Part shown: one piece after another, positions 1-53,674 of the stretch | How the letters are laid out: each line of letters opens with the position of its first letter | How positions within the stretch are numbered: the first letter of the stretch is position 1 | From: a virus | Virus record (IMG/VR): IMGVR_UViG_3300022723_000142 | Span: 1 to 53,674 of that record | DNA length: 53,674 nt | Direction: 5' to 3' (one strand) | Notes under the pieces: model-generated | What the model saw: only the letters and a program-made list of their open reading frames with translations | Databases searched by the model: none | Told to the model about the DNA's origin: nothing | Program-made: the position numbers and the translations under genes

Positions 1-127
1 GTATTATGCTACAATACATTTTAGTTACGAGAAACATTAGTGTAGGTAAACAACAATGGCTAAAGTCAATCTGACTAAGACATTGAGCGCTATCAAAGGA
101 CAGCTCTCAAACAGCGACAAAGACAAC
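1..127. repeat. Terminal direct repeat, left copy (identical to 53548..53674)
   Basis: Bases 1-127 recur exactly as the last 127 bases. The copy carries part of a promoter-like palindrome and the first 24 codons of ORF 56..1222. Confidence 0.95.
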
Positions 128-1222
128 GTTAAGCGCCTCATCCCGGATGTTGGTGCTGTCACTGACGCCACTTTCGCGGCGGTGCTAACTCCTGAAATTC
201 AGGGGCATCTTAAGACGCTGGCAAAAAAGATGGGCGTCAGGTACCAGGGGAAAACTCTGGACATATGGGAAGGAGAAACGTCTTTCGGTTGCCGATTGCC
301 TTCTATCTATAGCGACGGGAAGCGACCCGTCATTAACTGGGCTGGACAAGTAGTTGAGCTGACTGGGGACGTGCAAGGCACTTTTATCGGTAATGAGCTA
401 CGTATCGATAATGCGAAAGCTTCGCTACGTATCCCGGTAATTCTGGAATGGGAAAACGACGCCGAAAAAGACGAGGTAGAAAGCACGCTCCTCGACCTGG
501 AAACTTGGGAAGAGGTTGTATCTATCCTTCGTATCCGGGCTGAATGGCTCAAACGTGAGAAGCTGTTTGCGGGAGAGATTGAAACCATCACCGTCATTGA
601 TGCCAAGCTCACCGAAGGCCCAACCGGAGAATACTGGTCTATTACGGGAGATTCCGGCGATCGCGTGTTTAAGTTCTCCATGCCCGATAAGGCATCCCCT
701 AAAGTTGGGGACGTGGTGACGGTTGACGCCGAAGCTAAAACTCTAACCTTAAACGGTGAAGTGTTTGAGAGCATTCACTTCGTAAAACTCACCGAGCTAG
801 AGGTGGGAAAAACCTATCAGGCTGTACAACTCAAGGAAAAGACAGGCGACTATCCCGGCTGGACGTTGATGGTTCCCGGTGTGGGTTTGGTGGATGCCAA
901 TAGCCAGATCAAGCGCTGGATTGAGAACACAGGCATTCACCCCGACCAGGTTTCCAAAGAGCACCCCATTCAGATGAAGGTGGTAGATATAAAGAAGGGC
1001 GGCAACGGGAAAATGATGGCGAAATTGACCATTGATTTACTTAACGATTCTGTAGGGCTAGCCGCTTTGCTAGGCACGGCACCCGCTGCCAAGGGTAAGA
1101 TAGAGGAACCCGATTCTTCAGAAGATGAAGGTGAATACGAAGAAGAGGAAACCGCAACGCCTCCACTTTTCGAGGGTGCTAATACTGAGGACAGCGAAAG
1201 CAATGACGACGACTGGATTTAA
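56..1222 (+). CDS. Hypothetical early protein with acidic C-terminal tail; candidate ssDNA-binding/recombination protein
   Basis: 388-aa ORF and first gene of the replication block. The last ~45 aa are E/D-rich and end in DDDWI, resembling SSB-type acidic tails (e.g. T7 gp2.5). No catalytic motif seen. Confidence 0.35.
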   Translation: MAKVNLTKTLSAIKGQLSNSDKDNVKRLIPDVGAVTDATFAAVLTPEIQGHLKTLAKKMGVRYQGKTLDIWEGETSFGCRLPSIYSDGKRPVINWAGQVVELTGDVQGTFIGNELRIDNAKASLRIPVILEWENDAEKDEVESTLLDLETWEEVVSILRIRAEWLKREKLFAGEIETITVIDAKLTEGPTGEYWSITGDSGDRVFKFSMPDKASPKVGDVVTVDAEAKTLTLNGEVFESIHFVKLTELEVGKTYQAVQLKEKTGDYPGWTLMVPGVGLVDANSQIKRWIENTGIHPDQVSKEHPIQMKVVDIKKGGNGKMMAKLTIDLLNDSVGLAALLGTAPAAKGKIEEPDSSEDEGEYEEEETATPPLFEGANTEDSESNDDDWI

Positions 1223-1240
1223 GCCCACAGCATAGACAGA

Positions 1241-1278
1241 ACCCCGCAGTTAGTAGGAAATTAGCTGCGGGGTTTTTG
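1241..1278 (+). terminator. Rho-independent terminator
   Basis: Stem ACCCCGCAG (1241-1249) pairs with CTGCGGGGT (1265-1273), followed by a T run at 1273-1277, directly after the stop at 1222. Confidence 0.7.
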
Positions 1279-1301
1279 AATCATTAGGTAGGTGTAAATA
1301 A

Positions 1302-3998
1302 ATGGTAGCACATTTTAATTTTGATAACCTCAAATCATTTGTCGGCAGCGAGAGGTTTACCGAACAGGGCAGCATTGAAAATCAGAAAGTTTGGGCACGG
1401 GTGAGGGCGTCACTACTTAAACAATTTCCTAGGTTGAAACTCTCTCAAAACTGGGAAATCGATATAGAAACCTGGCAGAAATTCAGAAAGCTTGCGCCTG
1501 AAAATATAGACAACAATACGCTCAGGAATGTGCTGATTGTTCAGGGATACATTAGCCTGAAGCCTGCTCAAATTAAGAGCAATTGGAAAGATGACTTATA
1601 TGTTCCTGGCAATGGCCAGGGGTGGAGTCACATTCGAGTCATGTTTTACCGTGGCATTTTTGGCGATTGGCAAGAGTATGGTGACGGTCAGCCGTTCGCA
1701 CGGGTAAGAATACCAACCGCAGAAATAAAGGACGGTGGGCCTAAATATTTATCGCCTAAAAATAGCGGTGGGAACCAAATATTTTGGCCCTACAAACTGG
1801 GCCGATTTGCGGGTAAGTGTGAGCCCTGCAAAGTTTTTCAATCAAGCTCGGATGGTGATGATTTAGCCTATGCCTTCAAGGGATCATGGTTGCTTACTGA
1901 GGGTGAGGATAAAGCGGTCATCAGCAATCTTTGGGGATATCCCTGTATCGCCATTGGGGGCGTTGAGATGTGGAAGGCGAGTAAAAAAGGACCAATTAAC
2001 CCCTGGCTGATGTCCTTCGCCATGAATGCCGATAAGTTAACTGTCATCTATGATAGCGATGCCTTCCACAAGCCGGGCGTCGTGTCGGCGCAGTCGCGCC
2101 TCTGTCGAGAGATGTTCAACCATCTGGCCGAACTCGCCAAAATCTCAGACGGCAACGGCGACGCTGAGGGCTACTGTGAGGAGGTTTGGGGCCAGTGTAA
2201 AGTTGATGGCCTGGATAAATATGGAGCGGATATCGCTAGGGTCCACATCGCCTATGGGTACTTGCCGCCCAATCCTTACAGTAAAGGCTTAGACGATATT
2301 CTGGCGGTTCATCAGGGCGGCTGGCTTGCTACGATTTTGAGAGAGTCCCCACGGGCGTTTGAGATATCCGTGCAAGAACCGGACGACAGCAAGGATAAAG
2401 AGAACAAGATCAAAGCAAAATGGCTATTCACAGAACCTCGAAAGTTTGGGCTGACTAACTCAAAACTCAGCCCCGTGCAGAACAACTGTGTGAGCCTCAT
2501 TCGCGGGGCACTTTCGGCAGGCTGGCTCCAGCTCAACCACTGGCGGCCCGTGGGACAACGGCAGAGTGCCATGACCTATGCTTGGGAACGCACACAGCAA
2601 ATATGGCAGCTCTCCCCTTCTAAGAACGCCGCCAACTACGCGCTAAGGCAATGGTCTGAATTGTCCCCAGGGCGCAGCGCCATGGATGGGGTATCAGGTT
2701 TCGTCGATGCGGAAATGACCTGCTTTGAACACATCTCACCTAATGTTGGCAGCAATGGCCACCGGTTTATGGGGGTAGAGGGCGGCGACTTTGATGTCAA
2801 ATTGGGGCAATTGTTACCGATTCAGCCGAACCATCATTGCTTTAGCCGCATCGATATTAAGCCATTTGAGGGGCGACCTGATAAGTTTATGGACTTCTAC
2901 GCCCAACGGATGACAGGCGGCGAAGTTGACATGGAACGGTTTATGAGCTTTCTATCCATCTGCATTCGTGACCCTGGAAAAGTACATGTGTTGGGCTGGA
3001 TAACCGGGAAAGCGGGCACCGGCAAAAGTACGCTGATGAAGCTAGTCGCTAAAATTTTAGACGGCTGGGTGATGCCCGAAGATTTGAGAAACGTGTTTGA
3101 TTCCAACAACGCCAACAAAGGCTACTTGCCTTTGCACCTACTAGGAAAAATCCTTATATACGACGACGACTGGAAAGGGCTTCTCAGCACCAGCATGATT
3201 GGACACCTCAACAAAATTGCGACCAATACCGACATGCCCTTTCGCGGGATGAGCAAAGATCCCATCTTGACTAAACCAAACATGGGTGTACTCATGATCA
3301 CTAACGAAGACCTAATAATGAGCGCTGCTGACATTCAAGGGCTTCCCCGACGCATCCAGAAATGGGAATTCAAAGACGACAAATTCACCTCAGACGACTA
3401 CACCTTGGCCGAGTCACTACTCGAAGAAGAGAAAGGGAAAATTCTTTGGTACTTGCTCCACAAAGACCTTGAAGACTGCGCCCAAGAATTACAGGCATTC
3501 ACCGAAGCTGAAGAGGATTCGATAGAGCGTGGCTTTGCCGTTAATCACAGCGCTGAGTGGGTCGAGCGCCTGGAAGTCTGGGCACAGCAAAACCTATTCA
3601 GCCTGCAAGAGGGAAACCACAAAGGGCAAAGTACAGCCAATTATGCCAGCTTGAATGTTGATGGAGGCCCCCACGGACTAAGTCGGCTCAGCAAGGAATC
3701 AAACACCACGGAAGGCAGGCCAGCAGACTGGAACTATCTACCGGAAGTGTTTGGCGTGAAAGTGACCACTACAACGGTGGAAATCTACGCCAACTCCGCC
3801 AACTGGATTAGCGCAATCGCCAACTACGAGCGAGGCGAACACAATCCTAATGCCAGCCACCGTGGAGATAGAACCACCCTCAAGGCGCTTAAGAGCTTTA
3901 TCGACACCCAAAATCAAATCGGACTCAACCACCGCGCTAAGGCTCAATTCAACGGCGACAGAATAAGCGGCTGGAGCATTGAGTTTAGGAAAACCTAA
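1302..3998 (+). CDS. DNA primase/helicase (Toprim-like region plus P4/D5-type P-loop NTPase)
   Basis: 898 aa. Toprim-like 'LLTEGEDKAVISNLWGYPCIAIGGVEMW' and 'VIYDSDAF'. Walker A 'GKAGTGKST' and Walker B 'ILIYDDDW' in the C-terminal half. Confidence 0.6.
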   Translation: MVAHFNFDNLKSFVGSERFTEQGSIENQKVWARVRASLLKQFPRLKLSQNWEIDIETWQKFRKLAPENIDNNTLRNVLIVQGYISLKPAQIKSNWKDDLYVPGNGQGWSHIRVMFYRGIFGDWQEYGDGQPFARVRIPTAEIKDGGPKYLSPKNSGGNQIFWPYKLGRFAGKCEPCKVFQSSSDGDDLAYAFKGSWLLTEGEDKAVISNLWGYPCIAIGGVEMWKASKKGPINPWLMSFAMNADKLTVIYDSDAFHKPGVVSAQSRLCREMFNHLAELAKISDGNGDAEGYCEEVWGQCKVDGLDKYGADIARVHIAYGYLPPNPYSKGLDDILAVHQGGWLATILRESPRAFEISVQEPDDSKDKENKIKAKWLFTEPRKFGLTNSKLSPVQNNCVSLIRGALSAGWLQLNHWRPVGQRQSAMTYAWERTQQIWQLSPSKNAANYALRQWSELSPGRSAMDGVSGFVDAEMTCFEHISPNVGSNGHRFMGVEGGDFDVKLGQLLPIQPNHHCFSRIDIKPFEGRPDKFMDFYAQRMTGGEVDMERFMSFLSICIRDPGKVHVLGWITGKAGTGKSTLMKLVAKILDGWVMPEDLRNVFDSNNANKGYLPLHLLGKILIYDDDWKGLLSTSMIGHLNKIATNTDMPFRGMSKDPILTKPNMGVLMITNEDLIMSAADIQGLPRRIQKWEFKDDKFTSDDYTLAESLLEEEKGKILWYLLHKDLEDCAQELQAFTEAEEDSIERGFAVNHSAEWVERLEVWAQQNLFSLQEGNHKGQSTANYASLNVDGGPHGLSRLSKESNTTEGRPADWNYLPEVFGVKVTTTTVEIYANSANWISAIANYERGEHNPNASHRGDRTTLKALKSFIDTQNQIGLNHRAKAQFNGDRISGWSIEFRKT

Positions 3999-4024
3999 CC
4001 CCCACCCAAAACCAAATACCACAG

Positions 4025-4056
4025 AAAGCCCGCTTAGGTGAGCGGGCTTTTATTTT
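4025..4056 (+). terminator. Rho-independent terminator
   Basis: AAAGCCCGCT (4025-4034) pairs with AGCGGGCTTT (4041-4050), then TTTTATTTT; sits 27 nt after the primase-helicase stop. Confidence 0.8.
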
Positions 4057-4122
4057 AGGTATAAAAACATACATCGTAGCTAAACACCCGTTCACACTCA
4101 CTTACACTACAACTTACACTAC

Positions 4123-4570
4123 CTTCATCTTAGCTTCATATTAAAGCTTTTTCGCCATTTCTGAAAAACACCTAACTGTCACAAGGGGCTTTTATGAAGC
4201 TAAGATGAAGTAAGTATCAAAATATACAGTTTTAGGGGGAGGGTGGCACACTTCTGAGGGGGGGTGGCACACTTCGAAAATAGCAAGTGTGCCACCCCTA
4301 AAGCATTGCTGTGTAAGGATTTTGCTTAGGGTGTCACACATGGCACACTTCTTTCTGATTTAATTTACTAGACAAAATTCTCTATATTAGAGAAAAGGCA
4401 ACTGGCACAGTACTACACGCCATAGGAGATCTACTATGCACGCTCCGACTCAGATGAAGTGTGACACCTGTGCCACCCCTCTAAGAAATGCTTTAGTAGC
4501 AGTAGTTTGAGGGTGGCACACTTGCTATTTTCGAAGTGTGCCACCCCTAAAGTTTTGTGCCACCCGGTAT
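4123..4570. repeat. Non-coding structured module A: TGGCACA-box cluster, two 38-bp hairpin palindromes, AT-rich core; inverted homologue of 24612..25041
   Basis: Boxes GGGTGGCACACTTC at 4241, 4262 and 4511. Inverse boxes at 4285, 4534 and 4557. Composite box 4329-4351 with an imperfect inverse at 4456-4479. Hairpins at 4261-4298 and 4511-4547. 18-bp perfect inverted repeat 4123-4140/4193-4210. 65-bp run 4320-4384 identical to the reverse complement of module B. Confidence 0.9.
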
Positions 4571-4599
4571 TTACGTAGAAAACTCCAGGAGTGGTCAAC

Positions 4600-4630
4600 A
4601 AAAAAACCGCTGATGGGGGAGCATCAGCGG
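4600..4630 (-). terminator. Rho-independent terminator for the 4671..4862 gene
   Basis: CCGCTGATG (4607-4615) pairs with CATCAGCGG (4622-4630). The A run at 4600-4606 gives a U tract on the - strand. Confidence 0.7.
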
Positions 4631-4670
4631 CGCAGTGTGGCTAAGTTAGGCGGCTTGCGGCAAAGTCGAT

Positions 4671-4862
4671 CTATGCGGCGAAGTCGAACAGAGCATCAAG
4701 GTAGGTTCGACTCGCCCGGCGATCACCGCTGCCATTCTGCATTAAGAACAGCGACAATGCCGCTTGGAATGCGCGGTCTTGGCTCCACCCTGGATGTTTA
4801 TCTAGATATTGCTGCATCGATTCGTGGAGTTCGTTGGGAATTTGAACATGTAAACTGATCAT
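4671..4862 (-). CDS. DUF2811-like small protein (family otherwise typical of cyanobacterial genomes)
   Basis: 63 aa. 'IPNELHESMQQYLDKHPGWSQDRAFQAALSLFLMQNG' matches my recollection of the DUF2811 signature (..ELHESL..FL..HP.WDQDR...AALSLFLLQN). Confidence 0.5.
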   Translation of the reverse strand: MISLHVQIPNELHESMQQYLDKHPGWSQDRAFQAALSLFLMQNGSGDRRASRTYLDALFDFAA

Positions 4863-4914
4863 TTTGTTTTCCTGTAGTGAGGTGCTTTCAATCCCTAAGA
4901 GGTAGATGGGATTT

Positions 4915-5133
4915 TTATTGCTTGACTTCTAGCCGATTTGAGAATTGGGGGACTCTCTTGTTGACGGGGATTAACTGAAGCTCCCCTGAAGTGGAATCAA
5001 GGAAGGCTTTATCCCCTACATAGCGTGCCCTTATATGTTCTTTAGGCCTAGGTTTGACGTAATGGACAATCTTCTGAGATTGTCCCCTGATGTTGAACCG
5101 AGCGATCGCTCGGTATAGTTGCTCCGTCATCAC
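4915..5133 (-). CDS. Hypothetical protein
   Basis: 72-aa ORF in a co-oriented three-gene block; no recognisable motif. Confidence 0.5.
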   Translation of the reverse strand: MMTEQLYRAIARFNIRGQSQKIVHYVKPRPKEHIRARYVGDKAFLDSTSGELQLIPVNKRVPQFSNRLEVKQ

Positions 5134-5199
5134 TCAAAACCTCATAAACAACTCAAACAACCCAGGGCAGCGATCGCACTGCCCAGCATCATCGCCAAA

Positions 5200-5544
5200 T
5201 CAAAATAGATCATTGTCGGCAGCCTGAAACCGATCGCCCTGGAACTTCTCGTCCCAAGCGAAGTATCCTCCATCAAGAGGCAGAACACAGTGCGGATATT
5301 CTCCGTGTCGCTGCATCGTCGCTAACTGGGTTTTATAGCCTTTCATGTATCGCTTGCTGTATTGGTACATCGGCGTATCGCCATTGCGAGCATCAGATAC
5401 CCCCTTTCCTTGCAGTGCGTCCATGCGCCAGCCGATGAAATACAAGTCTTTATCGGTCAATTGACTAGAGTATAGTTCAACATCTTCTCCCGCAAAAAAG
5501 TAATCGGGCTGTTGAGCGGCGATTCCAAAAGCTTCGTGTGTCAT
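5200..5544 (-). CDS. Hypothetical protein
   Basis: 114-aa ORF, first gene of the leftward block, divergent from the XRE gene. Confidence 0.55.
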   Translation of the reverse strand: MTHEAFGIAAQQPDYFFAGEDVELYSSQLTDKDLYFIGWRMDALQGKGVSDARNGDTPMYQYSKRYMKGYKTQLATMQRHGEYPHCVLPLDGGYFAWDEKFQGDRFQAADNDLF

Positions 5545-5631
5545 TGGATTACATCCTTGCTGTGTACATCTCCCATTGTTGCCGATGCTGCGAGAGGTGT
5601 CAAGCGTGGCCTTACATTTATACGTCAGTGC

Positions 5632-5660
5632 TTGACATTTGTAATCTTGAGCTTTACAGT
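5632..5660 (+). promoter_or_regulatory. Sigma-70-type promoter for the XRE/pentapeptide operon
   Basis: TTGACA (5632-5637), 17-nt spacer, TACAGT (5655-5660). GAGG Shine-Dalgarno at 5675 and ATG at 5685. Confidence 0.55.
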
Positions 5661-5684
5661 GCAGATAGTTAATTGAGGCGGCAG

Positions 5685-5948
5685 ATGAAAGTCATCTACG
5701 AAGTTGAAGTATTAGGTTTGGGAAGCAAAATCCAACAGTGCCGTCGATTGAGCGGGAAGTCTGTAGAAGAACTGGCTGACGCTGTTGGGATTTCTCGGCA
5801 AACCTGGTATGCGATTGAGAATGAGCAGCATTCAGTCCATGTAGATGTTATTCGGCAGATTGAAGCTCAGTTAAGAGAATCGGCGATTGCCCTAAGCATT
5901 TTGCCGTTGTTTGGTGTTGACATTAAGGAGAGCAGTCGTGACGTTTAA
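5685..5948 (+). CDS. XRE-family helix-turn-helix transcriptional regulator
   Basis: 'RRLSGKSVEELADAVGISRQTWYAIENEQHSVHVDVIRQIEAQL' is a typical Cro/CI-type HTH. The ORF track begins at TTG 5673; the ATG at 5685 has the better SD. Confidence 0.7.
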   Translation: MKVIYEVEVLGLGSKIQQCRRLSGKSVEELADAVGISRQTWYAIENEQHSVHVDVIRQIEAQLRESAIALSILPLFGVDIKESSRDV

Positions 5949-5987
5949 ATCAATCCCGCCGCCAAAGTCTCAGGAGAGCGAGCGCTG

Positions 5988-6707
5988 ATGTCCTTATACA
6001 CCGAAACCGACGGGCGGCTCATCATCCCCCCGCCGTCGCACATCTCATACACAAGCTGGCCAAGACGGGAATTTGTTAGTCGAACTGGCCAGTCTTGCTG
6101 GGAGGGTTTAGCGGATTATGTCGACAGCCTCAAAGTCAAGCTGTCGGTCACTCAGCGGCGTTTTGAATACCTTCGTGACCATCCCAACCAAACGCAGGAG
6201 AACAAAAAGGCTCAGGCGCGTTTTCTAAAAGAGCGAACCCATCTAGCCATGTGCCTGGATCATTATGAGCTGGTGCTGAGTAAGCAGACTAAGCGGTCTA
6301 GCGACTTAGCGCTAAAACATGCAGCCACTGCCGCTACGATGGCCAGAGAGAACAGAGAGTACATCTCGGAGCATTATAAAGCGATAAAAAAGTTCGATAA
6401 ATGTCGGGGGCACATCAAGGCCAACCGCGAAGCAATCTCTCGCAATCAGTTGGCCATTCGAGGGTTCATAGACAACGCTCACCGGCAATCCGCGATCGCT
6501 CACCAGGTAGAACAGAATTCTGATGCGATTGTGAGCTACGCAAAAACTTTGCAGGGAGTTCAGCGCAATGTGGCTGAGTTAAAGCAGTTGCTCAACGCGC
6601 GACCAGTTCAAAAGGTGAAGCCGCCCCCGCCCCGTGAAGAACCGTGGAACGCATCAGGGTATCGACCGCCTGATTTGGCGGGAACGTACATATTAGATAG
6701 AGAGTGA
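5988..6707 (+). CDS. Hypothetical, predicted coiled-coil protein
   Basis: 239-aa ORF. Overlaps the next gene's start by 4 nt, suggesting translational coupling. Confidence 0.6.
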   Translation: MSLYTETDGRLIIPPPSHISYTSWPRREFVSRTGQSCWEGLADYVDSLKVKLSVTQRRFEYLRDHPNQTQENKKAQARFLKERTHLAMCLDHYELVLSKQTKRSSDLALKHAATAATMARENREYISEHYKAIKKFDKCRGHIKANREAISRNQLAIRGFIDNAHRQSAIAHQVEQNSDAIVSYAKTLQGVQRNVAELKQLLNARPVQKVKPPPPREEPWNASGYRPPDLAGTYILDRE

Positions 6708-7288
6708 TCATGGAAGTAAGTGAATTAATTGAAAAATATCAGGCTGGGGAACGTGACTTCAGCTGGGCAGACCTCTGCGGGGCAAACCTCAGCCGGGCAA
6801 GCCTCTGCGGGGCAAACCTCAGCTGGGCAAACCTCTGCAGCGCAAGACTCAGCCGGGCAAACCTCAGCCGGGCAAGACTCAGCCGGGCAAACTTCTGCGG
6901 GGCAGACCTCTGCGGGGCAAACCTCAACGGGACAGACCTCAGCGGGGCAGACCTCTGCGGGGCAGACCTCTGCGGGGCAAACCTCTGCCGGGCAAGCCTC
7001 AGCCGGGCAAACCTCTGCGGGGCAAACCTCTGCGGGGCGCGAGGCAACGGCAGAGAGATTTGCTCTGCACAAATAGGGAAATACGATCTAATTTGGACGG
7101 CTGAAAATCTATGGATCGGCTGTCAGTCTGCACCATTAAATGTTTGGTGGAATCGAACCCCGGAGGACATTGAGCAGATAGAACAAGGCGCAGGCGCGCT
7201 CTGGACAAAACACAGGGACTTTATTTGGCAAATGGTCGACCAATTTCCGGCTACACCCACCAATGGCAAAGCCCCTAAAAAAGCGTGA
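6704..7288 (+). CDS. Pentapeptide-repeat protein
   Basis: About 18 consecutive A(D/N)LXX units ('ADLCGANLSRASLCGANLSWANLCSARLSRANLSRARLSRANFCGADLCGANLNGTDLSGADL...') followed by a ~70-aa non-repeat C-terminus. Confidence 0.85.
   Translation: MIMEVSELIEKYQAGERDFSWADLCGANLSRASLCGANLSWANLCSARLSRANLSRARLSRANFCGADLCGANLNGTDLSGADLCGADLCGANLCRASLSRANLCGANLCGARGNGREICSAQIGKYDLIWTAENLWIGCQSAPLNVWWNRTPEDIEQIEQGAGALWTKHRDFIWQMVDQFPATPTNGKAPKKA
6761..7037 (+). repeat. 15-nt periodic tandem repeat encoding the pentapeptide units
   Basis: Reiterated gcaaacctc(a/t)gc(c/g)gg units. The repeat creates shadow ORFs in three other frames. Confidence 0.9.
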
Positions 7289-7330
7289 TCGTCACTCTGG
7301 TATCGAATTCGGGCACAACAAAAACCTCTT

Positions 7331-7369
7331 CTCATTACTGCAAAAGTGCAACACTTTTGCAGTAATGAG
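7331..7369. terminator. 18-bp perfect hairpin between convergent genes (possible bidirectional terminator)
   Basis: CTCATTACTGCAAAAGTG (7331-7348), loop CAA, CACTTTTGCAGTAATGAG (7352-7369). No U tract on either side. Confidence 0.5.
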
Positions 7370-7420
7370 GCTAGTAGCTAGTGACAAAAGATAGTGACAC
7401 GATTAGCAGCACCCAGAACT

Positions 7421-7468
7421 AAATTGCGGCTATCCCCGTCCTCTATAGGGCGGGGATAGCCGCGATTT
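7421..7468. terminator. Long hairpin immediately downstream of the - strand XRE gene
   Basis: AAATTGCGGCTATCCCCG pairs with CGGGGATAGCCGCGATTT (one mismatch). Ends 4 nt from the stop at 7472. Confidence 0.5.
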
Positions 7469-7471
7469 AGT

Positions 7472-7732
7472 TCATACTCTCCAATACTCCATATCAACAC
7501 CCAATGCTTCACACAATGGCGATAGCATCGTGGCCGGAATGCTGCCTGTAATTTCCCAATAGCTTATAGTTTGCTGCATCACTTTGACTTGCTTTCCAAG
7601 TTCAGACTGGGACAAGCCAGCAACCGCCCTAGCCCCCTTTAGTTTTTGTTTAAGCCGTGATTCTGGTGTGAAACCATTTGGGACGGGACACCATTCATCG
7701 ATATTGCCACTGGGGTTAATGTCTTTTACCAC
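7472..7732 (-). CDS. XRE-family helix-turn-helix transcriptional regulator
   Basis: 'LKGARAVAGLSQSELGKQVKVMQQTISYWEITGSIPATMLSPLCEALGV' is a typical HTH_3 pattern. Divergent from the head operon. Confidence 0.7.
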   Translation of the reverse strand: MVKDINPSGNIDEWCPVPNGFTPESRLKQKLKGARAVAGLSQSELGKQVKVMQQTISYWEITGSIPATMLSPLCEALGVDMEYWRV

Positions 7733-7803
7733 ATTGATATTACGTAATTCAATCCCATTCTAGTTTATTCCGTAGGGTTTGTTTTCATACTGCCTACTCT
7801 TGA

Positions 7804-8982
7804 GTGGTATGTGATTCGGCTTGCTGCATGGCCTTTCGTTGCGATCGCACCCCTATCGAAAATTATGAAGAACTGCCCGATGGCCGCTTGCGTGTTCGGG
7901 CAACATTTTCGCGTGTGGGCCCACTTGACTACATCCGCAGTGATGGCACGGTCCAGACTGAGTATTTAGATGCCGACGAACTATTCCGAGCTGATTCACT
8001 AAAGACCGCCGGACTAGCACCCGTCACTTTGGGGCATCCCGACGAAGGTTTTGTTACTCCAAAAAACTGGCGTAAATATGCGGTCGGAGCGTCCGGTTCT
8101 ACTATCACGGCTAACCGTCAAGATGGCTTGGTTGAAGTGGTGTTTCTCGTTGGCGATGAAGACGCGATCGCGGCTATCAAAGAAAAGAAGGCGACTCAAG
8201 TTAGCGCGGGCTATTCCACCACAGTTGAGCAGCGCAGCGATGGAAAGTTTTACCAAACCAATAGGCAATACAACCATTTGGCGCTAGTCGAGCGGGGTCG
8301 AGCAGGCCCTGACGTAAAAGTTCATTTTGATGGACTTGATGATTTTGCAGTGCAAACAGATGACTCTCAGGAGGTCAAAACCGACATGGCCAAATATAAG
8401 GGCATGGAAATGGATGAGAAGGCGGTGGATGCTTTTAAAGAAATGGAAGCTGACATGGCCAAGATGAAAGAAGACATGAAAGGCATGAAGTCGAAAAGCG
8501 ATGCTGCGGAAAGCTTCACCATTGACAAGCTCCAGGGCGAGATTGATGGTTACAAAACTCGCATTGATGCGCTTGAAAAGGAGCGTGATGGGCGTCTGGA
8601 TGCCGATGCAGTTGCCGCTCTGGCGACTCAGCGCTTGAATGCGTTTGAAGAGTGCAAGAGCTTCATAAAAGATGCCAAGTTTGACGCGGCTATTGAGCCG
8701 ATTGAGTGGCGTAAAGCGGCGATCGCTAGCGTCAATTCCAAGCTAAATCTAGATGGCAAGTCAGACGACTACGTGAACGGGATGTTCTCTATTCTGTCCA
8801 CGGCAACCGAAGCGGCAACTGTCAACGCTGAAAGCGAAGGCGCGAAGACATTTAAGGACGTTTTAGACGCGGCGGGTACGGCAGGCCATAGCGGTACCAG
8901 TGGTGAGCGTGCCGACGAAGATAAACAAGATGTTGACGATATTGCGGCGATCAATGGGCTCTTTTCTGGAGGTAACAAGTAA
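7804..8982 (+). CDS. Prohead protease/scaffold-like protein (DUF2213-like N-terminal domain, acidic coiled-coil C-terminus)
   Basis: 392 aa and first gene of the head block. 'VTLGHPDEGFV', 'VSAGYS' and 'YNHLALVERGRAG' resemble the DUF2213 family as I recall it. The C-terminal half is K/E/D/M-rich and scaffold-like. GTG start; the alternative is ATG 7828. Confidence 0.5.
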   Translation: MVCDSACCMAFRCDRTPIENYEELPDGRLRVRATFSRVGPLDYIRSDGTVQTEYLDADELFRADSLKTAGLAPVTLGHPDEGFVTPKNWRKYAVGASGSTITANRQDGLVEVVFLVGDEDAIAAIKEKKATQVSAGYSTTVEQRSDGKFYQTNRQYNHLALVERGRAGPDVKVHFDGLDDFAVQTDDSQEVKTDMAKYKGMEMDEKAVDAFKEMEADMAKMKEDMKGMKSKSDAAESFTIDKLQGEIDGYKTRIDALEKERDGRLDADAVAALATQRLNAFEECKSFIKDAKFDAAIEPIEWRKAAIASVNSKLNLDGKSDDYVNGMFSILSTATEAATVNAESEGAKTFKDVLDAAGTAGHSGTSGERADEDKQDVDDIAAINGLFSGGNK

Positions 8983-9488
8983 TGCCAATCACGACTTATA
9001 ACGACCTATCCGATGAGGGTCTGGTTGCGGGACAACTGCATACCAGCATCGTTAACGGTGCGAAACTGTCTGGCTATAACACGAGCGGCGGCGTTTTGGC
9101 GGCCGGTTTTGGCGCGGTCTGGACGGGCACCGGGAAGGAAGTTTCTTTGCCTTCTGGCGCTGGCAACTTTGCAGGTATCCTCACCCTGCCCTCTGTCGAG
9201 TATCGCGCTAGCTATTCCATTGATGCGGGTTCGCGCTTTGGCTGGCCAGATGATTACGAAGTGGCCTTGGCGGTTACTGATTCTTACGTAGTTTACGTAG
9301 ATGATACGGTGGCGGTTGGTGACCCGGTTTATTTCAATCACACTGCATCGTCTTCGGTGGTCGGCACATTCCGTAATGATGCCAATTCCTCAAATGCTCA
9401 GCTAATCAGCGGAGCTAAATTTATGTCAGCAGCGACGGGCACTGATTCCGCGCTAGCGCTGGCGATTGTAAATCTCAGTGCTAACTAA
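8982..9488 (+). CDS. Hypothetical head-module protein (possible decoration/cement protein)
   Basis: 168-aa ORF between the scaffold-like and capsid-like genes; its start overlaps the preceding stop. Confidence 0.4.
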   Translation: MPITTYNDLSDEGLVAGQLHTSIVNGAKLSGYNTSGGVLAAGFGAVWTGTGKEVSLPSGAGNFAGILTLPSVEYRASYSIDAGSRFGWPDDYEVALAVTDSYVVYVDDTVAVGDPVYFNHTASSSVVGTFRNDANSSNAQLISGAKFMSAATGTDSALALAIVNLSAN

Positions 9489-9502
9489 GGAGGTCTTTAA
9501 CC

Positions 9503-10483
9503 ATGCCTACTGGTGGAATTTTTCAGTCCCGGCATCTAGAGCGACGGGTGCGTCAGGTACTCCGGGCGCGGCGGCGAATGTTGCCGTTCTTCGGCGGCAA
9601 CCTGGTTCCAACTACTACTGATTTGCAACCGGGCACCCGCGAGCTAGTTCAAGACAAAGTGCTTGAATTTGGTGAGGCTCAGCTTATGGCGCAAGACGCT
9701 GATGATGTGCCCCTCGTTGAGATTAATGCCCGTGAAGACCGTTACCGGGTAGTGATGCCCGTTGCCGGTTATCCGGTCCGTTTTGGCGAAACGCTCGCGG
9801 AGAACGTCGCACGAGCCAACGGGATTCAGTACAACCCGACCGACATCCGCGCATCGGCTGTAATCCGAGCCATTGAAGAGCGGGCGAATAAGTTTACAGC
9901 GGTCGGCGATTCCACCATGAGCATCACTGGAATGCTCAACGATGCGAACGTTACGCCTGTTGATAGCAGCTTTGATCCGTTTGATGCGGGTTCCACTGCT
10001 GATGACATTGCTGATTGGTTTCTAACTTTGGTTGGGGATATCTTCAAGGATTCCAATAATGTCGAGTACCCCAACACGGCGTTAATCAGCACACCCTTAC
10101 ATGAGTTAATGACGCGGCGACGGATGCCGGATTCATCCGAAACCATCCTCAGCTATGTGGTCAAAACACAACAGGCGCGCTCCGCATTAATGCCGGGGCA
10201 ACGGTTGGAGAATATCGTTCCTTTGGTTGAAAGTGGGTCTGATTATCTCGAAGCTAACGGTGTAGAGACGGGCGGTACCAATAAAGATCGCATCGTGCTC
10301 TATCCGCTGGATGGCGAAGTGGTCGAGAGGCATATGATGTCGGGCGCGATCTCAGCGTTCCCTGATGACTGGACAGTGAACAAGGGAGCCCGGAAAATCT
10401 ACCCGATGTACTCCTTCCTGTCTCAGGTGATCATCAAGTTTCCCGGTGCATTCTCTTACATTAAGCACGCGAAGGAGGCGTAA
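9503..10483 (+). CDS. Major capsid protein candidate
   Basis: 326 aa, strong SD (AAGGAGG at 9487), position after protease/scaffold, size typical of HK97-fold capsid proteins. Confidence 0.55.
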   Translation: MPTGGIFQSRHLERRVRQVLRARRRMLPFFGGNLVPTTTDLQPGTRELVQDKVLEFGEAQLMAQDADDVPLVEINAREDRYRVVMPVAGYPVRFGETLAENVARANGIQYNPTDIRASAVIRAIEERANKFTAVGDSTMSITGMLNDANVTPVDSSFDPFDAGSTADDIADWFLTLVGDIFKDSNNVEYPNTALISTPLHELMTRRRMPDSSETILSYVVKTQQARSALMPGQRLENIVPLVESGSDYLEANGVETGGTNKDRIVLYPLDGEVVERHMMSGAISAFPDDWTVNKGARKIYPMYSFLSQVIIKFPGAFSYIKHAKEA

Positions 10484-10487
10484 TTGA

Positions 10488-10877
10488 ATGCCTCAAATCG
10501 TGATTTTCAAACCGGGAAATTGTTACCCGCCACTTAACCCGCAAGTTGGAATAGGCTTTGACCGACTACGGCTGAAGCCTGGGGCCAACCATATCAGCGA
10601 TGAACAATTCAATGTTTTGACGGCACATCCGAGCTATCAAAGCTACGTTGACCGCAAAGCGCTGATTGTCCATCACGCCGAAAAAGAGGTGCAGGCGGTC
10701 CCTCTTTCAGAAACACCGACCAACCTGGCAGGCTACAACGTGGATGACGCCGAAGACATCATCGACAACACTCATGATGTTGATGTACTGAAACGCTGGC
10801 TAGATAATGAACCCCGCAAAACGGCACGGACTGCCCTCAATCAACGAATCAAAGACCTACAAGGAGGTGATGCATAA
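10488..10877 (+). CDS. Hypothetical head-module protein
   Basis: 129-aa ORF, tightly packed with its neighbours. Confidence 0.55.
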   Translation: MPQIVIFKPGNCYPPLNPQVGIGFDRLRLKPGANHISDEQFNVLTAHPSYQSYVDRKALIVHHAEKEVQAVPLSETPTNLAGYNVDDAEDIIDNTHDVDVLKRWLDNEPRKTARTALNQRIKDLQGGDA

Positions 10878-11260
10878 TGGCTGTCGCTATGCAACGAATC
10901 GTAGAGGCTAATGCGCCTTTACTCATTAATCACTATCAGCCCAGTGGTGGTAATGAGGCATTTTTCATTGCGCCCTACGACCTAACTATAAAAGAGGTGC
11001 GCTATGCCCACGGCACCGCTGAAGGTGGCGCGTCAAATGTGCAGATTGAGCGACTCCAAGGCACCGAGGACGTGACGGCAGGTGACGACCTGCTGAGCAC
11101 AGCTCTTGATGGCAACGGGACCGCAAACACTGTGCAAACGGGCAACCTGGTTGGCAGCGCTGTTACCACTCTAAGTGCGGGCGATCGCTTAGCGGTTTAC
11201 TACTCAGCCAGTACAACTGTGGCCGAGGTTGCTATTTCAATTGTCGCCGAGAAAGCTTAA
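10877..11260 (+). CDS. Hypothetical head-module protein
   Basis: 127-aa ORF; ATG overlaps the previous stop (TAATG). Confidence 0.55.
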   Translation: MAVAMQRIVEANAPLLINHYQPSGGNEAFFIAPYDLTIKEVRYAHGTAEGGASNVQIERLQGTEDVTAGDDLLSTALDGNGTANTVQTGNLVGSAVTTLSAGDRLAVYYSASTTVAEVAISIVAEKA

Positions 11261-11622
11261 TGGCTATTACCACAGATTCTTTTCAGTCCGCGTTCCCTGA
11301 ATTTAGCGATACATCCATCGCGACCATTCAGGCACTTATTACGCGGGCTGAATTGCGGGTGGCGACGGCTGCGGCACTGGGAACAACTGAGGGGTTGCGA
11401 GATGAGTTGGTTGGGCTGTTTACGGCTCATTTGCTAACTATCAGCGATCGCTCATCCCAATCGGTAGGGGCGGGCGCAGTGGAAGAAATTGACATTGATG
11501 ATTTCTACCGTGTTCGATTTTCCCGTGATGGCAGCGGTGGCATGGGCATTGAATCAACGTCCTACGGCCAACAATATTCAGCACTGCTTAATCAAATTGT
11601 GATCCCTATTCGGATTTTGTGA
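11260..11622 (+). CDS. Head-tail connector candidate (DUF4054-like)
   Basis: 120 aa. The N-terminus 'FQSAFPEFSDTSIATIQALITRAELRV' resembles the DUF4054 opening motif as I recall it. Confidence 0.4.
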   Translation: MAITTDSFQSAFPEFSDTSIATIQALITRAELRVATAAALGTTEGLRDELVGLFTAHLLTISDRSSQSVGAGAVEEIDIDDFYRVRFSRDGSGGMGIESTSYGQQYSALLNQIVIPIRIL

Positions 11623-11623
11623 C

Positions 11624-11734
11624 ATGGCAACTACAACCGAAGTCGGCACATCCTTAACAACTATCCTCACGATTCCTGCAAAGTTTTCCAGTCGCATCGG
11701 CATCCAGATTGAAATTGACTACTCCCCGCTCTAA
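11624..11734 (+). pseudogene. 5' fragment of a small virion-module ORF interrupted by the TnpB element
   Basis: The ATG lies 1 nt after the previous stop and encodes MATTTEVGTSLTTILTIPAKFSSRIGIQIE. The frame then runs into the element's hairpin and stops at 11732-11734. Confidence 0.5.
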
Positions 11735-11880
11735 AGAGACGGGGATTCCCCGGTCACCCGGAGAGGTTTCTGCTTCGTAGCACCTGCCTTTCGAGATTTA
11801 CTCTCTTCGGGTCTTACGGTCGCTCCACAGACTGAAACCGCTTGCCCAGCGGCCAAGACATTTATCGCAGCGTTGACATC
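11699..11880 (-). ncRNA. Predicted omega (right-end) guide RNA of the TnpB element
   Basis: Inferred from known TnpB biology: the omega RNA spans the 3' end of tnpB and the right end, then reads ~16 nt into the flank. The right-end hairpin (11723-11745) overlaps the tnpB stop. No direct evidence of transcription. Confidence 0.3.
11722..11749. repeat. Right-end subterminal hairpin motif of the TnpB element
   Basis: CTCCCCGCTCTAAAGAGACGGGGATTCC; stem TCCCCG/CGGGGA. Confidence 0.8.
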
Positions 11881-12927
11881 CCGATCATGGTGAAATCCAC
11901 ATTCAGGACAATCCCACTCTCGAATATTGAGCGGCAATCGTTGAACGACATGCCCACAGTTCGAGCAGCGCTTGGAGGAGGGAAACCAACGGTCAATTTT
12001 GACCAGCTCCCGACCATACCATTCGCTCTTATATTCAAGCTGCCTAACCAATTCACCCCAGCTAGCATCCGATATGGATTGAGCCAGGGAGTGATTTTTC
12101 ACCATATTCTTCACAGCCAAGTCTTCAACGGCAATCACTTGGTTGTCGCGCACCAATTGAGTTGTCAGCTTGTGAAGGAAATCTTTGCGAGTATCCGCAA
12201 TTTCGGCCTGCAACTTGGCTACTTTAAGCCGTGCTTTATGCCGATTGCTGGAACCTTTCAATTTGCGAGACAAAGCTTTCTGCGCTCGACGCAGACGCTT
12301 GTACTTTGCCTTAAACGTTTTGGGATTAGCGATCTTCTCACCTGTACTCAGCGTGACCAGACTGCTAACACCCAAGTCAATCCCGACCTTATTGCTGGTG
12401 CCGGGAAGATGGTTGATTTCAACATCAACCAGCAAACTCACAAACCACCTGCCGGACGGATCAAGCTTGACCGTCACCGTAGATGGTTCAGCACCTTGAG
12501 GCAACTGCTGACTCCAACGAATCGGCAACGCTTCAGAGCATTTAGCAAGGAACAGTTCACCGTCTTTCCAGCGGAAGGCAGACTTAGTGAACTCGGCACT
12601 GCCACCATTTCGCTTCTTTTTGAAGTTCGGATATTTAGTCCGACCAGCCCAAAAATTAGCAAACGCCTTTTGGAGGTGCCTCAAACCTTGCTGCAAGGGG
12701 ACGCAGCTAACTTCATTCAGGAAGTTCAGCTCATCTTCCTTCTTCCACTCAGTCAGCAATGCCGACGTTTCTTTGTACCCAATTCGCTCTTGCCTTTCAT
12801 ACCAGCCTTCAGTCCTTGCGGCCAAAGCACGATTGTATACAAGACGGGTACAGCCCAACGTTCGCCGCAGCAGGTTTTCCTGCTCGGCAGTTGGGTAAAA
12901 ACGATAGCGATAAGCACGTTGAGTCAT
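11731..12927 (-). CDS. tnpB: TnpB (IS605 OrfB-type RNA-guided endonuclease)
   Basis: 398 aa. N-terminal 'YRYRFYPTAEQENLLRRTLGCTRLVYNRAL'. RuvC-I 'VGIDLGVSS'. RuvC-II 'VIAVEDLAVKNM'. Zn ribbon 'CSNCGH...CPECGFHHDRDVNAAINV' carrying the RuvC-III Asp. Confidence 0.9.
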   Translation of the reverse strand: MTQRAYRYRFYPTAEQENLLRRTLGCTRLVYNRALAARTEGWYERQERIGYKETSALLTEWKKEDELNFLNEVSCVPLQQGLRHLQKAFANFWAGRTKYPNFKKKRNGGSAEFTKSAFRWKDGELFLAKCSEALPIRWSQQLPQGAEPSTVTVKLDPSGRWFVSLLVDVEINHLPGTSNKVGIDLGVSSLVTLSTGEKIANPKTFKAKYKRLRRAQKALSRKLKGSSNRHKARLKVAKLQAEIADTRKDFLHKLTTQLVRDNQVIAVEDLAVKNMVKNHSLAQSISDASWGELVRQLEYKSEWYGRELVKIDRWFPSSKRCSNCGHVVQRLPLNIREWDCPECGFHHDRDVNAAINVLAAGQAVSVCGATVRPEESKSRKAGATKQKPLRVTGESPSL

Positions 12928-12985
12928 GTCTCACATTGTAGTAAATGCAATTTGAGAATGCGACTAAAGTCGCCGTTCGTTTTTC

Positions 12986-13013
12986 CTCCCCGGTCTAAAG
13001 ACGCGGGGTTTCC
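12986..13013. repeat. Left-end subterminal hairpin motif of the TnpB element
   Basis: CTCCCCGGTCTAAAGACGCGGGGTTTCC; stem CCCCG/CGGGG. Same orientation as the copy at 11722. Confidence 0.8.
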
Positions 13014-13034
13014 AAACGTTTTGAGGATCTTTCC

Positions 13035-13211
13035 ATGAATTTGCCGCGTATTATCAGAGCCGATTTGGGGGCTAATGTGATCCAATTTGGCGGCTTTACC
13101 TTGTATCGAGACAGGCTATGCACCTCTCAAGACGGGGTGCGGCTTTGCGGCCCTGACCACGGTTGGGTGTTAGCCTCGCCGTGGTGTGTATGTCGATGGG
13201 GTGGAGAGTAA
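13035..13211 (+). pseudogene. 3' fragment of the ORF interrupted by the TnpB element
   Basis: 58 codons (MNLPRIIRADLGANVIQFGGFTLYRDRL...CRWGGE) ending 4 nt before the next gene. Its frame is compatible with fusion to 11624.. after removal of the element. Confidence 0.45.
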
Positions 13212-13214
13212 TAG

Positions 13215-16208
13215 ATGGCAGCACCTAGCGTATCAGGCCTAACGTCGCTTCAAGAATTAGATTTCAGCGCCAACGGGACCGCAATGGTGGCGGCCTCTGG
13301 AGCGCTGACTTTTGATACAGATAGAAAAGATCGGATGCATTGTGATGTAACTCTAAACGATACAGAATGGTATGAGATATCCTTCACATCGTCTCAAGAT
13401 CTCACTGGGAAAAGTATTGTTTTCGCGTTTTATAACCGAATTCGGTATAAATCAGGAACATTTAGAGTTGGCCTGTTTTCAATCAGCAACACAGATTATC
13501 GACTTTGGCAATTTGAACCTGTGAGATTTCGGCAAATCGCTGTAATCCTGGATGCTGAGGATTTCGCATCTGAGGCAGCGGATACGGGCACATTCGATGT
13601 TACAAGTGTTGTTGGTATAAGGTTTCAATGGGTTTCCTTTAGAACAGACAATCACGTAAGTGCATCTGGAATTGAATGGGGGCAGGAAAATAACAACTCC
13701 CAAGATATCTTTAGTCTTCCTAATTCTGGCTTGACTTTATCCGAAGGTGAAAGTGGAAACCTATCAGAATTAAATGATATCGGAACGTATTTATCTGGCA
13801 ATGGTTTTTTAGAAGCCAACACAACAGGTTTTCACCAATTATTCGGGGAAAGCTTACTTGTTGGATTCCCGATCACGTTGGGTGGATCTGCGACACTAAA
13901 TCTAATCACTTCATTCAAAAATCTTGTTTTCCTAGAACGCTCAACAGCTAGTTCTAAACGGGCAATTTTCCCAAGTCCTTACAAATTGGATGTTGACACG
14001 ACCAACGCCACTACTATTGATAGAACGGTGTTATCGTCAGAAAGCAGTAATTTTTCATTTTTGTCAAATCGACAAACTAACAGTCTGTTTATTGATAGCC
14101 CAACGACAGTAGAATTAGCAGGCGGGACAACCATTGAAATTTCTAGCCCAACTGATACTGTGTCAGGCGGTGAAGCCTATTCTGGATTAAATATATTAGA
14201 CTCGACCGCTGGGATTGCTTTTGCTCCAAGCTCTACAGCTGCATTTGCTGGGGACAACAAAATTACCGGAACGCCTGATCATGCATTCAGTTTTGAATCT
14301 GGTAATGGTTGGACAGATGGCGATTCCGTCAATTTATCTTCTTTTGATCTATCCAGCGTTACGCCCGGAACTAATATGTTTCGGGTTGATATTGGGTCAT
14401 CGGCAGAATTTACTGTAACGGTTCCTATTGGGAGTGGATTAACAGCTAGTGATGTGACTGCTGTTAATGGTGAAACCGTGACAGTGCAAGAGCCGCAAGC
14501 CACAACAGCGATCAGTGGATTCCCCTCCGCAAACAACACTAATGGCGTTGCACCTAATCCCGTACTCGGTATTTATGATGCCTCTATCGGGGCAACGCCA
14601 GCGGGATATCTGGCGGGCCTTGAAACCAGTGACGCAGAGTACAGCAGGGGAACATACACAATTAATGCAGGCGATTATGCAGGTAGCTTAGCAAGTGGTA
14701 CTGAGATTCTAGTGGTGGGTGATGCAGTCGGTTGGCGACGAACGGCGGCGATCGCAATTGACACATCAGATCCTCCAGCAACGTTAGATTTATCGCCCGC
14801 ATTTGATGAGTTTTTAGACGAAGCTGGGGTTGCCTTTATTGGTGCATCGGCGGCATGTAGTGGCCTCAATTACAACCAATCTGATGCGCGGTTTGAACTG
14901 GATAGCGCTAGCGGTGGAGCATCTAGCCTTTATAATTTTGCAGGCGTCGCGACTCGTCAGGAAGAGTTGACTTCTAATCTGACAGGTTTGCAAAACTTTG
15001 AAACAAGCGTAATTCGGGCGATCCAGTACATCAGCAATGATTCGTATAGGCGAATCATCTTGCCCAATTCGCTATCAGTAGCAGCTGCGGAAGCGGCAGA
15101 AACAAGCCCGATCATCAGCGATTTTGCCTTGCTGCGAGACGACAACACAGACCCGTTTGATCATGGATTGAGCAGTACAGCATCAGGGTTGACGGATAGG
15201 CCGGAAGTGCTGATTAGATTTCAGGCACCAAACTCAAATGTGAATGTTGCCAGCATTGATACGGATGCGATAACCGCCGAAGCGATCGCCGCTGATGCGA
15301 TCGCAGAAATCAACGCCACAGTAGATGCAGCCCTGACAGACTACGGAGCTAACACGACCGCCCCCGACAACTCAACCATCGCGGCGATCGCCTCTAACGT
15401 GAGCGACATCATCGCTGACATTGCAGATATGCAAGGTACTGGCTTTGTCTCGGCTGACCATAGCCTAGAGGCTATTCGCGATCGCGGCGATGCAGCGTGG
15501 ATTACGGCAACCGGGTTCAACACGACAACACCCCCAACGGCAGCAGCGATCGCCTCCCAAGTCAGAACGGAACTCACCATTGAACTCGCCCGCATCGATG
15601 CCAACATTACAAGCCGTCAAGCAACTGTCACATTTCCCTCAAATTTTTCACTGTTGGCGATTGACGGCAGTGGACAAGTCACGGCGGAGAATATGCGCGG
15701 TACTGATGGAGCCAACACCATAGCCCCAGACAATGCCGCGATCTCTACTATCCTCATCGATACCGGAACCATGCTACCCGCTCAAATATCAGCACTAAAT
15801 AATCTGGCGATCGCTGATGTAGAAACGGCCCTCAGCAATTACGATGCTCCGGTCTATGCCACGCTGCAAACCTATGGCGATACAAATTGGGCGACGGCAA
15901 CCGGGTTCAGCACATTCGACGGAGACCTATCGGGCATCCCTGCTGCAGTGTGGGGATACAGCGGACGGGCTTTAGATGGTAGTCAGGCAACCGCGATCGC
16001 GCTCATTGACACCATCAATACCAACGTATCCAGTTGCCTCAGTGCTGCCGAAGCCGTGACAGATGGGAGGTTTGTGGAGAACTACACCGCGTCGACCGCG
16101 ATTCAGTATGACACCGATGGGACTGTGCGAACCGTGTTCGACTTGCTGGATGCTAACGGCGACCCGGCGATATCTGCACAAACCGCCGTTGAACGGAGGC
16201 CGCAATAA
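13215..16208 (+). CDS. Large fibre-like virion protein (putative tail fibre/host-recognition protein)
   Basis: 997 aa, S/T/A/N-rich. Internal duplicated segments '...GDAAWITATGFNTTTP...' and '...GDTNWATATGFSTFDG...'. SD GGAGAG. Confidence 0.45.
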   Translation: MAAPSVSGLTSLQELDFSANGTAMVAASGALTFDTDRKDRMHCDVTLNDTEWYEISFTSSQDLTGKSIVFAFYNRIRYKSGTFRVGLFSISNTDYRLWQFEPVRFRQIAVILDAEDFASEAADTGTFDVTSVVGIRFQWVSFRTDNHVSASGIEWGQENNNSQDIFSLPNSGLTLSEGESGNLSELNDIGTYLSGNGFLEANTTGFHQLFGESLLVGFPITLGGSATLNLITSFKNLVFLERSTASSKRAIFPSPYKLDVDTTNATTIDRTVLSSESSNFSFLSNRQTNSLFIDSPTTVELAGGTTIEISSPTDTVSGGEAYSGLNILDSTAGIAFAPSSTAAFAGDNKITGTPDHAFSFESGNGWTDGDSVNLSSFDLSSVTPGTNMFRVDIGSSAEFTVTVPIGSGLTASDVTAVNGETVTVQEPQATTAISGFPSANNTNGVAPNPVLGIYDASIGATPAGYLAGLETSDAEYSRGTYTINAGDYAGSLASGTEILVVGDAVGWRRTAAIAIDTSDPPATLDLSPAFDEFLDEAGVAFIGASAACSGLNYNQSDARFELDSASGGASSLYNFAGVATRQEELTSNLTGLQNFETSVIRAIQYISNDSYRRIILPNSLSVAAAEAAETSPIISDFALLRDDNTDPFDHGLSSTASGLTDRPEVLIRFQAPNSNVNVASIDTDAITAEAIAADAIAEINATVDAALTDYGANTTAPDNSTIAAIASNVSDIIADIADMQGTGFVSADHSLEAIRDRGDAAWITATGFNTTTPPTAAAIASQVRTELTIELARIDANITSRQATVTFPSNFSLLAIDGSGQVTAENMRGTDGANTIAPDNAAISTILIDTGTMLPAQISALNNLAIADVETALSNYDAPVYATLQTYGDTNWATATGFSTFDGDLSGIPAAVWGYSGRALDGSQATAIALIDTINTNVSSCLSAAEAVTDGRFVENYTASTAIQYDTDGTVRTVFDLLDANGDPAISAQTAVERRPQ

Positions 16209-16456
16209 TGCCCCTTTCTCCCCTCGGCATTGGTGGCAATTTATCTCCGCTAGGCCTGAATGCTGGACTCGTCCGGCTGTTGTTTTTTTGCCCTCCATTG
16301 TTTACCGCGATCTCTTATGAGCCAACGCTAACGACTGAGGCCTACGAGCCCGACCTATCCGCGATCGCCTATGAGATAGCATTAGTGGCGACTGAATACG
16401 ATATCGACCTGGCCAGCATTGCCTATGAACCGCTGTTAACGGAGGACAATTGCTGA
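16208..16456 (+). CDS. Hypothetical protein with short (A/S)I(A/S)YEP repeats
   Basis: 82 aa. 'ISYEPTLTTEAYEPDLSAIAYEIALVATEYDIDLASIAYEPLL'. The start overlaps the previous stop. Confidence 0.45.
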   Translation: MPLSPLGIGGNLSPLGLNAGLVRLLFFCPPLFTAISYEPTLTTEAYEPDLSAIAYEIALVATEYDIDLASIAYEPLLTEDNC

Positions 16457-16839
16457 TGAGTGGACTAAATGGAAGGACATTTAACGCAGGGGCCGCGATT
16501 CAGGCTAAGTTTCGATTTGAGCGCCAGGATGACAACGACGACCTGACCGGTGCCGCGATCGCGTTGCGCTTGTTCACCTCGTCGAGTGCAGCGTCTCCAG
16601 CGCTCACCCTATCGGTTGGCAGTGGCATTGAAGTTGAGACGGATTCCGCATCGGAGCAACTTTTCAAGGTAACTCTCACCTCAACTCAGGCAACCACGCT
16701 ATTAGATGGCGCAACCCGGCAGCTCATCAGCTATGTTTTTGCCATCACTCCCAGCGGCGGCAATCCTACCCGGTCCGACGATGCCAGCACATACAGCGGG
16801 GCGTTTACGATTCAGGCTGAGGCGTTGGGTGGTAGGTAG
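16450..16839 (+). CDS. Hypothetical virion-module protein
   Basis: 129-aa ORF overlapping the preceding gene's end. Confidence 0.5.
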   Translation: MLMSGLNGRTFNAGAAIQAKFRFERQDDNDDLTGAAIALRLFTSSSAASPALTLSVGSGIEVETDSASEQLFKVTLTSTQATTLLDGATRQLISYVFAITPSGGNPTRSDDASTYSGAFTIQAEALGGR

Positions 16840-16949
16840 TCGTGCAAAAAAACGCTGTCTATTTTGTGGTAAAAACTCACAATTTTGTTCCTTGATTTGC
16901 CCAAAAGTTTTGTTGAGCGGAAACCCCATACCGCGCATGAATAGCCGGG

Positions 16950-17195
16950 CTAAAGGATGGCTATGCTGATATCAATTGCCGAGATAGCGCCGCTCAACTT
17001 CTCAGCAAACCAGAACATCGCGTAATACCAATTTGAATCAAGGACGGCTAACACGTGTGAGTGAGCATCCCCCTTCTCTGCCATGTCGGGCACGTGGAAA
17101 TGATCTATCACCTTGTCCATCTCTCGCCAAACGGGTTCAACGACTAACCGCCTTATCTCTACCTGCAAACTCGGGTCTGCTTTCCGTCTGCCCAT
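16950..17195 (-). CDS. Hypothetical protein, second gene of an RHH-led bicistron
   Basis: 81 aa. The ATG lies 10 nt after the RHH stop, with a GAGG SD in between. Confidence 0.5.
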   Translation of the reverse strand: MGRRKADPSLQVEIRRLVVEPVWREMDKVIDHFHVPDMAEKGDAHSHVLAVLDSNWYYAMFWFAEKLSGAISAIDISIAIL

Positions 17196-17205
17196 AGTGA
17201 TCGCC

Positions 17206-17367
17206 TCACTTGCTCTCAGCTTTTTTGAGATATGCCTCTAAAGCTTCCTCGCACAGTTCAGACATAGTGCGATCAGCCCTGACAGCAGCGATTTTCAGCC
17301 GTTGTTTTAGTTCGTCGCTGATTTCTACTTGTAGTCGTGCCACTGGCTCTTCTGGTACTGAACGCAT
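17206..17367 (-). CDS. Ribbon-helix-helix (CopG/Arc-like) DNA-binding protein
   Basis: A 53-aa ORF below the track's size cutoff: MRSVPEEPVARLQVEISDELKQRLKIAAVRADRTMSELCEEALEAYLKKAESK. It shows a beta-strand/helix/helix pattern typical of RHH antitoxins and repressors. Confidence 0.55.
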   Translation of the reverse strand: MRSVPEEPVARLQVEISDELKQRLKIAAVRADRTMSELCEEALEAYLKKAESK

Positions 17368-17554
17368 AAATAGTAGTCCTACTTCACGGTTTTGTGATCC
17401 TTTCAGCCTTATGTTAGCACTACTTCTAAAAATGTGTTACTACTAGCAGTAGTTAAGAACGGCATAGGCACTCGCTTGGTACCGATTGGAACGAATAAAG
17501 CTGTACCAAACCCGTGCCGCCCTAGTACCCACAACGTTTAGAGGCGTTTCAACC

Positions 17555-18061
17555 ATGCAAAGTCTGCACTCATTTTGTAAGCAACACGATCTACCGAAAA
17601 CCAGCGTTAAGCGGTTTCTGAATGATGAGGGATTCGATACCAGCAGCGGGTTAGGCCGTGACGCGATCGCCGCTGCCCTGGTGGAATTTAAGCCTGCTGG
17701 TAGTGCATCAAAGCCTGATGTGTTGCCGCCCCCTGGCTATGCTGATCCTTTCGCTGGTATTGGTGCCGGGGGTGCGATGGTGCCGACTGGCTACGCAGCA
17801 ACCGATCGGAGTTTAGCCGTGGCGATGTCAGAGCAACGGGTAAAGCAAATCTGCCAAAGTTCATCAATTAACCAACAGCAGACCGTGCAAGCCGCTATCG
17901 AGAGCGGTAATCAGTTGGGTACGCAGTTGGGTGCATTCCTGGGAGAGCGCACCATACAGGCTGCTGAAATGCAGCGCCAACAGATGATTGAGGAGTATTT
18001 GCAGGCGCAAGGGGTGAATGTTGCCCCAAAGCCCGCTGCCGACGATGGCAGCGCCGCCTGA
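17555..18061 (+). CDS. Hypothetical protein
   Basis: The ORF track starts at TTG 17486. ATG 17555 (MQSLHSFCKQHDLPKTSVKRFLND...) is the first ATG. Possible N-terminal HTH. Confidence 0.45.
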   Translation: MQSLHSFCKQHDLPKTSVKRFLNDEGFDTSSGLGRDAIAAALVEFKPAGSASKPDVLPPPGYADPFAGIGAGGAMVPTGYAATDRSLAVAMSEQRVKQICQSSSINQQQTVQAAIESGNQLGTQLGAFLGERTIQAAEMQRQQMIEEYLQAQGVNVAPKPAADDGSAA

Positions 18062-18132
18062 TGTTGGCGATCTCTGTTGCCCTGCTGATCATTTTGATTT
18101 GAACGAATGAAAACCTTTCCGGAGAACGACCG

Positions 18133-18393
18133 GTGACTATTGAACGCGAAAAGCAACTGCTTGAAGAAATTCTCGACTCTTACGGCCTTGAGCCAATCGT
18201 AAACGGCTTGATGGTGCGCTATTCCCTTGATGAGGTTCAGACTGCTTTATCAGGTACGCCGTGTCCCTGGGAAGTCGAAAGCGATCGCGACCTGTGCGAT
18301 TCAATTATCTCCGCCTGCCAGCAGCCAAATACGCCCGATACAGGATACATGCACCCAACGGAGGGTTGGGTATCAAGCAACTGGCCTAGCTAA
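18133..18393 (+). CDS. Hypothetical protein
   Basis: 86-aa ORF with a GTG start. Confidence 0.4.
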   Translation: MTIEREKQLLEEILDSYGLEPIVNGLMVRYSLDEVQTALSGTPCPWEVESDRDLCDSIISACQQPNTPDTGYMHPTEGWVSSNWPS

Positions 18394-18445
18394 TCCCCCT
18401 CAATCAGTTTCCACGCCTCTTGAGGGGGGCATCCACCGTTACCCA

Positions 18446-19165
18446 ATGGACACAGCCATTATGAACCGACTACACCTGTTACTTACTGCCGGGGCCGCGA
18501 TCTCCCTGGCCAGCTCATCCGCGATCGCCAATGAACCTCCCGTCATTGATGACCGCATTCAAATGATTTACGACAATATCGAAGCATACCAACAGCTTGC
18601 CCTCGATGAATATGGCGTACCTGCATGGCAAGCCTTACCGCCTGCCAGCCGCCCTGATCTGGCTTTCCGCCCTGCCTGCCGCCAGCTCACCTATGGACAG
18701 ATTGAGGGTGAGCACGTTTGGCACTGGGATGGTGAACTGATCTACCGCTCGCCTAAAATATTGGACGCTGCCGACGCGGGCCTTTGTAAACGGGGGGCAA
18801 CTCACGCCGTCGAAGTACCCAAAGTATTGACCGCCGATGTGTGGTCACAATTCGAGAGCGCGATCGCGGATACGGGGCGGGCCGTTGCCGTCATCCCTGA
18901 GAGGGAAGTGGTGGAAGTGGTGGACGAAACCCCAAAGCCACCACAAGAACCCGTCGCCACCACTGCCCAGCCATCGACAGAAAGCCGTCAATTATTTCCT
19001 TTTATTTGGGTTGGGTTGGGCGCTGTTGCCTTTGCTGTTTTTGGCTGTTCACTGCGCAAAGGCGATAACCGGAAACGCATTTCTAAGCCGGCAACAGCCA
19101 CCACAAAAACGCCACAAGATCCGCCGCAAGAACACACCGAAATTACATACGACTTCGAGTTATAG
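18446..19165 (+). CDS. Secreted/membrane-anchored protein (signal peptide plus C-terminal TM helix)
   Basis: MDTAIMNRLHLLLTAGAAISLASSSAIA|NEPP has an AXA-type signal peptide. C-terminal hydrophobic 'LFPFIWVGLGAVAFAVFGCSL'. The track ORF from 18227 overlaps the previous gene and is probably over-extended. Confidence 0.5.
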   Translation: MDTAIMNRLHLLLTAGAAISLASSSAIANEPPVIDDRIQMIYDNIEAYQQLALDEYGVPAWQALPPASRPDLAFRPACRQLTYGQIEGEHVWHWDGELIYRSPKILDAADAGLCKRGATHAVEVPKVLTADVWSQFESAIADTGRAVAVIPEREVVEVVDETPKPPQEPVATTAQPSTESRQLFPFIWVGLGAVAFAVFGCSLRKGDNRKRISKPATATTKTPQDPPQEHTEITYDFEL

Positions 19166-19268
19166 CGCTGTGAGTGAGTGTGAGCACTCACAGTGAGTGC
19201 TCACAGATGCGCTGTGAGTGCCTTGTGAGTCGGCAGTTATCGCCCTGTAACCCCTATTTGGTGAACCC

Positions 19269-19781
19269 ATGAGATTAGACTTTGACGACTTAACCAACAC
19301 GCAACAAACCGCCCCTAAAGAACTGCTTTCTGAAAAAATTATGGGGCAAGTAAAAATTGCTTTTTTCGGAGTAGTGACGCTGACCTGTTTTGGGCTGGGA
19401 TTGAGCCAAGCTTTCAGCCCAGCCGCTCGACAAATCCGCTCCGAGATTCAGCAGCAGGAACAGCAACAAACTCGAGAATTAACGCTGCAGCAGCAACAGC
19501 AGCGCCATGGCCAGCAAGCCCGGCAGATTGCCGAAGAGCGCTATCGCGAGGGGTGCTTACTGGTTTACACCCTCGATGCCGATGGGAATGTGATTTCCCT
19601 GTACGAAGGCATGGCGGTAGTGGACTCGACGACGAATCAGCCCTTAGCCGATGGCACTACGGTTTGTGACCCCAACGGTGCAACCGCAGTCCTTGAGAAC
19701 GGGGGCAAGGTTGGCGTGATTGCCGTGACGCCTGAAAGCGCCATGGTTCAGCAGTTAATTGCAGAGGGTAAACTCCGATGA
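19269..19781 (+). CDS. Single-pass membrane protein with Q-rich coiled coil
   Basis: TM 'VKIAFFGVVTLTCFGLGLSQAF' followed by 'QQQEQQQTRELTLQQQQQRHGQQ'. Confidence 0.55.
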   Translation: MRLDFDDLTNTQQTAPKELLSEKIMGQVKIAFFGVVTLTCFGLGLSQAFSPAARQIRSEIQQQEQQQTRELTLQQQQQRHGQQARQIAEERYREGCLLVYTLDADGNVISLYEGMAVVDSTTNQPLADGTTVCDPNGATAVLENGGKVGVIAVTPESAMVQQLIAEGKLR

Positions 19782-20470
19782 CGAAAGCTAAGTATGGCGA
19801 CGAGCAAACCTTGTATAACCCTGGCAACGGGGGCAAGTATCAAGCTCTATTCTGGTTTTTGCGGTTGGCGCTGCTGTTGGTTTTGTGTGGGGTAATTATC
19901 CGAAATATCGAACCCTATGCCCAATGGTCGCAGGCGTGGCTTGGTTCCAATATGACGGGCTGGTGGACGCTGATACCCGGTGCCACTTGGGTAGTGGACA
20001 AGGTTTATCGGTTCTTTGGTATCGTGCTTTGGGCATTATTTCAAACCTTGGAAACGATCCCGCTGTTCCTGCTGGGCACTCGTTTCGGGTTGGGGGTGCT
20101 GATTGCCAGCTATGAGCAGCAGGATCAGCAGCAACGCAAGATTGACACCTATCCCACCGATGACGCGGTGTTGACGTTCCTTAAAAAGAAATACAACGCG
20201 ATGGGCTTACGGGCTCTCGATTTCTTCCGCATGGCAGCGCCGTTTGCCTATGCAGTGGACCTAATTGTGTGTTGGCAAATCTTTCCGCCGCTAAAAGACG
20301 GATACACCTGGTCTCAAGTCGTCATGGGTTGGAATTGGGGCGGTATCGCGTGGAGCAACGTGGTGAGCCTGGTCGTTACCCTGCTCGCCTTTGAGATGGT
20401 CGTCCTGTGTTGGATGCGTACCTCTGAAATGATTTTCACGATTCGCCGGGGGATTAAATCAAATGCGTAG
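19778..20470 (+). CDS. Polytopic membrane protein
   Basis: 230 aa with several hydrophobic segments (e.g. 'ALFWFLRLALLLVLCGVII', 'FFGIVLWALFQTLETIPLFLLG', 'VVSLVVTLLAFEMVVLCW'). ATGA overlap with the upstream gene. Confidence 0.6.
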   Translation: MTKAKYGDEQTLYNPGNGGKYQALFWFLRLALLLVLCGVIIRNIEPYAQWSQAWLGSNMTGWWTLIPGATWVVDKVYRFFGIVLWALFQTLETIPLFLLGTRFGLGVLIASYEQQDQQQRKIDTYPTDDAVLTFLKKKYNAMGLRALDFFRMAAPFAYAVDLIVCWQIFPPLKDGYTWSQVVMGWNWGGIAWSNVVSLVVTLLAFEMVVLCWMRTSEMIFTIRRGIKSNA

Positions 20471-21953
20471 AGAAACTAAGCCAGAACTAAAGAAAGCCGC
20501 TATCGAAGCGGTACGGACGCAATCACACCTTGCCCTATCGGATCAGTACCTTGATACCTCTAAAACCTTGCCCCTATGGTTGGGAGCCGGGTTGGGGTCG
20601 CTGGTATTCATCGGGAATTTGGGCGCGATCGGGGTGGGTTTGTTGTTTGTGGGGGAGCGCTTATTCTCCTATCGTACCTACAGCCGCAAACGTGCCCAGC
20701 TCGCCACCACGCGCAGTGCTAGCGCCATTATTGAGCCGCTAAGGCGCAATCCCGTGGAGTACTCCTATGCGAAAGCCATCATGCAAGCCCGTGGGGATTT
20801 GGCGCTGCTGATACCGGATGACGATGAAGATGACGAAACTGATTCCCCTACGGTGGACGTGGCCAGCTCCACTGTTAGCGAGTCGGGCCTCTTGCGTGAC
20901 GTGCCGATGACGTGGGTACCTAAAGCGCGGGGGCAAGGTGAACACCTGGCAGTCATCGGCCTGTCGGGAGCATCTAAAACCACCACGCTGCTAAAGGCTT
21001 GTGAGGGCATCAATACGCCGATCATCTACGTCACCATTAAGGATGCAGACACCTCGCCGCCTAACTGGGAAGCTTACAAACTGAGCAAAACAGCCGGGGC
21101 ATACTACCTTGCCCAGCTATGCCACATCTGCGATCGCCTCGAGGATATGCTCACGGGGGGCATAGAGCATCACTTGATTGTGGATGAGGCATTGCAGCAG
21201 ATTGATCAAGCCAAGGACTCCGAGAAACTAGCAGAGGGCAAGCCTTACAAGGGCACTGCCAGCCGGTTTGAATCGCTCATAAAGTGCTATATCCGCTCGG
21301 GGCGGAGTGATGGGCAGCTTATTGGTTTGGTGAGTCAATCTCCCAATGGGACGGATTTGTTTGGCAGCGCTAAGACCATGCAAGGGTTAAAGCTCATTCT
21401 GTGCGCTGGTGAATATAGCTCAAATAAATTCCAATTCTTTACCGCATGGGCTAAGCAATTATTTGGCGGTCTGGTGAATGCCGATATTGAATCAGAGCTT
21501 AGCCAGGTTAAGGCTGGTTTCTGGCATCTGACAAATACGGGTGATGGGTTGGCATTGAACGAAACCATTCAATCCGACGTGGTGATGGTGGCTTGTGCTG
21601 AATGCCCAGCCGCGCATATAGGGGACGAGGTACCCGATAAACCTGTCGGGCCTTCCCCCATGAGGCAGAAAGCCCAGCGCTTTATCAATGAGAATGAGCA
21701 ACCCAGCAAAGCCGCTTGGGAGCAGGGGCAAGAACGGGGCGCGATCGCCTATGCCTACTGCGCAGTGCTGCAAGATGCCCTTGCGGAAGACGTGCCCTTA
21801 GCCGGGTTTGGCGGCAACTCTAAATTTGCGTGGCGGTTGCATAAGGCTGGGGTGATTGAGAACCGTAGCCGTGAGCAGTGGTGGCCACACCTCGAAGCGC
21901 TAATCGATAAAGGCTATCTCAATGCCGACTCAGATAAATTGTGGATTGATTAG
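20463..21953 (+). CDS. Membrane-anchored P-loop NTPase (FtsK/HerA/T4CP-like architecture)
   Basis: N-terminal hydrophobic 'LPLWLGAGLGSLVFIGNLGAIGVGLLFVG', Walker A-like 'VIGLSGASKTTT' and Walker B 'HHLIVDEA'. Overlaps the upstream gene by 8 nt. Confidence 0.55.
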   Translation: MRRETKPELKKAAIEAVRTQSHLALSDQYLDTSKTLPLWLGAGLGSLVFIGNLGAIGVGLLFVGERLFSYRTYSRKRAQLATTRSASAIIEPLRRNPVEYSYAKAIMQARGDLALLIPDDDEDDETDSPTVDVASSTVSESGLLRDVPMTWVPKARGQGEHLAVIGLSGASKTTTLLKACEGINTPIIYVTIKDADTSPPNWEAYKLSKTAGAYYLAQLCHICDRLEDMLTGGIEHHLIVDEALQQIDQAKDSEKLAEGKPYKGTASRFESLIKCYIRSGRSDGQLIGLVSQSPNGTDLFGSAKTMQGLKLILCAGEYSSNKFQFFTAWAKQLFGGLVNADIESELSQVKAGFWHLTNTGDGLALNETIQSDVVMVACAECPAAHIGDEVPDKPVGPSPMRQKAQRFINENEQPSKAAWEQGQERGAIAYAYCAVLQDALAEDVPLAGFGGNSKFAWRLHKAGVIENRSREQWWPHLEALIDKGYLNADSDKLWID

Positions 21954-21988
21954 CCGATACAATCGTGGCTGATCTGGATTGCTATGAG

Positions 21989-22017
21989 CTACCCCGCCTT
22001 TTGAGAAGGCGGGGTAG
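21989..22017. terminator. Bidirectional hairpin terminator between convergent genes
   Basis: CTACCCCGCCTT (21989-22000), loop TTGAGA, AAGGCGGGGTAG, located between the stops at 21953 (+) and 22023 (-). Confidence 0.65.
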
Positions 22018-22022
22018 TTCAT

Positions 22023-24524
22023 CTAAACCCAGCCATGACGACGATTAAGTAAGTCAGCATCATTTCGAGTGCGATGGTATTCGAGGCTGCACTTGCAATT
22101 CACAAAACATATCCGAGTTCCCGGCATTGACATTTGCCCCCTCAGTACAATCCCCTTGCCAGTTTCAGCGACACATTCTGAGCAGTGTTCGGCAACGCCC
22201 AACCTATTGCTGACATAGGGAAACTCAGCCACGGGATGGGCGGCATCCTGCGCCTGGTTATATAGCAGCTCGGCATCATGCACATAGAGTTTAGCCCGCG
22301 CCGAGATCGCCCCGACCGACATCACACCGCTCAATACTTCGGCACTGAACCGCCGCAGGTAGTCGTACTGCCTTAATAGTTCATCCTTTACGGTTTCTCG
22401 ATAGCGCGGCTCAATATTGCGTCGGTTGCCAAATCCGAACACGAAGAACAATGCTGCTGCCCCTGCAATGATTTCGGCTAGCCGTTCTTCCCATTGCGCC
22501 GCATCGATATCGCCCGACTCTAGCAGGGATGTTAGAGCGTCAATCTGCCCCTCATAACTATCGAGTTCAGCGGTGAGCAGTTCTAGAATCTCATCAGGCG
22601 TCACCCGGTCATCGCCATCGCGGTATTGGCCTGCATCTTCATCCCATTGCCACCCTTGTTCATCGGCCAGCGATCGCACCTCAGCCCAATCAATATCGCT
22701 CAACTCTTGAAAGTAGGCAACGCTGGGCAATCGAACGAAGTCCGGCTGAAAAAGGTCAGTATCAAACTTTTTTGCATGTTCCTCTCCCCCGTCCGCTCTT
22801 GTTGATTCAGCAGTTTTGTAATTCGCAAGCTCTTTTAATGTTAGCTCTCGCACTTCGCCCATAAACTCTTTGGGCATAGCTGAAAGATAAATGGCCTTAG
22901 CTTCATCAATTGATGAAGCACCAATAACCATCTTTTCTTCGTCGAATTTACCATTGATAACTTGGTCAATAGCAAATACTTTTTTGCTGGCCAGGTCAGT
23001 GCCCACATAAACATCAACAGCCATCCCGTCAGAGCCTTTTGTCTTTTGGAAATGCCCATAGCCAGCTTGCAAAACCTTGCCATGCCGCTTATCAAACGGA
23101 AAATACTGAAGTCCAACCCTAAAACCGTTCCAGTCAATGACCCTTTTTGTTGGGGTTGCTTCATCATTCCTATCGTTAGGCGCTGCTGTAGCCACTTCGA
23201 TTACATTCTCAATGTCTTGGCCAGTCGAGATCGCCATGCGCACCTCATCAGCGCTCACGGCCCCCGACTCAATCAGCAACTTAAATGTCTCGGCTTGCCC
23301 CTTCTTGTTTTCCTGCTTCTCCTGTGGCGTTTCGGTGTAGATACTGGGATATTCAATTTCCCAGTTACTGGGCACTGTGCCCAACGCCTCAAAGATGGCG
23401 TGGAATACGATGCGGTGGTTGCTCATAAAATCCTGAGCTTGCCAAGCCTGCACTTGTTCGGCATATGCCCGCGTTTCAGCGCCGCCGCTATCCGCCAACG
23501 CCGATTTACCCACAGTCCCCCAAATCTTATAGAAAGGTAACCCGGTGGCCGCCGTCAGCTCATCTACAATCGACTGAAAGTTCTCCTTGACGCCAGTGAA
23601 GGAGCGCTCTTGAAAGTCGCTGTTGCTGGTCTGGGCATCTTGCACCAACACCTTATGCAGACTCATCATCTGGGCGATCGAGTTCATCATATTGGTGAGT
23701 GCCGTTTCACCGCCTGGGCCAGCCAGAACATCTACCAGACCATCGATAGAAACCTTAATCAGCGAATAGGTTTGTAGCCCTTTTGAGATAGCATCCTTGG
23801 CCATATAGTGTCTATTGAAAATCTCAAATATTCCCTGAATGACGGAGTCGTGGCCTGCATCGCCTTCTAACTGTTGATCATAGGGGTGAATCTCAGCACC
23901 ATCAAACACCAGCACTCGGCTATGGTGGATGCGCTGGTTAAACCTGAAATCCTGGTTAGCATTGTCTCTGCCCTCCGTGCGGGCGATGCGGTAAAACTCC
24001 GGGTCGCTAGGATTGATAGTTGTGAAATCTGGTCGCAGCTGGTAACGATCCAGCACTGAAAAACCCTCAAAACTTCGCACCTTTCGCAGCGGCTTTTCTG
24101 GATTCTCAGAACCATTCACCCTCAGCACAATATATGCGCGTCCAAACAGGTCGGCATATTGCTTCGCCTTACGGAATGCGTCATGGCCTGACATTTGCCG
24201 ACTATAAGGGGATGCATTCTGAGAGCCCTGGTTATAGATGGCGATCGCTGCTGCTGCGTCCTGTTCGTCTCCCCCCTCATGGATGACCAACTCAACCCCT
24301 TTACGTGTCATGTCGTTAGCGGGGGCATCGATGATGCGGCGAATTAGCCACGAGCCACGGTATAGCGATCGCAACTCCACTTCAGACAGCAGCCGCACCT
24401 GCCCAACCTGAGTTGAGGTGAACGGGTCTCGGCCATGAACCCCCATACCCGTTGCCGTATTTCCTAGCAGCGAGTTACTGAGGGCGTTGGCTAGATTATC
24501 AAACCGCAGGTCAGTGTCAATCAT
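22023..24524 (-). CDS. Portal protein candidate with long C-terminal extension (possible head-morphogenesis fusion)
   Basis: First large gene downstream of terL on the same strand. The track ORF reaches 24623, but the first 33 codons run into the repeat module, so ATG 24524 (MIDTDLRFDNLANAL...) is the more plausible start. The C-terminus ends in a Cys cluster 'CSECVAETGKG...CFVNCKCSLEYH'. Confidence 0.55.
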   Translation of the reverse strand: MIDTDLRFDNLANALSNSLLGNTATGMGVHGRDPFTSTQVGQVRLLSEVELRSLYRGSWLIRRIIDAPANDMTRKGVELVIHEGGDEQDAAAAIAIYNQGSQNASPYSRQMSGHDAFRKAKQYADLFGRAYIVLRVNGSENPEKPLRKVRSFEGFSVLDRYQLRPDFTTINPSDPEFYRIARTEGRDNANQDFRFNQRIHHSRVLVFDGAEIHPYDQQLEGDAGHDSVIQGIFEIFNRHYMAKDAISKGLQTYSLIKVSIDGLVDVLAGPGGETALTNMMNSIAQMMSLHKVLVQDAQTSNSDFQERSFTGVKENFQSIVDELTAATGLPFYKIWGTVGKSALADSGGAETRAYAEQVQAWQAQDFMSNHRIVFHAIFEALGTVPSNWEIEYPSIYTETPQEKQENKKGQAETFKLLIESGAVSADEVRMAISTGQDIENVIEVATAAPNDRNDEATPTKRVIDWNGFRVGLQYFPFDKRHGKVLQAGYGHFQKTKGSDGMAVDVYVGTDLASKKVFAIDQVINGKFDEEKMVIGASSIDEAKAIYLSAMPKEFMGEVRELTLKELANYKTAESTRADGGEEHAKKFDTDLFQPDFVRLPSVAYFQELSDIDWAEVRSLADEQGWQWDEDAGQYRDGDDRVTPDEILELLTAELDSYEGQIDALTSLLESGDIDAAQWEERLAEIIAGAAALFFVFGFGNRRNIEPRYRETVKDELLRQYDYLRRFSAEVLSGVMSVGAISARAKLYVHDAELLYNQAQDAAHPVAEFPYVSNRLGVAEHCSECVAETGKGIVLRGQMSMPGTRICFVNCKCSLEYHRTRNDADLLNRRHGWV

Positions 24525-24611
24525 GGAAAGTAACAGGAAGGTTCCCTCTAGTTTACTAAATACAGAAACACTACCTATACAACAGGCAAACTTGATTAGA
24601 GACCCTGTTTT

Positions 24612-25041
24612 ATACGGTGGCACAAAACTTTAGGGGTGGCACACTTCAAAAATGGCAAGTGTGCCACCCCTAAGCCCTTGATATACAAGGATTCTTTAGG
24701 GGGGTGTCACACATGGCACACTTCATCTGGGTCGGAGCGTGCAGAGTAAATTTTCTATGACGTGTAATGCTGTGCCAGTTGCCATTCTCTCTTTTAGAGA
24801 ATTTTGTCTAGTAAATTAAATCAGAAAGAAGTGTGCCATGTGTGACACCCTAAGCAAAACTCTTGATATGTATAGCTTTGAGGGTGGCACACTTCGAAAA
24901 TAGCAAGTGTGCCACCCCCCTGAAGTGTGACACTAAAATGGTATATTTAGATACTTTTCTCAGCTTAGCTTCATAAAAGGGCGTTGTGACAATTTGGAGC
25001 TTAGGAGAAATGTATTATGGCACAATACATGTGCCAGTTGC
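24612..25041. repeat. Non-coding structured module B: inverted homologue of module A, located between terL and the portal gene
   Basis: Hairpins at 24633-24670 and 24882-24918. Perfect 23-bp inverted repeat 24702-24724/24828-24850 around a 103-bp AT-rich core. About 10 TGGCACA/TGTGCCA boxes. The reverse complement aligns with 4150-4565 at roughly 80-90% identity by eye. Confidence 0.9.
25009..25030 (+). promoter_or_regulatory. TGTATTATG..ATACA palindromic motif (copy 2)
   Basis: AATGTATT-ATGGCAC-AATACAT. Related to the copies at 53543 and 51683 and contains a TGnCACAAT extended -10-like string. Confidence 0.35.
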
Positions 25042-25053
25042 GTATGGCAGTAA

Positions 25054-25086
25054 CAAAAAGCACTTAGACATTTTCGGCTAAGTGCT
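25054..25086 (-). terminator. Rho-independent terminator downstream of terL
   Basis: AGCACTTAG (25059-25067) pairs with CTAAGTGCT (25078-25086). The A run at 25055-25059 gives a U tract on the - strand. Sits 44 nt after the terL stop. Confidence 0.7.
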
Positions 25087-25129
25087 TGGCTCTCATTTAG
25101 TTTGTTTGTTTGGTTTGTTCGGGCGATGT

Positions 25130-27775
25130 TTAACTGTACAGGGCATTTAGAGTGTCGACGGCTGTCCCTTCAATTAGGTCATTGATCGCAAATACCAGTG
25201 CATCAAGGCGGTTTGGGCTAGGCATTCCCGGCTGCCATGTACACATCTCACGCTCCAAATCTACAAACGTCCCAACGTGATGAACTTTCCCCGCCTCATA
25301 TTGTTGGTGCGCTGGTTCGGCCCGAATAAGTTTGCCGCGACTGGATGTAGATTCTTTCACTGCAACAGTAGGGTCAATCAGCAGGACAGTCGCTTTCACC
25401 ATGTCGCCGCCAAAGTTGCGTTCAGCTACCAGATAATTAGCTTTCAAATCATGGTATCGGTCGATCACTGCCTGGAATCTTTCATTTGGGGTTCCCTTCA
25501 AACTGTCATCGTTGAGCACATACAGATGGCCGCTCGCTGCCTTACCCACCGCAACGTTACCGGCCTCTGTCGTAGAACTGCCCGAAGGATCAACGCCGAT
25601 CACAATCCTGATCAGCTCAGGGGTGCTGGTGACACGATACGGAGTGATGTCTCTGTCTTTGTCCCATAGCCCTCCGTCCGGTTCGTCTTCATGCTGTGAT
25701 TCGGTAAGGAATGTCCTCAGCCCCCACTTATTAATCTGTCGTTCAATGACTTCGAGGTTTTGTCCTTCTGGCCATGTGGGTTTGCCGCCACTGACGCGGT
25801 AAAGGTTTTGTTTTTTCTGATCGCTCCAATACTGCTCATATTCCAGGTCTATAGCAGCGGGCTCTTCAGTAACGGTTGCCCCTAGCAATATTTCCGCCCG
25901 ACCATCAGCAACTTGAGCGATCGCGCTGTCTTTGTGAATTTTGTTTTGCACAAAAAGCACGGTGGCATCGGTGGACTCAGCAGCGAGGATGTCACGGGAT
26001 ATTGTCTTGAGCTTCTTGGCAGTGGCTTCTGGCGTGTCGTGGGTGCCGTCGATATCATCCAATATTATGAGGTCGGGACGCTGTTCCTGAATACGAGCTC
26101 CACGAATCCGGCTATTCAGTCCCACACCAACGACGCCGAACCCATTCACCGTTTGCAACCGTTGGGCTGTCCAGTTGAGGGAAGCTGAGTATTTGTTGAG
26201 GGCACGGGGGACACCCATCTGTTCCAGCAATGCCGCGATCGCCTGCACATGCAAGTCGGCTTGATCTTGAGTGCCACAGACATACAGCGCCAATCGACGT
26301 TTCAACGAGCAAGCAAAGTACGCACAGAGCTGTTCTGCGATGGTGCTGTTGTGAGTTACCAAAAGATTTGTAATTAAGTTTTGATTACGCTCAACTTGAA
26401 CATCATAAGTTTCTCTGTCTCCCACGTCCTCAATTTTGACAACTTTGTCCCAAAAAACATCGGCTTTTTCTAGCCAAACCCATTGCGGCAAAGGCTCGTA
26501 AGTGATTGCTTTTTGAAGCTTTCCCCTGGTAATGTCGTAATCCTTCCCCAGTCGAGGCCCACCAGCGTTCCGGATTTTTCGATTAGTTCCTTTTGGCAGA
26601 CCTAACCCCACTTGACGCGGATAAGTGTCAAAAAGACTGTATCTGTGCTTTTCGCAAACCTTTTGCAGTTTTTCTTTTTTTAGAATTAGCGGCATCATAT
26701 CTCTGCATCGACTTAAGCAGTTCTGATCGATCATTAGTCTCCAAGCGCCTGCATAGTCATTAGGAGCTTCGATTGTTGAACTAATGACGCCAACTTGAGC
26801 CAGCAAAATTTCAAGGTCTTTCACTAACGCCTGATTAGCTAGAGCAATCCCCATCTTGCGCTCTTCTACCCAGCCATCGGTATCAAACATAGCTGCTAAA
26901 AAAATCCACTTTTGACGCTCTGGCAACTGAAAGACAAACTTAGGCACTCTCTTTTGAGTAGCTAATTTGTCTTTAATCCCTACGTTTTTAATCCACTGAC
27001 GCCCAAAACCTTTTAAGTTGTAGCCATATATCCCACAACGCTTAACTTCCATGCCCATTGCGTTAGCACAATAAATAAAATCCCTGACTATACACTCATC
27101 TGCATTTGTAAAACTACAATTATTAGACGTTGTAGAACCCTCGGCAATCATATAAGCCAGTAACTTAACCTCTTCATCTGGCCTGTCGATTACAGCAGAA
27201 ACGCTTTTTAAGTGGCGAGGTGAGGCGATCCTATCTTGCAGCGTCAATTCCCCTGCCAGCTTCCATCCGTCAAAAGTCCGCACTTTGTGGTCAGAAGTTA
27301 AGACAACTGATTTCCCTGTTGCCGTAGTCACCTGAATGCATGGCTTGATGCCGCTAAAAACTTTAGCGATGATGGAGTCGCCTTCGATCTGCCCAGACGC
27401 CTCATTCCAAGAAAGTATTTTTTCCCCTGGCTTGATTTCAGAAATAGGAGCTAACGACCCATCGAGTAAAGACAACATGGTATTTGCATCCAAGCATTTT
27501 GCACCGCCCCTACCCCATATCTCAACACGTGGCGTTGCGGGCTGTCCTGATTCGATAGCCTGGCCCCATTCCCAAACAGCCCTATGGCGATCTCCGTTAG
27601 GGATGAGGGTACCAGGTAGAGTGCGGGATAGGAATGCTTGTGGGGTTTCGGTGGGAGATGGGATGAGGTGAGGTGGGAGTGTGGGTCTTTCGTTTGTCGG
27701 CTTTACCCCTAACTCCTCAGCTAAACCATCCCACCAACTGTCTAAGCGCTCTGTTGTTGCTCTTTTTCTTGCCAC
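25130..27775 (-). CDS. terL: Terminase large subunit interrupted by an intein
   Basis: 881 aa. P-loop-like 'WGRGGAK|C...HN|ST' is split by the intein. After removing 383 aa, the 498-aa extein is typical in size. Downstream 'LIILDDIDG' resembles Walker B. Located after terS and before the portal gene. Confidence 0.75.
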   Translation of the reverse strand: MARKRATTERLDSWWDGLAEELGVKPTNERPTLPPHLIPSPTETPQAFLSRTLPGTLIPNGDRHRAVWEWGQAIESGQPATPRVEIWGRGGAKCLDANTMLSLLDGSLAPISEIKPGEKILSWNEASGQIEGDSIIAKVFSGIKPCIQVTTATGKSVVLTSDHKVRTFDGWKLAGELTLQDRIASPRHLKSVSAVIDRPDEEVKLLAYMIAEGSTTSNNCSFTNADECIVRDFIYCANAMGMEVKRCGIYGYNLKGFGRQWIKNVGIKDKLATQKRVPKFVFQLPERQKWIFLAAMFDTDGWVEERKMGIALANQALVKDLEILLAQVGVISSTIEAPNDYAGAWRLMIDQNCLSRCRDMMPLILKKEKLQKVCEKHRYSLFDTYPRQVGLGLPKGTNRKIRNAGGPRLGKDYDITRGKLQKAITYEPLPQWVWLEKADVFWDKVVKIEDVGDRETYDVQVERNQNLITNLLVTHNSTIAEQLCAYFACSLKRRLALYVCGTQDQADLHVQAIAALLEQMGVPRALNKYSASLNWTAQRLQTVNGFGVVGVGLNSRIRGARIQEQRPDLIILDDIDGTHDTPEATAKKLKTISRDILAAESTDATVLFVQNKIHKDSAIAQVADGRAEILLGATVTEEPAAIDLEYEQYWSDQKKQNLYRVSGGKPTWPEGQNLEVIERQINKWGLRTFLTESQHEDEPDGGLWDKDRDITPYRVTSTPELIRIVIGVDPSGSSTTEAGNVAVGKAASGHLYVLNDDSLKGTPNERFQAVIDRYHDLKANYLVAERNFGGDMVKATVLLIDPTVAVKESTSSRGKLIRAEPAHQQYEAGKVHHVGTFVDLEREMCTWQPGMPSPNRLDALVFAINDLIEGTAVDTLNALYS
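26348..27496 (-). mobile_element. Intein (383 aa) with LAGLIDADG homing-endonuclease domain
   Basis: Starts at Cys94 'CLDANTMLSL' and has block B 'VLTSDHKV'. LAGLIDADG motifs 'LLAYMIAEGS' and 'FLAAMFDTDGWV'. Ends 'LLVTHN', followed by the +1 Ser. Confidence 0.85.
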
Positions 27776-28206
27776 TTCAGTTTCATAGCCCGGATAAAGT
27801 CAGCGGGAGTTATGTCAAGCTTGACGGCCATCTCTGCCAATTCTTCAGCGGTTGGCGGGAATAGTTCGCGCTCCGCCTTCAGCAACGATACAAGCGCACT
27901 GGCGCACCCTTCTTTTGATTTCGCATCGACAGTAGAAACCTCTGCACTGATATCAGCGATCGCATCTTTGATCGCTTGGTAGCCATCAATCCCGCGCCGA
28001 CGATTGACATCCTTCCCGCCTTCAACTTTTCCTTGCTCTTTTTGCTCTCGCTGGGCGGTCCAATTGCGATCAGACGATAGCGCTTTCACGGTAGAAAGAC
28101 CAATGCCAAATTCGGTGGCCAATGCTCTTAAGCTGGGCTTTGGGCTGCGGTCTAAATAAGCCCGCTCTATTGCTCCGATCAATTTACTATCAATAGCTTT
28201 AGGCAT
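27742..28206 (-). CDS. terS: Terminase small subunit candidate
   Basis: 154 aa. N-terminal HTH-like 'SLRALATEFGIGLSTVKALSS'. Lies immediately upstream of terL and overlaps it. Confidence 0.5.
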   Translation of the reverse strand: MPKAIDSKLIGAIERAYLDRSPKPSLRALATEFGIGLSTVKALSSDRNWTAQREQKEQGKVEGGKDVNRRRGIDGYQAIKDAIADISAEVSTVDAKSKEGCASALVSLLKAERELFPPTAEELAEMAVKLDITPADFIRAMKLKWQEKEQQQSA

Positions 28207-28363
28207 TTGGACTGTGGTCTCAATGTCTCAATCCTAGCTTATCCCCTCTCCTCCGTCACCATCTCCACATCGCCAATTTCCGCCGACCTCTTGACCTGCC
28301 ACACCGGATAAGGCAAGCCACCCATCTCGGCGACACCCAACAATCGGCGATCGGGTACCGCAA

Positions 28364-28394
28364 CAAAAAGCCGCCCGGATGCATGGGCGGCTTT
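28364..28394 (-). terminator. Rho-independent terminator
   Basis: The - strand reads AAGCCGCCC-ATGCATCC-GGGCGGCTTTTTG, downstream of the 28485..28682 gene. Confidence 0.7.
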
Positions 28395-28484
28395 GAGCTG
28401 TGAGCGTATCTTGAGGTGCCTAGATTCTACTCTGTGTAGAGATCTTCGGTCAAAGTCAGAACCTCCCAGAGTGAACCAACCAAG

Positions 28485-28682
28485 CTATCGTATTGGTGAC
28501 GCTCGTTGCCGTCGCTTGCGTTCGGCAGGCGTCATGGGGCGATCGCCGATGCACTGCCCACCACGAGGGCGATCGCTAGGCTCTATACTGGTCCGCCCGC
28601 AGTTTTTGCACTTCCACCGCTGGCGACCTCGATAGGTGCCGTTTTTGTGGGTGTTGGGACTGTTGCAGTAGGGGCAGATCAT
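28485..28682 (-). CDS. Small zinc-ribbon protein (InsA/transposase-like Zn ribbon)
   Basis: 'CPYCNSPNTHKNGTYRGRQRWKCKNCGRT' is a CxxC...CxxC pattern, followed by a basic tail. Confidence 0.5.
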   Translation of the reverse strand: MICPYCNSPNTHKNGTYRGRQRWKCKNCGRTSIEPSDRPRGGQCIGDRPMTPAERKRRQRASPIR

Positions 28683-28781
28683 AGTTTGATTTCACCTCGC
28701 GCTGAAGCGACGGGGCTGCCAAGCTATCGGACAGTTGTCGTGCAAAGCACCTCAATGGAGGGGCGGTGGTTTGAGTTTTAT

Positions 28782-29069
28782 TTAAGCGACTTGGCAGTCT
28801 TCAAAGAACTCGCCAAACTCTTCAGCGAAAGCCTTAGCTTCAGCCAAGGTGCGAAACCCCTCTTCAGGGTTGCCGTCGATGTCCTCTGCATTGTGGTCTT
28901 CAGCGGACACAAACCAGCGACCGTCTTCTTTAGTGATGATAATTTGATAGTTACCCTCTAGAGCATAAAAGGCGTTGGTGATGTAGTCACCCATGAACCG
29001 AACCCACTGACCTCGATAAGCGTTATCAAGAGCTTTGATTTGCTTTTGGATGGTCGCTTGAGTAGTCAT
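28782..29069 (-). CDS. Hypothetical acidic protein
   Basis: 95-aa ORF. Confidence 0.5.
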   Translation of the reverse strand: MTTQATIQKQIKALDNAYRGQWVRFMGDYITNAFYALEGNYQIIITKEDGRWFVSAEDHNAEDIDGNPEEGFRTLAEAKAFAEEFGEFFEDCQVA

Positions 29070-29471
29070 TTTGCCTGTGCTCCTTTGCTTGGTATGTACC
29101 CACTATAGCAACACATTCACGTGACTGTCAACACATTTGCGCGACGATTATGAAGCTCTCCCCACCTGGCAGAGCCGAGGCGGGGGTGTCCTATGCTAAT
29201 CTCAGACTATCCTGAGTCCAGAGATCACACAGACAAGCCCAGCTTCTAGGCGACCGTCCAGAACGTTTGCTGGTTCGAAATGAAGCAGGCATGGAATCGC
29301 GATCTGCAGTTGTGTCACTGCTCATCAAAGAAGGACTGCCGCAGCTGTGGTGAAATTTTGAGCAGTATGGAGAATTAGGTGATGACGATGCTTTCCCCGA
29401 CACCCTGACCTCCCGCACCTGATGGCCCAGATTGCGACGACGGCACGCGATCGCGGGACGGAGCAGCGGGG

Positions 29472-30140
29472 TTAGAGTGGACTGTTAAACGTTCTTGCTG
29501 TTTTTACGGGGTGAGTGACTGCATATTTGTAAGGCTTGCGAATTTGCTTACAAATGTTGGTTTGCCTATCTTCGTAAACTTCCGCCCATGTAGATGGGGT
29601 GAATCCTAAGCTGGTAAGCATGTACCCAATAGCTACATCTTCAGAAGGTGTATAGTTCTTTGAAAATAGCGGCTTATATATTCTTTTCCCTTCTACAAAA
29701 GAATCGTTAATAATATTGCTGCTTAATAGTTCAACCATTAAATGGCGGGAAAAACCCACACAGTAACCCATTACCACATTAAAGTTATTTCCTAATCCTG
29801 GCTCAGATTGTACTTGATAGGTTGTATCCCCAAACCAATGAGCAGAGGGGATAGCGTGAAAATGTCGCCAGATATACGTATCAGGATCAACCTGTATAAA
29901 AATGGCTGCTTGGCTATTCTGGATGCATTTTTGAAAGTTACGCCTAATAAACAGCCTTATCTTCCCTCTTTTCTTTAGATGGTTTCCGCAAATTGTTTTA
30001 ACCCCTGTCCATGAAGGGTTGGACTCATCATCAGTTATGCACAATATATCTGAGTCTGGATAGAAAAACTGTATTTGTTTGACGAGCCGATCTGCCAATC
30101 TTTTTTCTTCTTGATGAAAATTGAAATAGAAACAAATCAT
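29472..30140 (-). CDS. Glycosyltransferase-like protein (GT-A-like DxD), in the AT-rich island
   Basis: 222 aa. 'IFIQVDPDTYIW' (DxD) and 'GYCVGFSRHLMVELL' resemble Fringe-type/GT-A transferases. The assignment is weak. Confidence 0.3.
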   Translation of the reverse strand: MICFYFNFHQEEKRLADRLVKQIQFFYPDSDILCITDDESNPSWTGVKTICGNHLKKRGKIRLFIRRNFQKCIQNSQAAIFIQVDPDTYIWRHFHAIPSAHWFGDTTYQVQSEPGLGNNFNVVMGYCVGFSRHLMVELLSSNIINDSFVEGKRIYKPLFSKNYTPSEDVAIGYMLTSLGFTPSTWAEVYEDRQTNICKQIRKPYKYAVTHPVKTARTFNSPL

Positions 30141-31090
30141 CTTAGTGTCAATAAATCAAAGTTTCTTTGCCCTAAGTATATGTTTATGTATTCAGCCATT
30201 TTATTGTATACATATTCTTCGCTAAAACTAGCAGAGTTTCTATCCTCTAAAAATTCATAGTCAAGAGTTGATAGTGTCGCTGATTCCGTTGTTGAAGTAG
30301 AAAAATTGACTGCAATCCCTGATCTTGTGTCGCTTATTTGAATTCGTGTTCCATTTGCAGCAACAATGAAATAGGGCGTTTTTTCTGTTAAATCAACAGA
30401 GACAGCAGTGTCGAACCAAATTACTTGGCCAACAATAAACGATTGATTAATCGTTGTTAGGCATTCAAGTTCGTTCAGTGTTTCATCTATTTCAAACGAC
30501 AGCGAGCTGCCAAAGCTATAAAGAGCCGGGCTTGGATAGCCTTCTGATGAAGGTGTATTAAATACTGATTCTAAATGAATATCAAAACCATCTGGTACTC
30601 CTATCACAGGGGTACTAGGTCCACTGTTATTACCCCCTCCGAGACTTATTTTATCTTGGGGGACGAATATTTTTGCCCCAATCAGAACAGGGGTGTTTGA
30701 AGAGATGAAAGATGAAAATGCAATTAGGTCGTCAGAATAATTGGCTTCGCTGTTAAAACCATTTTTATCGTGATAACTAACATTTGCTTCATCTTGAAAT
30801 GTAATTATAAGAAACTCCCTTGAGGAAGGAAAGGAATACTCTGTTGCTTTGGTGCTCCACCAATCTAGATATCGTTCATTTTCTTCGGATTCGTCAACGA
30901 CGATAAAAACATCTGATTGCGATGGCGTAAGATTTCCCAAAGAAACGAGTTCAGCCTTTATTGCATCTAGCGCGGTGAAGACGTTTGGCACCTTTTCGGA
31001 CGTAAGAGAACCGGAATTATCAACAATCAAAAGAATATAAAAGGGCAAGCTCCCACCGCCTATATGCTGGCACCGAATAATCCTGGCCAT
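30137..31090 (-). CDS. von Willebrand factor A (vWA)-domain protein, in the AT-rich island
   Basis: 317 aa. 'FYILLIVDNSGSLTS' matches the MIDAS DxSxS motif after a beta strand. Coupled to both neighbours (TAATG and ATGA overlaps). Confidence 0.5.
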   Translation of the reverse strand: MARIIRCQHIGGGSLPFYILLIVDNSGSLTSEKVPNVFTALDAIKAELVSLGNLTPSQSDVFIVVDESEENERYLDWWSTKATEYSFPSSREFLIITFQDEANVSYHDKNGFNSEANYSDDLIAFSSFISSNTPVLIGAKIFVPQDKISLGGGNNSGPSTPVIGVPDGFDIHLESVFNTPSSEGYPSPALYSFGSSLSFEIDETLNELECLTTINQSFIVGQVIWFDTAVSVDLTEKTPYFIVAANGTRIQISDTRSGIAVNFSTSTTESATLSTLDYEFLEDRNSASFSEEYVYNKMAEYINIYLGQRNFDLLTLR

Positions 31091-31722
31091 TAAAAAACCA
31101 CCATTCGAAATTCAGCCTGAATCCGCAGCCGCTCGCCACTGGTGCCGGTCAGCGTAACGATGAAGTTAGTTTCGATAGGTAGCTTCTCCCCCACGGCATA
31201 GTTGGGGGTGGCGTCGGCGTAGGTGCCGCTTACAGTGCCATCATCGTTCAGGGTTTCAACTCTTACATCAATCACGCGGTAGGGGATCTCACTACGAAAC
31301 AGGATGTAGCCTTTATCTTCCGCGCTCTCGATTGTGATGTGGGCGATCGCGCACAGCAAGGCGCGAATCGCTTTTTGGAATCGTTGGATAGCCTGCCAAT
31401 GTGCCGCGACTTGTCCGACCAGGTTCGTGGTTTCACCCTGTATGGCCTGCTGCCGTTCTTTCAGCGCCAAGTATTCCTCAGTCTGGGGGGCGGTGGCGGG
31501 GGTATAGGACTCACCGCCAAGCTCTCGAATTTCGCCGCCCGGAGCCGTGACAGTGGGGGCAGGTCGCTGCGATTCCTCAATTTCTCGTTTGAGGCGTGCT
31601 TCCCGTGCCTTCTTCAAGCGATCGCCGCCGCGAGCTGAGCGGGTGCCGCCCCTCAATCGTTCACGACTGCGGGCGTTGGTTCGTTGTAGGCGGCTGGGGT
31701 CGGGGGAAGGTAGGTTGGTCAT
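31090..31722 (-). CDS. Hypothetical tail-module protein with basic N-terminus
   Basis: 210-aa ORF. The N-terminal 60 aa are R/K-rich. Confidence 0.5.
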   Translation of the reverse strand: MTNLPSPDPSRLQRTNARSRERLRGGTRSARGGDRLKKAREARLKREIEESQRPAPTVTAPGGEIRELGGESYTPATAPQTEEYLALKERQQAIQGETTNLVGQVAAHWQAIQRFQKAIRALLCAIAHITIESAEDKGYILFRSEIPYRVIDVRVETLNDDGTVSGTYADATPNYAVGEKLPIETNFIVTLTGTSGERLRIQAEFRMVVF

Positions 31723-32525
31723 TACGCAACAACTCCAGCACCGAAGGCATCAAGTAGGTTTTCTGCATGGTTGCTAAAGTTTGCCGCTTGAGCCGTGTCC
31801 CACCCACTTGCAATAACATCTAAAGCGTACTCATCTGAACTACTATTATTTAGTGAATAATTATTATGTCCCCCCCCTAAATAAGTACGCACGGTGGGTA
31901 GTCCGGTGCTTGCTATAGATGTGGTGCCTTGCGATACACCTCTTGAATACAAGGTTGTTAAATTAGAAGCAGTACGAGAATACAGTTGCATCCCTGTCGG
32001 GTTGGTCGTCTGAATGCCAACAGGAATAGAATCGCTATTTATCGTACTAAGGGCGACGGCCGTCCCTCCATCACTGGTGCGTAGAGATATCGCAGCAGCA
32101 CCAGATCCTACGCGTCCTGCCATATCGGTGCCACCCGTGTCACCAAAATCTCGTTTGTAAAATCCGTAAGTGGCGCTATTTTGGGTCAGCCCAGACGTGG
32201 AAGGGGTCACATTAGTATCAATAAAACTTGTGCTACCGTTACCGGCAAAACCTTGCCTTGCGGTAAATGTCATATTTGTTTGAGTTGCTGTGTGGCTAGT
32301 TCCTTTGATATTTAACAGGGCATCGGAAGCATTATCCAGGGCGTAGATCCGGCAGGCAACAATGTCTGAATACAAAGAATCATCCTTTAGGCTAACAAAG
32401 AAATCATTAATTGCATCCAACTCCGCCGTTGAGTAGGTGCCTGTAAGTCGGTCAATGTAAGCCTGGGCATCGGCATCATAGTCCTCCGTCGCACCCATCA
32501 TCATCGTCATCGGAAACGTAAACAT
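31722..32525 (-). CDS. Hypothetical tail-module protein (fibre-like composition)
   Basis: 267 aa, G/S/T/A-rich. Confidence 0.45.
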   Translation of the reverse strand: MFTFPMTMMMGATEDYDADAQAYIDRLTGTYSTAELDAINDFFVSLKDDSLYSDIVACRIYALDNASDALLNIKGTSHTATQTNMTFTARQGFAGNGSTSFIDTNVTPSTSGLTQNSATYGFYKRDFGDTGGTDMAGRVGSGAAAISLRTSDGGTAVALSTINSDSIPVGIQTTNPTGMQLYSRTASNLTTLYSRGVSQGTTSIASTGLPTVRTYLGGGHNNYSLNNSSSDEYALDVIASGWDTAQAANFSNHAENLLDAFGAGVVA

Positions 32526-32992
32526 TATGCAAATGCTCCCGAAAACACTAGGTCAACATTTGTTCCGTCGCTTACTCCGGTCAAGTAGTCCACGGCATTG
32601 GCATCAGTAGATAGTGTCGGCTCCGTGCCACCAGGGAAGCGATAGGCAGTCCCATAGCTCAGTGTCCGGCTTCCAGTGCCATCCTGAATCACTCGGAATA
32701 TAAATGTCTGTCCATCTACTAGATTTGTAGGATTGTCTAGAGTTCGGTTGCCGCCCAACGTAACCTCAAACACGTTGCCCAAGCTGGCATCTACGGAGAT
32801 GTTGGCTCCATCTGTTAGTGTCACCGTGCCCACTTGTTGAGCGGCGGTGTAAGTGTTTTCCGACGAGGTTATGTAAGTCTTTATTTGTGCCCCTGTAACT
32901 TTTTCCGCAGTCGTCCCTCCAGTGTCGGTTTCAAGCTGCATTGATTCAGTAACAGCGGAAGCAGCGCTTAAGTCGTTGATTTTTGTTCCCAT
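32525..32992 (-). CDS. Hypothetical tail fibre/receptor-binding-like protein
   Basis: 155 aa. The N-terminus 'MGTKINDLSAASAVTESMQLETD' resembles fibre/spike N-termini. Confidence 0.35.
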   Translation of the reverse strand: MGTKINDLSAASAVTESMQLETDTGGTTAEKVTGAQIKTYITSSENTYTAAQQVGTVTLTDGANISVDASLGNVFEVTLGGNRTLDNPTNLVDGQTFIFRVIQDGTGSRTLSYGTAYRFPGGTEPTLSTDANAVDYLTGVSDGTNVDLVFSGAFA

Positions 32993-33000
32993 TTTCTCTC

Positions 33001-33384
33001 CTAGCTAGCGGGCATAGTTCCAGTACAAGCGGTCAGGTCAATTGATTGACCTGAGCTGATAGAAGTGGTAGAAAGCACTACATCATTCTCGAATGTACCG
33101 ACATCAGTGCCGCTCCATACAACCGTATCGTCCGCATCTCTGACCCGATACTCTGCCGCTGTGCCTGTGGCCACAGCAGTAGCGCTGATGGGTAAGCTCG
33201 CAGCAGTAGCGACGCCAGTAGCCGCATCCCCGAACGCAGTAGCGTCCAAATCAAACGTAACTAGCACGGAGGCAAATCCGGTTGTCCCAATTTGCAATGT
33301 GCCGTTGGAACCTGCACCAACATCCACTAAGTCAACGATTGCATCGCAAGCGGCGTTACGGGCAGCAGTTGTTAATGTAGCCAT
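33001..33384 (-). CDS. Hypothetical tail-module protein
   Basis: 127-aa ORF. Confidence 0.45.
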   Translation of the reverse strand: MATLTTAARNAACDAIVDLVDVGAGSNGTLQIGTTGFASVLVTFDLDATAFGDAATGVATAASLPISATAVATGTAAEYRVRDADDTVVWSGTDVGTFENDVVLSTTSISSGQSIDLTACTGTMPAS

Positions 33385-33392
33385 AAATCCTC

Positions 33393-35630
33393 CTATGGAA
33401 TTACTCGGACTTGATCATCAGCGGTGACACGGGTGTTGTCATCTGCTGTTATTCGGGGTTCTCCTTGAATTGCAGAGAATCCGAAGCTTGGGAATGTGGC
33501 TGCTATCTCTGCCGTGGCTGCTGCTGGAGCAGTCGCATCAAAGCTGAATGACGGGAAAACTGTAGCTAATTCTGCATCGCTACTAACGATTGCATTTGCA
33601 GTAAAACTGAATGCGCCAAATGTTGTGGACAGTTGAGCGGTGTCCTTAATGACAGATTCAGCTTCAAACGTAAACGTGCCAAATGTTGTTGACAACTGAA
33701 CTGATACAGGAACTTGTGTCTCCGCACTAAATCCGAACGATGAAAACGTTGCTTCGACAAACGCAAATAACGACTGTATTGAGGTAGAACTAAATCCGAA
33801 TGATGGAAACTCAACTTCAGCACGCGCAAGCGTAAATGTGCTGTCAAAAACCTGAATCCCCAGACATTCCGCATAACTCTGCTCGGCTTCAAAAACATAA
33901 TTCAACGCATCGGCCAAAAACTGACGAGTGCGCCCCGGCTGCACATAGTCAATCCTTGGGAACGGCTCATCAATGGCCAGCAGTTCGTCACTAATCGGGA
34001 ACCTGATAAAGTGCTGTCGGTCACGCCCTACCAACAAATCACGATGCTTGGCGGCCAGGTCATTGCACTGGCCCACATCAAACGCCAATCCATCAGGCAG
34101 TTGATAGGGAGGACGTTTGCGATCGCGCCCCGTTGCTTTGCCCCGATGCACCCATGATGCCGATCCTTCATAGGGCGTCGTATCGTTAATGTATTGCGTC
34201 CAGTATTCGGTGCGTTGTGGGCTGTTTTTGCCCTGCTCGGTTGCCGCCTGCACGATCGCGGGTTTGGAGTTCACCAACCGCCATTGATTCGACTCGCTGC
34301 TAAATTCCTTGTCAGGATAGATTAACACCGCCGACTGTTTTTCAGTTTCCTCGTAGTCGTACAGATCTTCGCCCTGCTTCACCCATTCGCGGATTACCTT
34401 ACCCACCTTCCGGCGGCTGATAGTGCCTGCCGGGTCCAAGGCATCTTCACGACTCCAGCGATCAACAACGATGCGGATACATTCGTCTTCGGTGCTGTAC
34501 GTGTAGTTTTCGGTTTCTTCCTCTTTCCTTACTGCTAAGTCGCTGCCGTCTTCGAGAAACGTCACCTCAGCCGCATCGTTATAGCGGAACACATAATACA
34601 GCCGATATTGGCAGTCTCCCTGCAACTTGTAATAACGGATTTCGGTTTTATCGTACTCCACAATTTTGGTAGATTCAGCGCTGCCATCAATAATGAGGGA
34701 TTTCCGAGTACGTAGTCGCTCACGTTTCAGGAGTTTGATGTAATCGCCACCGTCAACCGTTACGGTGGTGCCGTTTGGCCCCAACAGTTGAGTGATGGTT
34801 AGGTCAAACTCCTGAAACTTATAGAGTTCTGTGTCAGCATCGCCGGTCAGTTTGATTATGGGATTCGTTTGGGCGGAGGATGATTTACCCAGCCCCACCA
34901 CTTGCACTGTCTCAAATGGCTGGAGCGGGTCGGGGTCGGGCGTGAACTCAATATCATTGGTCCCCTCTGTGATTGCAATATCAGCGGTGTCCGGTGCCGT
35001 ATCGAGTTGCTTGGCTCGCACGATGCCGGATGAATCCACATACAACTGTCGGAAATCGGCTGCATATGCAATCTCGCCTGCCCTGCCGACATAGCTACCG
35101 CGTGGCTTAGGGACAGGAAAGTTGACGACACGGCCCCATGTGCCTAGATTGATGTTGCCTGATGGAATGCCCGCTGCCTCAAGATACCGAGTAGCGACCG
35201 TAGCCAAATCTGTATCGGCTCCATCGCATACGGTGATCGCGCTCGCATCGTCTGAGGGCTCCTGGGAGTTGTACCAGGCCAGTGCATCGCCAACATCAAT
35301 GCTCAAAATGCGACTGGCATAGTCGAATGTGGGTTCCTGAAGGATGAACAGGTTAGACGCGGCGAAATCAATCAGCGTACCGGAGTCGTCAGCAACTTGC
35401 ACCGCGATCTCTTGCCCTGGGAACCAGCGTGAAGGGTTATCAAGGGGCTGAATGCTCTCAGGGTTGGTCGTGTCTTCTTGAAGCAGTAACGTGCCCCGAA
35501 ATGAAATGATGCCCGCTTGCCCGATACTATCCCGCCCTATCTCCAGCCGCAGGGCACTAGCGCTCCAGTCTTGCGAGTCGGAACCGATGAGGGTTGAGAG
35601 TAGGCGGGCGGTGGTATTGGCGGCCATCAA
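33393..35630 (-). CDS. Large distal-tail/baseplate protein (Tal/gpJ-position) with C-terminal repeat array
   Basis: 745 aa, second gene after the tape measure. The C-terminus carries six ~20-aa units. Confidence 0.45.
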   Translation of the reverse strand: MMAANTTARLLSTLIGSDSQDWSASALRLEIGRDSIGQAGIISFRGTLLLQEDTTNPESIQPLDNPSRWFPGQEIAVQVADDSGTLIDFAASNLFILQEPTFDYASRILSIDVGDALAWYNSQEPSDDASAITVCDGADTDLATVATRYLEAAGIPSGNINLGTWGRVVNFPVPKPRGSYVGRAGEIAYAADFRQLYVDSSGIVRAKQLDTAPDTADIAITEGTNDIEFTPDPDPLQPFETVQVVGLGKSSSAQTNPIIKLTGDADTELYKFQEFDLTITQLLGPNGTTVTVDGGDYIKLLKRERLRTRKSLIIDGSAESTKIVEYDKTEIRYYKLQGDCQYRLYYVFRYNDAAEVTFLEDGSDLAVRKEEETENYTYSTEDECIRIVVDRWSREDALDPAGTISRRKVGKVIREWVKQGEDLYDYEETEKQSAVLIYPDKEFSSESNQWRLVNSKPAIVQAATEQGKNSPQRTEYWTQYINDTTPYEGSASWVHRGKATGRDRKRPPYQLPDGLAFDVGQCNDLAAKHRDLLVGRDRQHFIRFPISDELLAIDEPFPRIDYVQPGRTRQFLADALNYVFEAEQSYAECLGIQVFDSTFTLARAEVEFPSFGFSSTSIQSLFAFVEATFSSFGFSAETQVPVSVQLSTTFGTFTFEAESVIKDTAQLSTTFGAFSFTANAIVSSDAELATVFPSFSFDATAPAAATAEIAATFPSFGFSAIQGEPRITADDNTRVTADDQVRVIP
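33459..33821 (-). repeat. Six tandem ~20-aa units with core TF(P/G/S)xF(G/S/T)F
   Basis: AEVEFPSFGFSS.. / VEATFSSFGFSA.. / QLSTTFGTFTFE.. / QLSTTFGAFSFT.. / ELATVFPSFSFD.. / EIAATFPSFGFSA. Confidence 0.8.
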
Positions 35631-36157
35631 ACCTCGATAATCTGAAATGTGCAGACATGGGCCACGTCATCACCCAACAGCCCTAACTCGGCGTTGAAAT
35701 CTTCGGACAATTGCAGTTTGACGTTAAACACCCCAAAACCATACTTGACGGATGAATCATAGGTTTCGTCTAGTTCGGCTAACAAAGTACGCCCATTCTG
35801 CGATCGCTCAATGTTGCTCAGATATTGAATCTCATCAATCAATCGAAGCTTGCCATCATTCTGGTCTTTGTATTGGTCATCTTGCCAGTCGGCCAGGTTT
35901 ACTAGCAGCCGCATTTCGGCCAGTGTCAGCACTGTGAAGACTGACCACTGAAACCGGGTCAGGTGGATGGGGCCGACAATCTGAGAAGTGCCTGCAATTG
36001 ACCGGCCAGCTAACGCCGCATAGTTAAGCCGTTGGCGAGAAGGGGCGCGGCCATCAGATGTCCATCGGTTGATTGTGATTGATGGGTAGGGGGTGGTTGC
36101 GAAATTGGAAGCGCTGCCGCCCGGAATGCCTAGATTGAGTTCACCGATCGACATCAC
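35627..36157 (-). CDS. Distal tail protein candidate (by position)
   Basis: 176-aa ORF immediately after the tape measure gene, with overlapping stop/start. Confidence 0.35.
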   Translation of the reverse strand: MMSIGELNLGIPGGSASNFATTPYPSITINRWTSDGRAPSRQRLNYAALAGRSIAGTSQIVGPIHLTRFQWSVFTVLTLAEMRLLVNLADWQDDQYKDQNDGKLRLIDEIQYLSNIERSQNGRTLLAELDETYDSSVKYGFGVFNVKLQLSEDFNAELGLLGDDVAHVCTFQIIEV

Positions 36158-39100
36158 CAGCCCCCGTACGCTGCAATAGTTTTCAGCCGCCCAAACTCTA
36201 GATCCACAGCATCTTGCAATGGGCGATCGCTGAAAACAGTATAGTTCGCAGGGGCTTGCACTTTTGGCTTAGCGACCTGCTGCCTCAGTTGCACCAGCTC
36301 ACGGTTCATCCGCTCCATGAGTGCCGTCTGCCGCCCTACTTCACGGTTGGCCGCATTGGTGATGGCGCGTGACCTTGCCTGAGAGATAACCGATTCACCG
36401 CCGCCGGGGGAAACGATATACTCATCTCTGTGAACCTGGTTAACGCCCGGCTGCAACGTGCCGCCGCTCCGAAATGAGGGGAGCGATGATGGTGTAGATA
36501 TAGGAATCGCACCCCCACCGACTGGAGCATTAGCAATTGCGCCTTCCAGGATGCCCGCCGCCCGCTCAGCCCCGCTAACAATTCCACCTTCTAAGCTTTG
36601 AGCCGCTGTGTCCCCACCTTCTTCAAATGCCTGATCTGCTTCTATCAGGTCAATTACGTCACCCCGCCCTACCCCTTCGAGTAGTTGTTGAGCGATGGCG
36701 CTGTCATTGTTCTGGGCGAAGTCGATTAGGTCGCCAGTATCGCCGCCTCTTTCTAGGATACGTTCCAGTTGCTTGGCAGCTTGTTCTAATTCGCCGCCAA
36801 CCTCAGAAAATAAGCCAGCCCTTCGAGCTTCCTTAAAGTTTTCTCGAATCGCATTAAGTTGTTTAAGGCTTTCTTCTGTAGATTTCTCCTGAGTTGAAAG
36901 CGCTCGTATTAGCTGAGATGTCCGCTTTTCTTCCGCGTCGGCAATCTCCTGAGCTAATCGAGATTGCTCCTCCATTAGATCAACTGCATCTTTTTGCGAC
37001 CCAGCGTTACTTTTTGCGGCGTCGGCTTTCCGTTCTTCAGTGTCTGCGGTTTCATCAGAAAACTCAGATTGCTTTTGATTTTCGTTAGCAATCTGCTCTT
37101 GCGCGTCCAACTCTTGAGATTTGAGCTCGCCAATTTCAGCAATGGTATATTGGACATCCTTAGCTGCCTGTAGATTTTGCTGTTGCAATCCCTCAATCTG
37201 CTGTAAGTTGCTGATTTCTTCAGAGCTAGCCCCTTGTGCCTGAGCTTTTTGAGTAGCAATGCGAGCCTCAGTTACCGCCACTTCTGCCAAAACTACCGCC
37301 CGTTGTGCTTCTGCCTCAGATTGAGCCTGAGCCAGCTCTAGAGACAGTCGCTTCGATTCAAACTCTTGAGCAATAGCATCGCGATTTACAGCAGCAATCT
37401 CGCCCTTGATGCGTTCAACTTCTGTTTCATTCTCAGTCGCTTCAGCCCTAGCCAAAGCTGTCTCTAGTCGCTCGCGATCGAGCTCAATCAAAGTACTGTC
37501 TAAGCTGGCTTGCTGGCTAAGTAGATCTTGTTGTCGCTGATTGGCTTCTATTTGCTGGTCAATCAGCTCGATTCGGATGCTCGCTACTTCTTGCGCCCGT
37601 GCTAGCTCCTTGTCAAACGTTTCGAGAGTAGCAGCGAGCCTGTCCTTTTCTGCCTGCTCGGCTTCTTTAGCCGCCTCTTCCCTAGCCTTAGCCGCTTCTT
37701 TGGCGCTATTCTCAGCCTCACGATCAGCCTCTTTTTGTGCTTGGATGCGCTGGTCAGCGATCGCGATACGGTCGTTATTAATTTGGGTTTCGAGTGCCAA
37801 AATTTCGGCATTCACTTCGGCCAATGCATCTGGGTCTTCCGTTTGTGCTTTGGCCGCCTGTAGTTCTGCAATTTGGTCTCGGGCGCTGGCAATGCGTTCG
37901 TTCAGCAGCCGCTCTTCAGATGCAGCGATTCGCGCCTCACCCTCTTCTAGTGACTTAATACCATTGGCGATGTCTTCTTTGATGGCCGCTTCCCTGGCTG
38001 AGGCGGCATTGGCTAGCTCGTCCTGAGTGCGTTGCAAAGCATCGTTTAAATCATTAACCCGTTCGGTTAATTGCTCAGTGGTGGATTCAACATTTTCGTT
38101 TTCATCTGCCGCGCCATTAAGTTGATTTTTGTAATCTTCAAGCCGTTCGATTTGTTTGTCACGAATAGCAATATCAGACTCAAGAACGGGTTCCTGTGCT
38201 TCTAGTGCAGCGATCCCATTATCAATAGCGGCGATAGTGGCATCAATTTCTTCGGCAGGAATGCTTGCCCCCTGCGCGATGCCTCGTAGCGTATTGATGG
38301 CGGCACCCTCAACTTCGCCGACCGCTAGACTGACTTCACCAAAAGCAATCGTCGTACCTCTAGCTGCGGATTCTGCTGCTGTAGACAAGCCGGGTATTAC
38401 GCCTCGAACTATGTCTAAATTGCGCTGTACCGCATTAAGCTCATTCTGAGCGGCTTGCAGGTTTTGAGTCGCCTCATCCCCCAGCAAGTTGTCAGGCAAA
38501 TTCCCAGCCGCCTCTCTGACTGCATTGAGGGAATCTTGGATGCCTTTAACCGCTTCATCAGCTTCACGGGTGGATGCGGTAATTGTGCGGAATGTATCAA
38601 CCGCAATTGCCACGCTAGCCAATGCCCCCGCCACCAATCCGAGCGCGGTTGCTGACTTAATTGTTGCTGCCGTTTGCGCAGATTGTGCAGCGGTGGCGGT
38701 GCCCGTTGCGGTGGCGTATGCCGCTGTCAATGTCGTAGCGATCGATGTCGTTGCATTTTTGGCGGCTAATGCAGCGTTCCCACGAACCGTTGCTGTTGCT
38801 GCCAGTAGCTCCTGTTTGATTCTTTTTCCGTTGGCCAGGTTGTAAGCGGCTATCGTTGCGACGGCTGCCGCCAACACTCCCGTAAATCCAGTTGTAGCAA
38901 TAAGAGTAGATTGAATTGGTCCCGGAAGATTGTTAAACGTTTGCAGTAATCCGATAGCAGCCTCAACAACGGGCCTTGCACCAACCGCAGCAAATTCCCC
39001 AAAAGCCCTGGTTGCTTTGCCCGTTTCATCTTGGAGGTTAGAAAATCGCCCTACTAAAATCTCTGATTGCGTCGCCATTTGGCCCGCAACGCCTTCCAAA

Positions 39101-39828
39101 GCACCCAAACTGATGACCGCAGCGGCTAACGCTTCAGGTGTCTTTTCCACCTCTTGAGTTACGCCCTTAAATGCAAGCGTGACCTGATTCCCTGCTGTTT
39201 CAGCCGTGATGCCAAATTCTTTTAATCGTTCAAATTCTCCAGTCTGGGCATCCAACACAGCCTCAACAATCTGGTCTAGCTGCTTGCCCTGACTGCTGGC
39301 AATGTCCCCTAACTGAGTTAAGACTTCATTGGTCGGCTCAATACCTCGGTTCTGCAACTTAATGAAGCCCTCGACCACTTCATCAAGCTGAAAGGGGGTA
39401 GTTGCTGCAAACTTTTCAATTCTGGATAGCGCTTGATCAGCAGCTTCAGCACTGCCTAGTGTGTTCTCAAGAACGGCTTGATATTGCTCAAACTGTGCAA
39501 AACCTTGCAAGCCGTTTGCGAAAACAGCACCAACACCAGCGGCAACGCCACCGGATACAGCAGCGCCGAATGCAAGTGTTTCGGTGGATAATCGCTCAGT
39601 ATCTTGAGCTGCTTTGTTTATGCTGCTAGAAACCTCATCAAAGCTATTGGCAAGCTTATTCGCCTCCTGAGTGGCTTCCTTGGTTTCTGTCGATAAATTT
39701 TTTAGTGACGACTGACCAGATTGATTGATTAAAGAGTTGACCCGCTCTAATTCGCGTGAAAAATTTTGCAGGTTCTTGATTGCCCGCTTACCGCCCCTAC
39801 TGCCAAAATCAATCCGTATCGTGCCCAA
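36154..39828 (-). CDS. Tail tape measure protein
   Basis: 1224 aa. Hydrophobic A/G-rich segments, very long E/A/Q/R coiled coils, and the conserved-looking core 'FQLDEVVEGFIKLQNRGIEPTNEVLTQLGDIASSQGKQLDQIVEAVLDAQTGEFERLKEFGI'. Confidence 0.85.
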   Translation of the reverse strand: MGTIRIDFGSRGGKRAIKNLQNFSRELERVNSLINQSGQSSLKNLSTETKEATQEANKLANSFDEVSSSINKAAQDTERLSTETLAFGAAVSGGVAAGVGAVFANGLQGFAQFEQYQAVLENTLGSAEAADQALSRIEKFAATTPFQLDEVVEGFIKLQNRGIEPTNEVLTQLGDIASSQGKQLDQIVEAVLDAQTGEFERLKEFGITAETAGNQVTLAFKGVTQEVEKTPEALAAAVISLGALEGVAGQMATQSEILVGRFSNLQDETGKATRAFGEFAAVGARPVVEAAIGLLQTFNNLPGPIQSTLIATTGFTGVLAAAVATIAAYNLANGKRIKQELLAATATVRGNAALAAKNATTSIATTLTAAYATATGTATAAQSAQTAATIKSATALGLVAGALASVAIAVDTFRTITASTREADEAVKGIQDSLNAVREAAGNLPDNLLGDEATQNLQAAQNELNAVQRNLDIVRGVIPGLSTAAESAARGTTIAFGEVSLAVGEVEGAAINTLRGIAQGASIPAEEIDATIAAIDNGIAALEAQEPVLESDIAIRDKQIERLEDYKNQLNGAADENENVESTTEQLTERVNDLNDALQRTQDELANAASAREAAIKEDIANGIKSLEEGEARIAASEERLLNERIASARDQIAELQAAKAQTEDPDALAEVNAEILALETQINNDRIAIADQRIQAQKEADREAENSAKEAAKAREEAAKEAEQAEKDRLAATLETFDKELARAQEVASIRIELIDQQIEANQRQQDLLSQQASLDSTLIELDRERLETALARAEATENETEVERIKGEIAAVNRDAIAQEFESKRLSLELAQAQSEAEAQRAVVLAEVAVTEARIATQKAQAQGASSEEISNLQQIEGLQQQNLQAAKDVQYTIAEIGELKSQELDAQEQIANENQKQSEFSDETADTEERKADAAKSNAGSQKDAVDLMEEQSRLAQEIADAEEKRTSQLIRALSTQEKSTEESLKQLNAIRENFKEARRAGLFSEVGGELEQAAKQLERILERGGDTGDLIDFAQNNDSAIAQQLLEGVGRGDVIDLIEADQAFEEGGDTAAQSLEGGIVSGAERAAGILEGAIANAPVGGGAIPISTPSSLPSFRSGGTLQPGVNQVHRDEYIVSPGGGESVISQARSRAITNAANREVGRQTALMERMNRELVQLRQQVAKPKVQAPANYTVFSDRPLQDAVDLEFGRLKTIAAYGGW

Positions 39829-39918
39829 TTTTCTAAGGTGCCGTTACAACAACAATCATGAACACAAAAAAGGCAGCTATCGCCACAATGCCCCATTTTT
39901 CAAATGCATTCAATCCGT

Positions 39919-40692
39919 TCATGGTTTATCCTTGCCCCGTTTAATATTAGCCTCAACGCCAGCAGAATTTTGCACATCCGTACCAAAATCACGCGCAAAA
40001 GCCTGAGCACAGTTAGTTAGCCGTGAATCCCGTTGTTGTTTTGATTCTTCCTTAGACTCACCAAACGGGTTAAGCGGTGATTGCTTGCCGCGCGGCTGTG
40101 GCTTGTTTTTGGGCGTGGGCGATGGGCGATCGCTATCCTCACTCAGCACATCCTGAGCCATCATCAAAGCTTGCTGCAACTCTCGGTAAGGGAGATGGTT
40201 TTTGCACCATTCAATATCGGCACTGCTGGCCCCCGTTGAAAGCATTTGCCCGATGAACTGCAATTCTGCATCCTGGTTTCTTGGCAACGGTTTTCCGTTT
40301 GGGTCGCGTGGATAATTCACCAGTAGTTGATCGAATACGGACGGCTCCCCGCGATAGCTCACCAGCAAAGCATAGGCAGTATCAGCGTCAATTCTATCAA
40401 CGGGAATATTGCGACTCTTCAATAAATGATCGACTATCCAAGCTAATCCCGAATTGTGTAGGGGGTTGGAAATAACCTTATTTTCTTCATCAATGCACTC
40501 AGCATCGTAAAACGCCTGGAACGTGCCACCCGGATACAGCGATTTCATTGCTGACCACAAAAACTTAAACCGCGCAAACCACATCAAGAACCGCGAGCGC
40601 TCCGATAATGGCAGTCCACATAAAAGCGTGGTGCCACCGTCGGTTAACCCGATTTCGTAGCGATCTTGATCAAGAGTACCGATGGTGGACAT
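39919..40692 (-). CDS. Tail assembly chaperone candidate (by position)
   Basis: 257-aa ORF between the major-tail candidate and the tape measure gene. Confidence 0.3.
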   Translation of the reverse strand: MSTIGTLDQDRYEIGLTDGGTTLLCGLPLSERSRFLMWFARFKFLWSAMKSLYPGGTFQAFYDAECIDEENKVISNPLHNSGLAWIVDHLLKSRNIPVDRIDADTAYALLVSYRGEPSVFDQLLVNYPRDPNGKPLPRNQDAELQFIGQMLSTGASSADIEWCKNHLPYRELQQALMMAQDVLSEDSDRPSPTPKNKPQPRGKQSPLNPFGESKEESKQQRDSRLTNCAQAFARDFGTDVQNSAGVEANIKRGKDKP

Positions 40693-40730
40693 GATAAAAT
40701 TACTTTAAGTTTTATGAGATTCTGTAAGAC

Positions 40731-40943
40731 ATGAATTTTACTATAAGCGATCGGACGGCTCAGACTGGCCATCCAATTACAGTCCGTCAGTTGCGAAAGA
40801 TTCTTGAAATTTTAGACAAATCTGGCATTGAAGGCATTGAAACGCTAAGCCTTGACACAAGTATAAGGTTTTCACAGCAAGACAAGGAAATGCTAAACAA
40901 TATGACTAAAGCTTCCTTTGATATCCATTTTCAAGCAAAATAA
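40731..40943 (+). CDS. Hypothetical small protein encoded antisense to the tail operon
   Basis: 70-aa AT-rich ORF followed by a hairpin. Confidence 0.4.
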   Translation: MNFTISDRTAQTGHPITVRQLRKILEILDKSGIEGIETLSLDTSIRFSQQDKEMLNNMTKASFDIHFQAK

Positions 40944-40970
40944 GCTAGAGAGGTAATCCCCCCTAGCTTA
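40941..40970. terminator. Hairpin between convergent genes
   Basis: TAAGCTAG (40941-40948) pairs with CTAGCTTA (40963-40970). Confidence 0.45.
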
Positions 40971-40989
40971 AAGCGTCAAGCAAAACAGG

Positions 40990-41781
40990 TTAGTTCTTGT
41001 ATAAAAGGAAAGGCAAATTCCAGTCGGCAGGCGTATTCAGACTATATGCAAAGGTGCTGTTATCGGTATCGCTGCCGAATTCAAATCCATCATTTTTGAC
41101 CACTTCTTTACACCACAGAGACCAAATATCAGAGGGCGCATCGCTAAAGGCAACCTTACCGAAGAACTCGATGGTTCCCTGAGTCGCGATCGTGGCAGGA
41201 CCGCCGATGTAAGTCAGCCCAGTTTCGGCTGCGGTATAGGTCAGCAAGATAGATTTCTCTGCATCCGACTCATCAGAAGCGAAATTCACGGTATCAGCAG
41301 CAACGTCAAACTCACCTGTAGTTGCCGCCCCGGTTGCAGTGGGAACCTGCGTCATGTAAGTATCACCGCCGCTGTTGCTAATGATTGTTGCCTGGATATC
41401 TTGATCTGCTGTCAGCCCGGTAATCGTCACCTCCTGGGCTGCGCCAGCAACGGGCAATGTGACAACCTGTTGCCGCAGAACGGTGATATCTCCACTGCTA
41501 GGGCGCTGGTTAAACAGGAACGGCAACGACTCTTCAGCCAGCCAACCGCTATCAATACTGAGTGTATAGGTCGTCTCGGTTGTCACATTGGTAAGAATTT
41601 GCAATGGCCCTACGCCTGCCGTCGGGTATGCCAAAATGTCTTCGCTGGTGATTTCCTGAGTGATTGTGAATGCGTTGGGGCGAATCGCGTACGCTTCATC
41701 ATTGGTTGGGTCACGCAATACGAAGCCGCCGAATCCTTCTAACGTTCTGGCCATGTTGTCACCGAAACTACAACGGCTCAA
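40990..41781 (-). CDS. Major tail protein candidate (by position)
   Basis: 263-aa ORF upstream of the chaperone candidate and the tape measure gene. Confidence 0.4.
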   Translation of the reverse strand: MSRCSFGDNMARTLEGFGGFVLRDPTNDEAYAIRPNAFTITQEITSEDILAYPTAGVGPLQILTNVTTETTYTLSIDSGWLAEESLPFLFNQRPSSGDITVLRQQVVTLPVAGAAQEVTITGLTADQDIQATIISNSGGDTYMTQVPTATGAATTGEFDVAADTVNFASDESDAEKSILLTYTAAETGLTYIGGPATIATQGTIEFFGKVAFSDAPSDIWSLWCKEVVKNDGFEFGSDTDNSTFAYSLNTPADWNLPFLLYKN

Positions 41782-41838
41782 TAATGACGGGCAAAGCTAG
41801 ACTAAGGGCAGATTGCTAGCACTATTTACTCTGAATGA

Positions 41839-42102
41839 ATGCAGGATGATATCACTCAGTTAATTGTCAGGCTTCCTAGCGGATTGAAAGACCGCTTTGA
41901 ACGTCAATGTGATGGCAGCATGTCAGGCCAGGTTGTTGCGTTGATTCGTGAATGGACAGAAAGCCGCGAGCAGACAATTAAGCTGATGCTGAAACCGGAT
42001 GTCAGATCGGCGATCGCACTCAAGGCGGCTGAGTCGGGAATTACGCCGGAGTTATGGGTGGCATTGCAAATTCAGCGATCGCTTAGAGGGAGGATAAATT
42101 GA
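41839..42102 (+). CDS. Tandem ribbon-helix-helix (Arc/CopG-like) protein, antisense to the tail operon
   Basis: 'LIVRLPSGLKDRFERQCDGSMSGQVVALIREW' and a second unit 'LMLKPDVRSAIALKAAESGITPELWVALQIQRSL'. Confidence 0.5.
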   Translation: MQDDITQLIVRLPSGLKDRFERQCDGSMSGQVVALIREWTESREQTIKLMLKPDVRSAIALKAAESGITPELWVALQIQRSLRGRIN

Positions 42103-42212
42103 TACAACGGCGATTATTTATGGGGATGGGGTTAGTTGTGATTTACTTCTTGGCGCGTTACCTAAAGAATCTATAAACGATTTTGGCGCGATACTGAAAA
42201 GATCAGGCGGCC

Positions 42213-42653
42213 CTACAGGCTGACGAATCCCGTCTTAGCCTGAGCCGTGTAAAGATGCGTAGTCGTTATTAGCACCACGTCGGCGGGCAAGCGCTCATTC
42301 TCTTGACGATTAGTAACGTTCACGGCCAGATGGCGATCTCCGCCGCGAGCTTGAACTGCAACCCCAGTAAATGAGCTTTTTACGTGCGAATGAAGCGCGA
42401 TCGCATAGTCGTAGGCCAGCTCCGGGATATTGCTGTCGGTGCTCAACACCATTAACTGGGTTTGCAATATTAGGTCGGTTTCGCGTTGCCAATGCTCCAA
42501 GCCTTTCGGCTCAGCCAGGAATGGGACGAATAGACGCCCCTGACGAGTACCCCGCACAGGTACATCAAAGGGAATCGCTGCCGCCCATGCGTGACCAGTG
42601 GCAGTGGTGAGGGTACCCGCGCCAGTTGACAGGATGCTAGAAAGTGAAGTCAT
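42213..42653 (-). CDS. Hypothetical virion protein (tail completion/terminator position)
   Basis: 146-aa ORF. Confidence 0.35.
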   Translation of the reverse strand: MTSLSSILSTGAGTLTTATGHAWAAAIPFDVPVRGTRQGRLFVPFLAEPKGLEHWQRETDLILQTQLMVLSTDSNIPELAYDYAIALHSHVKSSFTGVAVQARGGDRHLAVNVTNRQENERLPADVVLITTTHLYTAQAKTGFVSL

Positions 42654-43140
42654 TAGCTGCCGTTATCCCCTCGTTGAGCTTTTCTATGACAATACTATCG
42701 GGATTCACAATAATGTTTCCCGGTTGCGAGGCGCGATCGATGCCTAGCGGATTCTCATTGGCAATCCATCGCTCTGTACCTTCCAGGCCAATTTTGCGAG
42801 CCACGAGGTAAGCAGGTATGCCTCGACGATTAGCCCAACCTTCGAGCGCTTTCACAGGGGGCATCCTTCCCGGTGGTCGGCCTCGTTCCCGATAAAGGCT
42901 GTTTGCCACATCGTTGGCAAGTGCCCCCGTCAATTCATCGCCACGAAACTGAAACGGCTCAACCCGGTAGACACGACTATGATCACCCAAATCTTGAGGG
43001 GCATTTGAGCGGAGATAGTTTTCCAGACTACGTCCGGAGTCGTCCATCGCTTCTGTGATGTGGCCCTTCACGATAAATTCAATGTCGCCGTCTGGGAATT
43101 CAATTTCAATGGAGATCATAGTTTGAGGACGAATTGCCAA
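42637..43140 (-). CDS. Hypothetical virion protein (head-tail joining position)
   Basis: 167-aa ORF overlapping its neighbours. Confidence 0.35.
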   Translation of the reverse strand: MAIRPQTMISIEIEFPDGDIEFIVKGHITEAMDDSGRSLENYLRSNAPQDLGDHSRVYRVEPFQFRGDELTGALANDVANSLYRERGRPPGRMPPVKALEGWANRRGIPAYLVARKIGLEGTERWIANENPLGIDRASQPGNIIVNPDSIVIEKLNEGITAANDFTF

Positions 43141-43463
43141 TACATACCGTTATTCGTGATCGTGTCAGCCACCTGCGCCGATTGGTAGGTTTCCCCCGCG
43201 TCGAAGCTAACCTCCATCAACGGAGAACCTGTTAGGCTATCGCTCAATATTTTATCAGTATTGACATCGCCCGGAATCGTGACGCGATATTGCGGCACCT
43301 CTTCAGTCATCCCCATGGCGATTTGTTCGCTAGACAATCCGATTTTTCGAGGGATGGCCGTCTCTACAACCTTGCCTGCTACTTTTAGCCGAAATGCTAC
43401 AACGCTAGGGTCATGCCTTGCAGCAATGCGTTTCATAAATCGCTGTAACTGTTTGGAGTTCAC
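43116..43463 (-). CDS. Hypothetical virion protein (head-tail joining position)
   Basis: 115-aa ORF. Confidence 0.35.
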   Translation of the reverse strand: MNSKQLQRFMKRIAARHDPSVVAFRLKVAGKVVETAIPRKIGLSSEQIAMGMTEEVPQYRVTIPGDVNTDKILSDSLTGSPLMEVSFDAGETYQSAQVADTITNNGMYWQFVLKL

Positions 43464-43774
43464 GGCGCTTCTGCTCCAAACTCTTTTGGATGATTGGCAA
43501 CAAACTTGCCCAGGTCTAACAGATCGCCATAGTCACCACTTGGATCATACTTGACATTGACCGCCAGATTTAGGCCCAACGCCAAGCCGCCGCCATCAAT
43601 AATGTATCGAGCGTTAAGCCAGTATCCTTTTTCGTCGTTATCAAGCTGCGATAAAGAAGGGATGCCGTGATGTGCAGCATGGACGTCAATTTGCTGCCGG
43701 ATGTCAGCTTTCTGCGCGTCGACCTTGCGGCGTAGAAAAGTGCGAGCCAGCCAACTAACAGGAATTTCAATCAT
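43460..43774 (-). CDS. Hypothetical protein, first gene of the leftward tail operon
   Basis: 104-aa ORF with ATGA-type overlap with the next gene. Confidence 0.4.
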   Translation of the reverse strand: MIEIPVSWLARTFLRRKVDAQKADIRQQIDVHAAHHGIPSLSQLDNDEKGYWLNARYIIDGGGLALGLNLAVNVKYDPSGDYGDLLDLGKFVANHPKEFGAEAP

Positions 43775-43785
43775 GGGGAGAACTG

Positions 43786-44166
43786 TTGGGTTTTCTCTAT
43801 TCTACTCAACGAGTGTGGGATAGAATGAGGGAGATCGCCATTGTGAGGTTCTCCATGCCAACAGACATGCTTGTTCAGTTTGCGATCGACAAAGCCAGTA
43901 GCGCAGGGATTGAAGTGATCATTGCAGCGGTGTTGCTGTATTTAGTGAATCGCCGCATCGATACATTTGTAGGCCTATATGCTGATATCAAAACCAAAAT
44001 TGAGGCGGTTTTGGCAATGGTTGCCAATGCTCAGGGCTATGTTGATGATATTACGACCAGGGTAGAGACGTTCGCTATCGACATTGAGAAAGCGTTGGAT
44101 GATGGTAGGATTGACCAAGAGGAAGCCAGTGTGGTTCTGGATATCCTTGGCAAGCTTAAGAAATAG
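43786..44166 (+). CDS. Hypothetical protein with one hydrophobic helix
   Basis: The track start is TTG; the first ATG is at 43825. 'GIEVIIAAVLLYLVNRRI'. Confidence 0.4.
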   Translation: MGFLYSTQRVWDRMREIAIVRFSMPTDMLVQFAIDKASSAGIEVIIAAVLLYLVNRRIDTFVGLYADIKTKIEAVLAMVANAQGYVDDITTRVETFAIDIEKALDDGRIDQEEASVVLDILGKLKK

Positions 44167-44458
44167 CTTTCGTTGCGTCTCCAGCAACGAATCTCCTTAC
44201 CTCTTAGGAATTGAAAGTTACTGTGTGTACAGCAACCGTCCCAAGGGGCGGTTTTTTGTTGTCCGCGTAAAATGGAAGTATGGAAACTGACGACCATTCA
44301 CAGCGCCAAATCGACGCACTGAAAAAAGAGTTGGATCGAGTGCAAGCAAAGTGCGCTGCCGAGCAATAAGAATTGATGCTGGCATGGTATTTGGCAGGCA
44401 TTCATGTGGGCTACCGCAGGGCTTCTATCGCTAGCAGAATTCGCAGAGGTGGCGAGCA

Positions 44459-45208
44459 GTGAAATTAATCAGCAGCATCGTGCTCCGGTTCGGCCCCAAC
44501 ACGCCAACAATCGGCGGTGAATCGATCGAGTTTCGTGTATTCGAGGGTGACCCATTAGAAGCTCCTACTAATGCCAAAGTGTTAGGAGGTGCCCCCGCTG
44601 TTGCCTGGAAGCTTGGCCGCATCCGTACGCTTTGCGATGTGGCGATCGCGGACCCGATGATCTCCGGCATCCACCTATCTCTGATTTTTGACCCAGCATA
44701 TGGGGAGCGCGGTGAACCCGCTTGGTTGATTAGCGACGGGGGCTATTATCCCTGCGACCTGAAACGAAAGGGCGGCGATTTGGTCACGGCTGGATACCGG
44801 CAAAGCAGCGGGGGAACCTGGCTCAATGGCGAACAGCTAGGGGCGGAAACTCAGCACGGGCAACTGCGGCCGACGCTAAAACGTATCTATCCTCAAGACA
44901 GAATCCTGTTGTTCCCATCTGTAAAAATATTGGTTTTTGAGGGATTGCACGAAACAGAATTGCCTTGCGATGTATGGGAGGGAGATTGGCGAGATCATCC
45001 GGTAGGAGAACTCATATCTAGCCGAGTGGCAAACGCGATCGCCGACACCCCTCAGAGAAGCGAGCCCTGGTTTGTTCCCCTCCTTCGAGCGGTGTGGGAC
45101 GGGCCCTATGATGGCGCTCCAAAGTGGGTGCGCGGGCTATGGCGGGTTGGGTTGATTGCGTCTGGAGTGTATCTGGCCCCGTTGATTATTGAATGGTTGG
45201 TGAAATGA
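44459..45208 (+). CDS. FHA-domain protein with C-terminal membrane anchor
   Basis: GTG start 7 nt after GAGGTG. FHA signatures: 'LGR' (GR), 'ISGIHLSL' (SxxH) and 'SSGGTWLNGEQL' (NG). C-terminal 'LWRVGLIASGVYLAPLIIEWLV'. Confidence 0.65.
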   Translation: MKLISSIVLRFGPNTPTIGGESIEFRVFEGDPLEAPTNAKVLGGAPAVAWKLGRIRTLCDVAIADPMISGIHLSLIFDPAYGERGEPAWLISDGGYYPCDLKRKGGDLVTAGYRQSSGGTWLNGEQLGAETQHGQLRPTLKRIYPQDRILLFPSVKILVFEGLHETELPCDVWEGDWRDHPVGELISSRVANAIADTPQRSEPWFVPLLRAVWDGPYDGAPKWVRGLWRVGLIASGVYLAPLIIEWLVK

Positions 45209-45672
45209 TTAAGCCCCAATGGATGAGCTTGCCAGAATGTAACCTTACCGTTGGCAGCGATCGCCCCCTCATCAGCCATCGGCCCTACTTGATTTGCCGG
45301 TTCAAGGATAATTCAGAACAACGGGCTCAGTTTGATGTTGACTACTGGGGCGTCTCCGGCTGGATTCATCGCGGGCAGGGAAAATATATCTGGCATTGTG
45401 GACTGCCCAACAATGACCGCATTTGGATACATGGCGACAATGCCCCCGCCACCGAATCTAAGGTGCTGGTATCGCTGGAGTGCGATCGCTTGTTGACTTA
45501 CGACAATCAAGAGGTCAGGGCCGGGATTTACTTTGGTCGCTGCAAGCCTGTCGTGGGTGGCTACGAATGGCGGTTAAAGGTTTCGCGGGTCAGCCATTCT
45601 TCAGGAAACCCTAGCGAGTACCATCGGGTGTTGTCTCGGTTTGTTCGGTGGTTGCCATTGCCAGGGATTTGA
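45205..45672 (+). CDS. Hypothetical protein, middle gene of the FHA-EAL operon
   Basis: ATGA overlap with the FHA gene stop and TGATG overlap with the EAL gene start. The track lists 45193 as the start. Confidence 0.5.
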   Translation: MIKPQWMSLPECNLTVGSDRPLISHRPYLICRFKDNSEQRAQFDVDYWGVSGWIHRGQGKYIWHCGLPNNDRIWIHGDNAPATESKVLVSLECDRLLTYDNQEVRAGIYFGRCKPVVGGYEWRLKVSRVSHSSGNPSEYHRVLSRFVRWLPLPGI

Positions 45673-46853
45673 TGCTTTCGAAATTGCTAAAAAATACAGC
45701 CTTCGACCAGTGGCAGCATTTGCATGAGGTGCTGGCCAGGCGTGATTTCTACGGCGAGCTTAACGGGGGAAAACATGTTGTCACTTGGGAAGTTGCCTAC
45801 ATTAGAGGCGAGTGGCGGTTCATTTTGTTTGACGAAAACTACGATCTCCTTGTTGGAGAGGGCGTGCTGTTTCCACATCGTGACTGGACAGGAAAGACAC
45901 CATTTGAAATTGATGTTTGGTCCGTTGAGGATGCCATCAAAACCTCATCTCAGTATGTACTATGTCGGGAACAGGGCAGCGAAATTACTTATAGCGAACA
46001 TCTGCAGCTTGGTGGCGAATGGCGACACTGGAAGACGCGCCTAATGCCGGTCCCCAATGGACCTAAACAGGCGTGGAAGCTGATCGGCGTTTCAGAGCGT
46101 ATCGGGAAAATTGAGAGCAACACCCGAAAGGCGCTAGACAACAGCACATTTACGTTCCACTATCAGCCCATCATTAGAGTGTCGGGCAAGTGTAAGGACT
46201 GTCTGCTGTCGCCCGACTTAAATAGCTGCATGAATGACTGCGTTGCCGGGTATGAAGCATTAGCGCGATTCCCAGATGTAGACTATCCGCTGCATGTGGT
46301 GCTTCAGGTCGTTGCCGACATCGATCGCATGACGGAGATAACACGAAAGGCTGCAATGGATGCGGCTGAAAAGCTGGCAACACTGCCACAGTTAGAGGGC
46401 AAGTGGGTTTCCATCAATGTAGCAAGTTGCGATTTTATCCCCGAAATCGCTAGAGCAACCCATCAGTTCGCCATTGAGCCAATGAGACTGGCGATTGAGA
46501 TTACTGAAGACGCTGAAATTGATGACGAACTGATTGGGCGAATCAAAACCGCTCGACTGTTGGGGCACAACGTCGAAGTAGACGATTACGGCAAACCCCG
46601 GGCCAGCCTAGAGCGATTGCTTGGCGTTGGACTGTTCAGCATTATCAAAATTGATCGCGTGTTTATCCAGGGAATTGATGGAGATCACCGCAAACAATCC
46701 ATTGTTCGCAACACCGTCGACTTGTGCAGGGAGCTAAACATTGAGGTTGCTTGCGAGGGCGTCGAAACACGCGAAGAAATGGCAACCGTAATCGAACTGG
46801 GCATTCATTATGTTCAAGGCTATTACACGGGACGGCCCGCACCATTGCAATAA
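45672..46853 (+). CDS. EAL-domain protein (c-di-GMP phosphodiesterase) with unknown N-terminal sensor-like domain
   Basis: 'FHYQPII', 'GYEALARF', 'SINVAS', 'IEITED', 'VEVDDYGKP', 'IKIDRVF', 'ACEGVETREE' and 'VQGYYTGRP' cover the catalytic EAL signature set. The track start is GTG 45648. Confidence 0.8.
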   Translation: MLSKLLKNTAFDQWQHLHEVLARRDFYGELNGGKHVVTWEVAYIRGEWRFILFDENYDLLVGEGVLFPHRDWTGKTPFEIDVWSVEDAIKTSSQYVLCREQGSEITYSEHLQLGGEWRHWKTRLMPVPNGPKQAWKLIGVSERIGKIESNTRKALDNSTFTFHYQPIIRVSGKCKDCLLSPDLNSCMNDCVAGYEALARFPDVDYPLHVVLQVVADIDRMTEITRKAAMDAAEKLATLPQLEGKWVSINVASCDFIPEIARATHQFAIEPMRLAIEITEDAEIDDELIGRIKTARLLGHNVEVDDYGKPRASLERLLGVGLFSIIKIDRVFIQGIDGDHRKQSIVRNTVDLCRELNIEVACEGVETREEMATVIELGIHYVQGYYTGRPAPLQ

Positions 46854-46855
46854 AA

Positions 46856-46873
46856 AGCCCCTCGCGGGGGGCT
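46856..46873. terminator. GC hairpin after the EAL gene
   Basis: AGCCCC..GGGGCT with a preceding A run. Sits between convergent transcription units. Confidence 0.45.
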
Positions 46874-46991
46874 AACGGTTACAGCGCTATCAGGGCGGAG
46901 AAAAAGTCAAGCAACGACAAACCTACACCCAAACATCTCTAGGTCATGTCCTGCACCGACTAACAGCGCCCGTACAGCATCTGCCATGGCG

Positions 46992-47585
46992 CTAGGAACG
47001 TCGGCAGCGTAGAAGCCCGCGCTTGACGCGCTTTCCAGACGACTTCCATCCTTCGGGTTTTTCGCCGTAAACGGGGGTCTCATCCAGGTCTAGCGCCGAA
47101 GCCTTTGATGTATAGCTTTCCTCCTGTTCAATAAACTCAATCCCGCAAAGCTCGCAAAGATGTTGAATGCGTTTTTTGAGCCTGGCGGTCGGTACAGAAA
47201 CAAACTTTTGATTCGTCTTGCGCCCCATCTCAGCGCCCTGCTTTTGCCCCTTGTTCCAGCCAAAAACTAGAGTGCCAATGTGGTTTTCTAGGCAGTAATT
47301 GATGACCGTCCGAGCCGCTTTATTGACTGCATCTCGCATCTGGCGATTACGCTTGCCCGTAATGCGGTCTAGCAGGTTGCACCAAAACCCTTGAGGCTTG
47401 CCCTCTTTAATGTTGGCAACCCGTTTGTTGTACCACTGGTTCAGAGACTTGAGATGCTTGCCGTCAACAATGAATGCGTTTCCTAGACTGTCTGTGCAAG
47501 TCAGCCAGTTATCTAAGCCGGGGTCAATTGAGCAAAAAGATCGGACGGTTCCTTTTACGCTGGCGAATTTCACGACTAAGGACAT
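46992..47585 (-). pseudogene. Truncated, decayed TnpB (RuvC-I/II region only)
   Basis: 'CSIDPGLDNWLT' (RuvC-I) and 'EQEESYTSKAS' (RuvC-II). It lacks the N-terminal ~170 aa, the Zn ribbon and RuvC-III. A +1-frame continuation 'FYAADVPSAMADAV' looks like a degenerate NADVNGA motif. Confidence 0.6.
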
Positions 47586-47970
47586 TTGTTAAAACATCGC
47601 GTTTTAACAAATGGAACGCGATCGCGTGCGCCGCCTTGCCTTGCCCAATAAACCCGTGTTGCAAAACTCGTTTTTCAAACCTGCTACCGGCGCATCCTTC
47701 AAGATATGGCAGTTGGGCATATTCATTGGCAAACCAGCGAACCCACTCGGTTGTCTGCCGAATGCCAGTACCAGTGTCGATATGCAGAATATGAGTGATC
47801 GGGATGTTCAGCGCCTTGGCGGCGTAATATGTGGCGCGGCTGTCGTCTCCGCCACTCATGGCCAGCACCACTGCATAGGGCTGAGGATATTGGGCGATCG
47901 CCTGCTGCCATACTTGGCGACTTGATTCTAATGTCGTCGCTGCCCAGTCTTGATATTCGGATAAGTTCAT
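47524..47970 (-). pseudogene. PAPS-reductase/PP-loop family protein, C-terminally truncated
   Basis: PP-loop 'VVLAMSGGDDSRA'. The 148-aa ORF ends where the TnpB remnant begins (62-nt overlap), short of the usual family length. Confidence 0.5.
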
Positions 47971-48320
47971 GACACCAGCTCCTTCTCGTCGATAGGTAAA
48001 TACTGCATTAACTTAGGTCGCGCCAACCAGAAGGCAAACCGCCCATGTCGGGTGAGCTGCACAAGGTTGTCCTGAGACTCGAACCACTTCGCAGAAAAGC
48101 GATCGGTTGTGAATGGGGTGTTATATCTTTGCTGAGCGCGTATGGCTTCTGGTAGGGTGGCTCCTAAATGCCTGCGAAGGAACCCTAGTACCGCGCCTTT
48201 ATGCCCAACAATGGCGTTGTATCGGTTCGCTTGAAGAGCCGCCGCAGCTCGCCACCGCGCCTCAGTTCGGCTAGTTGGATTGTTCGGAAATCTGCTGTGA
48301 TCAATGAAACCAAGTCCTTT
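47967..48320 (-). other. 117-codon open frame with no canonical start codon (probable coding, frameshifted relative to 48301..48567)
   Basis: My translation runs KGLGFIDHSRFPNNPTSRTEARW...RYNAIVGHKGAVLGFLRRHL...LMQYLPIDEKELVS*. Its stop overlaps the next ATG (ATGA). There is no ATG/GTG/TTG in the first ~95 codons. Confidence 0.4.
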
Positions 48321-48567
48321 CTAATATTTTCGACTGAATAGTAGACTCAATCCCTAATGTTTCCGCCCGATCTCTTAGCGATTGCAAGACGGTTTCAGAA
48401 ATAGCCGATTTGCCATCAATAACGGGGTACAGATGACGGTATTCGATACCACAGTGAGAGCAAAATTCTCCCAATGTTTCTTTTCTCTCCCTTTTAGATA
48501 AAGCCATCAACGCAGATAGCCACGCATGTGCTTCTCCATCTAAGACAACTTTTGCGACCCTGACCAT
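48301..48567 (-). CDS. Hypothetical protein
   Basis: 88-aa ORF downstream of the exonuclease gene. Confidence 0.5.
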   Translation of the reverse strand: MVRVAKVVLDGEAHAWLSALMALSKRERKETLGEFCSHCGIEYRHLYPVIDGKSAISETVLQSLRDRAETLGIESTIQSKILERTWFH

Positions 48568-48569
48568 TT

Positions 48570-49358
48570 CTAAGAAACTCCTATACGAATGGGATTAAAC
48601 GGTAAGTCCGGCAGACTGCGTGCAAACTGTTGAGCCCGTCGCTCGTCAAAACTTTGGGCAGTCTCAATGACGAGCAGGTTTTCAGCAGAAAAGCCTTGCT
48701 CTATCGGGTCAACTATCGGTCTAAATAAATCGATCATTCCCGGATGGCAACCCGGCTGTAAGTTGTCGCCTGCGTCTCCAAAGATATGCTTAAAATGCCA
48801 CACTTCTTCTGGCTGGAACTCAACAACATTGGGCATTTGCCATTTAATCTGCTGGCATTTAGGCAGCTGGGCATATTTGCCCCGTAGCCAACCCCAAACA
48901 TGCACAGGCTCTCTTAACCTAGGTTCGTGCAATGGACTAATCATTGTCACGTTTGGTCCTACCATGCCGCTCCAATCACTATCGGTTGATAGCAAGTAAT
49001 GCTTGCTTCCCGGCAGCATCCGCACAATGGCGGCGGCGATGTCGTCTGCCTCAAATTCTGGGTAGCCTTCTGTCACACATCCTAAGTCTTCTAGTAAATC
49101 CAAAGTTGGGGAGATGTCTAATTTGTGGCTTGTGCGATTAGCCTTATACTCCGGCTCAAATCGCGATCTCCAATAAGGCTTGGAGTCCAGACACCAGATC
49201 GGGGCCAACGGAAAAGCGCTATTCAGGAACAGCCGCTCTTGAATATATAGAATGAGCGCTTTTCGAGCGTCTTGATTATCAAGCATATCGAATCGTTCAA
49301 GGCACCCTTCCAAGAAGTAGGCAATGCAAGAGGCATCGATAATGAGTGTGTTCATCAT
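48570..49358 (-). CDS. 5'-3' exonuclease / flap endonuclease (FEN, PIN-like)
   Basis: 'LIIDASCIAY', 'YKANR', 'PEFEADDIAAAI' and 'LLSTDSDW' match 53EXO/T5 D15-type motifs. Confidence 0.7.
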   Translation of the reverse strand: MMNTLIIDASCIAYFLEGCLERFDMLDNQDARKALILYIQERLFLNSAFPLAPIWCLDSKPYWRSRFEPEYKANRTSHKLDISPTLDLLEDLGCVTEGYPEFEADDIAAAIVRMLPGSKHYLLSTDSDWSGMVGPNVTMISPLHEPRLREPVHVWGWLRGKYAQLPKCQQIKWQMPNVVEFQPEEVWHFKHIFGDAGDNLQPGCHPGMIDLFRPIVDPIEQGFSAENLLVIETAQSFDERRAQQFARSLPDLPFNPIRIGVS

Positions 49359-51652
49359 GCCTCCACCAATGTCTCAGAGATATAAACCTTCTCAAACTTG
49401 CACCACTTCGGATCAGGTTCTAATATCGGGCGGGGTACGATTTGCCCCTTATCATTGCGAAGGGGGTCAATATCATCCCAGAACAGGGCCGCTTGCTCTA
49501 GCGACAATTCGAGCAGCTTGCCCATTGCCAGGTCGAACACTTCTGCTAGTGCATCGGCTTGATCTTCCGCACAAAAATAGGCGATTCTATCATGAATTTC
49601 ACAAGCAAAATGGCAGTCTATTGAACGCTTATCTGCAATGAAATCTATCAGCGCGATAAGTGCATGTTTTTCGTCCACGCCAGCCGATTGGATCGGCCAG
49701 TTGCCCCGTAATGTTACGAAGCTGCGGTCATCCGGTACAAGCCTATAGTTGATTGAGTTAGGGCACTTGACGCCTAACAAGTACGTCCGCAGGTCTGGAA
49801 CAAAGATTTGGTATTTAAGCGCTGCAAATGTGCTTTCCGCAATCCCACCAAAACCTTTAAGGTGATTCATAAAATCGGCAGCTTGCTGGTCAGCTTCGGG
49901 TTTAGTGCATCCTTTGATCAGGGCGATTTGGTTGCTCAAACCGGCCAGCCCGCCCATATATTGCACCATGAAGTTGATGCCTTTGGCGTCGCCCCGGCTA
50001 ATGTCTAATGCCCTAGCGGTCATGTTGTGAACATCAGTTTTATCGGCTTTGCTACCAGACAAAACCGCTTCAGACCATGGACTAGAGTTGTGTTTCCCCG
50101 CCCTGCAATCTGTTAGAGGTTGAACCGCTATCCGGCTTTCCTGGCTCACGAAATCCGCAGACACAATCACCTGTCCGCTCGGTGCCACGATTCGTGACAT
50201 TACTTGAGAGCCGATTTTGTTACCGTCTTTGGGTTTCGGCAGCACTACCCATAACGGGGATGTTGAGCGACGGCTGATTGTTCCACAGGTATTGATACCC
50301 GCCACCGATAACTCAACACCCGATTCAAATGGCTGACGATAGATCGTTTCGTAGCGGCTGCGATATGAAGACCACTGGGTAAGCTGGTCTTTCAGCTCAA
50401 ACAGTTTTAATAAAACATCCTGCGGCAAAATGTCGGAAGTCAATCTGCCAGCGGCCACCATGCCCTTATATTCCTTGCATAGTGGCGTTCCAAGGTTGCC
50501 TTCTCCTGATGGATGTGGCAAAGGCGTATCGCCAAACCACCATTTAGGCTGGCCTTGAGGCATCTTTCGCAAGCTCACGGGTACACCGTCAAATCGGAGT
50601 CGGCAAATATAAGCGGCAACGTTGCCACCCATCGGCCCGCCTTCGAGTTCTTTCACCCATTTAGGCCATCCTTTATTCTGGCCACGGCTATACAACGCCC
50701 AATCGATGTCGGGATAGTTCTGCTCACGTTGCGGGTCATCGAACGCCGTGCGTTTGAGCTTGCCTTGCAGCTTCTCCAGCCGCGCCATCACTGCGTCAAA
50801 TTGGTTTTCACATTCGCCGAGGAACTCTGACCAATCTTGCAAAAAGTACCGGGCTTGTGCAGACCGCAGCATCCCGTACCAGGAAATCGGACTCCTGATA
50901 AATTGGCCGTCAACTTTGGGAAATATCCGCTGGAAGATTAGTGCTGTGCGATAGACATCCTCGCAGCAATATTGATAAAGCGTCTCCGGCTGTACGGTGG
51001 TCGGGTCACTTGTCCAGTCGTCGCGCACCTGCTTCGACATGGCGATGCCGAGATACTTTTCGGATAGAGCTGCCAACCCGACCGGGCCGCAATGTTCATA
51101 CCATTGGGGAACGGGCTTTCCTTCCGATGCCTGCCGCTCAAATCGCTTCCATAGAGTTTGCAGTTCGGATGAGCGCTTGCCATCCTTATCCCCACCCAAG
51201 CCGCCAATGATCGTGGCGAGTTGCATCGTGTCGAAGTGGTATAAATTGGCGGCGTTTTTGCCGTATTCACAAGACAAGTAGCGACGATCATAGGATATGG
51301 AATTTTGGCCGATGACGATGCGGTTACGGGGAAACCGCATGACGCGATCCCCTTTCGCCGCCTGCCACCAAAACCATTTGCCCTCACAGTAAATAGCGCA
51401 GCAGTGCGGTTCCCAATGCCCAGGGGCAACCTCCTTAGCTTCAAAATCCAGCACCGCTAGCGGCCCAATGTCGTCGGCATCGGCTTCTGCCCACTTACCT
51501 CTCCTGCATTCGTAAAGCCCTGGCTCTCTAGGCGGTGGCGATTCTGGGTATTTCAGAACTGTGTGGTCTGTGCAAAACTTCTCTACCCTGCCTAAAACGT
51601 GCTGAATCTTGGGCAATATCGCCGCTTCAAATTTCTCTAGCTTGGTTTCCAT
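49355..51652 (-). CDS. Family A DNA polymerase with 3'-5' exonuclease domain
   Basis: Exo I 'VLDFEA', Exo II 'GQNSISYDRRYL', Exo III 'YCCEDVY'. Pol motif A 'VSADFVSQESRI', motif B 'RGDAKGINFMVQYMGG', motif C 'CEIHDRI'. Confidence 0.8.
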   Translation of the reverse strand: METKLEKFEAAILPKIQHVLGRVEKFCTDHTVLKYPESPPPREPGLYECRRGKWAEADADDIGPLAVLDFEAKEVAPGHWEPHCCAIYCEGKWFWWQAAKGDRVMRFPRNRIVIGQNSISYDRRYLSCEYGKNAANLYHFDTMQLATIIGGLGGDKDGKRSSELQTLWKRFERQASEGKPVPQWYEHCGPVGLAALSEKYLGIAMSKQVRDDWTSDPTTVQPETLYQYCCEDVYRTALIFQRIFPKVDGQFIRSPISWYGMLRSAQARYFLQDWSEFLGECENQFDAVMARLEKLQGKLKRTAFDDPQREQNYPDIDWALYSRGQNKGWPKWVKELEGGPMGGNVAAYICRLRFDGVPVSLRKMPQGQPKWWFGDTPLPHPSGEGNLGTPLCKEYKGMVAAGRLTSDILPQDVLLKLFELKDQLTQWSSYRSRYETIYRQPFESGVELSVAGINTCGTISRRSTSPLWVVLPKPKDGNKIGSQVMSRIVAPSGQVIVSADFVSQESRIAVQPLTDCRAGKHNSSPWSEAVLSGSKADKTDVHNMTARALDISRGDAKGINFMVQYMGGLAGLSNQIALIKGCTKPEADQQAADFMNHLKGFGGIAESTFAALKYQIFVPDLRTYLLGVKCPNSINYRLVPDDRSFVTLRGNWPIQSAGVDEKHALIALIDFIADKRSIDCHFACEIHDRIAYFCAEDQADALAEVFDLAMGKLLELSLEQAALFWDDIDPLRNDKGQIVPRPILEPDPKWCKFEKVYISETLVEA

Positions 51653-51682
51653 ACGCCAATTACTAACCTACCTATTCACTCG

Positions 51683-51707
51683 ATTTGTATTATGATATCA
51701 TACAAAT
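51683..51707 (+). promoter_or_regulatory. TGTATTATG..ATACA palindromic motif (copy 3) in the polymerase/helicase divergent region
   Basis: ATTTGTAT-TATGATATC-ATACAAAT, containing TGaTATCAT (extended -10-like) 29 nt upstream of the helicase ATG. Confidence 0.4.
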
Positions 51708-51729
51708 ATCATTAGATAGGGCAGTATGA

Positions 51730-53532
51730 ATGAAAAACACAGAGACAGCGCAACATCCTGCGCTAGATAGACTTCGAGAGGAGCAGTTAGCCGCATGGCC
51801 TAAGTTCGAGGCGTTCATGTGGGGGTCTGGAAGCATGGCAGTATTAAGCGGCGGAGGGGGCACGGGGAAGACATTTAGCATCGCAAGCTACTGTCAGGCA
51901 TACGGATTGATGCCCAATGAAGTGCTCGGCATTGCCCCCACCAACGTCGCGGCAAAAATCCTAGAGCAGTCTTTTGCTAACGCGGGCTTCCCTGCCAGTG
52001 CCACCACTGCCCATAAAGCGCTGCACATGGCTCCCAAACAAGTGAAGTGGGATGGCGCAAAAGACCAGGAAATGGCAAGCACCAAAGAAAAGTTAGACGC
52101 CTGGGATTTGTCTGAAGACTTTGACCCTTCAGAGTATGCTGAAACCCGGCTAATTCACGAGCGCTTAAAGCGAGAGCTTGACGCTTTCAAAAAGGAACAG
52201 CTTGTTTTTACGGCTGTGGACTTTGAGCCCGACCCCGACATTCAGCTATACATCGTGGATGAGTGCTCGATGTTGGGTGCTGAACTATATGAGGTGATTG
52301 CCCTGTCCCTGATCAAATACGGCAAAGTGCTATTTATGGGTGATCCTAACCAGCTATTCCCAGTGGGTGAGGGGCTATCGCCATCCTTTGACAACCACCA
52401 CATTGCCTCATTCCAGAATGTGCAGCGGGCAGCGGGCAACATTGCAGCGCTGGCTAAGGAAGTCGTTGCCGCTCAAAATTTGGAGACGGCAAAGCACATA
52501 CTCTACGATGTGGCACACTGGAAAGATTTTGATGTTGAGAACCCTTGGGATATACCAGAAGGTGAAGCGGCGATCATTAGCCGTGCCGACGCCAAAGCTA
52601 TGTTCCATCATTGGGGAAAGACGCTCTCACGTTCGGGTTACGCTTATCGGATGGTCAACTACAAAAATGAAAGCGTTGATCGCATTAACCACGCATCATT
52701 AAAGTTTGGCGGTCTGCAATGCCCGCCCGTTGGGTCAAACATAATCGCTAACAAACCTGTGAAACGCTGGTGTTTTAAATCGCCCGCCAAAGTAATCATG
52801 CTCAACTCAGAGGTTGCCGAGATTACCGACAACTTTCAACCATATGCGGCCAAGATACCGGGCTTTGGCGCTATCCCGATTCACGTATTAGAAGTAGCGC
52901 TAGAGTGCAAAATTGAACCCGACGAAGAAAACTATTACGAACGCCAAAACCACTTTTTAGGCCAGGGCTTCCGAGGGCAGCTTGGCAACACTGCCGAGAT
53001 TAAATGGACAGGCGACCCCAAATATGCCGAAGCTCTAGAGACCTGGACAGGGATTAAAAATGCACTCTACAGCCAGGGTAAGCCACCCGGCAAAGAAAAT
53101 CGCCATGTGTCTCAGTTATTTGAATGGCTAGGAATTGACAGTTGGACAAACATCAAAGGCACTAAGGGATTCAAGCAATACAAAAAAGTTGACGTGAATC
53201 TTGAACTGTTTACCGCTGGTGCATGTCGCAAAGAAAAAGAGAAGTTTCTTGATGCTGTTGTGGATGCCGACGGGGATGTCTGTTTTCAACCTTTGCGCTC
53301 TCAGATTTACAAGCTATATCGCTGGCTATCGGACACAGCAGTAGACCCGGTCCGACCGCTAGCATCCAGCACCGTGTACAAATGCCAAGGTGCGACGATT
53401 GAGCGGGTCGTCGTTAACCTGCCTGAGATTTTGGAGTCTCGGAAGTATGGCAAGGATGCCCATGAGAACTGCTATCGGGCAATCTATACGGCGGTAAGCC
53501 GTGCAAGCAAGCAACTTTTCATCATGATTTAG
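51730..53532 (+). CDS. SF1 RecD/Dda-like DNA helicase
   Basis: Walker A 'GGGGTGKT', Walker B 'YIVDECSM', 'MGDPNQLFPV', 'VYKCQGATIE' and 'YTAVSRASKQLFI'. Confidence 0.8.
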   Translation: MKNTETAQHPALDRLREEQLAAWPKFEAFMWGSGSMAVLSGGGGTGKTFSIASYCQAYGLMPNEVLGIAPTNVAAKILEQSFANAGFPASATTAHKALHMAPKQVKWDGAKDQEMASTKEKLDAWDLSEDFDPSEYAETRLIHERLKRELDAFKKEQLVFTAVDFEPDPDIQLYIVDECSMLGAELYEVIALSLIKYGKVLFMGDPNQLFPVGEGLSPSFDNHHIASFQNVQRAAGNIAALAKEVVAAQNLETAKHILYDVAHWKDFDVENPWDIPEGEAAIISRADAKAMFHHWGKTLSRSGYAYRMVNYKNESVDRINHASLKFGGLQCPPVGSNIIANKPVKRWCFKSPAKVIMLNSEVAEITDNFQPYAAKIPGFGAIPIHVLEVALECKIEPDEENYYERQNHFLGQGFRGQLGNTAEIKWTGDPKYAEALETWTGIKNALYSQGKPPGKENRHVSQLFEWLGIDSWTNIKGTKGFKQYKKVDVNLELFTAGACRKEKEKFLDAVVDADGDVCFQPLRSQIYKLYRWLSDTAVDPVRPLASSTVYKCQGATIERVVVNLPEILESRKYGKDAHENCYRAIYTAVSRASKQLFIMI

Positions 53533-53542
53533 AGGTGAAATT

Positions 53543-53569
53543 AAAATGTATTATGCTACAATACATTTT
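53543..53569 (+). promoter_or_regulatory. TGTATTATG..ATACA palindromic motif (copy 1) upstream of the first replication gene
   Basis: AAAATGTATT-ATGCTAC-AATACATTTT (10-bp arms) containing TGcTACAAT, an extended -10 match. Partly repeated at 1-22. Confidence 0.45.
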
Positions 53570-53674
53570 AGTTACGAGAAACATTAGTGTAGGTAAACAA
53601 CAATGGCTAAAGTCAATCTGACTAAGACATTGAGCGCTATCAAAGGACAGCTCTCAAACAGCGACAAAGACAAC
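53548..53674. repeat. Terminal direct repeat, right copy (identical to 1..127)
   Basis: Exact 127-bp match to the window start. Indicates a circular-contig overlap or a short terminal redundancy. Confidence 0.95.

Follow-up and report, generated by a model that had tools for sequence, protein, structure and literature searches.

A mobile gene block with an FtsK-type ATPase and a phased repeat array in elements of filamentous cyanobacteria, tentatively read as a TraB/clt/Spd-like DNA-translocase module

A viral record of 53,674 nucleotides (IMGVR_UViG_3300022723_000142), the whole of which was analyzed and is called the window here, carries a block of four plus-strand genes, C, D, E, and F, that is a mobile module moving between different elements. 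F is an FtsK-HerA-type ATPase, and a repeat array lies between C and D. The reading favored here, at a probability of about 40%, is that the block is a self-contained, TraB/clt/Spd-like DNA-translocase module belonging to a new sequence family. A sequence-only reading of the window had listed DNA translocation among four candidate roles, and this is the one that the new evidence favors. The repeat array, its covariation with a helix of F, the upstream extension of the unit, and its sharing with nonphage elements were absent from that reading.

The four open reading frames are found at C, 18461..19165 (234 amino acids [aa]; alternative start at 18446); D, 19269..19781 (170 aa); E, 19778..20470 (230 aa); and F, 20463..21953 (496 aa). 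Genes called independently on this contig agree with them. D and E overlap by 4 nt and E and F by 8 nt, and these stop/start overlaps, noticed earlier in the window, recur identically in other loci. The C-D-E-F block is kept in at least 12 other loci, with identities to the window of 33 to 45% for C, 52 to 85% for D, 58 to 91% for E, and 67 to 91% for F. Because protein sequence and gene order are both kept across loci, the genes are real and more than chance reading frames. Their co-occurrence, which had been set beforehand as a test, is strict. None of the four had a match in Pfam, PHROG, NCBIfam, PADLOC, or the PDB sequences, and searches for virion, lysis, or replication homologues came back empty, in keeping with the earlier view that these are not standard virion or lysis components. 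The unit had been placed at 18446 to 21953, which holds for the four genes; however, it reaches upstream as far as a divergent ribbon-helix-helix (RHH) gene and also takes in two small genes and the array in the C-D spacer. At its other end, a stem-loop with a perfect 10-bp stem (21989..22017) separates two convergent genes, F and the portal gene, and is a likely transcript end. It has no T-run and was not called by a terminator scan, so its earlier description as a bidirectional terminator is plausible but unproven. The portal gene, on the minus strand, follows immediately past this hairpin, as had been described, and the 997-aa gene upstream, which had been called a fiber gene, gave zero database matches. 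The module is an insertion between structural and packaging genes of the carrier phage, and it looks nonessential.

The assignment of F rests on motifs, fold, and family profiles. Its N terminus forms a membrane hairpin (residues 38 to 65) flanked by positive charges and followed by an acidic linker, and its ATPase core (about residues 150 to 380) contains H161, Walker A (166 to 173), Walker B (238 to 243), R278/R281, and SQSPN (291 to 295). The Walker A sequence GLSGASKT and the Walker B sequence LIVDEA, both picked out earlier along with the hydrophobic segments, are invariant throughout the family. The leading Foldseek matches were TcpA (6o1w; E value, 5e-5), TrwK/VirB4, EccC, and the FtsK motor (2ius and 6t8g). 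Pfam FtsK_SpoIIIE was matched by 4 of 31 distant family members (best E value, 1.5e-6), one further match each being to TrwB_AAD_bind and DUF87; F of the window itself falls below the FtsK_SpoIIIE threshold. Against the PDB, the broad family profile found EccC (E value, 0.0027) on the FtsK-type "PH..G.TGSGK" context. In an hhalign comparison with Tra of the Streptomyces plasmid pIJ101 (E value, 1.6e-4; probability, 51%), Walker A, Walker B, and the R-finger/[ST]QxP stretch were collinear. The resemblance to FtsK/HerA translocases and coupling proteins suspected earlier is therefore borne out, and the homology of F to TraB is at the superfamily level only.

The C-terminal domain of F (residues 395 to 496; 21645..21950, plus strand) is a putative DNA-recognition domain. 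It is confidently modeled by AF2 (pLDDT, 87.5) as a helical, winged-helix-like domain ending in a beta-hairpin, and the nearest folds (MarR, PadR, SelB-WH, IclR, Fur, and CRP) are mostly winged-helix proteins, none of them significant (best E value, 0.39). The candidate target is the array, which fills the 103-bp C-D spacer (19166..19268) with about seven short units at near-helical spacing. Counted from the start codon of D, direct CTGTGAGTG-type units lie at about -99, -89, -76, -55, and -44, and inverted units at -78 and -65 give a perfect 13-bp palindrome (19179..19205). The geometry is the same in 11 loci, and the motif is almost confined to the C-D spacer in every locus. An example is locus L001, with six copies in the spacer and none in the remaining 21.4 kb. 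A distant subtype has a different F C-terminal domain and its own different array. As RNA, the array would form a strong hairpin (z, -2.8).

Within a locus all units change as one, to either GTGAG or GTGAC, and this repeat class tracks F residues 454 and 457 (K..W versus R..K/S) in 12 of 12 loci, a count behind which stand only about three changes of class, and recombination may link two of these. Seven loci gave the prediction, which then held in five more, and close relatives can differ in class (L010 versus L001, 88% identity; the window and L018 versus L019, 86 to 87%). In F of the window, K454 and W457 sit on a single helix (454 to 461) of the C-terminal domain. This helix precedes the usual recognition helix of a winged helix. 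Since roughly one class-partitioning column in F would be expected by chance, the weight of the covariation comes mainly from the three-residue spacing of the columns and from its survival in the new loci. In D and E, 0 of 284 variable columns partition by repeat class. Residue 72 of C, inside the invariant AFRPxC motif, does partition by class, and C could therefore be a reader or co-reader of the array.

The three partners of the ATPase are membrane proteins. C, conserved in all loci, has in the window a Sec-like leader, an acidic domain with two invariant cysteines and the AFRPxC motif, a C-terminal transmembrane (TM) anchor with a positively charged flank, and an invariant YDFxL tail; its family comprises 37 clusters, none named. 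Its description as a signal-peptide protein holds for the window copy and one distant copy, but the other orthologues begin past the leader, with in-frame stops upstream. D has a short N-terminal tail, one TM helix (about residues 27 to 49), a Gln-rich coiled coil, and a beta-rich C-terminal domain with two cysteines; it matched no family, SieB being reached only below threshold (E value, 0.013; 15.6 bits against a Pfam cutoff of 26). The polytopic protein E is the most highly conserved partner, with the invariant motifs RNIxPY, QxLExxP, and AYxVDxxxWxxxPPxKxG, and its family (20 clusters) has the same distribution as that of F.

The upstream part of the unit is more variable. The divergent RHH gene (17206..17367, minus strand; 53 aa) matches Pfam 56B_RHH (E value, 7e-7) as well as RHH_10, RHH_1, and RHH_5, and from these matches it is a candidate repressor of the module. 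An RHH_5 gene lies at the matching relative position in six loci (L003, L005, L007, L008, L010, and L027), and the RHH type varies from locus to locus. Gene A (17555..18061, plus strand; 168 aa by gene call, in a frame opening at TTG 17486) is a variable accessory gene. It has an HTH/SAP-like N-terminal segment, a weak SAP_new25 match, and a Q-rich C terminus, and its N-terminal 40 to 54 residues are common to 188-aa proteins of L005, L007, and L008. Gene B (18133..18393, plus strand; 86 aa), present in both the reading-frame list and the independent gene call, had no tblastn match in the related loci and is not conserved there.

Relatives are rare, with only about 40 among 1.8 billion representative proteins, and all identified hosts are filamentous cyanobacteria (Leptolyngbya, Nodosilinea, Phormidium, and Tildeniella). 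The carrier in the window looks like an ordinary complete tailed phage; elsewhere the module is found in chromosomal, plasmid-like, and integrative contexts lacking phage structural genes. Beside the module in these nonphage loci are primases, integrases, ParA/ParG, and transposases, and no relaxase, VirB4, or virion gene. A distant homologue of F, gp177, was found in another siphophage of a filamentous cyanobacterium, Nodularia phage vB_NspS-kac65v151 (NC_048756), where it is annotated as hypothetical. It is the best viral structural match to F (E value, 1.4e-9), is found by the F family profile (E value, 1.6e-6), and shares N-terminal hydrophobic segments, a P-loop, an "LDSQSPS" motif, and a helical C terminus. 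However, gp177 is longer (712 aa), with a longer N-terminal region, and its locus showed no comparable upstream repeat array and no C, D, or E homologues. An unrelated multi-TM protein, gp182, is encoded nearby.

These features could be combined as follows. F, a membrane-anchored and probably ring-forming motor, would read the carrier's own DNA through its C-terminal domain at the C-D array, a clt-like site, and would pump double-stranded DNA through the cytoplasmic membrane; both the binding to the array and DNA as the substrate are what we infer. Cotranslated D and E, together with C, may build the conduit's envelope portion or anchor it, and the divergent RHH gene would hold a potentially toxic operon repressed. 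Because all identified hosts are filamentous, the most likely use, we infer, would be transfer of the carrier element into neighboring trichome cells across the septum with neither a relaxase nor a type IV secretion system (T4SS). Against transfer, no component was identified for crossing the recipient membrane or septal peptidoglycan, and a complete tailed phage has no obvious need of such a function.

The closest parallel is the TraB (Tra/KilA), clt, and Spd system of Streptomyces conjugative plasmids and AICEs, for example, pSVH1 and pIJ101 (PMC4447253, PMC3429521). First, TraB and F both comprise an N-terminal membrane hairpin, an FtsK-like motor, and a separate C-terminal helical domain for DNA recognition, the last being putative in F. 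Second, clt, like the array, is one cis locus on the element with short (about 8-bp) repeats. Third, the Spd proteins are likewise small membrane partners that vary in sequence, their operon is likewise translationally coupled, and pIJ101 has the same layout, with the small repressor gene korA facing tra-spdA-spdB-kilB with overlapping codons (PMC4447253). Finally, both systems lack a relaxase and a T4SS, and both have multicellular, filamentous hosts. Components of the TraB system also occur occasionally on phages (PMC4447253, PMC3429521), as the module does here, and SpdB2 homologues on actinophages have been proposed to aid the spread of phage DNA (PMC4447253). There are also differences. 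The genes run in the reverse order, so that the motor comes last; the candidate repressor is of the RHH rather than the GntR type; direct and inverted units are mixed in the array, which is intergenic and precedes the coupled trio; SpdA, SpdB, and KilB share no sequence relationship with C, D, and E; and the hosts are Gram-negative cyanobacteria, the carrier in the window is a complete tailed phage, and the function is putative.

Other FtsK-like proteins match F in part. The best structural match, the coupling protein TcpA of Clostridium perfringens plasmid pCW3, has N-terminal TM helices and a single FtsK-like motor and serves DNA transfer. The partners of TcpA are a relaxase and a complete T4SS-like Tcp apparatus, including VirB4-like and VirB6-like proteins and peptidoglycan hydrolases. 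No such companions lie alongside the module, and neither a repeat array nor a sequence-specific reader at the C terminus is known for TcpA. FtsK/SpoIIIE is a membrane-anchored ring motor with a C-terminal winged-helix gamma domain that reads 8-bp motifs (KOPS/SRS), and F shares its motor fold and the "PH..G.TGSGK" and "[ST]QxP" motifs. However, FtsK has four TM helices and F a two-helix hairpin, the acidic linker of F is short, and F lies on mobile elements with dedicated membrane partners.

This likeness raises an alternative, which we regard as unlikely, that F holds or pulls its own element at the division septum, using the array much as a centromere; both daughter cells in the filament would then inherit the element, and no element-free cell would receive it. 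A phased iteron array directly upstream of an operon is the classic position of a plasmid centromere, the carriers are self-replicating with their own primases, and ParA/ParG genes occur in only some of them, so that the module could stand in for these. However, such segregation systems do not need periplasm-facing partners, whereas C (a leader in two copies, the invariant Cys pair, and a positive-inside anchor) and D (a TM helix and a Cys-containing beta domain) suggest an envelope-spanning assembly, and a single clustered recognition locus differs from the dispersed, genome-wide polar sites of FtsK.

Export of a protein or other non-DNA cargo by an EccC/EssC-like motor is likewise improbable. 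Under this explanation the array would be an operator or promoter, repressed by the F C-terminal domain or by the RHH protein. EccC/EssC proteins of type VII systems share the N-terminal TM anchor and the FtsK-like ATPase fold, EccC ranks with the best fold matches of F and is the top PDB sequence match of the family profile, and the invariant tail of C could be a motor-docking peptide. In both subtypes the array directly precedes the coupled genes, a position that fits a plain operator or promoter, and its last unit in the window, TTGTGA, is followed 17 nt on by TGTAAC, which could form a weak promoter. However, F has one ATPase domain against three in EccC/EssC and comes with a cis array and a C-terminal domain that resembles a DNA reader. 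A sequence-specific DNA-reading domain has no known precedent in a secretion motor and defines TraB and FtsK. Moreover, no EccB/D/E homologues are present, no candidate substrate, WXG-like or otherwise, is conserved in the neighborhood, and the module is confined to mobile DNA.

A superinfection exclusion or antiphage/antiplasmid defense complex that blocks or expels incoming DNA at the envelope, a role suggested earlier, is very unlikely. Some loci do lie in variable regions with defense-like neighbors (a Cap4 nuclease in L010, AAA_21 in L001, and a DEAD/ResIII helicase in L029), the insertion in the phage has the look of a dispensable moron, and D has its weak SieB match. However, that score is far under the cutoff, the PADLOC search gave nothing for C through F, and a private covarying array on the element's own DNA would be left unaccounted for. 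Lysis or envelope remodeling, with E holin-like, D i-spanin-like (a TM helix and periplasmic coiled coil), C as an envelope partner, and F as a regulator, fits poorly and is highly implausible even though no other lysis cassette was identified among the window genes scanned, since the block also occurs outside phages, no endolysin adjoins it, no PHROG lysis match was found, and an FtsK-like motor with a DNA-reading domain is part of no known lysis system.

To our knowledge, TraB-type pumping of double-stranded DNA from cell to cell has so far been described only in actinomycetes. If the TraB/clt/Spd-like reading is true, a pump layout like that of Streptomyces plasmids would be present on a phage of a filamentous cyanobacterium, outside the actinomycetes.

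The four plus-strand open reading frames (ORFs) described in the sequence-only reading are present, and an independent gene call on the window's contig returned C (starting at 18446 or 18461 and ending at 19165), D (19269..19781), E (19778..20470), and F (20463..21953), with lengths of 234, 170, 230, and 496 aa, respectively. The last three genes overlap at their stop and start codons as described, by 4 nt for D/E and 8 nt for E/F. This coupling is kept in other loci, and the neighborhoods of the relatives keep the C-D-E-F order and the overlaps. The genes also co-occur: when all ORFs across the loci were clustered, C, D, E, and F were the sole universal ones. The limits assigned to the unit were correct for the C-F block, but the unit extends beyond it, as a divergent ribbon-helix-helix (RHH) gene (17206..17367, minus strand; 56B_RHH, E value of 7e-7) and an HTH-type gene (gene A; 17555..18061, plus strand) lie upstream of the block, and such a pair is found in most relatives' neighborhoods. 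Directly downstream of the RHH gene is an 81-aa ORF (16950..17195, minus strand) with no Pfam match, and the two could be an antitoxin-toxin-like pair. At the other end, the element at 21989..22017 that had been taken for a bidirectional terminator does have a perfect 10-bp stem, but it lacks a T-run and was not called by the terminator scan. The next gene after this hairpin is the portal gene, on the minus strand. Overall, the earlier observation was confirmed, with these corrections.

The proposed resemblance of the ATPase, F, to FtsK/HerA translocases and coupling proteins was supported by fold searches, by Pfam matches of distant members, and by profile comparisons. The Walker A (GLSGASKT, residues 166 to 173) and Walker B (LIVDEA, residues 238 to 243) motifs of an ASCE core are present as reported and invariant across relatives: G166, S168, G169, K172, T173, D241, and E242 do not vary in 19 F sequences, K172, D241, and E242 reach 90% conservation or more in a broad set of 31 sequences, and Q292 alone is fully invariant in this broad family. 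The N-terminal hairpin corresponds to one 28-residue Gly-rich hydrophobic stretch (residues 38 to 65) with positive charges on both flanks, and its length, Gly-richness, and flanking charges fit a helical hairpin. An AlphaFold2 model of F based on the 19-sequence alignment had pLDDT values of ~80 to 92 in the core and C terminus. When this model was compared to the PDB using Foldseek, the best match was the pCW3 coupling protein TcpA (E value of 5e-5), and the best 13 matches (E ≤ 1e-3) were all TcpA, TrwK/VirB4, EccC, or FtsK motors, with RecA, KaiC, and Rho ranking below them. The TM-scores were low (0.26 to 0.39) because the full-length model was used.

At the sequence level, F is isolated. 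An exhaustive HMMER search found only 42 relatives among 1.84 billion representative proteins. A Pfam scan of 31 F relatives matched FtsK_SpoIIIE in 4 (best E value of 1.5e-6), TrwB_AAD_bind in 1, and DUF87 in 1, and these matches were limited to distant family members; the window F fell below the FtsK_SpoIIIE, DUF87, and TrwB models, its sole Pfam match being AAA_22 (E value of 0.051). The broad family profile matched EccC in the PDB (E value of 0.0027) at the FtsK-type PH..G.TGSGK context, where the family's invariant H161 corresponds to the histidine of the FtsK "PH." Searches of PDB sequences with phmmer and the narrow F profile returned nothing beyond matches to the ABC ATPase Walker A. 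With hhalign, the broad profile and pIJ101 Tra aligned in order at Walker A, Walker B, and R..G-hhhhh-[ST]Q.P, with R278/R281...LVSQSPN of F, which supplies the arginine finger, the hydrophobic strand, and the [ST]Q sensor after Walker B, opposite RMARAAEIILIWATQKPT of Tra (probability of 51% and E value of 1.6e-4, over 136 motif-bearing columns only), compared to an E value of 0.038 and a probability of 1.4% for the narrow profile A1. Judged by these alignments, F is a member of the FtsK-HerA superfamily through a sequence-isolated branch, and orthology to a named family is not demonstrable; its kinship with TraB is likewise at the superfamily level.

In Pfam, PHROGs, NCBIfam, and PADLOC, and among PDB sequences, all four proteins returned only noise, and 29 pooled C/D/E orthologues had no match in Pfam. 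D, described as a single-pass protein with a glutamine-rich coiled coil, showed one transmembrane (TM) segment followed by a Gln-rich stretch in a hydropathy scan; this bitopic protein has a coiled coil and a beta-rich domain that contains Cys. As stated, E is polytopic, with at least three hydrophobic stretches, and is the most conserved partner of F; it has no sequence similarity to SpdB or KilB. For C, the hydropathy scan bore out both a signal-type leader and a C-terminal anchor, but the Sec-like leader is limited to the window and L002 copies, and the other orthologues start with M-x-Q-P-I-D-P-R and have in-frame stops upstream. Conserved in C are the AFRPxC motif, two cysteines that never vary, and the C-terminal part, where a TM helix leads into a basic stretch and the protein ends in an invariant YDFxL. 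A topology in which the domain would face outward and the tail would lie in the cytoplasm is favored by the Cys pair, by the positive-inside rule, and by the leader seen in two copies. In the window (19144..19165) and in the orthologues, Y-D-F-x-L is invariant on an otherwise poorly conserved cytoplasmic tail, and it resembles a docking peptide that might bind the ATPase.

The 103-bp spacer between C and D (19166..19268) contains an array of CTGTGAGTG-type units, some direct and some inverted, with a perfect 13-bp palindrome among them, and the array geometry is the same in the equivalent spacer of 11 loci. Direct units lie at about −99, −89, −76, −55, and −44 (in some loci also −33) from the D start codon, and inverted units lie at −78 and −65, with spacings of 10 to 13 bp or twice that. 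Outside the spacer, the motif is almost absent. For instance, in locus L001, CTGTGAC/GTCACAG occurs six times in the spacer and nowhere else in ~21.5 kb. The unit class, GTGAG or GTGAC, varies by locus, and all copies in one locus switch together. The spacer was rejected as an intrinsic terminator, as it has no T-run and the direct units outnumber the inverted ones. In a distant subtype (L002 and L015), the arrays (CGGTAAT/CCGTTAA; TATAACCCC) lie directly upstream of a fully overlapping C-D-E-F block. There, two short-repeat clusters flank a conserved central piece, TTAATTTTTCGCCTCAC/TTAATTTTCCTGCCTCGC (L002 8330..8449 and L015 ~1480..1633), a layout reminiscent of the promoter-flanking iterons of plasmid parC.

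A candidate reader of the array is the C-terminal domain of F. Modeled alone, this domain gave a confident independent fold (pLDDT of 87.5), and its nearest PDB folds were the winged-helix proteins MarR, PadR, SelB-WH, IclR, Fur, and CRP, none of them significant (best E value of 0.39). In the distant subtype (L002 and L015), this domain differs and the array differs too. Alignment columns in which the two repeat classes have no residue in common were sought, first in seven loci, where F had three such columns, all in the C-terminal domain. On adding five further loci, positions 454 and 457 held in all, with K..W accompanying GTGAG and R..K/S accompanying GTGAC, an association seen in 12 out of 12 loci; position 424 failed, and the majority of the covarying columns first seen in C, D, and E were lost. 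In the final set, 2 of the 279 variable columns of F partitioned by class (454 and 457, three residues apart in the helix 454 to 461), compared to 0 of 155 for E, 0 of 129 for D, and 2 of 183 for C, one being residue 72 within the invariant AFRPxC and the other lying in a poorly aligned tail. The class differs between close relatives, as in L010 and L001 (88% F identity) and in the window and L018 versus L019 (86 to 87% F identity). L019 is a mosaic: its D, E, and F backbone is nearest the window, but its array class, its SRFVKRLY helix, and the first half of its C match L001, which means that noncontiguous specificity-linked pieces cosegregate. Since the data contain only about three class switches, two of them perhaps linked, and since a rough estimate gives about one chance column in F, the 454/457 signal is suggestive rather than proof. 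It is this 12-out-of-12 association that suggests recognition of the array by the F C-terminal domain, and C, whose residue 72 partitions by class, could also be a reader or coreader. Two other candidates were rejected. The RHH protein as the main reader fails because its types differ between loci, it is absent in L001, and its beta-strand positions ignore class, and the HTH protein of gene A is not conserved or orthologous across loci and also ignores class.

The carrier of the window copy is a phage. An exact 127-bp direct terminal repeat (1..127 and 53548..53674) in a window that is the whole contig indicates that the genome, of ~53.5 kb, is complete and either circularly assembled or terminally redundant. 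It encodes a head protease, a major capsid protein, a portal, a large terminase, a tape measure protein, a DNA polymerase, a DUF3854/DUF5906 primase (1302..3998, plus strand), a helicase, and a 5′-3′ exonuclease. The cyanobacterial HIP1 octamer, the palindrome GCGATCGC, occurs 50 times compared to 1.1 expected, a strong host-type signature at a density unusual for a phage genome. The gene set and the HIP1 count together identify it as a tailed cyanophage, of which the C-F block is part. F was ruled out as the packaging ATPase, since a canonical large terminase gene adjoins the portal gene. That terminase (25130..27775, minus strand; 881 aa) has its terminase match only at residues ~477 to 874 and weak helicase-like PHROG matches in its N-terminal half. 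The portal (22023..24623, minus strand; 866 aa) combines PF06381 with an InPase-like domain, PF18823 (E value of 4e-20), its C-terminal region matches phrog_24776, and this composite protein is unusually large. An IS605-family OrfB/TnpB gene (Cas12f1-like_TNB; 11731..12927, minus strand), located between the head/neck genes and a gene for a 997-aa protein, has a relative in L001. The replication-gene region includes a transposase-like ORF (46992..47585, minus strand; phrog_506) and a PAPS-reductase-like ORF (47524..47970, minus strand; phrog_424). An FHA-domain protein (44459..45208) and an EAL-domain protein, a c-di-GMP phosphodiesterase (45648..46853; E value of 1.3e-36), both on the plus strand, could serve a takeover of host signaling.

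Elsewhere, the module occurs in other company. The unit is larger than noted earlier, and it is mobile. The portal gene and the gene for the 997-aa neighbor have no counterpart in the other loci, and no virion genes were found in the flanks of the relatives' loci. These flanks carry ParA plus RH3 or ParG plus Tn3 (L005 and L004), a tyrosine integrase and a large DUF3854 protein (L002, L007, and L008), a PriCT_2 primase (L026), transposases (L003 and L001), a Cap4 nuclease (L010), or two-partner secretion genes (L009 and L019). DUF3854 is found in the protein adjoining the module in L002 (L002 1..2399) as well as in the phage primase, and the large proteins of L007 (10864..14109) and L008 (3..1955) cluster with the L002 protein; the L007 protein itself, when scanned directly, had no Pfam match. 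The window phage and these three carriers may share a type of replication module. The families are small and codistributed (~21 clusters for F, 20 for E, and 37 for C), and C homologues are present on contigs of 43 to 58 kb. F was found in only 5 of 185,579 species-representative genomes, all from Leptolyngbya/Nodosilinea-type cyanobacteria, the distant subtype is on one IMG/VR viral contig, and all identified hosts are filamentous cyanobacteria. Neither blastn of the block nor tblastn of F found a match in the INPHARED phage collection or in the plasmids of PLSDB. A distant TM-anchored F homologue, annotated as hypothetical, is gp177 of Nodularia phage vB_NspS-kac65v151 (NC_048756 87791..89929; L024 37791..39929), a siphophage of filamentous Nodularia; a comparable array and C/D/E partner genes were looked for upstream of gp177 and not found.

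The preferred reading, to which we assign a probability of about 0.4, is that the module is a DNA translocation unit of the TraB/clt/Spd kind that would move its carrier element between joined cells. The anatomy resembles, point by point, that of the Streptomyces TraB system, in which an FtsK-like membrane motor uses its C terminus to recognize 8-bp repeats gathered at one cis site, clt; three to seven diverse spd genes form operons with overlapping stop and start codons; the repressor gene is divergent (kil/kor); and double-stranded DNA (dsDNA) is transferred without a relaxase (PMC4447253, PMC3429521). The pIJ101 map directly shows this layout of an overlapping operon and a divergent repressor. 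First, F has a membrane anchor followed by an FtsK-like motor and a separate C-terminal domain that may, as in TraB, be a winged-helix domain for DNA recognition. Second, each locus has a single phased repeat array of conserved geometry, which F may recognize. Third, D and E are, like Spd proteins, small TM proteins translationally coupled with the motor; Spd proteins themselves are not conserved among Streptomyces plasmids (PMC4447253). Finally, judging from the genes, no relaxase or type IV secretion system (T4SS) accompanies the module: relaxase, VirB4, and VirD4 families were absent from the window genes scanned and from the flanks of 12 loci. However, the module is a separate sequence family, its genes run in the opposite order and end with the motor, its putative repressor is of the RHH type, its array mixes unit orientations, its hosts are Gram negative, and its carrier here is a phage. 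VirD4/TrwB/TraD proteins work with a relaxase and a VirB4-type T4SS, partners found in no locus, and the window F has no coupling-protein Pfam match, TrwB_AAD_bind appearing in one distant relative only. The type VII secretion ATPases EccC/EssC have three tandem FtsK-like ATPase domains, EccB/D/E or EssA/B partners, and WXG substrates, whereas F has a single ATPase domain, its partners C, D, and E have no Pfam match, and the listed flanks contain no WXG100 gene.

Several other functions were considered. That the block is a membrane-tethered segregation device is unlikely. An exporter of something other than DNA, with the array serving as an operator only, is similarly unlikely; the array lies immediately 5′ of the coupled genes and as RNA forms a strong hairpin (z score of −2.8), both of which would fit an operator or RNA-structure role, and an Rfam scan of 17000..22200 returned nothing meaningful and no family for the array. 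A role in exclusion or defense appears improbable, as PADLOC-DB 2.0 gave zero matches at E ≤ 1 for all four proteins. Lysis is hardly credible, since C, D, E, and F have no PHROG lysis matches, in keeping with the earlier statement that no standard lysis component is among them, and since the module also occurs in nonphage contexts.

In a bolder and rather doubtful proposal, the tailed phage would use a TraB-like dsDNA pump to push its genome, marked by the repeat array, through septa into neighboring trichome cells, and would thus travel down the filament, or reach attached filaments, with no virions made or released. Relaxase-free conjugation of the FtsK type, regarded as an actinomycete specialty, would then have an independent counterpart in multicellular cyanobacteria, common to their phages, plasmids, and integrative elements. 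According to PMC3429521, relaxase-free dsDNA transfer with one FtsK-like motor is peculiar to Actinomycetales. We found nothing relevant in the literature on FtsK-like transfer in cyanobacteria or on phage spread through septal junctions, and no precedent in cyanobacteria, experimental or published. A similar system in filamentous cyanobacteria would be new in its protein family, which had gone unrecognized, in its own covarying and putative recognition array, and in its carriers, which include a complete phage alongside plasmid-like and integrative elements. The pairing of K/W and R/K-S helices with GTGAG and GTGAC arrays is a candidate, testable protein-DNA specificity code. Should the module work as proposed, it would be a native and very small machine for cyanobacterial gene transfer, whose four-gene size would make it an attractive genetic tool for filamentous cyanobacteria that are hard to transform, and it might allow virion-independent spread of a phage in a multicellular host. 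It would also suggest that such a solution emerges wherever septa keep cells joined.

Follow-up and report, generated by a model that had tools for sequence, protein, structure and literature searches.

A repeat-rich module of ~430 bp lies between the large terminase (terL) and portal genes of the viral record IMGVR_UViG_3300022723_000142, and is a second copy, in inverted orientation, of an element located directly after a primase-helicase gene in the same genome. On the strength of sequence comparison and of analogy with known origins, we lean towards reading the module as an iteron-type replication origin of the P4-family primase-helicase that was duplicated into the packaging operon. The copy beside the primase-helicase gene (module A) is the conserved, syntenic one, standing next to replication genes, and for that reason indicates the element's most likely meaning; the copy between terL and the portal gene is called module B. 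To our knowledge, no replication origin has been described for this cyanophage lineage. If the reading is right, comparative genomics alone will have located the origin and the recognition code of an uncultured cyanophage lineage. In what follows the window is the whole stretch of 53,674 nucleotides analysed; its relevant features are collected in Table 1.

Table 1. Features of the two modules and of the neighbouring genes in the window
Feature	Coordinates	Strand	Basis or detail
P4-family primase-helicase gene (DUF3854 + DUF5906)	1302..3998	+	candidate initiator
Module A, ancestral copy, directly 3' of primase-helicase gene	4150..4568	+	alignment, profile, synteny
Module A core	4352..4454	+	AT-rich half 4352-4398; AACTGGCACA at 4400-4409
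Portal gene with C-terminal extra domains	22023..24524	-	phrog_146 match; 833 aa
Module B, second, inverted copy of iteron/AT-rich module	24612..25041	-	alignment with module A, nhmmer profile, boxes
Module B hairpin box pair, equivalent of H2 of module A	24633..24670	.	repeat search
Module B tandem box pair GGGTGTCACACATGGCACACTTC, opposite arm of 23-bp inverted repeat	24702..24724	.	
Module B core with AT-rich half and invariant motif	24725..24827	-	103 bp inside inverted repeat
Module B tandem box pair GAAGTGTGCCATGTGTGACACCC, arm of perfect 23-bp inverted repeat	24828..24850	.	
Module B hairpin box pair, equivalent of H1 of module A	24882..24918	.	arms GGGTGGCACACTT / AAGTGTGCCACCC; loop flipped relative to A
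Extra close-spaced box pair with palindrome, terL-proximal edge of module B	25008..25039	.	AACTGGCACA-TGTAT-TGTGCCA / ATGTATT-N7-AATACAT
Intrinsic-terminator-like hairpin after terL	25050..25087	-	10-bp stem, 10-nt loop, UUUGUU
Large terminase gene terL	25130..27775	-	phrog_38 match

The terL-portal gap and module B

The terL gene, which is interrupted by an intein (residues 103-476), has a putative terS just upstream of it. Downstream, the original prediction placed a ~600-bp non-coding gap where a tight junction with the portal gene is usual, and moved the portal start from the longer annotated frame to ATG 24524. These points were borne out. From the terL stop (25130) it is 605 bp to ATG 24524, or 506 bp to the start of the maximal portal ORF (GTG 24623), and in the three closest terL/portal relatives the junction measures 32 bp (L156), 34 bp (L149) and 26 bp (L151). 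ATG 24524 is the start used in the source's own gene call and is the residue with which the N-termini of three homologues align; the portal annotation should begin there.

A hairpin on the - strand (AAGCACTTAG, a 10-nt loop, CTAAGTGCTT, then TTTGTT) begins 43 nt past the terL stop, with a folding energy of -14.2 kcal/mol (z = -2.2 against shuffles). It combines, at 25087..25050, the GC-containing stem-loop and the U tract at a gene end that characterize Rho-independent terminators, and is plausibly the intrinsic terminator of terL that had been predicted at this place. A consensus terminator scan missed it because the loop limit of that scan is 8.

The internal description of module B, comprising two hairpins, a perfect 23-bp inverted repeat around 103 bp and about 10 TGGCACA boxes, also held, the boxes numbering 10 (24618-25036). 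The enclosed core had been called AT-rich; this stood for one half (24780-24827, 27 % GC) and failed for the other (~47-52 % GC). The AT-rich half is a candidate DNA-unwinding element, and the invariant motif AACTGGCACA of the core is found at 24780..24771. The corresponding half in module A (4352-4398) has 23 % GC, the genome 50 %; these stretches rank among the lowest 0.28 % (module B) and 0.01 % (module A) of genome 45-mers.

Module A and its relation to module B

Module A begins ~150 bp past the primase-helicase stop and is flanked by a + strand terminator (4024-4051) and a - strand terminator (4631-4606). Small DNA-binding proteins are encoded beside it, with DUF2811 at 4671-4862 and XRE at 5673-5948.

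Searching the window with an nhmmer profile made from six modules gave two copies and no more, at E-values of 1e-105 and 2e-100, the latter for module B (25012-24611). The reverse complement of module B aligns with 4150-4568 at ~78-83 % identity (79-83 % in gap-free segments); the inverted copy of 4150-4565 that had been reported, with identical runs of 65 bp (4320-4384) and 32 bp (4533-4564), was found exactly as claimed. Box arms and tandem pairs are 83-100 % identical between the copies and the core 86-89 %, against merely 47-55 % in the spacers, and because of this difference both copies look to be under constraint.

The identity of A with B (78 %) exceeds that of either with the module of relative L153 (68 % for A, 65 % for B), and A and B share one box variant. 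They are oriented alike relative to local transcription. The loop of the H1-equivalent hairpin reads CGAAAATAGCA on the + strand in A and B alike, though the modules are mutually inverted. Module A, the copy that is syntenic in relatives, is the ancestral one, and module B is read as a duplicate of it that came to lie in the terL-portal gap. An inversion between A and B was considered as the cause of the gene-order difference from relatives and was rejected: the order in L149 and L151 is terS-terL-portal-protease-MCP, and inverting 4.6-24.6 kb fails to restore the relatives' order.

Boxes and their concerted change

Each module holds about 10 copies of a box of 13-20 bp, CTTTAGGGGTGGCACACTTC, in the orientation pattern ->-><- ->-> (AT-rich core) <-<- -><-<-. 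An AT-rich region is thus flanked on either side by short repeats that face opposite ways, as in iteron-type origins. The heptamer TGGCACA occurs 20 times in the 53.7-kb window (9.9 +/- 3.3 expected genome-wide), and 19 of these 20 occurrences are in the modules, 10 in B and 9 in A. For GTGKCACACTT with at most one mismatch there are 18 occurrences where 1.3 are expected, all except one inside the modules (17/18). The motif AACTGKCACA is invariant and occurs twice per module.

Between genomes the box positions are fixed while the box sequences shift in concert. Both copies in the window have AAGTGTGCCA, and the variants in relatives are AAGTGGGCCA (L153), TTAGGGCCA (L155) and AAGTGGGGGA (L158). 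To GGTGGCACACTTC in the boxes of the window corresponds GGTGGCCCACTTC in the L153 variant, and the variant of one relative is a single-base difference from that of the window. Concerted change of this sort is the behaviour of binding sites that co-evolve with one protein. The boxes are present as direct repeats too, and the G/T variants in the two tandem pairs of module A are non-complementary; both observations favour protein sites over a pure stem structure. If the origin reading is true, the box variants form a natural specificity series for mapping how a P4-family primase-helicase reads DNA.

Distribution of the module

Repeated protein searches gave a primase-helicase family of 11 members, all but the one in the window on contigs of <=10 kb. 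A homologous ~420-bp module follows the primase-helicase gene in five of the five relative contigs that have enough flank; the protein identities to the window's primase-helicase are 83 % (L153), 67 % (L154), 65 % (L155), 63 % (L158) and 65 % (L160). In L154 one inserted gene separates the two, and in the other four the module is directly downstream. Module A and its relatives are therefore placed as an iteron-type origin is, immediately downstream of the candidate initiator gene, and module B is a displaced copy. The L160 module, which was left out of profile building, still matches at an E-value of 3e-41. Two further contigs (L157 and L159) end within the left arm of the module. Most relatives' contigs stop 0-200 bp beyond the module, while L155 and the window continue through it into other genes.

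In the module alignment the order is constant: primase terminator, left arm with AACTGKCACAAGG, hairpin box pair, spacer, tandem pair, AT-rich segment, invariant AACTGKCACA, inverted tandem pair, spacer, hairpin pair. The genes downstream of the module vary in identity and strand among these contigs, and only the upstream replication genes, for the SF1 helicase, the SSB-like protein and the primase-helicase, are constant. In the closest terL/portal relatives (L156, L149 and L151) the module is absent by profile and by junction comparison, and module B is by this comparison an insertion relative to them.

Module DNA had no match in GenBank phages or PLSDB. The primase-helicase protein had no match there either, and a profile search of IMG/VR gave no relative. 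A hairpin pattern scan found no match in IMG/VR and five unrelated loci in 241 million metagenome records. The sole locus of the five with a box cluster (L146) was rejected as a module relative, sharing no protein with the window. Scanning 596 Gb of genome contigs for the 14-mer GGGTGGCACACTTC gave at least 120 single matches in unrelated taxa, which is chance level and uninformative. On an unrelated cyanophage-like contig (L001), a different iteron/AT-rich palindromic unit occurs four times, and the stretch from terL to its portal gene holds two of these copies. Its terL-portal module was rejected as a member of the same family: the profile misses L001, the boxes are of the GGGTGCAGG type and the portal is Mu-type. 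Such unrelated units indicate that this architecture alone is no proof of an origin.

Replication genes and candidate initiator

The replication genes of the window encode Pol A, a 5'-3' exonuclease, an SF1 helicase, an SSB-like protein and the P4-family primase-helicase, the last of which matches TIGR01613 'primase, P4 family' at an E-value of 6e-13, below the curated cut-off. The least conserved segment of the primase-helicase is residues 744-832, with a mean pairwise identity of 0.46-0.56 versus ~0.7 elsewhere. Among the eight sequences compared, identities in this segment pair the window with L153 and L158 with L159, like the box or left-arm sequences, a grouping merely suggestive of co-variation between boxes and initiator.

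An AF2 model of the C-terminal 179 residues (720-898) has a pLDDT of 85. Searched against the PDB with Foldseek, it gave a best E-value of 0.09 and no winged-helix match, and phmmer gave no PDB match either. As no PDB match was significant, the C-terminal winged-helix origin-binding domain that initiators of iteron origins such as SaPI Rep and P4 alpha possess is not demonstrated here; this C-terminus may have a different DNA-binding fold. The conserved neighbour encoded upstream of the primase-helicase, a protein of 388 aa, was rejected as iteron binder because it is SSB-like with an acidic tail, which ends in DDDWI.

How the modules might act

As an origin the module would work as follows. 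The initiator would bind the boxes flanking the very AT-rich stretch in opposite orientations, melt that stretch, load itself and prime synthesis; the likeliest candidate for this part is the primase-helicase, whose gene stands just before module A. The terminator upstream of module B would shield it from terL transcription, and module B would retain a function, whether by serving as another origin or by binding the initiator at a distance (cf. SPP1 oriR, P4 crr). A replication start at the modules, a protein that binds the boxes and a contribution of copy B are what we infer. Against the origin reading, the 65-bp run shared by A and B, together with the conserved non-iteron motifs, suggests that the core holds more sequence-specific information than a simple unwinding element needs. 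Cumulative GC skew reaches its extremes near 22 kb and 41 kb, at points of converging and diverging transcription, and not at the modules; GC skew tracks the direction of transcription here and was set aside as an origin marker.

On a further reading, which we consider quite unlikely, the two inverted origin copies would jointly switch the phage from circle-to-circle replication to concatemer synthesis, with the site of the switch at the packaging genes. A fork that started at one copy could be halted by initiator bound to the other, in the way suggested for SPP1 oriR, or recombination between the inverted copies could reverse one fork and lead to double-rolling-circle amplification, as in the yeast 2-micron plasmid. 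The flipped hairpin loop indicates that strand-switching does occur at these palindromes. Were the recombination route true, there would be two genome isomers, differing by inversion of 4.4-24.8 kb.

Alternative explanations

The modules could instead be transcription-control regions whose boxes are operators for a phage regulator such as the XRE or the DUF2811 protein, with a promoter in B driving the portal gene and A giving rightward or antisense transcripts. We think this unlikely. The shared orientation of A and B relative to local transcription and the small DNA-binding proteins encoded beside module A agree with it, and since module B follows a terminator and lies 87 nt from the start of the portal gene, portal expression may have to restart from a promoter there, as the original prediction had it inside or just past the module. 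The lone - strand candidate is a -10-like TATAAA seen by eye at the portal-proximal edge of B (24614..24609); a promoter scan found no sigma-70-type promoter on the - strand of the terL-portal gap, and no promoter-like hexamers are conserved in the module alignment. TATA-like elements stand in the spacers of B and of relatives, but the ancestral copy A has lost them. Convergent terminators enclose module A, and no gene in its orientation follows directly; among relatives the replication genes alone are syntenic, and the downstream genes vary in identity and strand.

A selfish palindromic mobile element (MITE-like or PATE-like), inserted twice between genes and having no phage function, would account for two intergenic copies with internal inverted repeats and no coding capacity, for the insertion of module B relative to the closest relatives, and for the company of a TnpB (OrfB_IS605) fragment elsewhere in the genome. 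It would not account for a position after the primase-helicase gene that is kept, with concerted box changes, across proteins 63-83 % identical, nor for the selective conservation of the functional parts between A and B. The terminal inverted repeats, target-site duplications and many copies by which MITEs are recognized do not describe the modules: the fuzzy borders of B show no clear target-site duplication, and no further copies were found in IMG/VR, the 241 million metagenome records, GenBank phages or PLSDB. We regard such an element as very unlikely.

A pac/cos-type recognition site bound by the small terminase is another candidate. Typical cosB and pac regions contain boxes that recur and are bound by protein, module B adjoins terL with the putative terS just upstream, and most relatives' contigs, stopping 0-200 bp past the module, may mark real termini of the genome. 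The original prediction had thought a pac/cos-type role conceivable from the position beside the packaging genes. That role did not survive comparison and is highly improbable. A packaging site should be a unique, terminase-associated site conserved among related terminases, whereas the module occurs twice, in opposite orientation and 20 kb apart, is absent from the closest terminase/portal relatives (L156, L149 and L151), and in its ancestral copy is linked to replication genes and travels with the primase-helicase gene. In L155 and the window, sequence runs straight through the module into other genes, and the 127 bp repeated at the two ends of the window are an overlap from assembly. For annotation, the 600-bp terL-portal gap would then be neither a packaging site nor a missing gene.

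A structured non-coding RNA as the product of the module, in which two 14-bp hairpins would accompany a long stem in the centre, has the smallest chance of all: the stems are strong, and from genome to genome their sequences covary, but there is no Rfam match at gathering score (the best are chance miRNA-like matches, E 0.4-0.7), the symmetry is equal on both strands with boxes as direct repeats too, swapped G/T variants leave the tandem pairs in A non-complementary at those places, the two copies have one hairpin loop in opposite senses, and no promoter was found.

Comparison with known systems

SaPI origins, those of Staphylococcus aureus pathogenicity islands with a self-loading Pri/Rep helicase, are immediately downstream of rep and have 6-12 iterons in opposite orientations around an AT-rich centre, at least two on each side; each initiator has iterons of its own sequence (PMC9371898). 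Likewise, module A and the modules of relatives are downstream of a primase-helicase gene with repeats split around an AT-rich centre, and the concerted box change between genomes is suggestive of a like specificity. The boxes are longer (13-20 bp versus 5-6 bp in SaPIs) and many are hairpin-forming pairs, and the modules carry the extra invariant AACTGKCACA twice each. Here, moreover, no winged-helix C-terminal domain is recognized, the host of the module is a cyanophage with its own Pol A, and there is a second copy.

The origin of pRN1 requires sequence just downstream of the orf904 primase-helicase gene (PMC4234260). By that account an essential cis sequence 3' of a primase-helicase gene is shared with module A, as a positional analogy only. 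The differences are that pRN1 is an archaeal plasmid and that its element is single-copy, a stem-loop instead of an iteron array.

Satellite phage P4 has two separate cis regions, ori and crr, which share a short repeat that occurs in both orientations, and the alpha protein binds each of them; this system and the alpha primase-helicase were reportedly the subject of work by Flensburg and Calendar in 1987 and by Ziegelin et al. in 1993. An initiator of the same protein family and two cis regions with a shared repeat liken the window to P4. Unlike module B, crr is a shorter repeat region and not a full copy of ori, and the two regions are 4.5 kb apart versus 20 kb here. The origin-binding domain of alpha is a winged helix, and none was found in the primase-helicase of the window.

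Bacillus phage SPP1 has two origins organized alike, with repeats and an AT-rich unwinding element. One is in the initiator gene; the other breaks the conserved order of the late morphogenesis genes and is 'bracketed between transcriptional signals' (PMC6316719). For the latter a role as fork barrier has been proposed, in which, bound by the initiator, it would bring about the change to concatemer synthesis (PMC6316719). The window has this arrangement of two like copies, one at the candidate initiator gene and one in the late cluster, and module B, which follows a putative terminator between terL and the portal gene, is positioned like oriR, with a transcription signal on its upstream side. 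The initiator is gp38 with a DnaB-type helicase in SPP1 and a P4-family primase-helicase here; neither a gp38 homologue nor a DnaB-type helicase with its loader is among the replication genes of the window. SPP1 repeats are direct and those of the window mostly inverted pairs, oriL is inside the initiator gene and module A after it, and there is no sequence similarity. The relation to oriL/oriR is thus one of analogy and not of membership. If the origin reading is true, the second copy in the packaging operon would offer a counterpart of SPP1 oriR, open to testing, in a phage of quite another kind.

Module architecture

The repeated module is best described, as far as its composition and its neighbours can indicate, as a putative phage iteron origin: one copy lies beside the primase-helicase gene and another in the late region. 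Searching the window with a profile made from six modules recovers two copies and no more, module A behind that gene and module B in the terL-portal gap. The original prediction's statements about the sequence are all borne out: module B contains two hairpins of 37-38 nt, a perfect 23-bp inverted repeat enclosing a 103-bp core and, where about ten TGGCACA boxes had been claimed, ten; and its homology to 4150-4565 is recovered as an alignment to 4150-4568 in which stretches of 65 and 32 bp are identical. The two modules hold 19 of the genome's 20 TGGCACA copies (9.9 expected genome-wide).

The alignment of modules from the window and from related contigs (A2) shows the parts in one fixed order. 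It opens with a left arm containing AACTGKCACAAGG and GTATACC; next come a hairpin formed by a pair of inverted boxes and, past a spacer, two boxes in tandem. The middle is an AT-rich stretch (...ACAAAAAATTCTCT...) with an invariant AACTGKCACA, after which the module continues with an inverted tandem pair, another spacer and a second hairpin. The AT-rich stretch is 23-27% GC, among the lowest 0.01-0.28% of 45-mers. The window has five occurrences of AACTGKCACA where 0.2 would be expected, and four of the five fall in modules. The box sequence varies by genome, all positions of a module switching together: AAGTGTGCCA in both window copies, AAGTGGGCCA in L153, TTAGGGCCA in L155 and AAGTGGGGGA in L158 (metagenome contigs carrying primase-helicase relatives). 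Apart from the boxes, a near-identical 23-nt palindrome, AAATGTATTATG(GC/CT)ACAATACAT (ATGTATT-N7-AATACAT), occurs twice in the window, and ACAAATGTAC repeats flank the modules of the relatives L157 and L158.

Genomic setting

The window spans a whole phage genome that assembled as a circle (1-127 identical to 53548-53674) and in which the cyanobacterial palindrome GCGATCGC is abundant. Feature positions are collected in the table.

Positions of features in the window
Feature	Position	Strand	Remarks
388-aa protein gene	56-1222	+	
Primase-helicase gene terminator	4024-4051	+	
Module A	4150-4568	+	
Leftward operon terminator	4631-4606	-	
DUF2811 protein gene	4671-4862	-	63 aa, E 5e-25
Divergent promoters	5575-5660		consensus-like
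XRE-type HTH gene	5673-5948		
Rightward block	5988-21953	+	
Pentapeptide-repeat protein gene	6704-7288	+	HetL/Qnr-like, E 2.5e-27
Tandem 15-bp periodicity	6726-7100		found by repeat finder
Leftward block	22023-43774	-	
Portal gene, maximal ORF	22023-24623	-	matches phrog_146
Module B	24612-25041	-	
TATAAA	24614..24609		
23-nt palindrome	25008-25030		terL-proximal edge of module B
Terminator-like hairpin	25087..25050	-	10-bp stem, 10-nt loop, then UUUGUU
terL	25130-27775	-	matches phrog_38
terL intein	26348-27469	-	LAGLIDADG homing-endonuclease domain, PF14528
Tape-measure/tail block	36154-39828 and neighbours		
FHA, 159-aa and PAS-EAL operon	44459-46853	+	
TnpB/OrfB_IS605 gene, truncated	46992-47585	-	perhaps on to 47970
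23-nt palindrome	53544-53566		also 1-19 over circular junction; intergenic, SF1 helicase / SSB-like genes

Module A begins about 150 bp past the stop of an 898-aa primase-helicase (DUF3854 and DUF5906) that matches PHROG 'DNA primase' families and, under the curated cut-off, TIGR01613 'primase, P4 family' (E 6e-13). It is bounded by the terminator of this gene and that of a leftward three-gene operon. The replication cluster encodes Pol A, a 5'-3' exonuclease, an SF1 helicase, the 388-aa protein and the primase-helicase. The 388-aa protein lacks a family match and is syntenic in all relatives; with its long acidic, SSB-typical C-terminal tail ending DDDWI and a weak OB-fold-like match, it is probably the phage SSB. 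The DUF2811 gene, last of the leftward operon, adjoins module A, and divergent promoters lie between that operon and the XRE-type gene; the region (4671-4862 and 5575-5948) looks like a small regulatory switch.

The terL-portal gap measures 506-605 bp, with no credible ORF inside. The hairpin noted after terL, a plausible terminator, is present (folding -14.2 kcal/mol, z -2.2). The maximal portal ORF begins at GTG 24623, within the last box of module B; the correction of the start to ATG 24524 is right, because the source's own 833-aa call begins there and the portal N-termini from the relatives L156, L149 and L151 align with it. The length of terL, 881 aa, is due to an intein (PF14890 at residues 103-476, together with the LAGLIDADG domain), whose boundaries are CLDANT... 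and ...VTHN|S; relatives' terL without an intein has 438-502 aa.

A transcription-control module would account for portal expression behind the terminator, and a TATAAA is at hand; however, no conserved promoter was found in the modules and module A has no co-oriented downstream gene, which leaves this reading unlikely, if the foremost of the rivals.

Among other genes, the pentapeptide-repeat protein gene starts the head-gene block and explains the 15-bp repeat family. The 197-aa TnpB/OrfB_IS605 product (PF01385, E 1.6e-15) is what is left in the phage genome of an IS200/IS605-type element, and it is unrelated in sequence to the modules. The PAS-EAL protein of the small rightward operon is predicted to be a c-di-GMP phosphodiesterase (PF00563, E 1e-36); an EAL protein also occurs on the IMG/VR contig L131 (27% identity).

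The module in relatives

The primase-helicase family is small (11 clusters, 45-100% identity, all metagenomic). A homologous module lies behind the primase terminator in every contig with at least 400 bp of downstream flank (L153, L154, L155, L158 and L160), that of L160 scoring E 3e-41 though left out of profile building; L157 and L159 stop within the left arm of the module. In L154 a 318-aa reverse-strand gene (7026-7982, with an internal duplication) stands between primase gene and module. Genes downstream of the module vary by contig, and synteny is limited to the replication genes. A MITE-like element, which might be suggested by a repeated palindromic unit, is quite improbable given this conserved synteny and the failure to find other copies in IMG/VR, metagenome contigs, GenBank phages or PLSDB.

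Six of the seven relatives' contigs (L153, L154, L157, L158, L159 and L160) end in the module or at most about 200 bp past it, and run 1.8-6.7 kb on the opposite side; these ends could be physical termini of the DNA, or assembly could have broken off at sequence that is palindromic or repeated (second copy). The SF1 helicase of L154 (36-2948, 970 aa) has a LAGLIDADG domain, i.e. another intein.

For the packaging genes the closest relative is L156 (terL 68%, portal protein 72%; junction 32 bp), while L149 (a 54-kb contig) and L151 have portal identities of 51-52%, junctions of 34 and 26 bp and the order terS-terL-portal-protease-cement-MCP. The module profile has no match in these three loci, so that module B is an insertion in the window's lineage. 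Its absence from terminase relatives, and its presence in two inverted copies, make a pac/cos site beside the packaging genes less probable still.

Gene order in the window is unlike that of L149 and L151, where terS to MCP share one strand and the tail genes are divergent: the protease/MCP block and the portal gene point towards each other, and the tape-measure/tail block has the orientation of terS-terL-portal. The difference implies a minimum of two inversions, with no breakpoint at a module.

Constraint on boxes and copies

Boxes occur as direct repeats too (4243 and 4264), besides inverted ones. In the tandem pairs of module A, TGTCACAC and TGGCACAC variants stand in swapped order, the boxes fitting the consensus and the arms being non-complementary. 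The profile matches both strands equally across the symmetric part, and an Rfam search of the module gave no match. These observations favour boxes that would each be bound by protein on their own, over a stem under selection as RNA or DNA; a non-coding RNA has no support and is the least probable rival.

Between A and B, identity is 83-100% in box arms and tandem pairs, 86-89% in the core, and 47% and 55% in the two spacers. One hairpin loop is inverted with its arms conserved, which, judging from the aligned copies, shows strand-switching at module palindromes. Across A2 the identities are 78% (A-B), 68% (A-L153) and 65% (B-L153). By this comparison A and B have long diverged wherever the genomes differ from one another and retain exactly those parts that are family-conserved or concertedly changed, the pattern expected if one protein uses both copies.

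Proposed origin function

In the proposed mechanism, modelled on known self-loading primase-helicases, an initiator would bind iterons on both sides of the AT-rich stretch, melt it, load itself and prime. As a binder of the boxes, we infer, the primase-helicase is the strongest candidate, because of its constant proximity, its family's role elsewhere and its variable C-terminal segment. P4 alpha and SaPI Rep, of the same family, bind origins this way. Conservation is lowest at aa 744-832, where segment identities pair the window with L153 and L158 with L159. The AF2 model of residues 720-898 is confident (pLDDT 85) and has no significant neighbour in the PDB; a winged-helix origin-binding domain, the defining feature of SaPI Rep and P4 alpha, was not recognised in it.

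Counting against an origin, the modules do not stand out in the GC skew. A further caution comes from L001, a locus of an unrelated cyanophage-like record in which a different iteron/AT-rich palindromic unit is present four times, twice in the gap separating terL from a Mu-type portal gene: architecture of this kind is not confined to origins. The record (IMGVR_UViG_2914543266_000001, 74.5 kb; L001 7553-8038, L130 4988-5125, L131 10311-10444) has a terL 69% identical to the window's, yet its portal is Mu-type. Its terL-portal gap (about 640 bp) holds two copies of the 135-bp unit, which has three GGGTGCAGG-type 9-mers each side of a T/A-run-rich centre, and two more lie in other intergenic regions; the module profile does not match this non-homologous unit. 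The unrelated metagenome contig L146 (Ga0316619_10072377, 2075 bp) has at 719-1080 at least seven boxes sharing the core AAGTGTGCCAC with those of the window, beside a TATA-rich stretch (400-620), and no protein in common with the window; the cluster looks like an iteron array, its likeness reflecting either convergence or a common DNA-binding specificity.

The rival readings are partly compatible with an origin, which may also carry a promoter. Copy B could fire as a second origin; alternatively it might be a distant initiator-binding site looping to A (cf. P4 crr), or, following the proposal for SPP1 oriR, an initiator-bound fork barrier that switches replication to concatemers. Comparison between genomes gives clean evidence, from which directly testable predictions follow.

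The element type and the dual arrangement both already have precedents. SaPI origins are a positional and architectural parallel to module A (PMC9371898). For modules A and B together, the two-origin layout of SPP1 is a close parallel: its origins are similarly organised, one at the initiator gene and the other breaking the conserved order of morphogenesis genes, between transcription signals (PMC6316719).

Follow-up and report, generated by a model that had tools for sequence, protein, structure and literature searches.

A three-gene FHA, DUF551-like and EAL cassette in a cyanophage-like genome and its possible role in host c-di-GMP signalling

Introduction

Whether bacteria live sessile or motile is decided chiefly by c-di-GMP, which in cyanobacteria also acts in light-controlled motility and aggregation. 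A phage locus in which a putative enzyme of this messenger is encoded next to a protein of the phosphothreonine-binding type raises the question of whether the two belong to one device and, if so, what that device would do to the host. Such a locus lies on the + strand, at positions 44459-46853, of IMGVR_UViG_3300022723_000142:1-53674, a virus genome of 53,674 nt that is called the window here when its whole length is meant. A first-pass annotation of this DNA described a chain of three genes, encoding an FHA-domain protein, a protein with no recognisable motif and an EAL-domain protein, and proposed that they form a signalling module.

The phage genome and its host

The window carries a 127-bp terminal repeat, so the genome appears to be complete. 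The phage context assumed by the first-pass annotation is confirmed by matches to portal, large terminase, capsid, protease, tape measure and DNA polymerase. The host is probably a cyanobacterium, as judged from composition: HIP1 octamers number 50 in the genome-wide count against 0.83 expected. The best matches of the portal are cyanophages, namely Synechococcus and Planktothrix phages. An identical 11.4-kb segment occurs in the Logan assembly of run SRR23862443, which is listed with metagenomes of Namib Desert salt-pan mats and halite, and no near-identical DNA was found in GenBank phages. A search for tRNAs found none, and Rfam gave no riboswitch or other RNA family in the cassette region or in the whole 53,674-nt genome. 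No kinase, phosphatase, GGDEF or PilZ protein is present in the Pfam and PHROG matches of the genome's other ORFs of at least 100 aa that were scanned. With no kinase among these ORFs, any phospho-ligand would have to come from the host.

The cassette is flanked by minus-strand tail genes on one side and replication genes on the other, and its description as a separate + strand unit between the two holds with the following positions:

36154-39828, minus strand: tape measure, one of the tail genes
43786-44166, + strand: preceding gene
44234..44263, + strand: terminator-like hairpin and T-run, an 8-bp stem AACCGTCCCAAGGGGCGGTT, then TTTTGTTGTC
49355-51652: DNA polymerase, one of the replication genes

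The hairpin and T-run close the gene at 43786-44166 and set the cassette apart as a unit of its own.

The downstream side is less orderly. A truncated TnpB gene lies 139 nt beyond the cassette and abuts a truncated PAPS-reductase-like gene, and it is at this site that the Logan assembly breaks. (The two TnpB genes of the genome were considered as repeats of one another, and this was ruled out by their lack of similarity.) Given that the accessory regions of phages are mosaic, the three genes might be unrelated neighbours, or passenger DNA of a mobile element, with no joint phage function. Against this, the cassette contains four HIP1 sites in 2.4 kb, a density at least as high as that of the genome; its start/stop overlaps are conserved; and a set of 5.8 billion clusters contains no close cellular source of any of these genes. 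The genes also recur in the same order in phages without the TnpB remnant, which otherwise have almost nothing in common with this one (see below), and the absence of a joint function is considered very improbable.

Gene organisation of the cassette

The cassette consists of three genes, each starting within or at the end of the previous one:

44459..45208, + strand: gene 1, 249 aa, FHA protein with a predicted tail anchor
45205..45672, + strand: gene 2, 155 aa, predicted soluble all-beta protein of a small family, half of it DUF551-like
45672..46853, + strand: gene 3, 393 aa, PAS-like N-terminal domain and EAL domain

Overlapping codons can be read from the sequence at 44459-44462 (GTGA), 45205-45208 (ATGA) and 45670-45674 (TGATG). 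The last two are the chain of stop and start codons reported previously. They agree with genes called independently on this phage's Logan assembly, where the three products are identical at 249, 155 and 393 aa. The GTG start of gene 1 is indeed seen at 44459, and for the SD ascribed to the cassette there is a Shine-Dalgarno-like element. Several smaller elements surround the three genes:

44280..44369, + strand: small ORF of 29 aa, coiled-coil-like (METDDHSQRQIDALKKELDRVQAKCAAEQ), ending at an in-frame TAA
44376..44462, + strand: 28-aa small ORF that shares its frame with 44280-44369 and ends in a TGA overlapping the GTG of gene 1
44445..44448, + strand: Shine-Dalgarno-like GAGG, read directly, 10 nt upstream of the GTG
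46856..46873, no strand assigned: GC-rich hairpin, 3 nt beyond the stop codon of gene 3, with a T-run on the minus strand only

The location of all three genes on one strand, their overlapping codons and the lack of any terminator-like site on the + strand within 44459-46853 fit a translationally coupled operon. Two details of the earlier description require correction. The terminal hairpin is real, but on the + strand no U-tract follows it, and its stability is not greater than that of shuffled sequences (z=-0.42). Nor can gene 1 be taken with confidence as the leading cistron, since the ORF at 44376-44462 overlaps the gene 1 start in the GTGA. The region of this ORF is identical in the independent Logan assembly, and its LAWYLAGIHVG stretch matches LSWYHAGVKVG at the C-terminus of a 68-aa coiled-coil protein in another phage contig, L087 (pairwise E=2e-4). 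Coiled-coil ORFs of 85 aa in a further contig, L083, and of 68 aa in L087 lie directly upstream of the FHA gene and overlap its start. The ORF at 44280..44369 might, tentatively, represent the 5' part, about one half, of a leader gene that has been split. No sigma-70 promoter is predicted between 44263 and 44459, by a model that is uninformative for cyanobacteria.

Recurrence in other phages

The trio does co-occur in other genomes. L083 and L087, both HIP1-rich phage contigs, carry it in full: in L083 an FHA gene is followed by a gene 2 homologue and a PAS-EAL gene, and in L087 a DUF5131 gene is inserted between the gene 2 homologue and the EAL gene. Partial versions are found in L001, where FHA is followed directly by EAL without gene 2, and in L085, where a gene 2 homologue adjoins a GGDEF-EAL gene. 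In six out of six phage or metagenome contexts, the gene 2 homologue overlaps the gene before it or abuts it, some homologues following non-FHA genes, and one homologue stands alone in a cyanobacterial-looking chromosomal context. The cassette is modular, not fixed, as seen from the missing gene 2 in L001, the inserted gene in L087 and the occurrence of gene 2 beside non-FHA genes. A 166-aa gene upstream of the L001 FHA gene was considered as an equivalent of gene 2 and was ruled out, having no similarity to it.

These phages are very divergent. The genes that L083 has in common with this genome are the trio, the N-terminus of the tape measure and one small gene; for L087, BLASTP finds gene 2 and the EAL gene only. 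Neither contig contains a TnpB remnant. As background, a metagenome scan with the EAL alignment returned generic EAL loci only, at 32% identity or less; these served as a background set alone, and a crude FHA profile run on 80 generic EAL loci found no FHA-like ORF. Because only five phage-like contigs carry parts of the cassette, the statistics are thin. Its recurrence across such divergent phages makes it likely to be a genuine, so far undescribed means of redirecting second-messenger signalling in the host. We take it to be an accessory cassette that is conserved among tailed phages of the cyanophage-like kind and is made up of a small leader ORF and the three genes.

The first-pass annotation knew of no described phage system with this architecture, and the searches agree. 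No paper on it was found. Genes 1 and 2 had no match in GenBank phages by tblastn, and IMG/VR returned nothing for the EAL protein or its alignment, for two motif patterns of gene 2 or for the pattern AGYEALxR[WF]P[DE].

The FHA protein

Gene 1 had been described as a membrane-anchored FHA protein with GR, SxxH and NG signatures, a description that stands, with the anchor as a prediction. It matches Pfam FHA (PF00498) with E=4.3e-5 and 24.3 bits, just above the cutoff of 20.7, and two segments carry its characteristic features:

44606..44845, + strand: FHA domain, residues 50-129, with G53-R54, S69, H72 and N123
45146..45202, + strand: C-terminal hydrophobic segment, residues 230-248 (VGLIASGVYLAPLIIEWLV), predicted membrane anchor

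The signature for phosphothreonine contact is present as G53-R54, S69-x-x-H72 and N123-G124. In the four FHA homologues, G53, R54, S69 and H72 are invariant and N123 is kept in three. Gene 1 thus keeps intact phosphothreonine-binding residues, and binding of phosphothreonine is predicted. The homologues also score against Pfam FHA in their own right (25.5 bits for L083, 52.8 for L087 and 28.2 for L001), the L083 protein being 33% identical to gene 1 over 176 aa, and a profile of the four FHA proteins matched FHA domains alone in the PDB. A word-indexed search of the 5.8-billion-cluster set retrieved gene 1 itself and no homologue outside this phage group.

The predicted anchor has a mean Kyte-Doolittle value of 1.89 over its 19 residues, and a C-terminal 19-mer with a mean of at least 1.83 is found in four of four FHA homologues.

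The second protein

Gene 2 is not the orphan that a protein without recognisable motif might be taken for, although it does not itself match the Pfam model of the family it resembles. It has six relatives at 30-40% identity, which were revealed by an exhaustive HMMER scan and by no other type of search; a word-indexed homology search returned gene 2 only. Twelve matches of a gene 2 motif in a genome collection were rejected as chance: none is cyanobacterial, and the family HMM, with a best score of 22.6 bits, confirmed none of them.

With the alignment of seven sequences, AlphaFold gives a confident all-beta model of gene 2 with a pLDDT of 82.6 and a pTM of 0.79, against a pLDDT of 40 from the single sequence. 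A Foldseek comparison of this model with BFVD ranks DUF551 proteins first (E=8.8e-3, probability 1.00), the match spanning about half of the model. The PDB gives weak SH3-like or ribosomal L2-like matches only. In sequence, one of the seven family members matches Pfam DUF551 (PF04448), with E=0.0033, and it is not the protein of this genome. A C-terminal ending W-[LVM]-P-L-P is presumably common to gene 2 and DUF551. The model thus points to a DUF551-like protein, by an assignment that is below threshold.

The EAL protein

Three regions of gene 3 can be distinguished:

45870..46061, + strand: PAS-like region, residues 67-130, with support below threshold
46122..46838, + strand: EAL domain, residues 151-389, with E195, R199, N249, E276, E279, D304, D305, K326, E362 and Q382
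46191..46241, + strand: Cys-rich insertion, C174-K-D-C177 ... C186-M-N-D-C190, in the hairpin before the EAL motif

The N-terminal domain had been called unknown and sensor-like. It is not blank, being weakly PAS-like, but its score remains below the cutoff (PAS_4, PF08448, E=1.2e-3 and 19.5 bits; cutoff 23.1). The orthologous region of L083 gives 22.6 bits for PAS_4 against the same cutoff of 23.1, and 17.4 bits for PAS_3. No PDB sequence match was found to this N-terminal region.

In contrast, the EAL domain is clear. It matches Pfam EAL (PF00563) with E=1.3e-36 and 126.6 bits (cutoff 31.3), over profile positions 4-236 of 236. Every residue of the catalytic signature that had been claimed as apparently complete is present (E195-A-L, R199, N249, E276-x-x-E279, D304-D305, K326, E362 and Q382) and aligns with the solved EAL domains of DosP, Lmo0131 and the Motility regulator chain (4rni), which speaks against a degenerate domain. 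The catalytic and metal-binding residues are invariant in four phage homologues at 33-47% identity. Gene 3 apparently encodes an intact c-di-GMP-degrading enzyme, its activity being predicted from these residues. It has 35% identity or less to any cellular EAL, and in NCBIfam it scores far under every equivalog cutoff. The Cys-rich insertion is missing in the nearest relative, P0002, and in L083 it is shorter and has fewer cysteines.

One part of the domain is atypical. The canonical loop 6, DDFG(T/A)GYSS, is tied to dimerisation and activity of EAL enzymes, and work on RocR reportedly indicates that changes in it can abolish activity. In gene 3 the loop reads DDYGKPRASL, and its relatives have DDYGTGRSNL, DDFGTERAGL and DDFGEVNAGF, with only D-D-[FY]-G kept. 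Catalytically inactive EAL receptors exist, and the weaker matches of gene 3 include LapD and FimX-type 'cyclic dimeric GMP binding protein'. Together with the PAS-like region, this raises the possibility that the EAL domain is a c-di-GMP sensor, and that the cassette reads host c-di-GMP and phosphorylation state, such as sessile against motile, for a decision of the phage, for example on the timing of lysis or on a developmental switch. Receptor-type EAL domains, however, usually lose several catalytic residues, whereas here the metal-binding, substrate-binding and general-base residues are all invariant across the four homologues, a pattern that fits selection for catalysis, and the top matches are active enzymes, not receptors. 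A sensory role is for these reasons thought unlikely.

Proposed function

The reading favoured here, with a probability of roughly 0.55, is that the cassette would be a phage device for the hydrolysis of host c-di-GMP at the membrane, controlled in a manner that depends on phosphothreonine. Gene 3 would be an active phosphodiesterase that lowers host c-di-GMP during infection. Gene 1 would be anchored in the cytoplasmic membrane and expose its FHA domain to the cytoplasm, where the domain would bind phosphothreonine on a host protein, the host being the expected source because the phage is without a kinase of its own. Such a placement would link the location or activity of the enzyme to host Ser/Thr-kinase signalling, with the gene 2 protein as a possible adaptor or regulator between the FHA and EAL proteins.

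Phototaxis and aggregation in cyanobacteria are under c-di-GMP control (PMC4284465). A mat-forming cyanobacterium might then be shifted towards low c-di-GMP, so that it would aggregate less, form less matrix and show altered type IV pilus behaviour.

A different target was suggested in the first-pass annotation, namely a cyclic-dinucleotide immune signal. Phages are known to degrade immune nucleotides, as with Acb1 and Apyc1, and among the solved EAL structures gene 3 matches 6ifq, deposited as 'cyclic di nucleotide phosphodiesterase', with E=2.4e-16. The FHA partner also points to kinase signalling, and kinase modules of prophages or hosts do act in defence (PMC11341870). It could be that the enzyme destroys an immune signal, of c-di-GMP-based CBASS/STING or in the form of another cyclic nucleotide, or that the FHA protein sequesters phospho-proteins of a kinase-based defence. 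However, none of six cassette proteins has a match in PADLOC-DB, neither gene 1 nor gene 2 looks like any known anti-defence family, and the EAL enzymes that have been characterised are specific for c-di-GMP. CBASS based on c-di-GMP is reported in lineages without housekeeping c-di-GMP signalling, unlike cyanobacteria, and we know of no EAL enzyme described as an anti-CBASS factor. Removal of an immune signal is a physiological claim, and an inferred one, with no specific support, and counter-defence is regarded as quite improbable.

If the c-di-GMP-hydrolysing device is real, it would be a concrete case of viral takeover of the sessile/motile decision in mat and bloom phototrophs. The FHA pairing suggests cross-talk between Ser/Thr phosphorylation and c-di-GMP, a link that is, to our knowledge, poorly documented in any bacterium. 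Gene 2 provides the DUF551-like proteins, a common phage domain, with a conserved and testable genetic context, and the EAL protein, which is compact, may be of use as a tool to lower c-di-GMP levels in cyanobacteria.

A more specific version, which is distinctly unlikely as it stands, would have the membrane device read a host Ser/Thr-kinase event that is triggered by infection and strip c-di-GMP locally at one machine, such as the type IV pilus or, alternatively, the polysaccharide secretion apparatus. The outcome would then be a block to superinfection together with progeny freed from the mat matrix, or the disarming of a defence that depends on a kinase or a cyclic dinucleotide. In that case, the DUF551-like protein would be the first of a widespread phage domain with a defined role, that of an adaptor.

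Comparison with known systems

Gene 1 resembles the FHA phosphothreonine-binding domains in its G-R, S-x-x-H and N-G residues and in its Pfam match above cutoff. By profile, the nearest is the KAPP FHA (1mzk), followed by the cyanobacterial Slr1951 (3hx1) and Rv1747. It differs from known FHA domains in being very divergent (PDB E-values of 0.005-0.3), in having an insertion of roughly 20 residues, common to L083 alone, and in its predicted tail anchor, a C-terminal hydrophobic helix.

DUF551 (PF04448) is a portable domain of phages, as yet uncharacterised, with examples in Shiga-toxin phage Ea22 (variant 2) and in YfdS of an E. coli prophage, and it is attached to differing partners (PMC10834534). 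Gene 2 is like DUF551 in its closest structural matches and through the single family member that matches the Pfam model; these matches are below threshold, and no solved structure matches gene 2. Unlike DUF551, it is about twice as long and has an additional N-terminal beta half.

The full catalytic set places gene 3 with the sensor-linked EAL phosphodiesterases, such as E. coli DosP/PdeO, Listeria Lmo0131, 4rni and RocR. With DosP, Lmo0131 and the 4rni chain it aligns motif for motif, and, as DosP has a sensor-type domain before its EAL, gene 3 has at its N-terminus a weakly PAS-like region. Unlike these enzymes, it has no GGDEF domain, an atypical loop 6 and a Cys-rich insertion before the EAL motif, and it is encoded by a phage, in a cassette with FHA and DUF551-like partners.

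Other phages interfere, or may interfere, with the same messenger. Pseudomonas phage peptides bind the diguanylate cyclase YfiN (PMC8085984); manipulation of host c-di-GMP is common to them and, by prediction, to the cassette, but the peptides bind a cyclase and are not an enzyme. EAL-containing phage families are also known as PHROGs 11823 and 22021, whose profiles are of ~690-780 residues and match gene 3 in the EAL part only. None of these has been described with FHA or DUF551-like partners, and it is in this combination that the cassette stands apart from them.

The cassette and its boundaries

The cassette comprises three overlapping genes, flanked by short ORFs, a terminator-like site and a hairpin:

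44234-44263, + strand, terminator-like site
44280-44369, + strand, 29-aa ORF
44376-44462, + strand, 28-aa ORF
44459-45208, + strand, gene 1, 249-aa FHA protein
45205-45672, + strand, gene 2, 155-aa DUF551-like protein
45672-46853, + strand, gene 3, 393-aa PAS-like/EAL protein
46856-46873, hairpin after gene 3

The three ORFs and their overlaps read as first annotated (GTG at 44459, ATGA at 45205-45208, TGATG at 45670-45674), and genes called independently on the Logan contig, a separate assembly of the same phage, have the same products of 249, 155 and 393 aa. The block had also been described as a separate unit, and the terminator-like site indeed divides it from the preceding gene. The terminal hairpin is present, but its T-run lies on the minus strand only and its stability does not exceed that of shuffled sequence; it could belong to the convergent genes on the minus strand, or work both ways. 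The two short ORFs share a frame of 60 codons (44280-44462) that is cut by an in-frame TAA at 44367-44369, with the same base in the Logan assembly. Since the second ORF's TGA stop and gene 1's GTG start overlap (GTGA), gene 1 is probably not the first cistron.

Recurrence in other contigs

The recurrence of the cassette is the decisive result. The first-pass annotation had treated the three genes as one module, and the full set recurs together in two other contigs, L083 and L087. Related arrangements are as follows:

L083, a phage contig of 65 kb that encodes a tape measure and a lysozyme: coiled-coil ORF of 85 aa, then FHA (271 aa, 25.5 bits), a gene 2 homologue (153 aa) and PAS-EAL (365 aa; EAL 155 bits, PAS_4 22.6 bits), all adjacent or overlapping
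L087, a phage contig that encodes a tape measure: 68-aa ZapB/TSC22-like coiled coil, then FHA (196 aa, 52.8 bits), a gene 2 homologue and, after a DUF5131 gene inserted on the minus strand, EAL (261 aa, 100 bits)
L001, Tara scaffold bearing a P2-type tail gene and an M23 peptidase: FHA (28.2 bits, similar C-terminal anchor) 4 nt upstream of P0002, the closest EAL relative (44% identity); gene 2 absent
L084 and L085, phage-like contigs: gene 2 homologue after a 95-aa non-FHA gene, beside a divergently oriented GGDEF-EAL gene

All of these contigs are HIP1-rich. The coiled-coil ORFs of L083 and L087 (85 and 68 aa) are intact and occupy the position of the short upstream ORFs. By BLASTP, nothing is common to the window and L083 beyond the trio, the N-terminus of the tape measure and a single small gene; for L087, the shared genes are gene 2 and the EAL gene only. 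Because so little else is shared, conservation of the cassette is not plain genome synteny. The alignment between the EAL proteins of the window and L083 extends over 347 residues and takes in the N-terminal domain. As a rough control of limited sensitivity, a crude four-protein FHA profile detected FHA-like ORFs in none of 80 generic metagenome EAL loci. It is highly improbable that the trio are unrelated neighbours or passenger DNA borne by an insertion sequence (IS), since the cassette recurs elsewhere without the IS remnant.

In six of six phage or metagenome contexts, the gene 2 homologue overlaps or abuts the gene before it, with ATGA, TAATG, TGATG or TTGA junctions. On L091 (3-1030), a 1.1-kb contig, the homologue is translationally coupled (TAATG) to the gene before it, whose product has an N-terminal methylation motif like that of type IV pilins (PF07963, E=5.4e-7); this hints that the family is tied to pilus biology. 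In L086, a family member follows a gene of no assigned family. In L088-L090, a 169-aa homologue stands alone between DUF3122 and ribulose-phosphate 3-epimerase genes (1007-1516 in L088). This setting looks like a cyanobacterial chromosome, so the family is not confined to phages.

Domains of the three proteins

The FHA domain reported for gene 1 exceeds the Pfam gathering score (24.3 bits against 20.7, E=4.3e-5) and carries the expected signatures (G53-R54, S69-x-x-H72, N123-G124). Its membrane anchor is predicted from the last 20 residues, which are hydrophobic (Kyte-Doolittle mean 1.89); a hydrophobic C-terminal 19-mer occurs in all four phage FHA proteins compared, among which G53, R54, S69 and H72 are invariant. 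This pattern fits a working phosphopeptide reader.

Gene 2 was said to have no recognisable motif. Pfam, PHROGs, NCBIfam and a word-indexed search were indeed empty, but six relatives of 150-175 aa (30-40% identity) emerged when 1.84 billion representatives were scanned exhaustively with HMMER. With the seven-sequence alignment, AlphaFold gave an all-beta model (pLDDT 82.6, pTM 0.79; earlier model, pLDDT 40). Foldseek found no significant match to this model in the PDB; in BFVD, a DUF551 protein ranks first (E=8.8e-3, probability 1.00), aligned over 81 columns, about half of the 155-residue model, and two further DUF551 proteins are in the top five. One family member also matches Pfam DUF551 (E=0.0033). 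Because of the fold matches and this Pfam match, gene 2 is called DUF551-like, on weak but convergent support. DUF551 is an uncharacterised portable domain of phages (PMC10834534).

The EAL domain of gene 3 is a full-length match (126.6 bits, E=1.3e-36), and all its signature motifs align with the solved DosP, Lmo0131 and Motility regulator chain (4rni), in line with the first reading. The N-terminal domain, previously unknown and sensor-like, can be called weakly PAS-like from a below-threshold PAS_4 match at residues 67-130. When the four phage EAL proteins (33-47% identity to the window) are aligned, E195, R199, N249, E276, E279, D304, D305, K326, E362 and Q382 are among the columns that do not vary, a pattern that fits an active phosphodiesterase. 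The chief ground for caution about activity is the variable loop 6, DDYGKPRASL against the canonical DDFG(T/A)GYSS; that the EAL is poorly active and acts as a c-di-GMP sensor seems unlikely. A Cys-rich insertion with four cysteines (CKDC...CMNDC, window 46191-46241, residues 174-190), in the hairpin immediately ahead of the EAL motif, might bind metal or act as a redox site; it is missing in P0002, and L083 has fewer cysteines. An EAL-like stretch (24.6% identity to 66% of gene 3) is also found in DQ115821.1, a 1,670-bp unannotated GenBank record labelled Cyanobacteria phage AS-1; it may represent a further cyanophage EAL or else DNA of the host.

The phage and its host

The window, 53,674 bases long, is a novel tailed phage. 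Its ends are identical over 127 bp, so it is a complete genome, circularly permuted or terminally redundant. PHROG profiles identify head protease, major capsid protein, portal, large terminase, tape measure, DNA polymerase and primase; a helicase and a pentapeptide-repeat protein are also encoded, and no scanned ORF matched integrase families. The cyanobacterial HIP1 octamer GCGATCGC is the commonest 8-mer, with 50 copies against 0.83 expected from base composition. Among GenBank phages, the portal is matched best by Synechococcus phage S-CBS4 and by Planktothrix phage PaV-LD (~25% identity). Exact copies of the gene 3 protein are recorded from JGI and from a Logan assembly of run SRR23862443, a run listed among metagenomes of salt-pan mats and halite from the Namib Desert (bioRxiv 10.1101/2022.02.18.481119). 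Judged only from composition and distant homology, the host is most likely a HIP1-rich cyanobacterium of a microbial mat.

Several other features were observed:

4156-4564 and 24616-25012, inverted repeats (~400-850 nt, ~80-83% complementary) flanking the 20-kb head-gene block, each side with two copies of a near-perfect palindrome, GGGGTGGCACACTT...AAGTGTGCCACCCC; possibly bidirectional terminators or inversion sites. One end of the Logan contig (~24889) lies inside one of them
6704-7288, pentapeptide-repeat protein (Pfam E=1.6e-28), with 15-nt tandem units in 17 detected registers; several long ORFs overlapping it in other frames and on the other strand are repeat artefacts
11731-12927, - strand, full-length IS605-type TnpB (HTH_OrfB_IS605, OrfB_IS605, Cas12f1-like TNB domains) within the + strand head/structural module, with an antisense ORF of equal length (11842-13038, +)
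22023-24623, - strand, 866-aa portal ORF, also with minor-head-protein-like and phrog_24776 regions
25130-27775, - strand, 881-aa large terminase ORF; the terminase match is confined to residues 477-874, after a long N-terminal extension with weak helicase-like matches
46992-47585, - strand, 197-aa ORF whose match to the RNA-guided TnpB model is limited to the C-terminal half (positions 195-366 of 389); the other end of the Logan assembly falls inside it (47046)
47524-47970, - strand, 148-aa PAPS-reductase-like ORF, seemingly truncated, its end overlapped by ~60 nt by the TnpB fragment

Starting 139 nt past the end of the EAL gene, the TnpB fragment and the ORF that it overlaps look like the scar of an IS. 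The fragment has no sequence kinship with the full-length TnpB.

Proposed function

On the demonstrated domain identities and conservation of the cassette, we propose a reading to which we give a probability of roughly 0.55, and in which we infer activity, interaction, topology, target and phenotype. The EAL protein would hydrolyse the host's c-di-GMP; the FHA protein, fixed in the cytoplasmic membrane by its tail anchor, would bind phosphothreonine made by a host kinase; and gene 2 would link or regulate the two. The other window ORFs scanned include no kinase, phosphatase, GGDEF or PilZ families. Phototactic motility and cell aggregation are under c-di-GMP control in cyanobacteria (PMC4284465). 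In a mat-forming host, lowered c-di-GMP should cause a shift to a motile, low-matrix state. A role in counter-defence is improbable, and PADLOC returned no matches.

Comparison with known systems

Phage EAL domains are already known (PHROGs 11823 and 22021), and in one described case of interference with c-di-GMP, peptides of Pseudomonas phages bind the cyclase YfiN (PMC8085984). The first-pass annotation knew of no phage system with the present architecture; likewise, no FHA/DUF551-like/EAL cassette was found in the literature or in deposited phages, nor any relative in IMG/VR. The single domains belong to known families. What is new is their conserved combination, the tail-anchored FHA and a genetic context for a DUF551-like protein.
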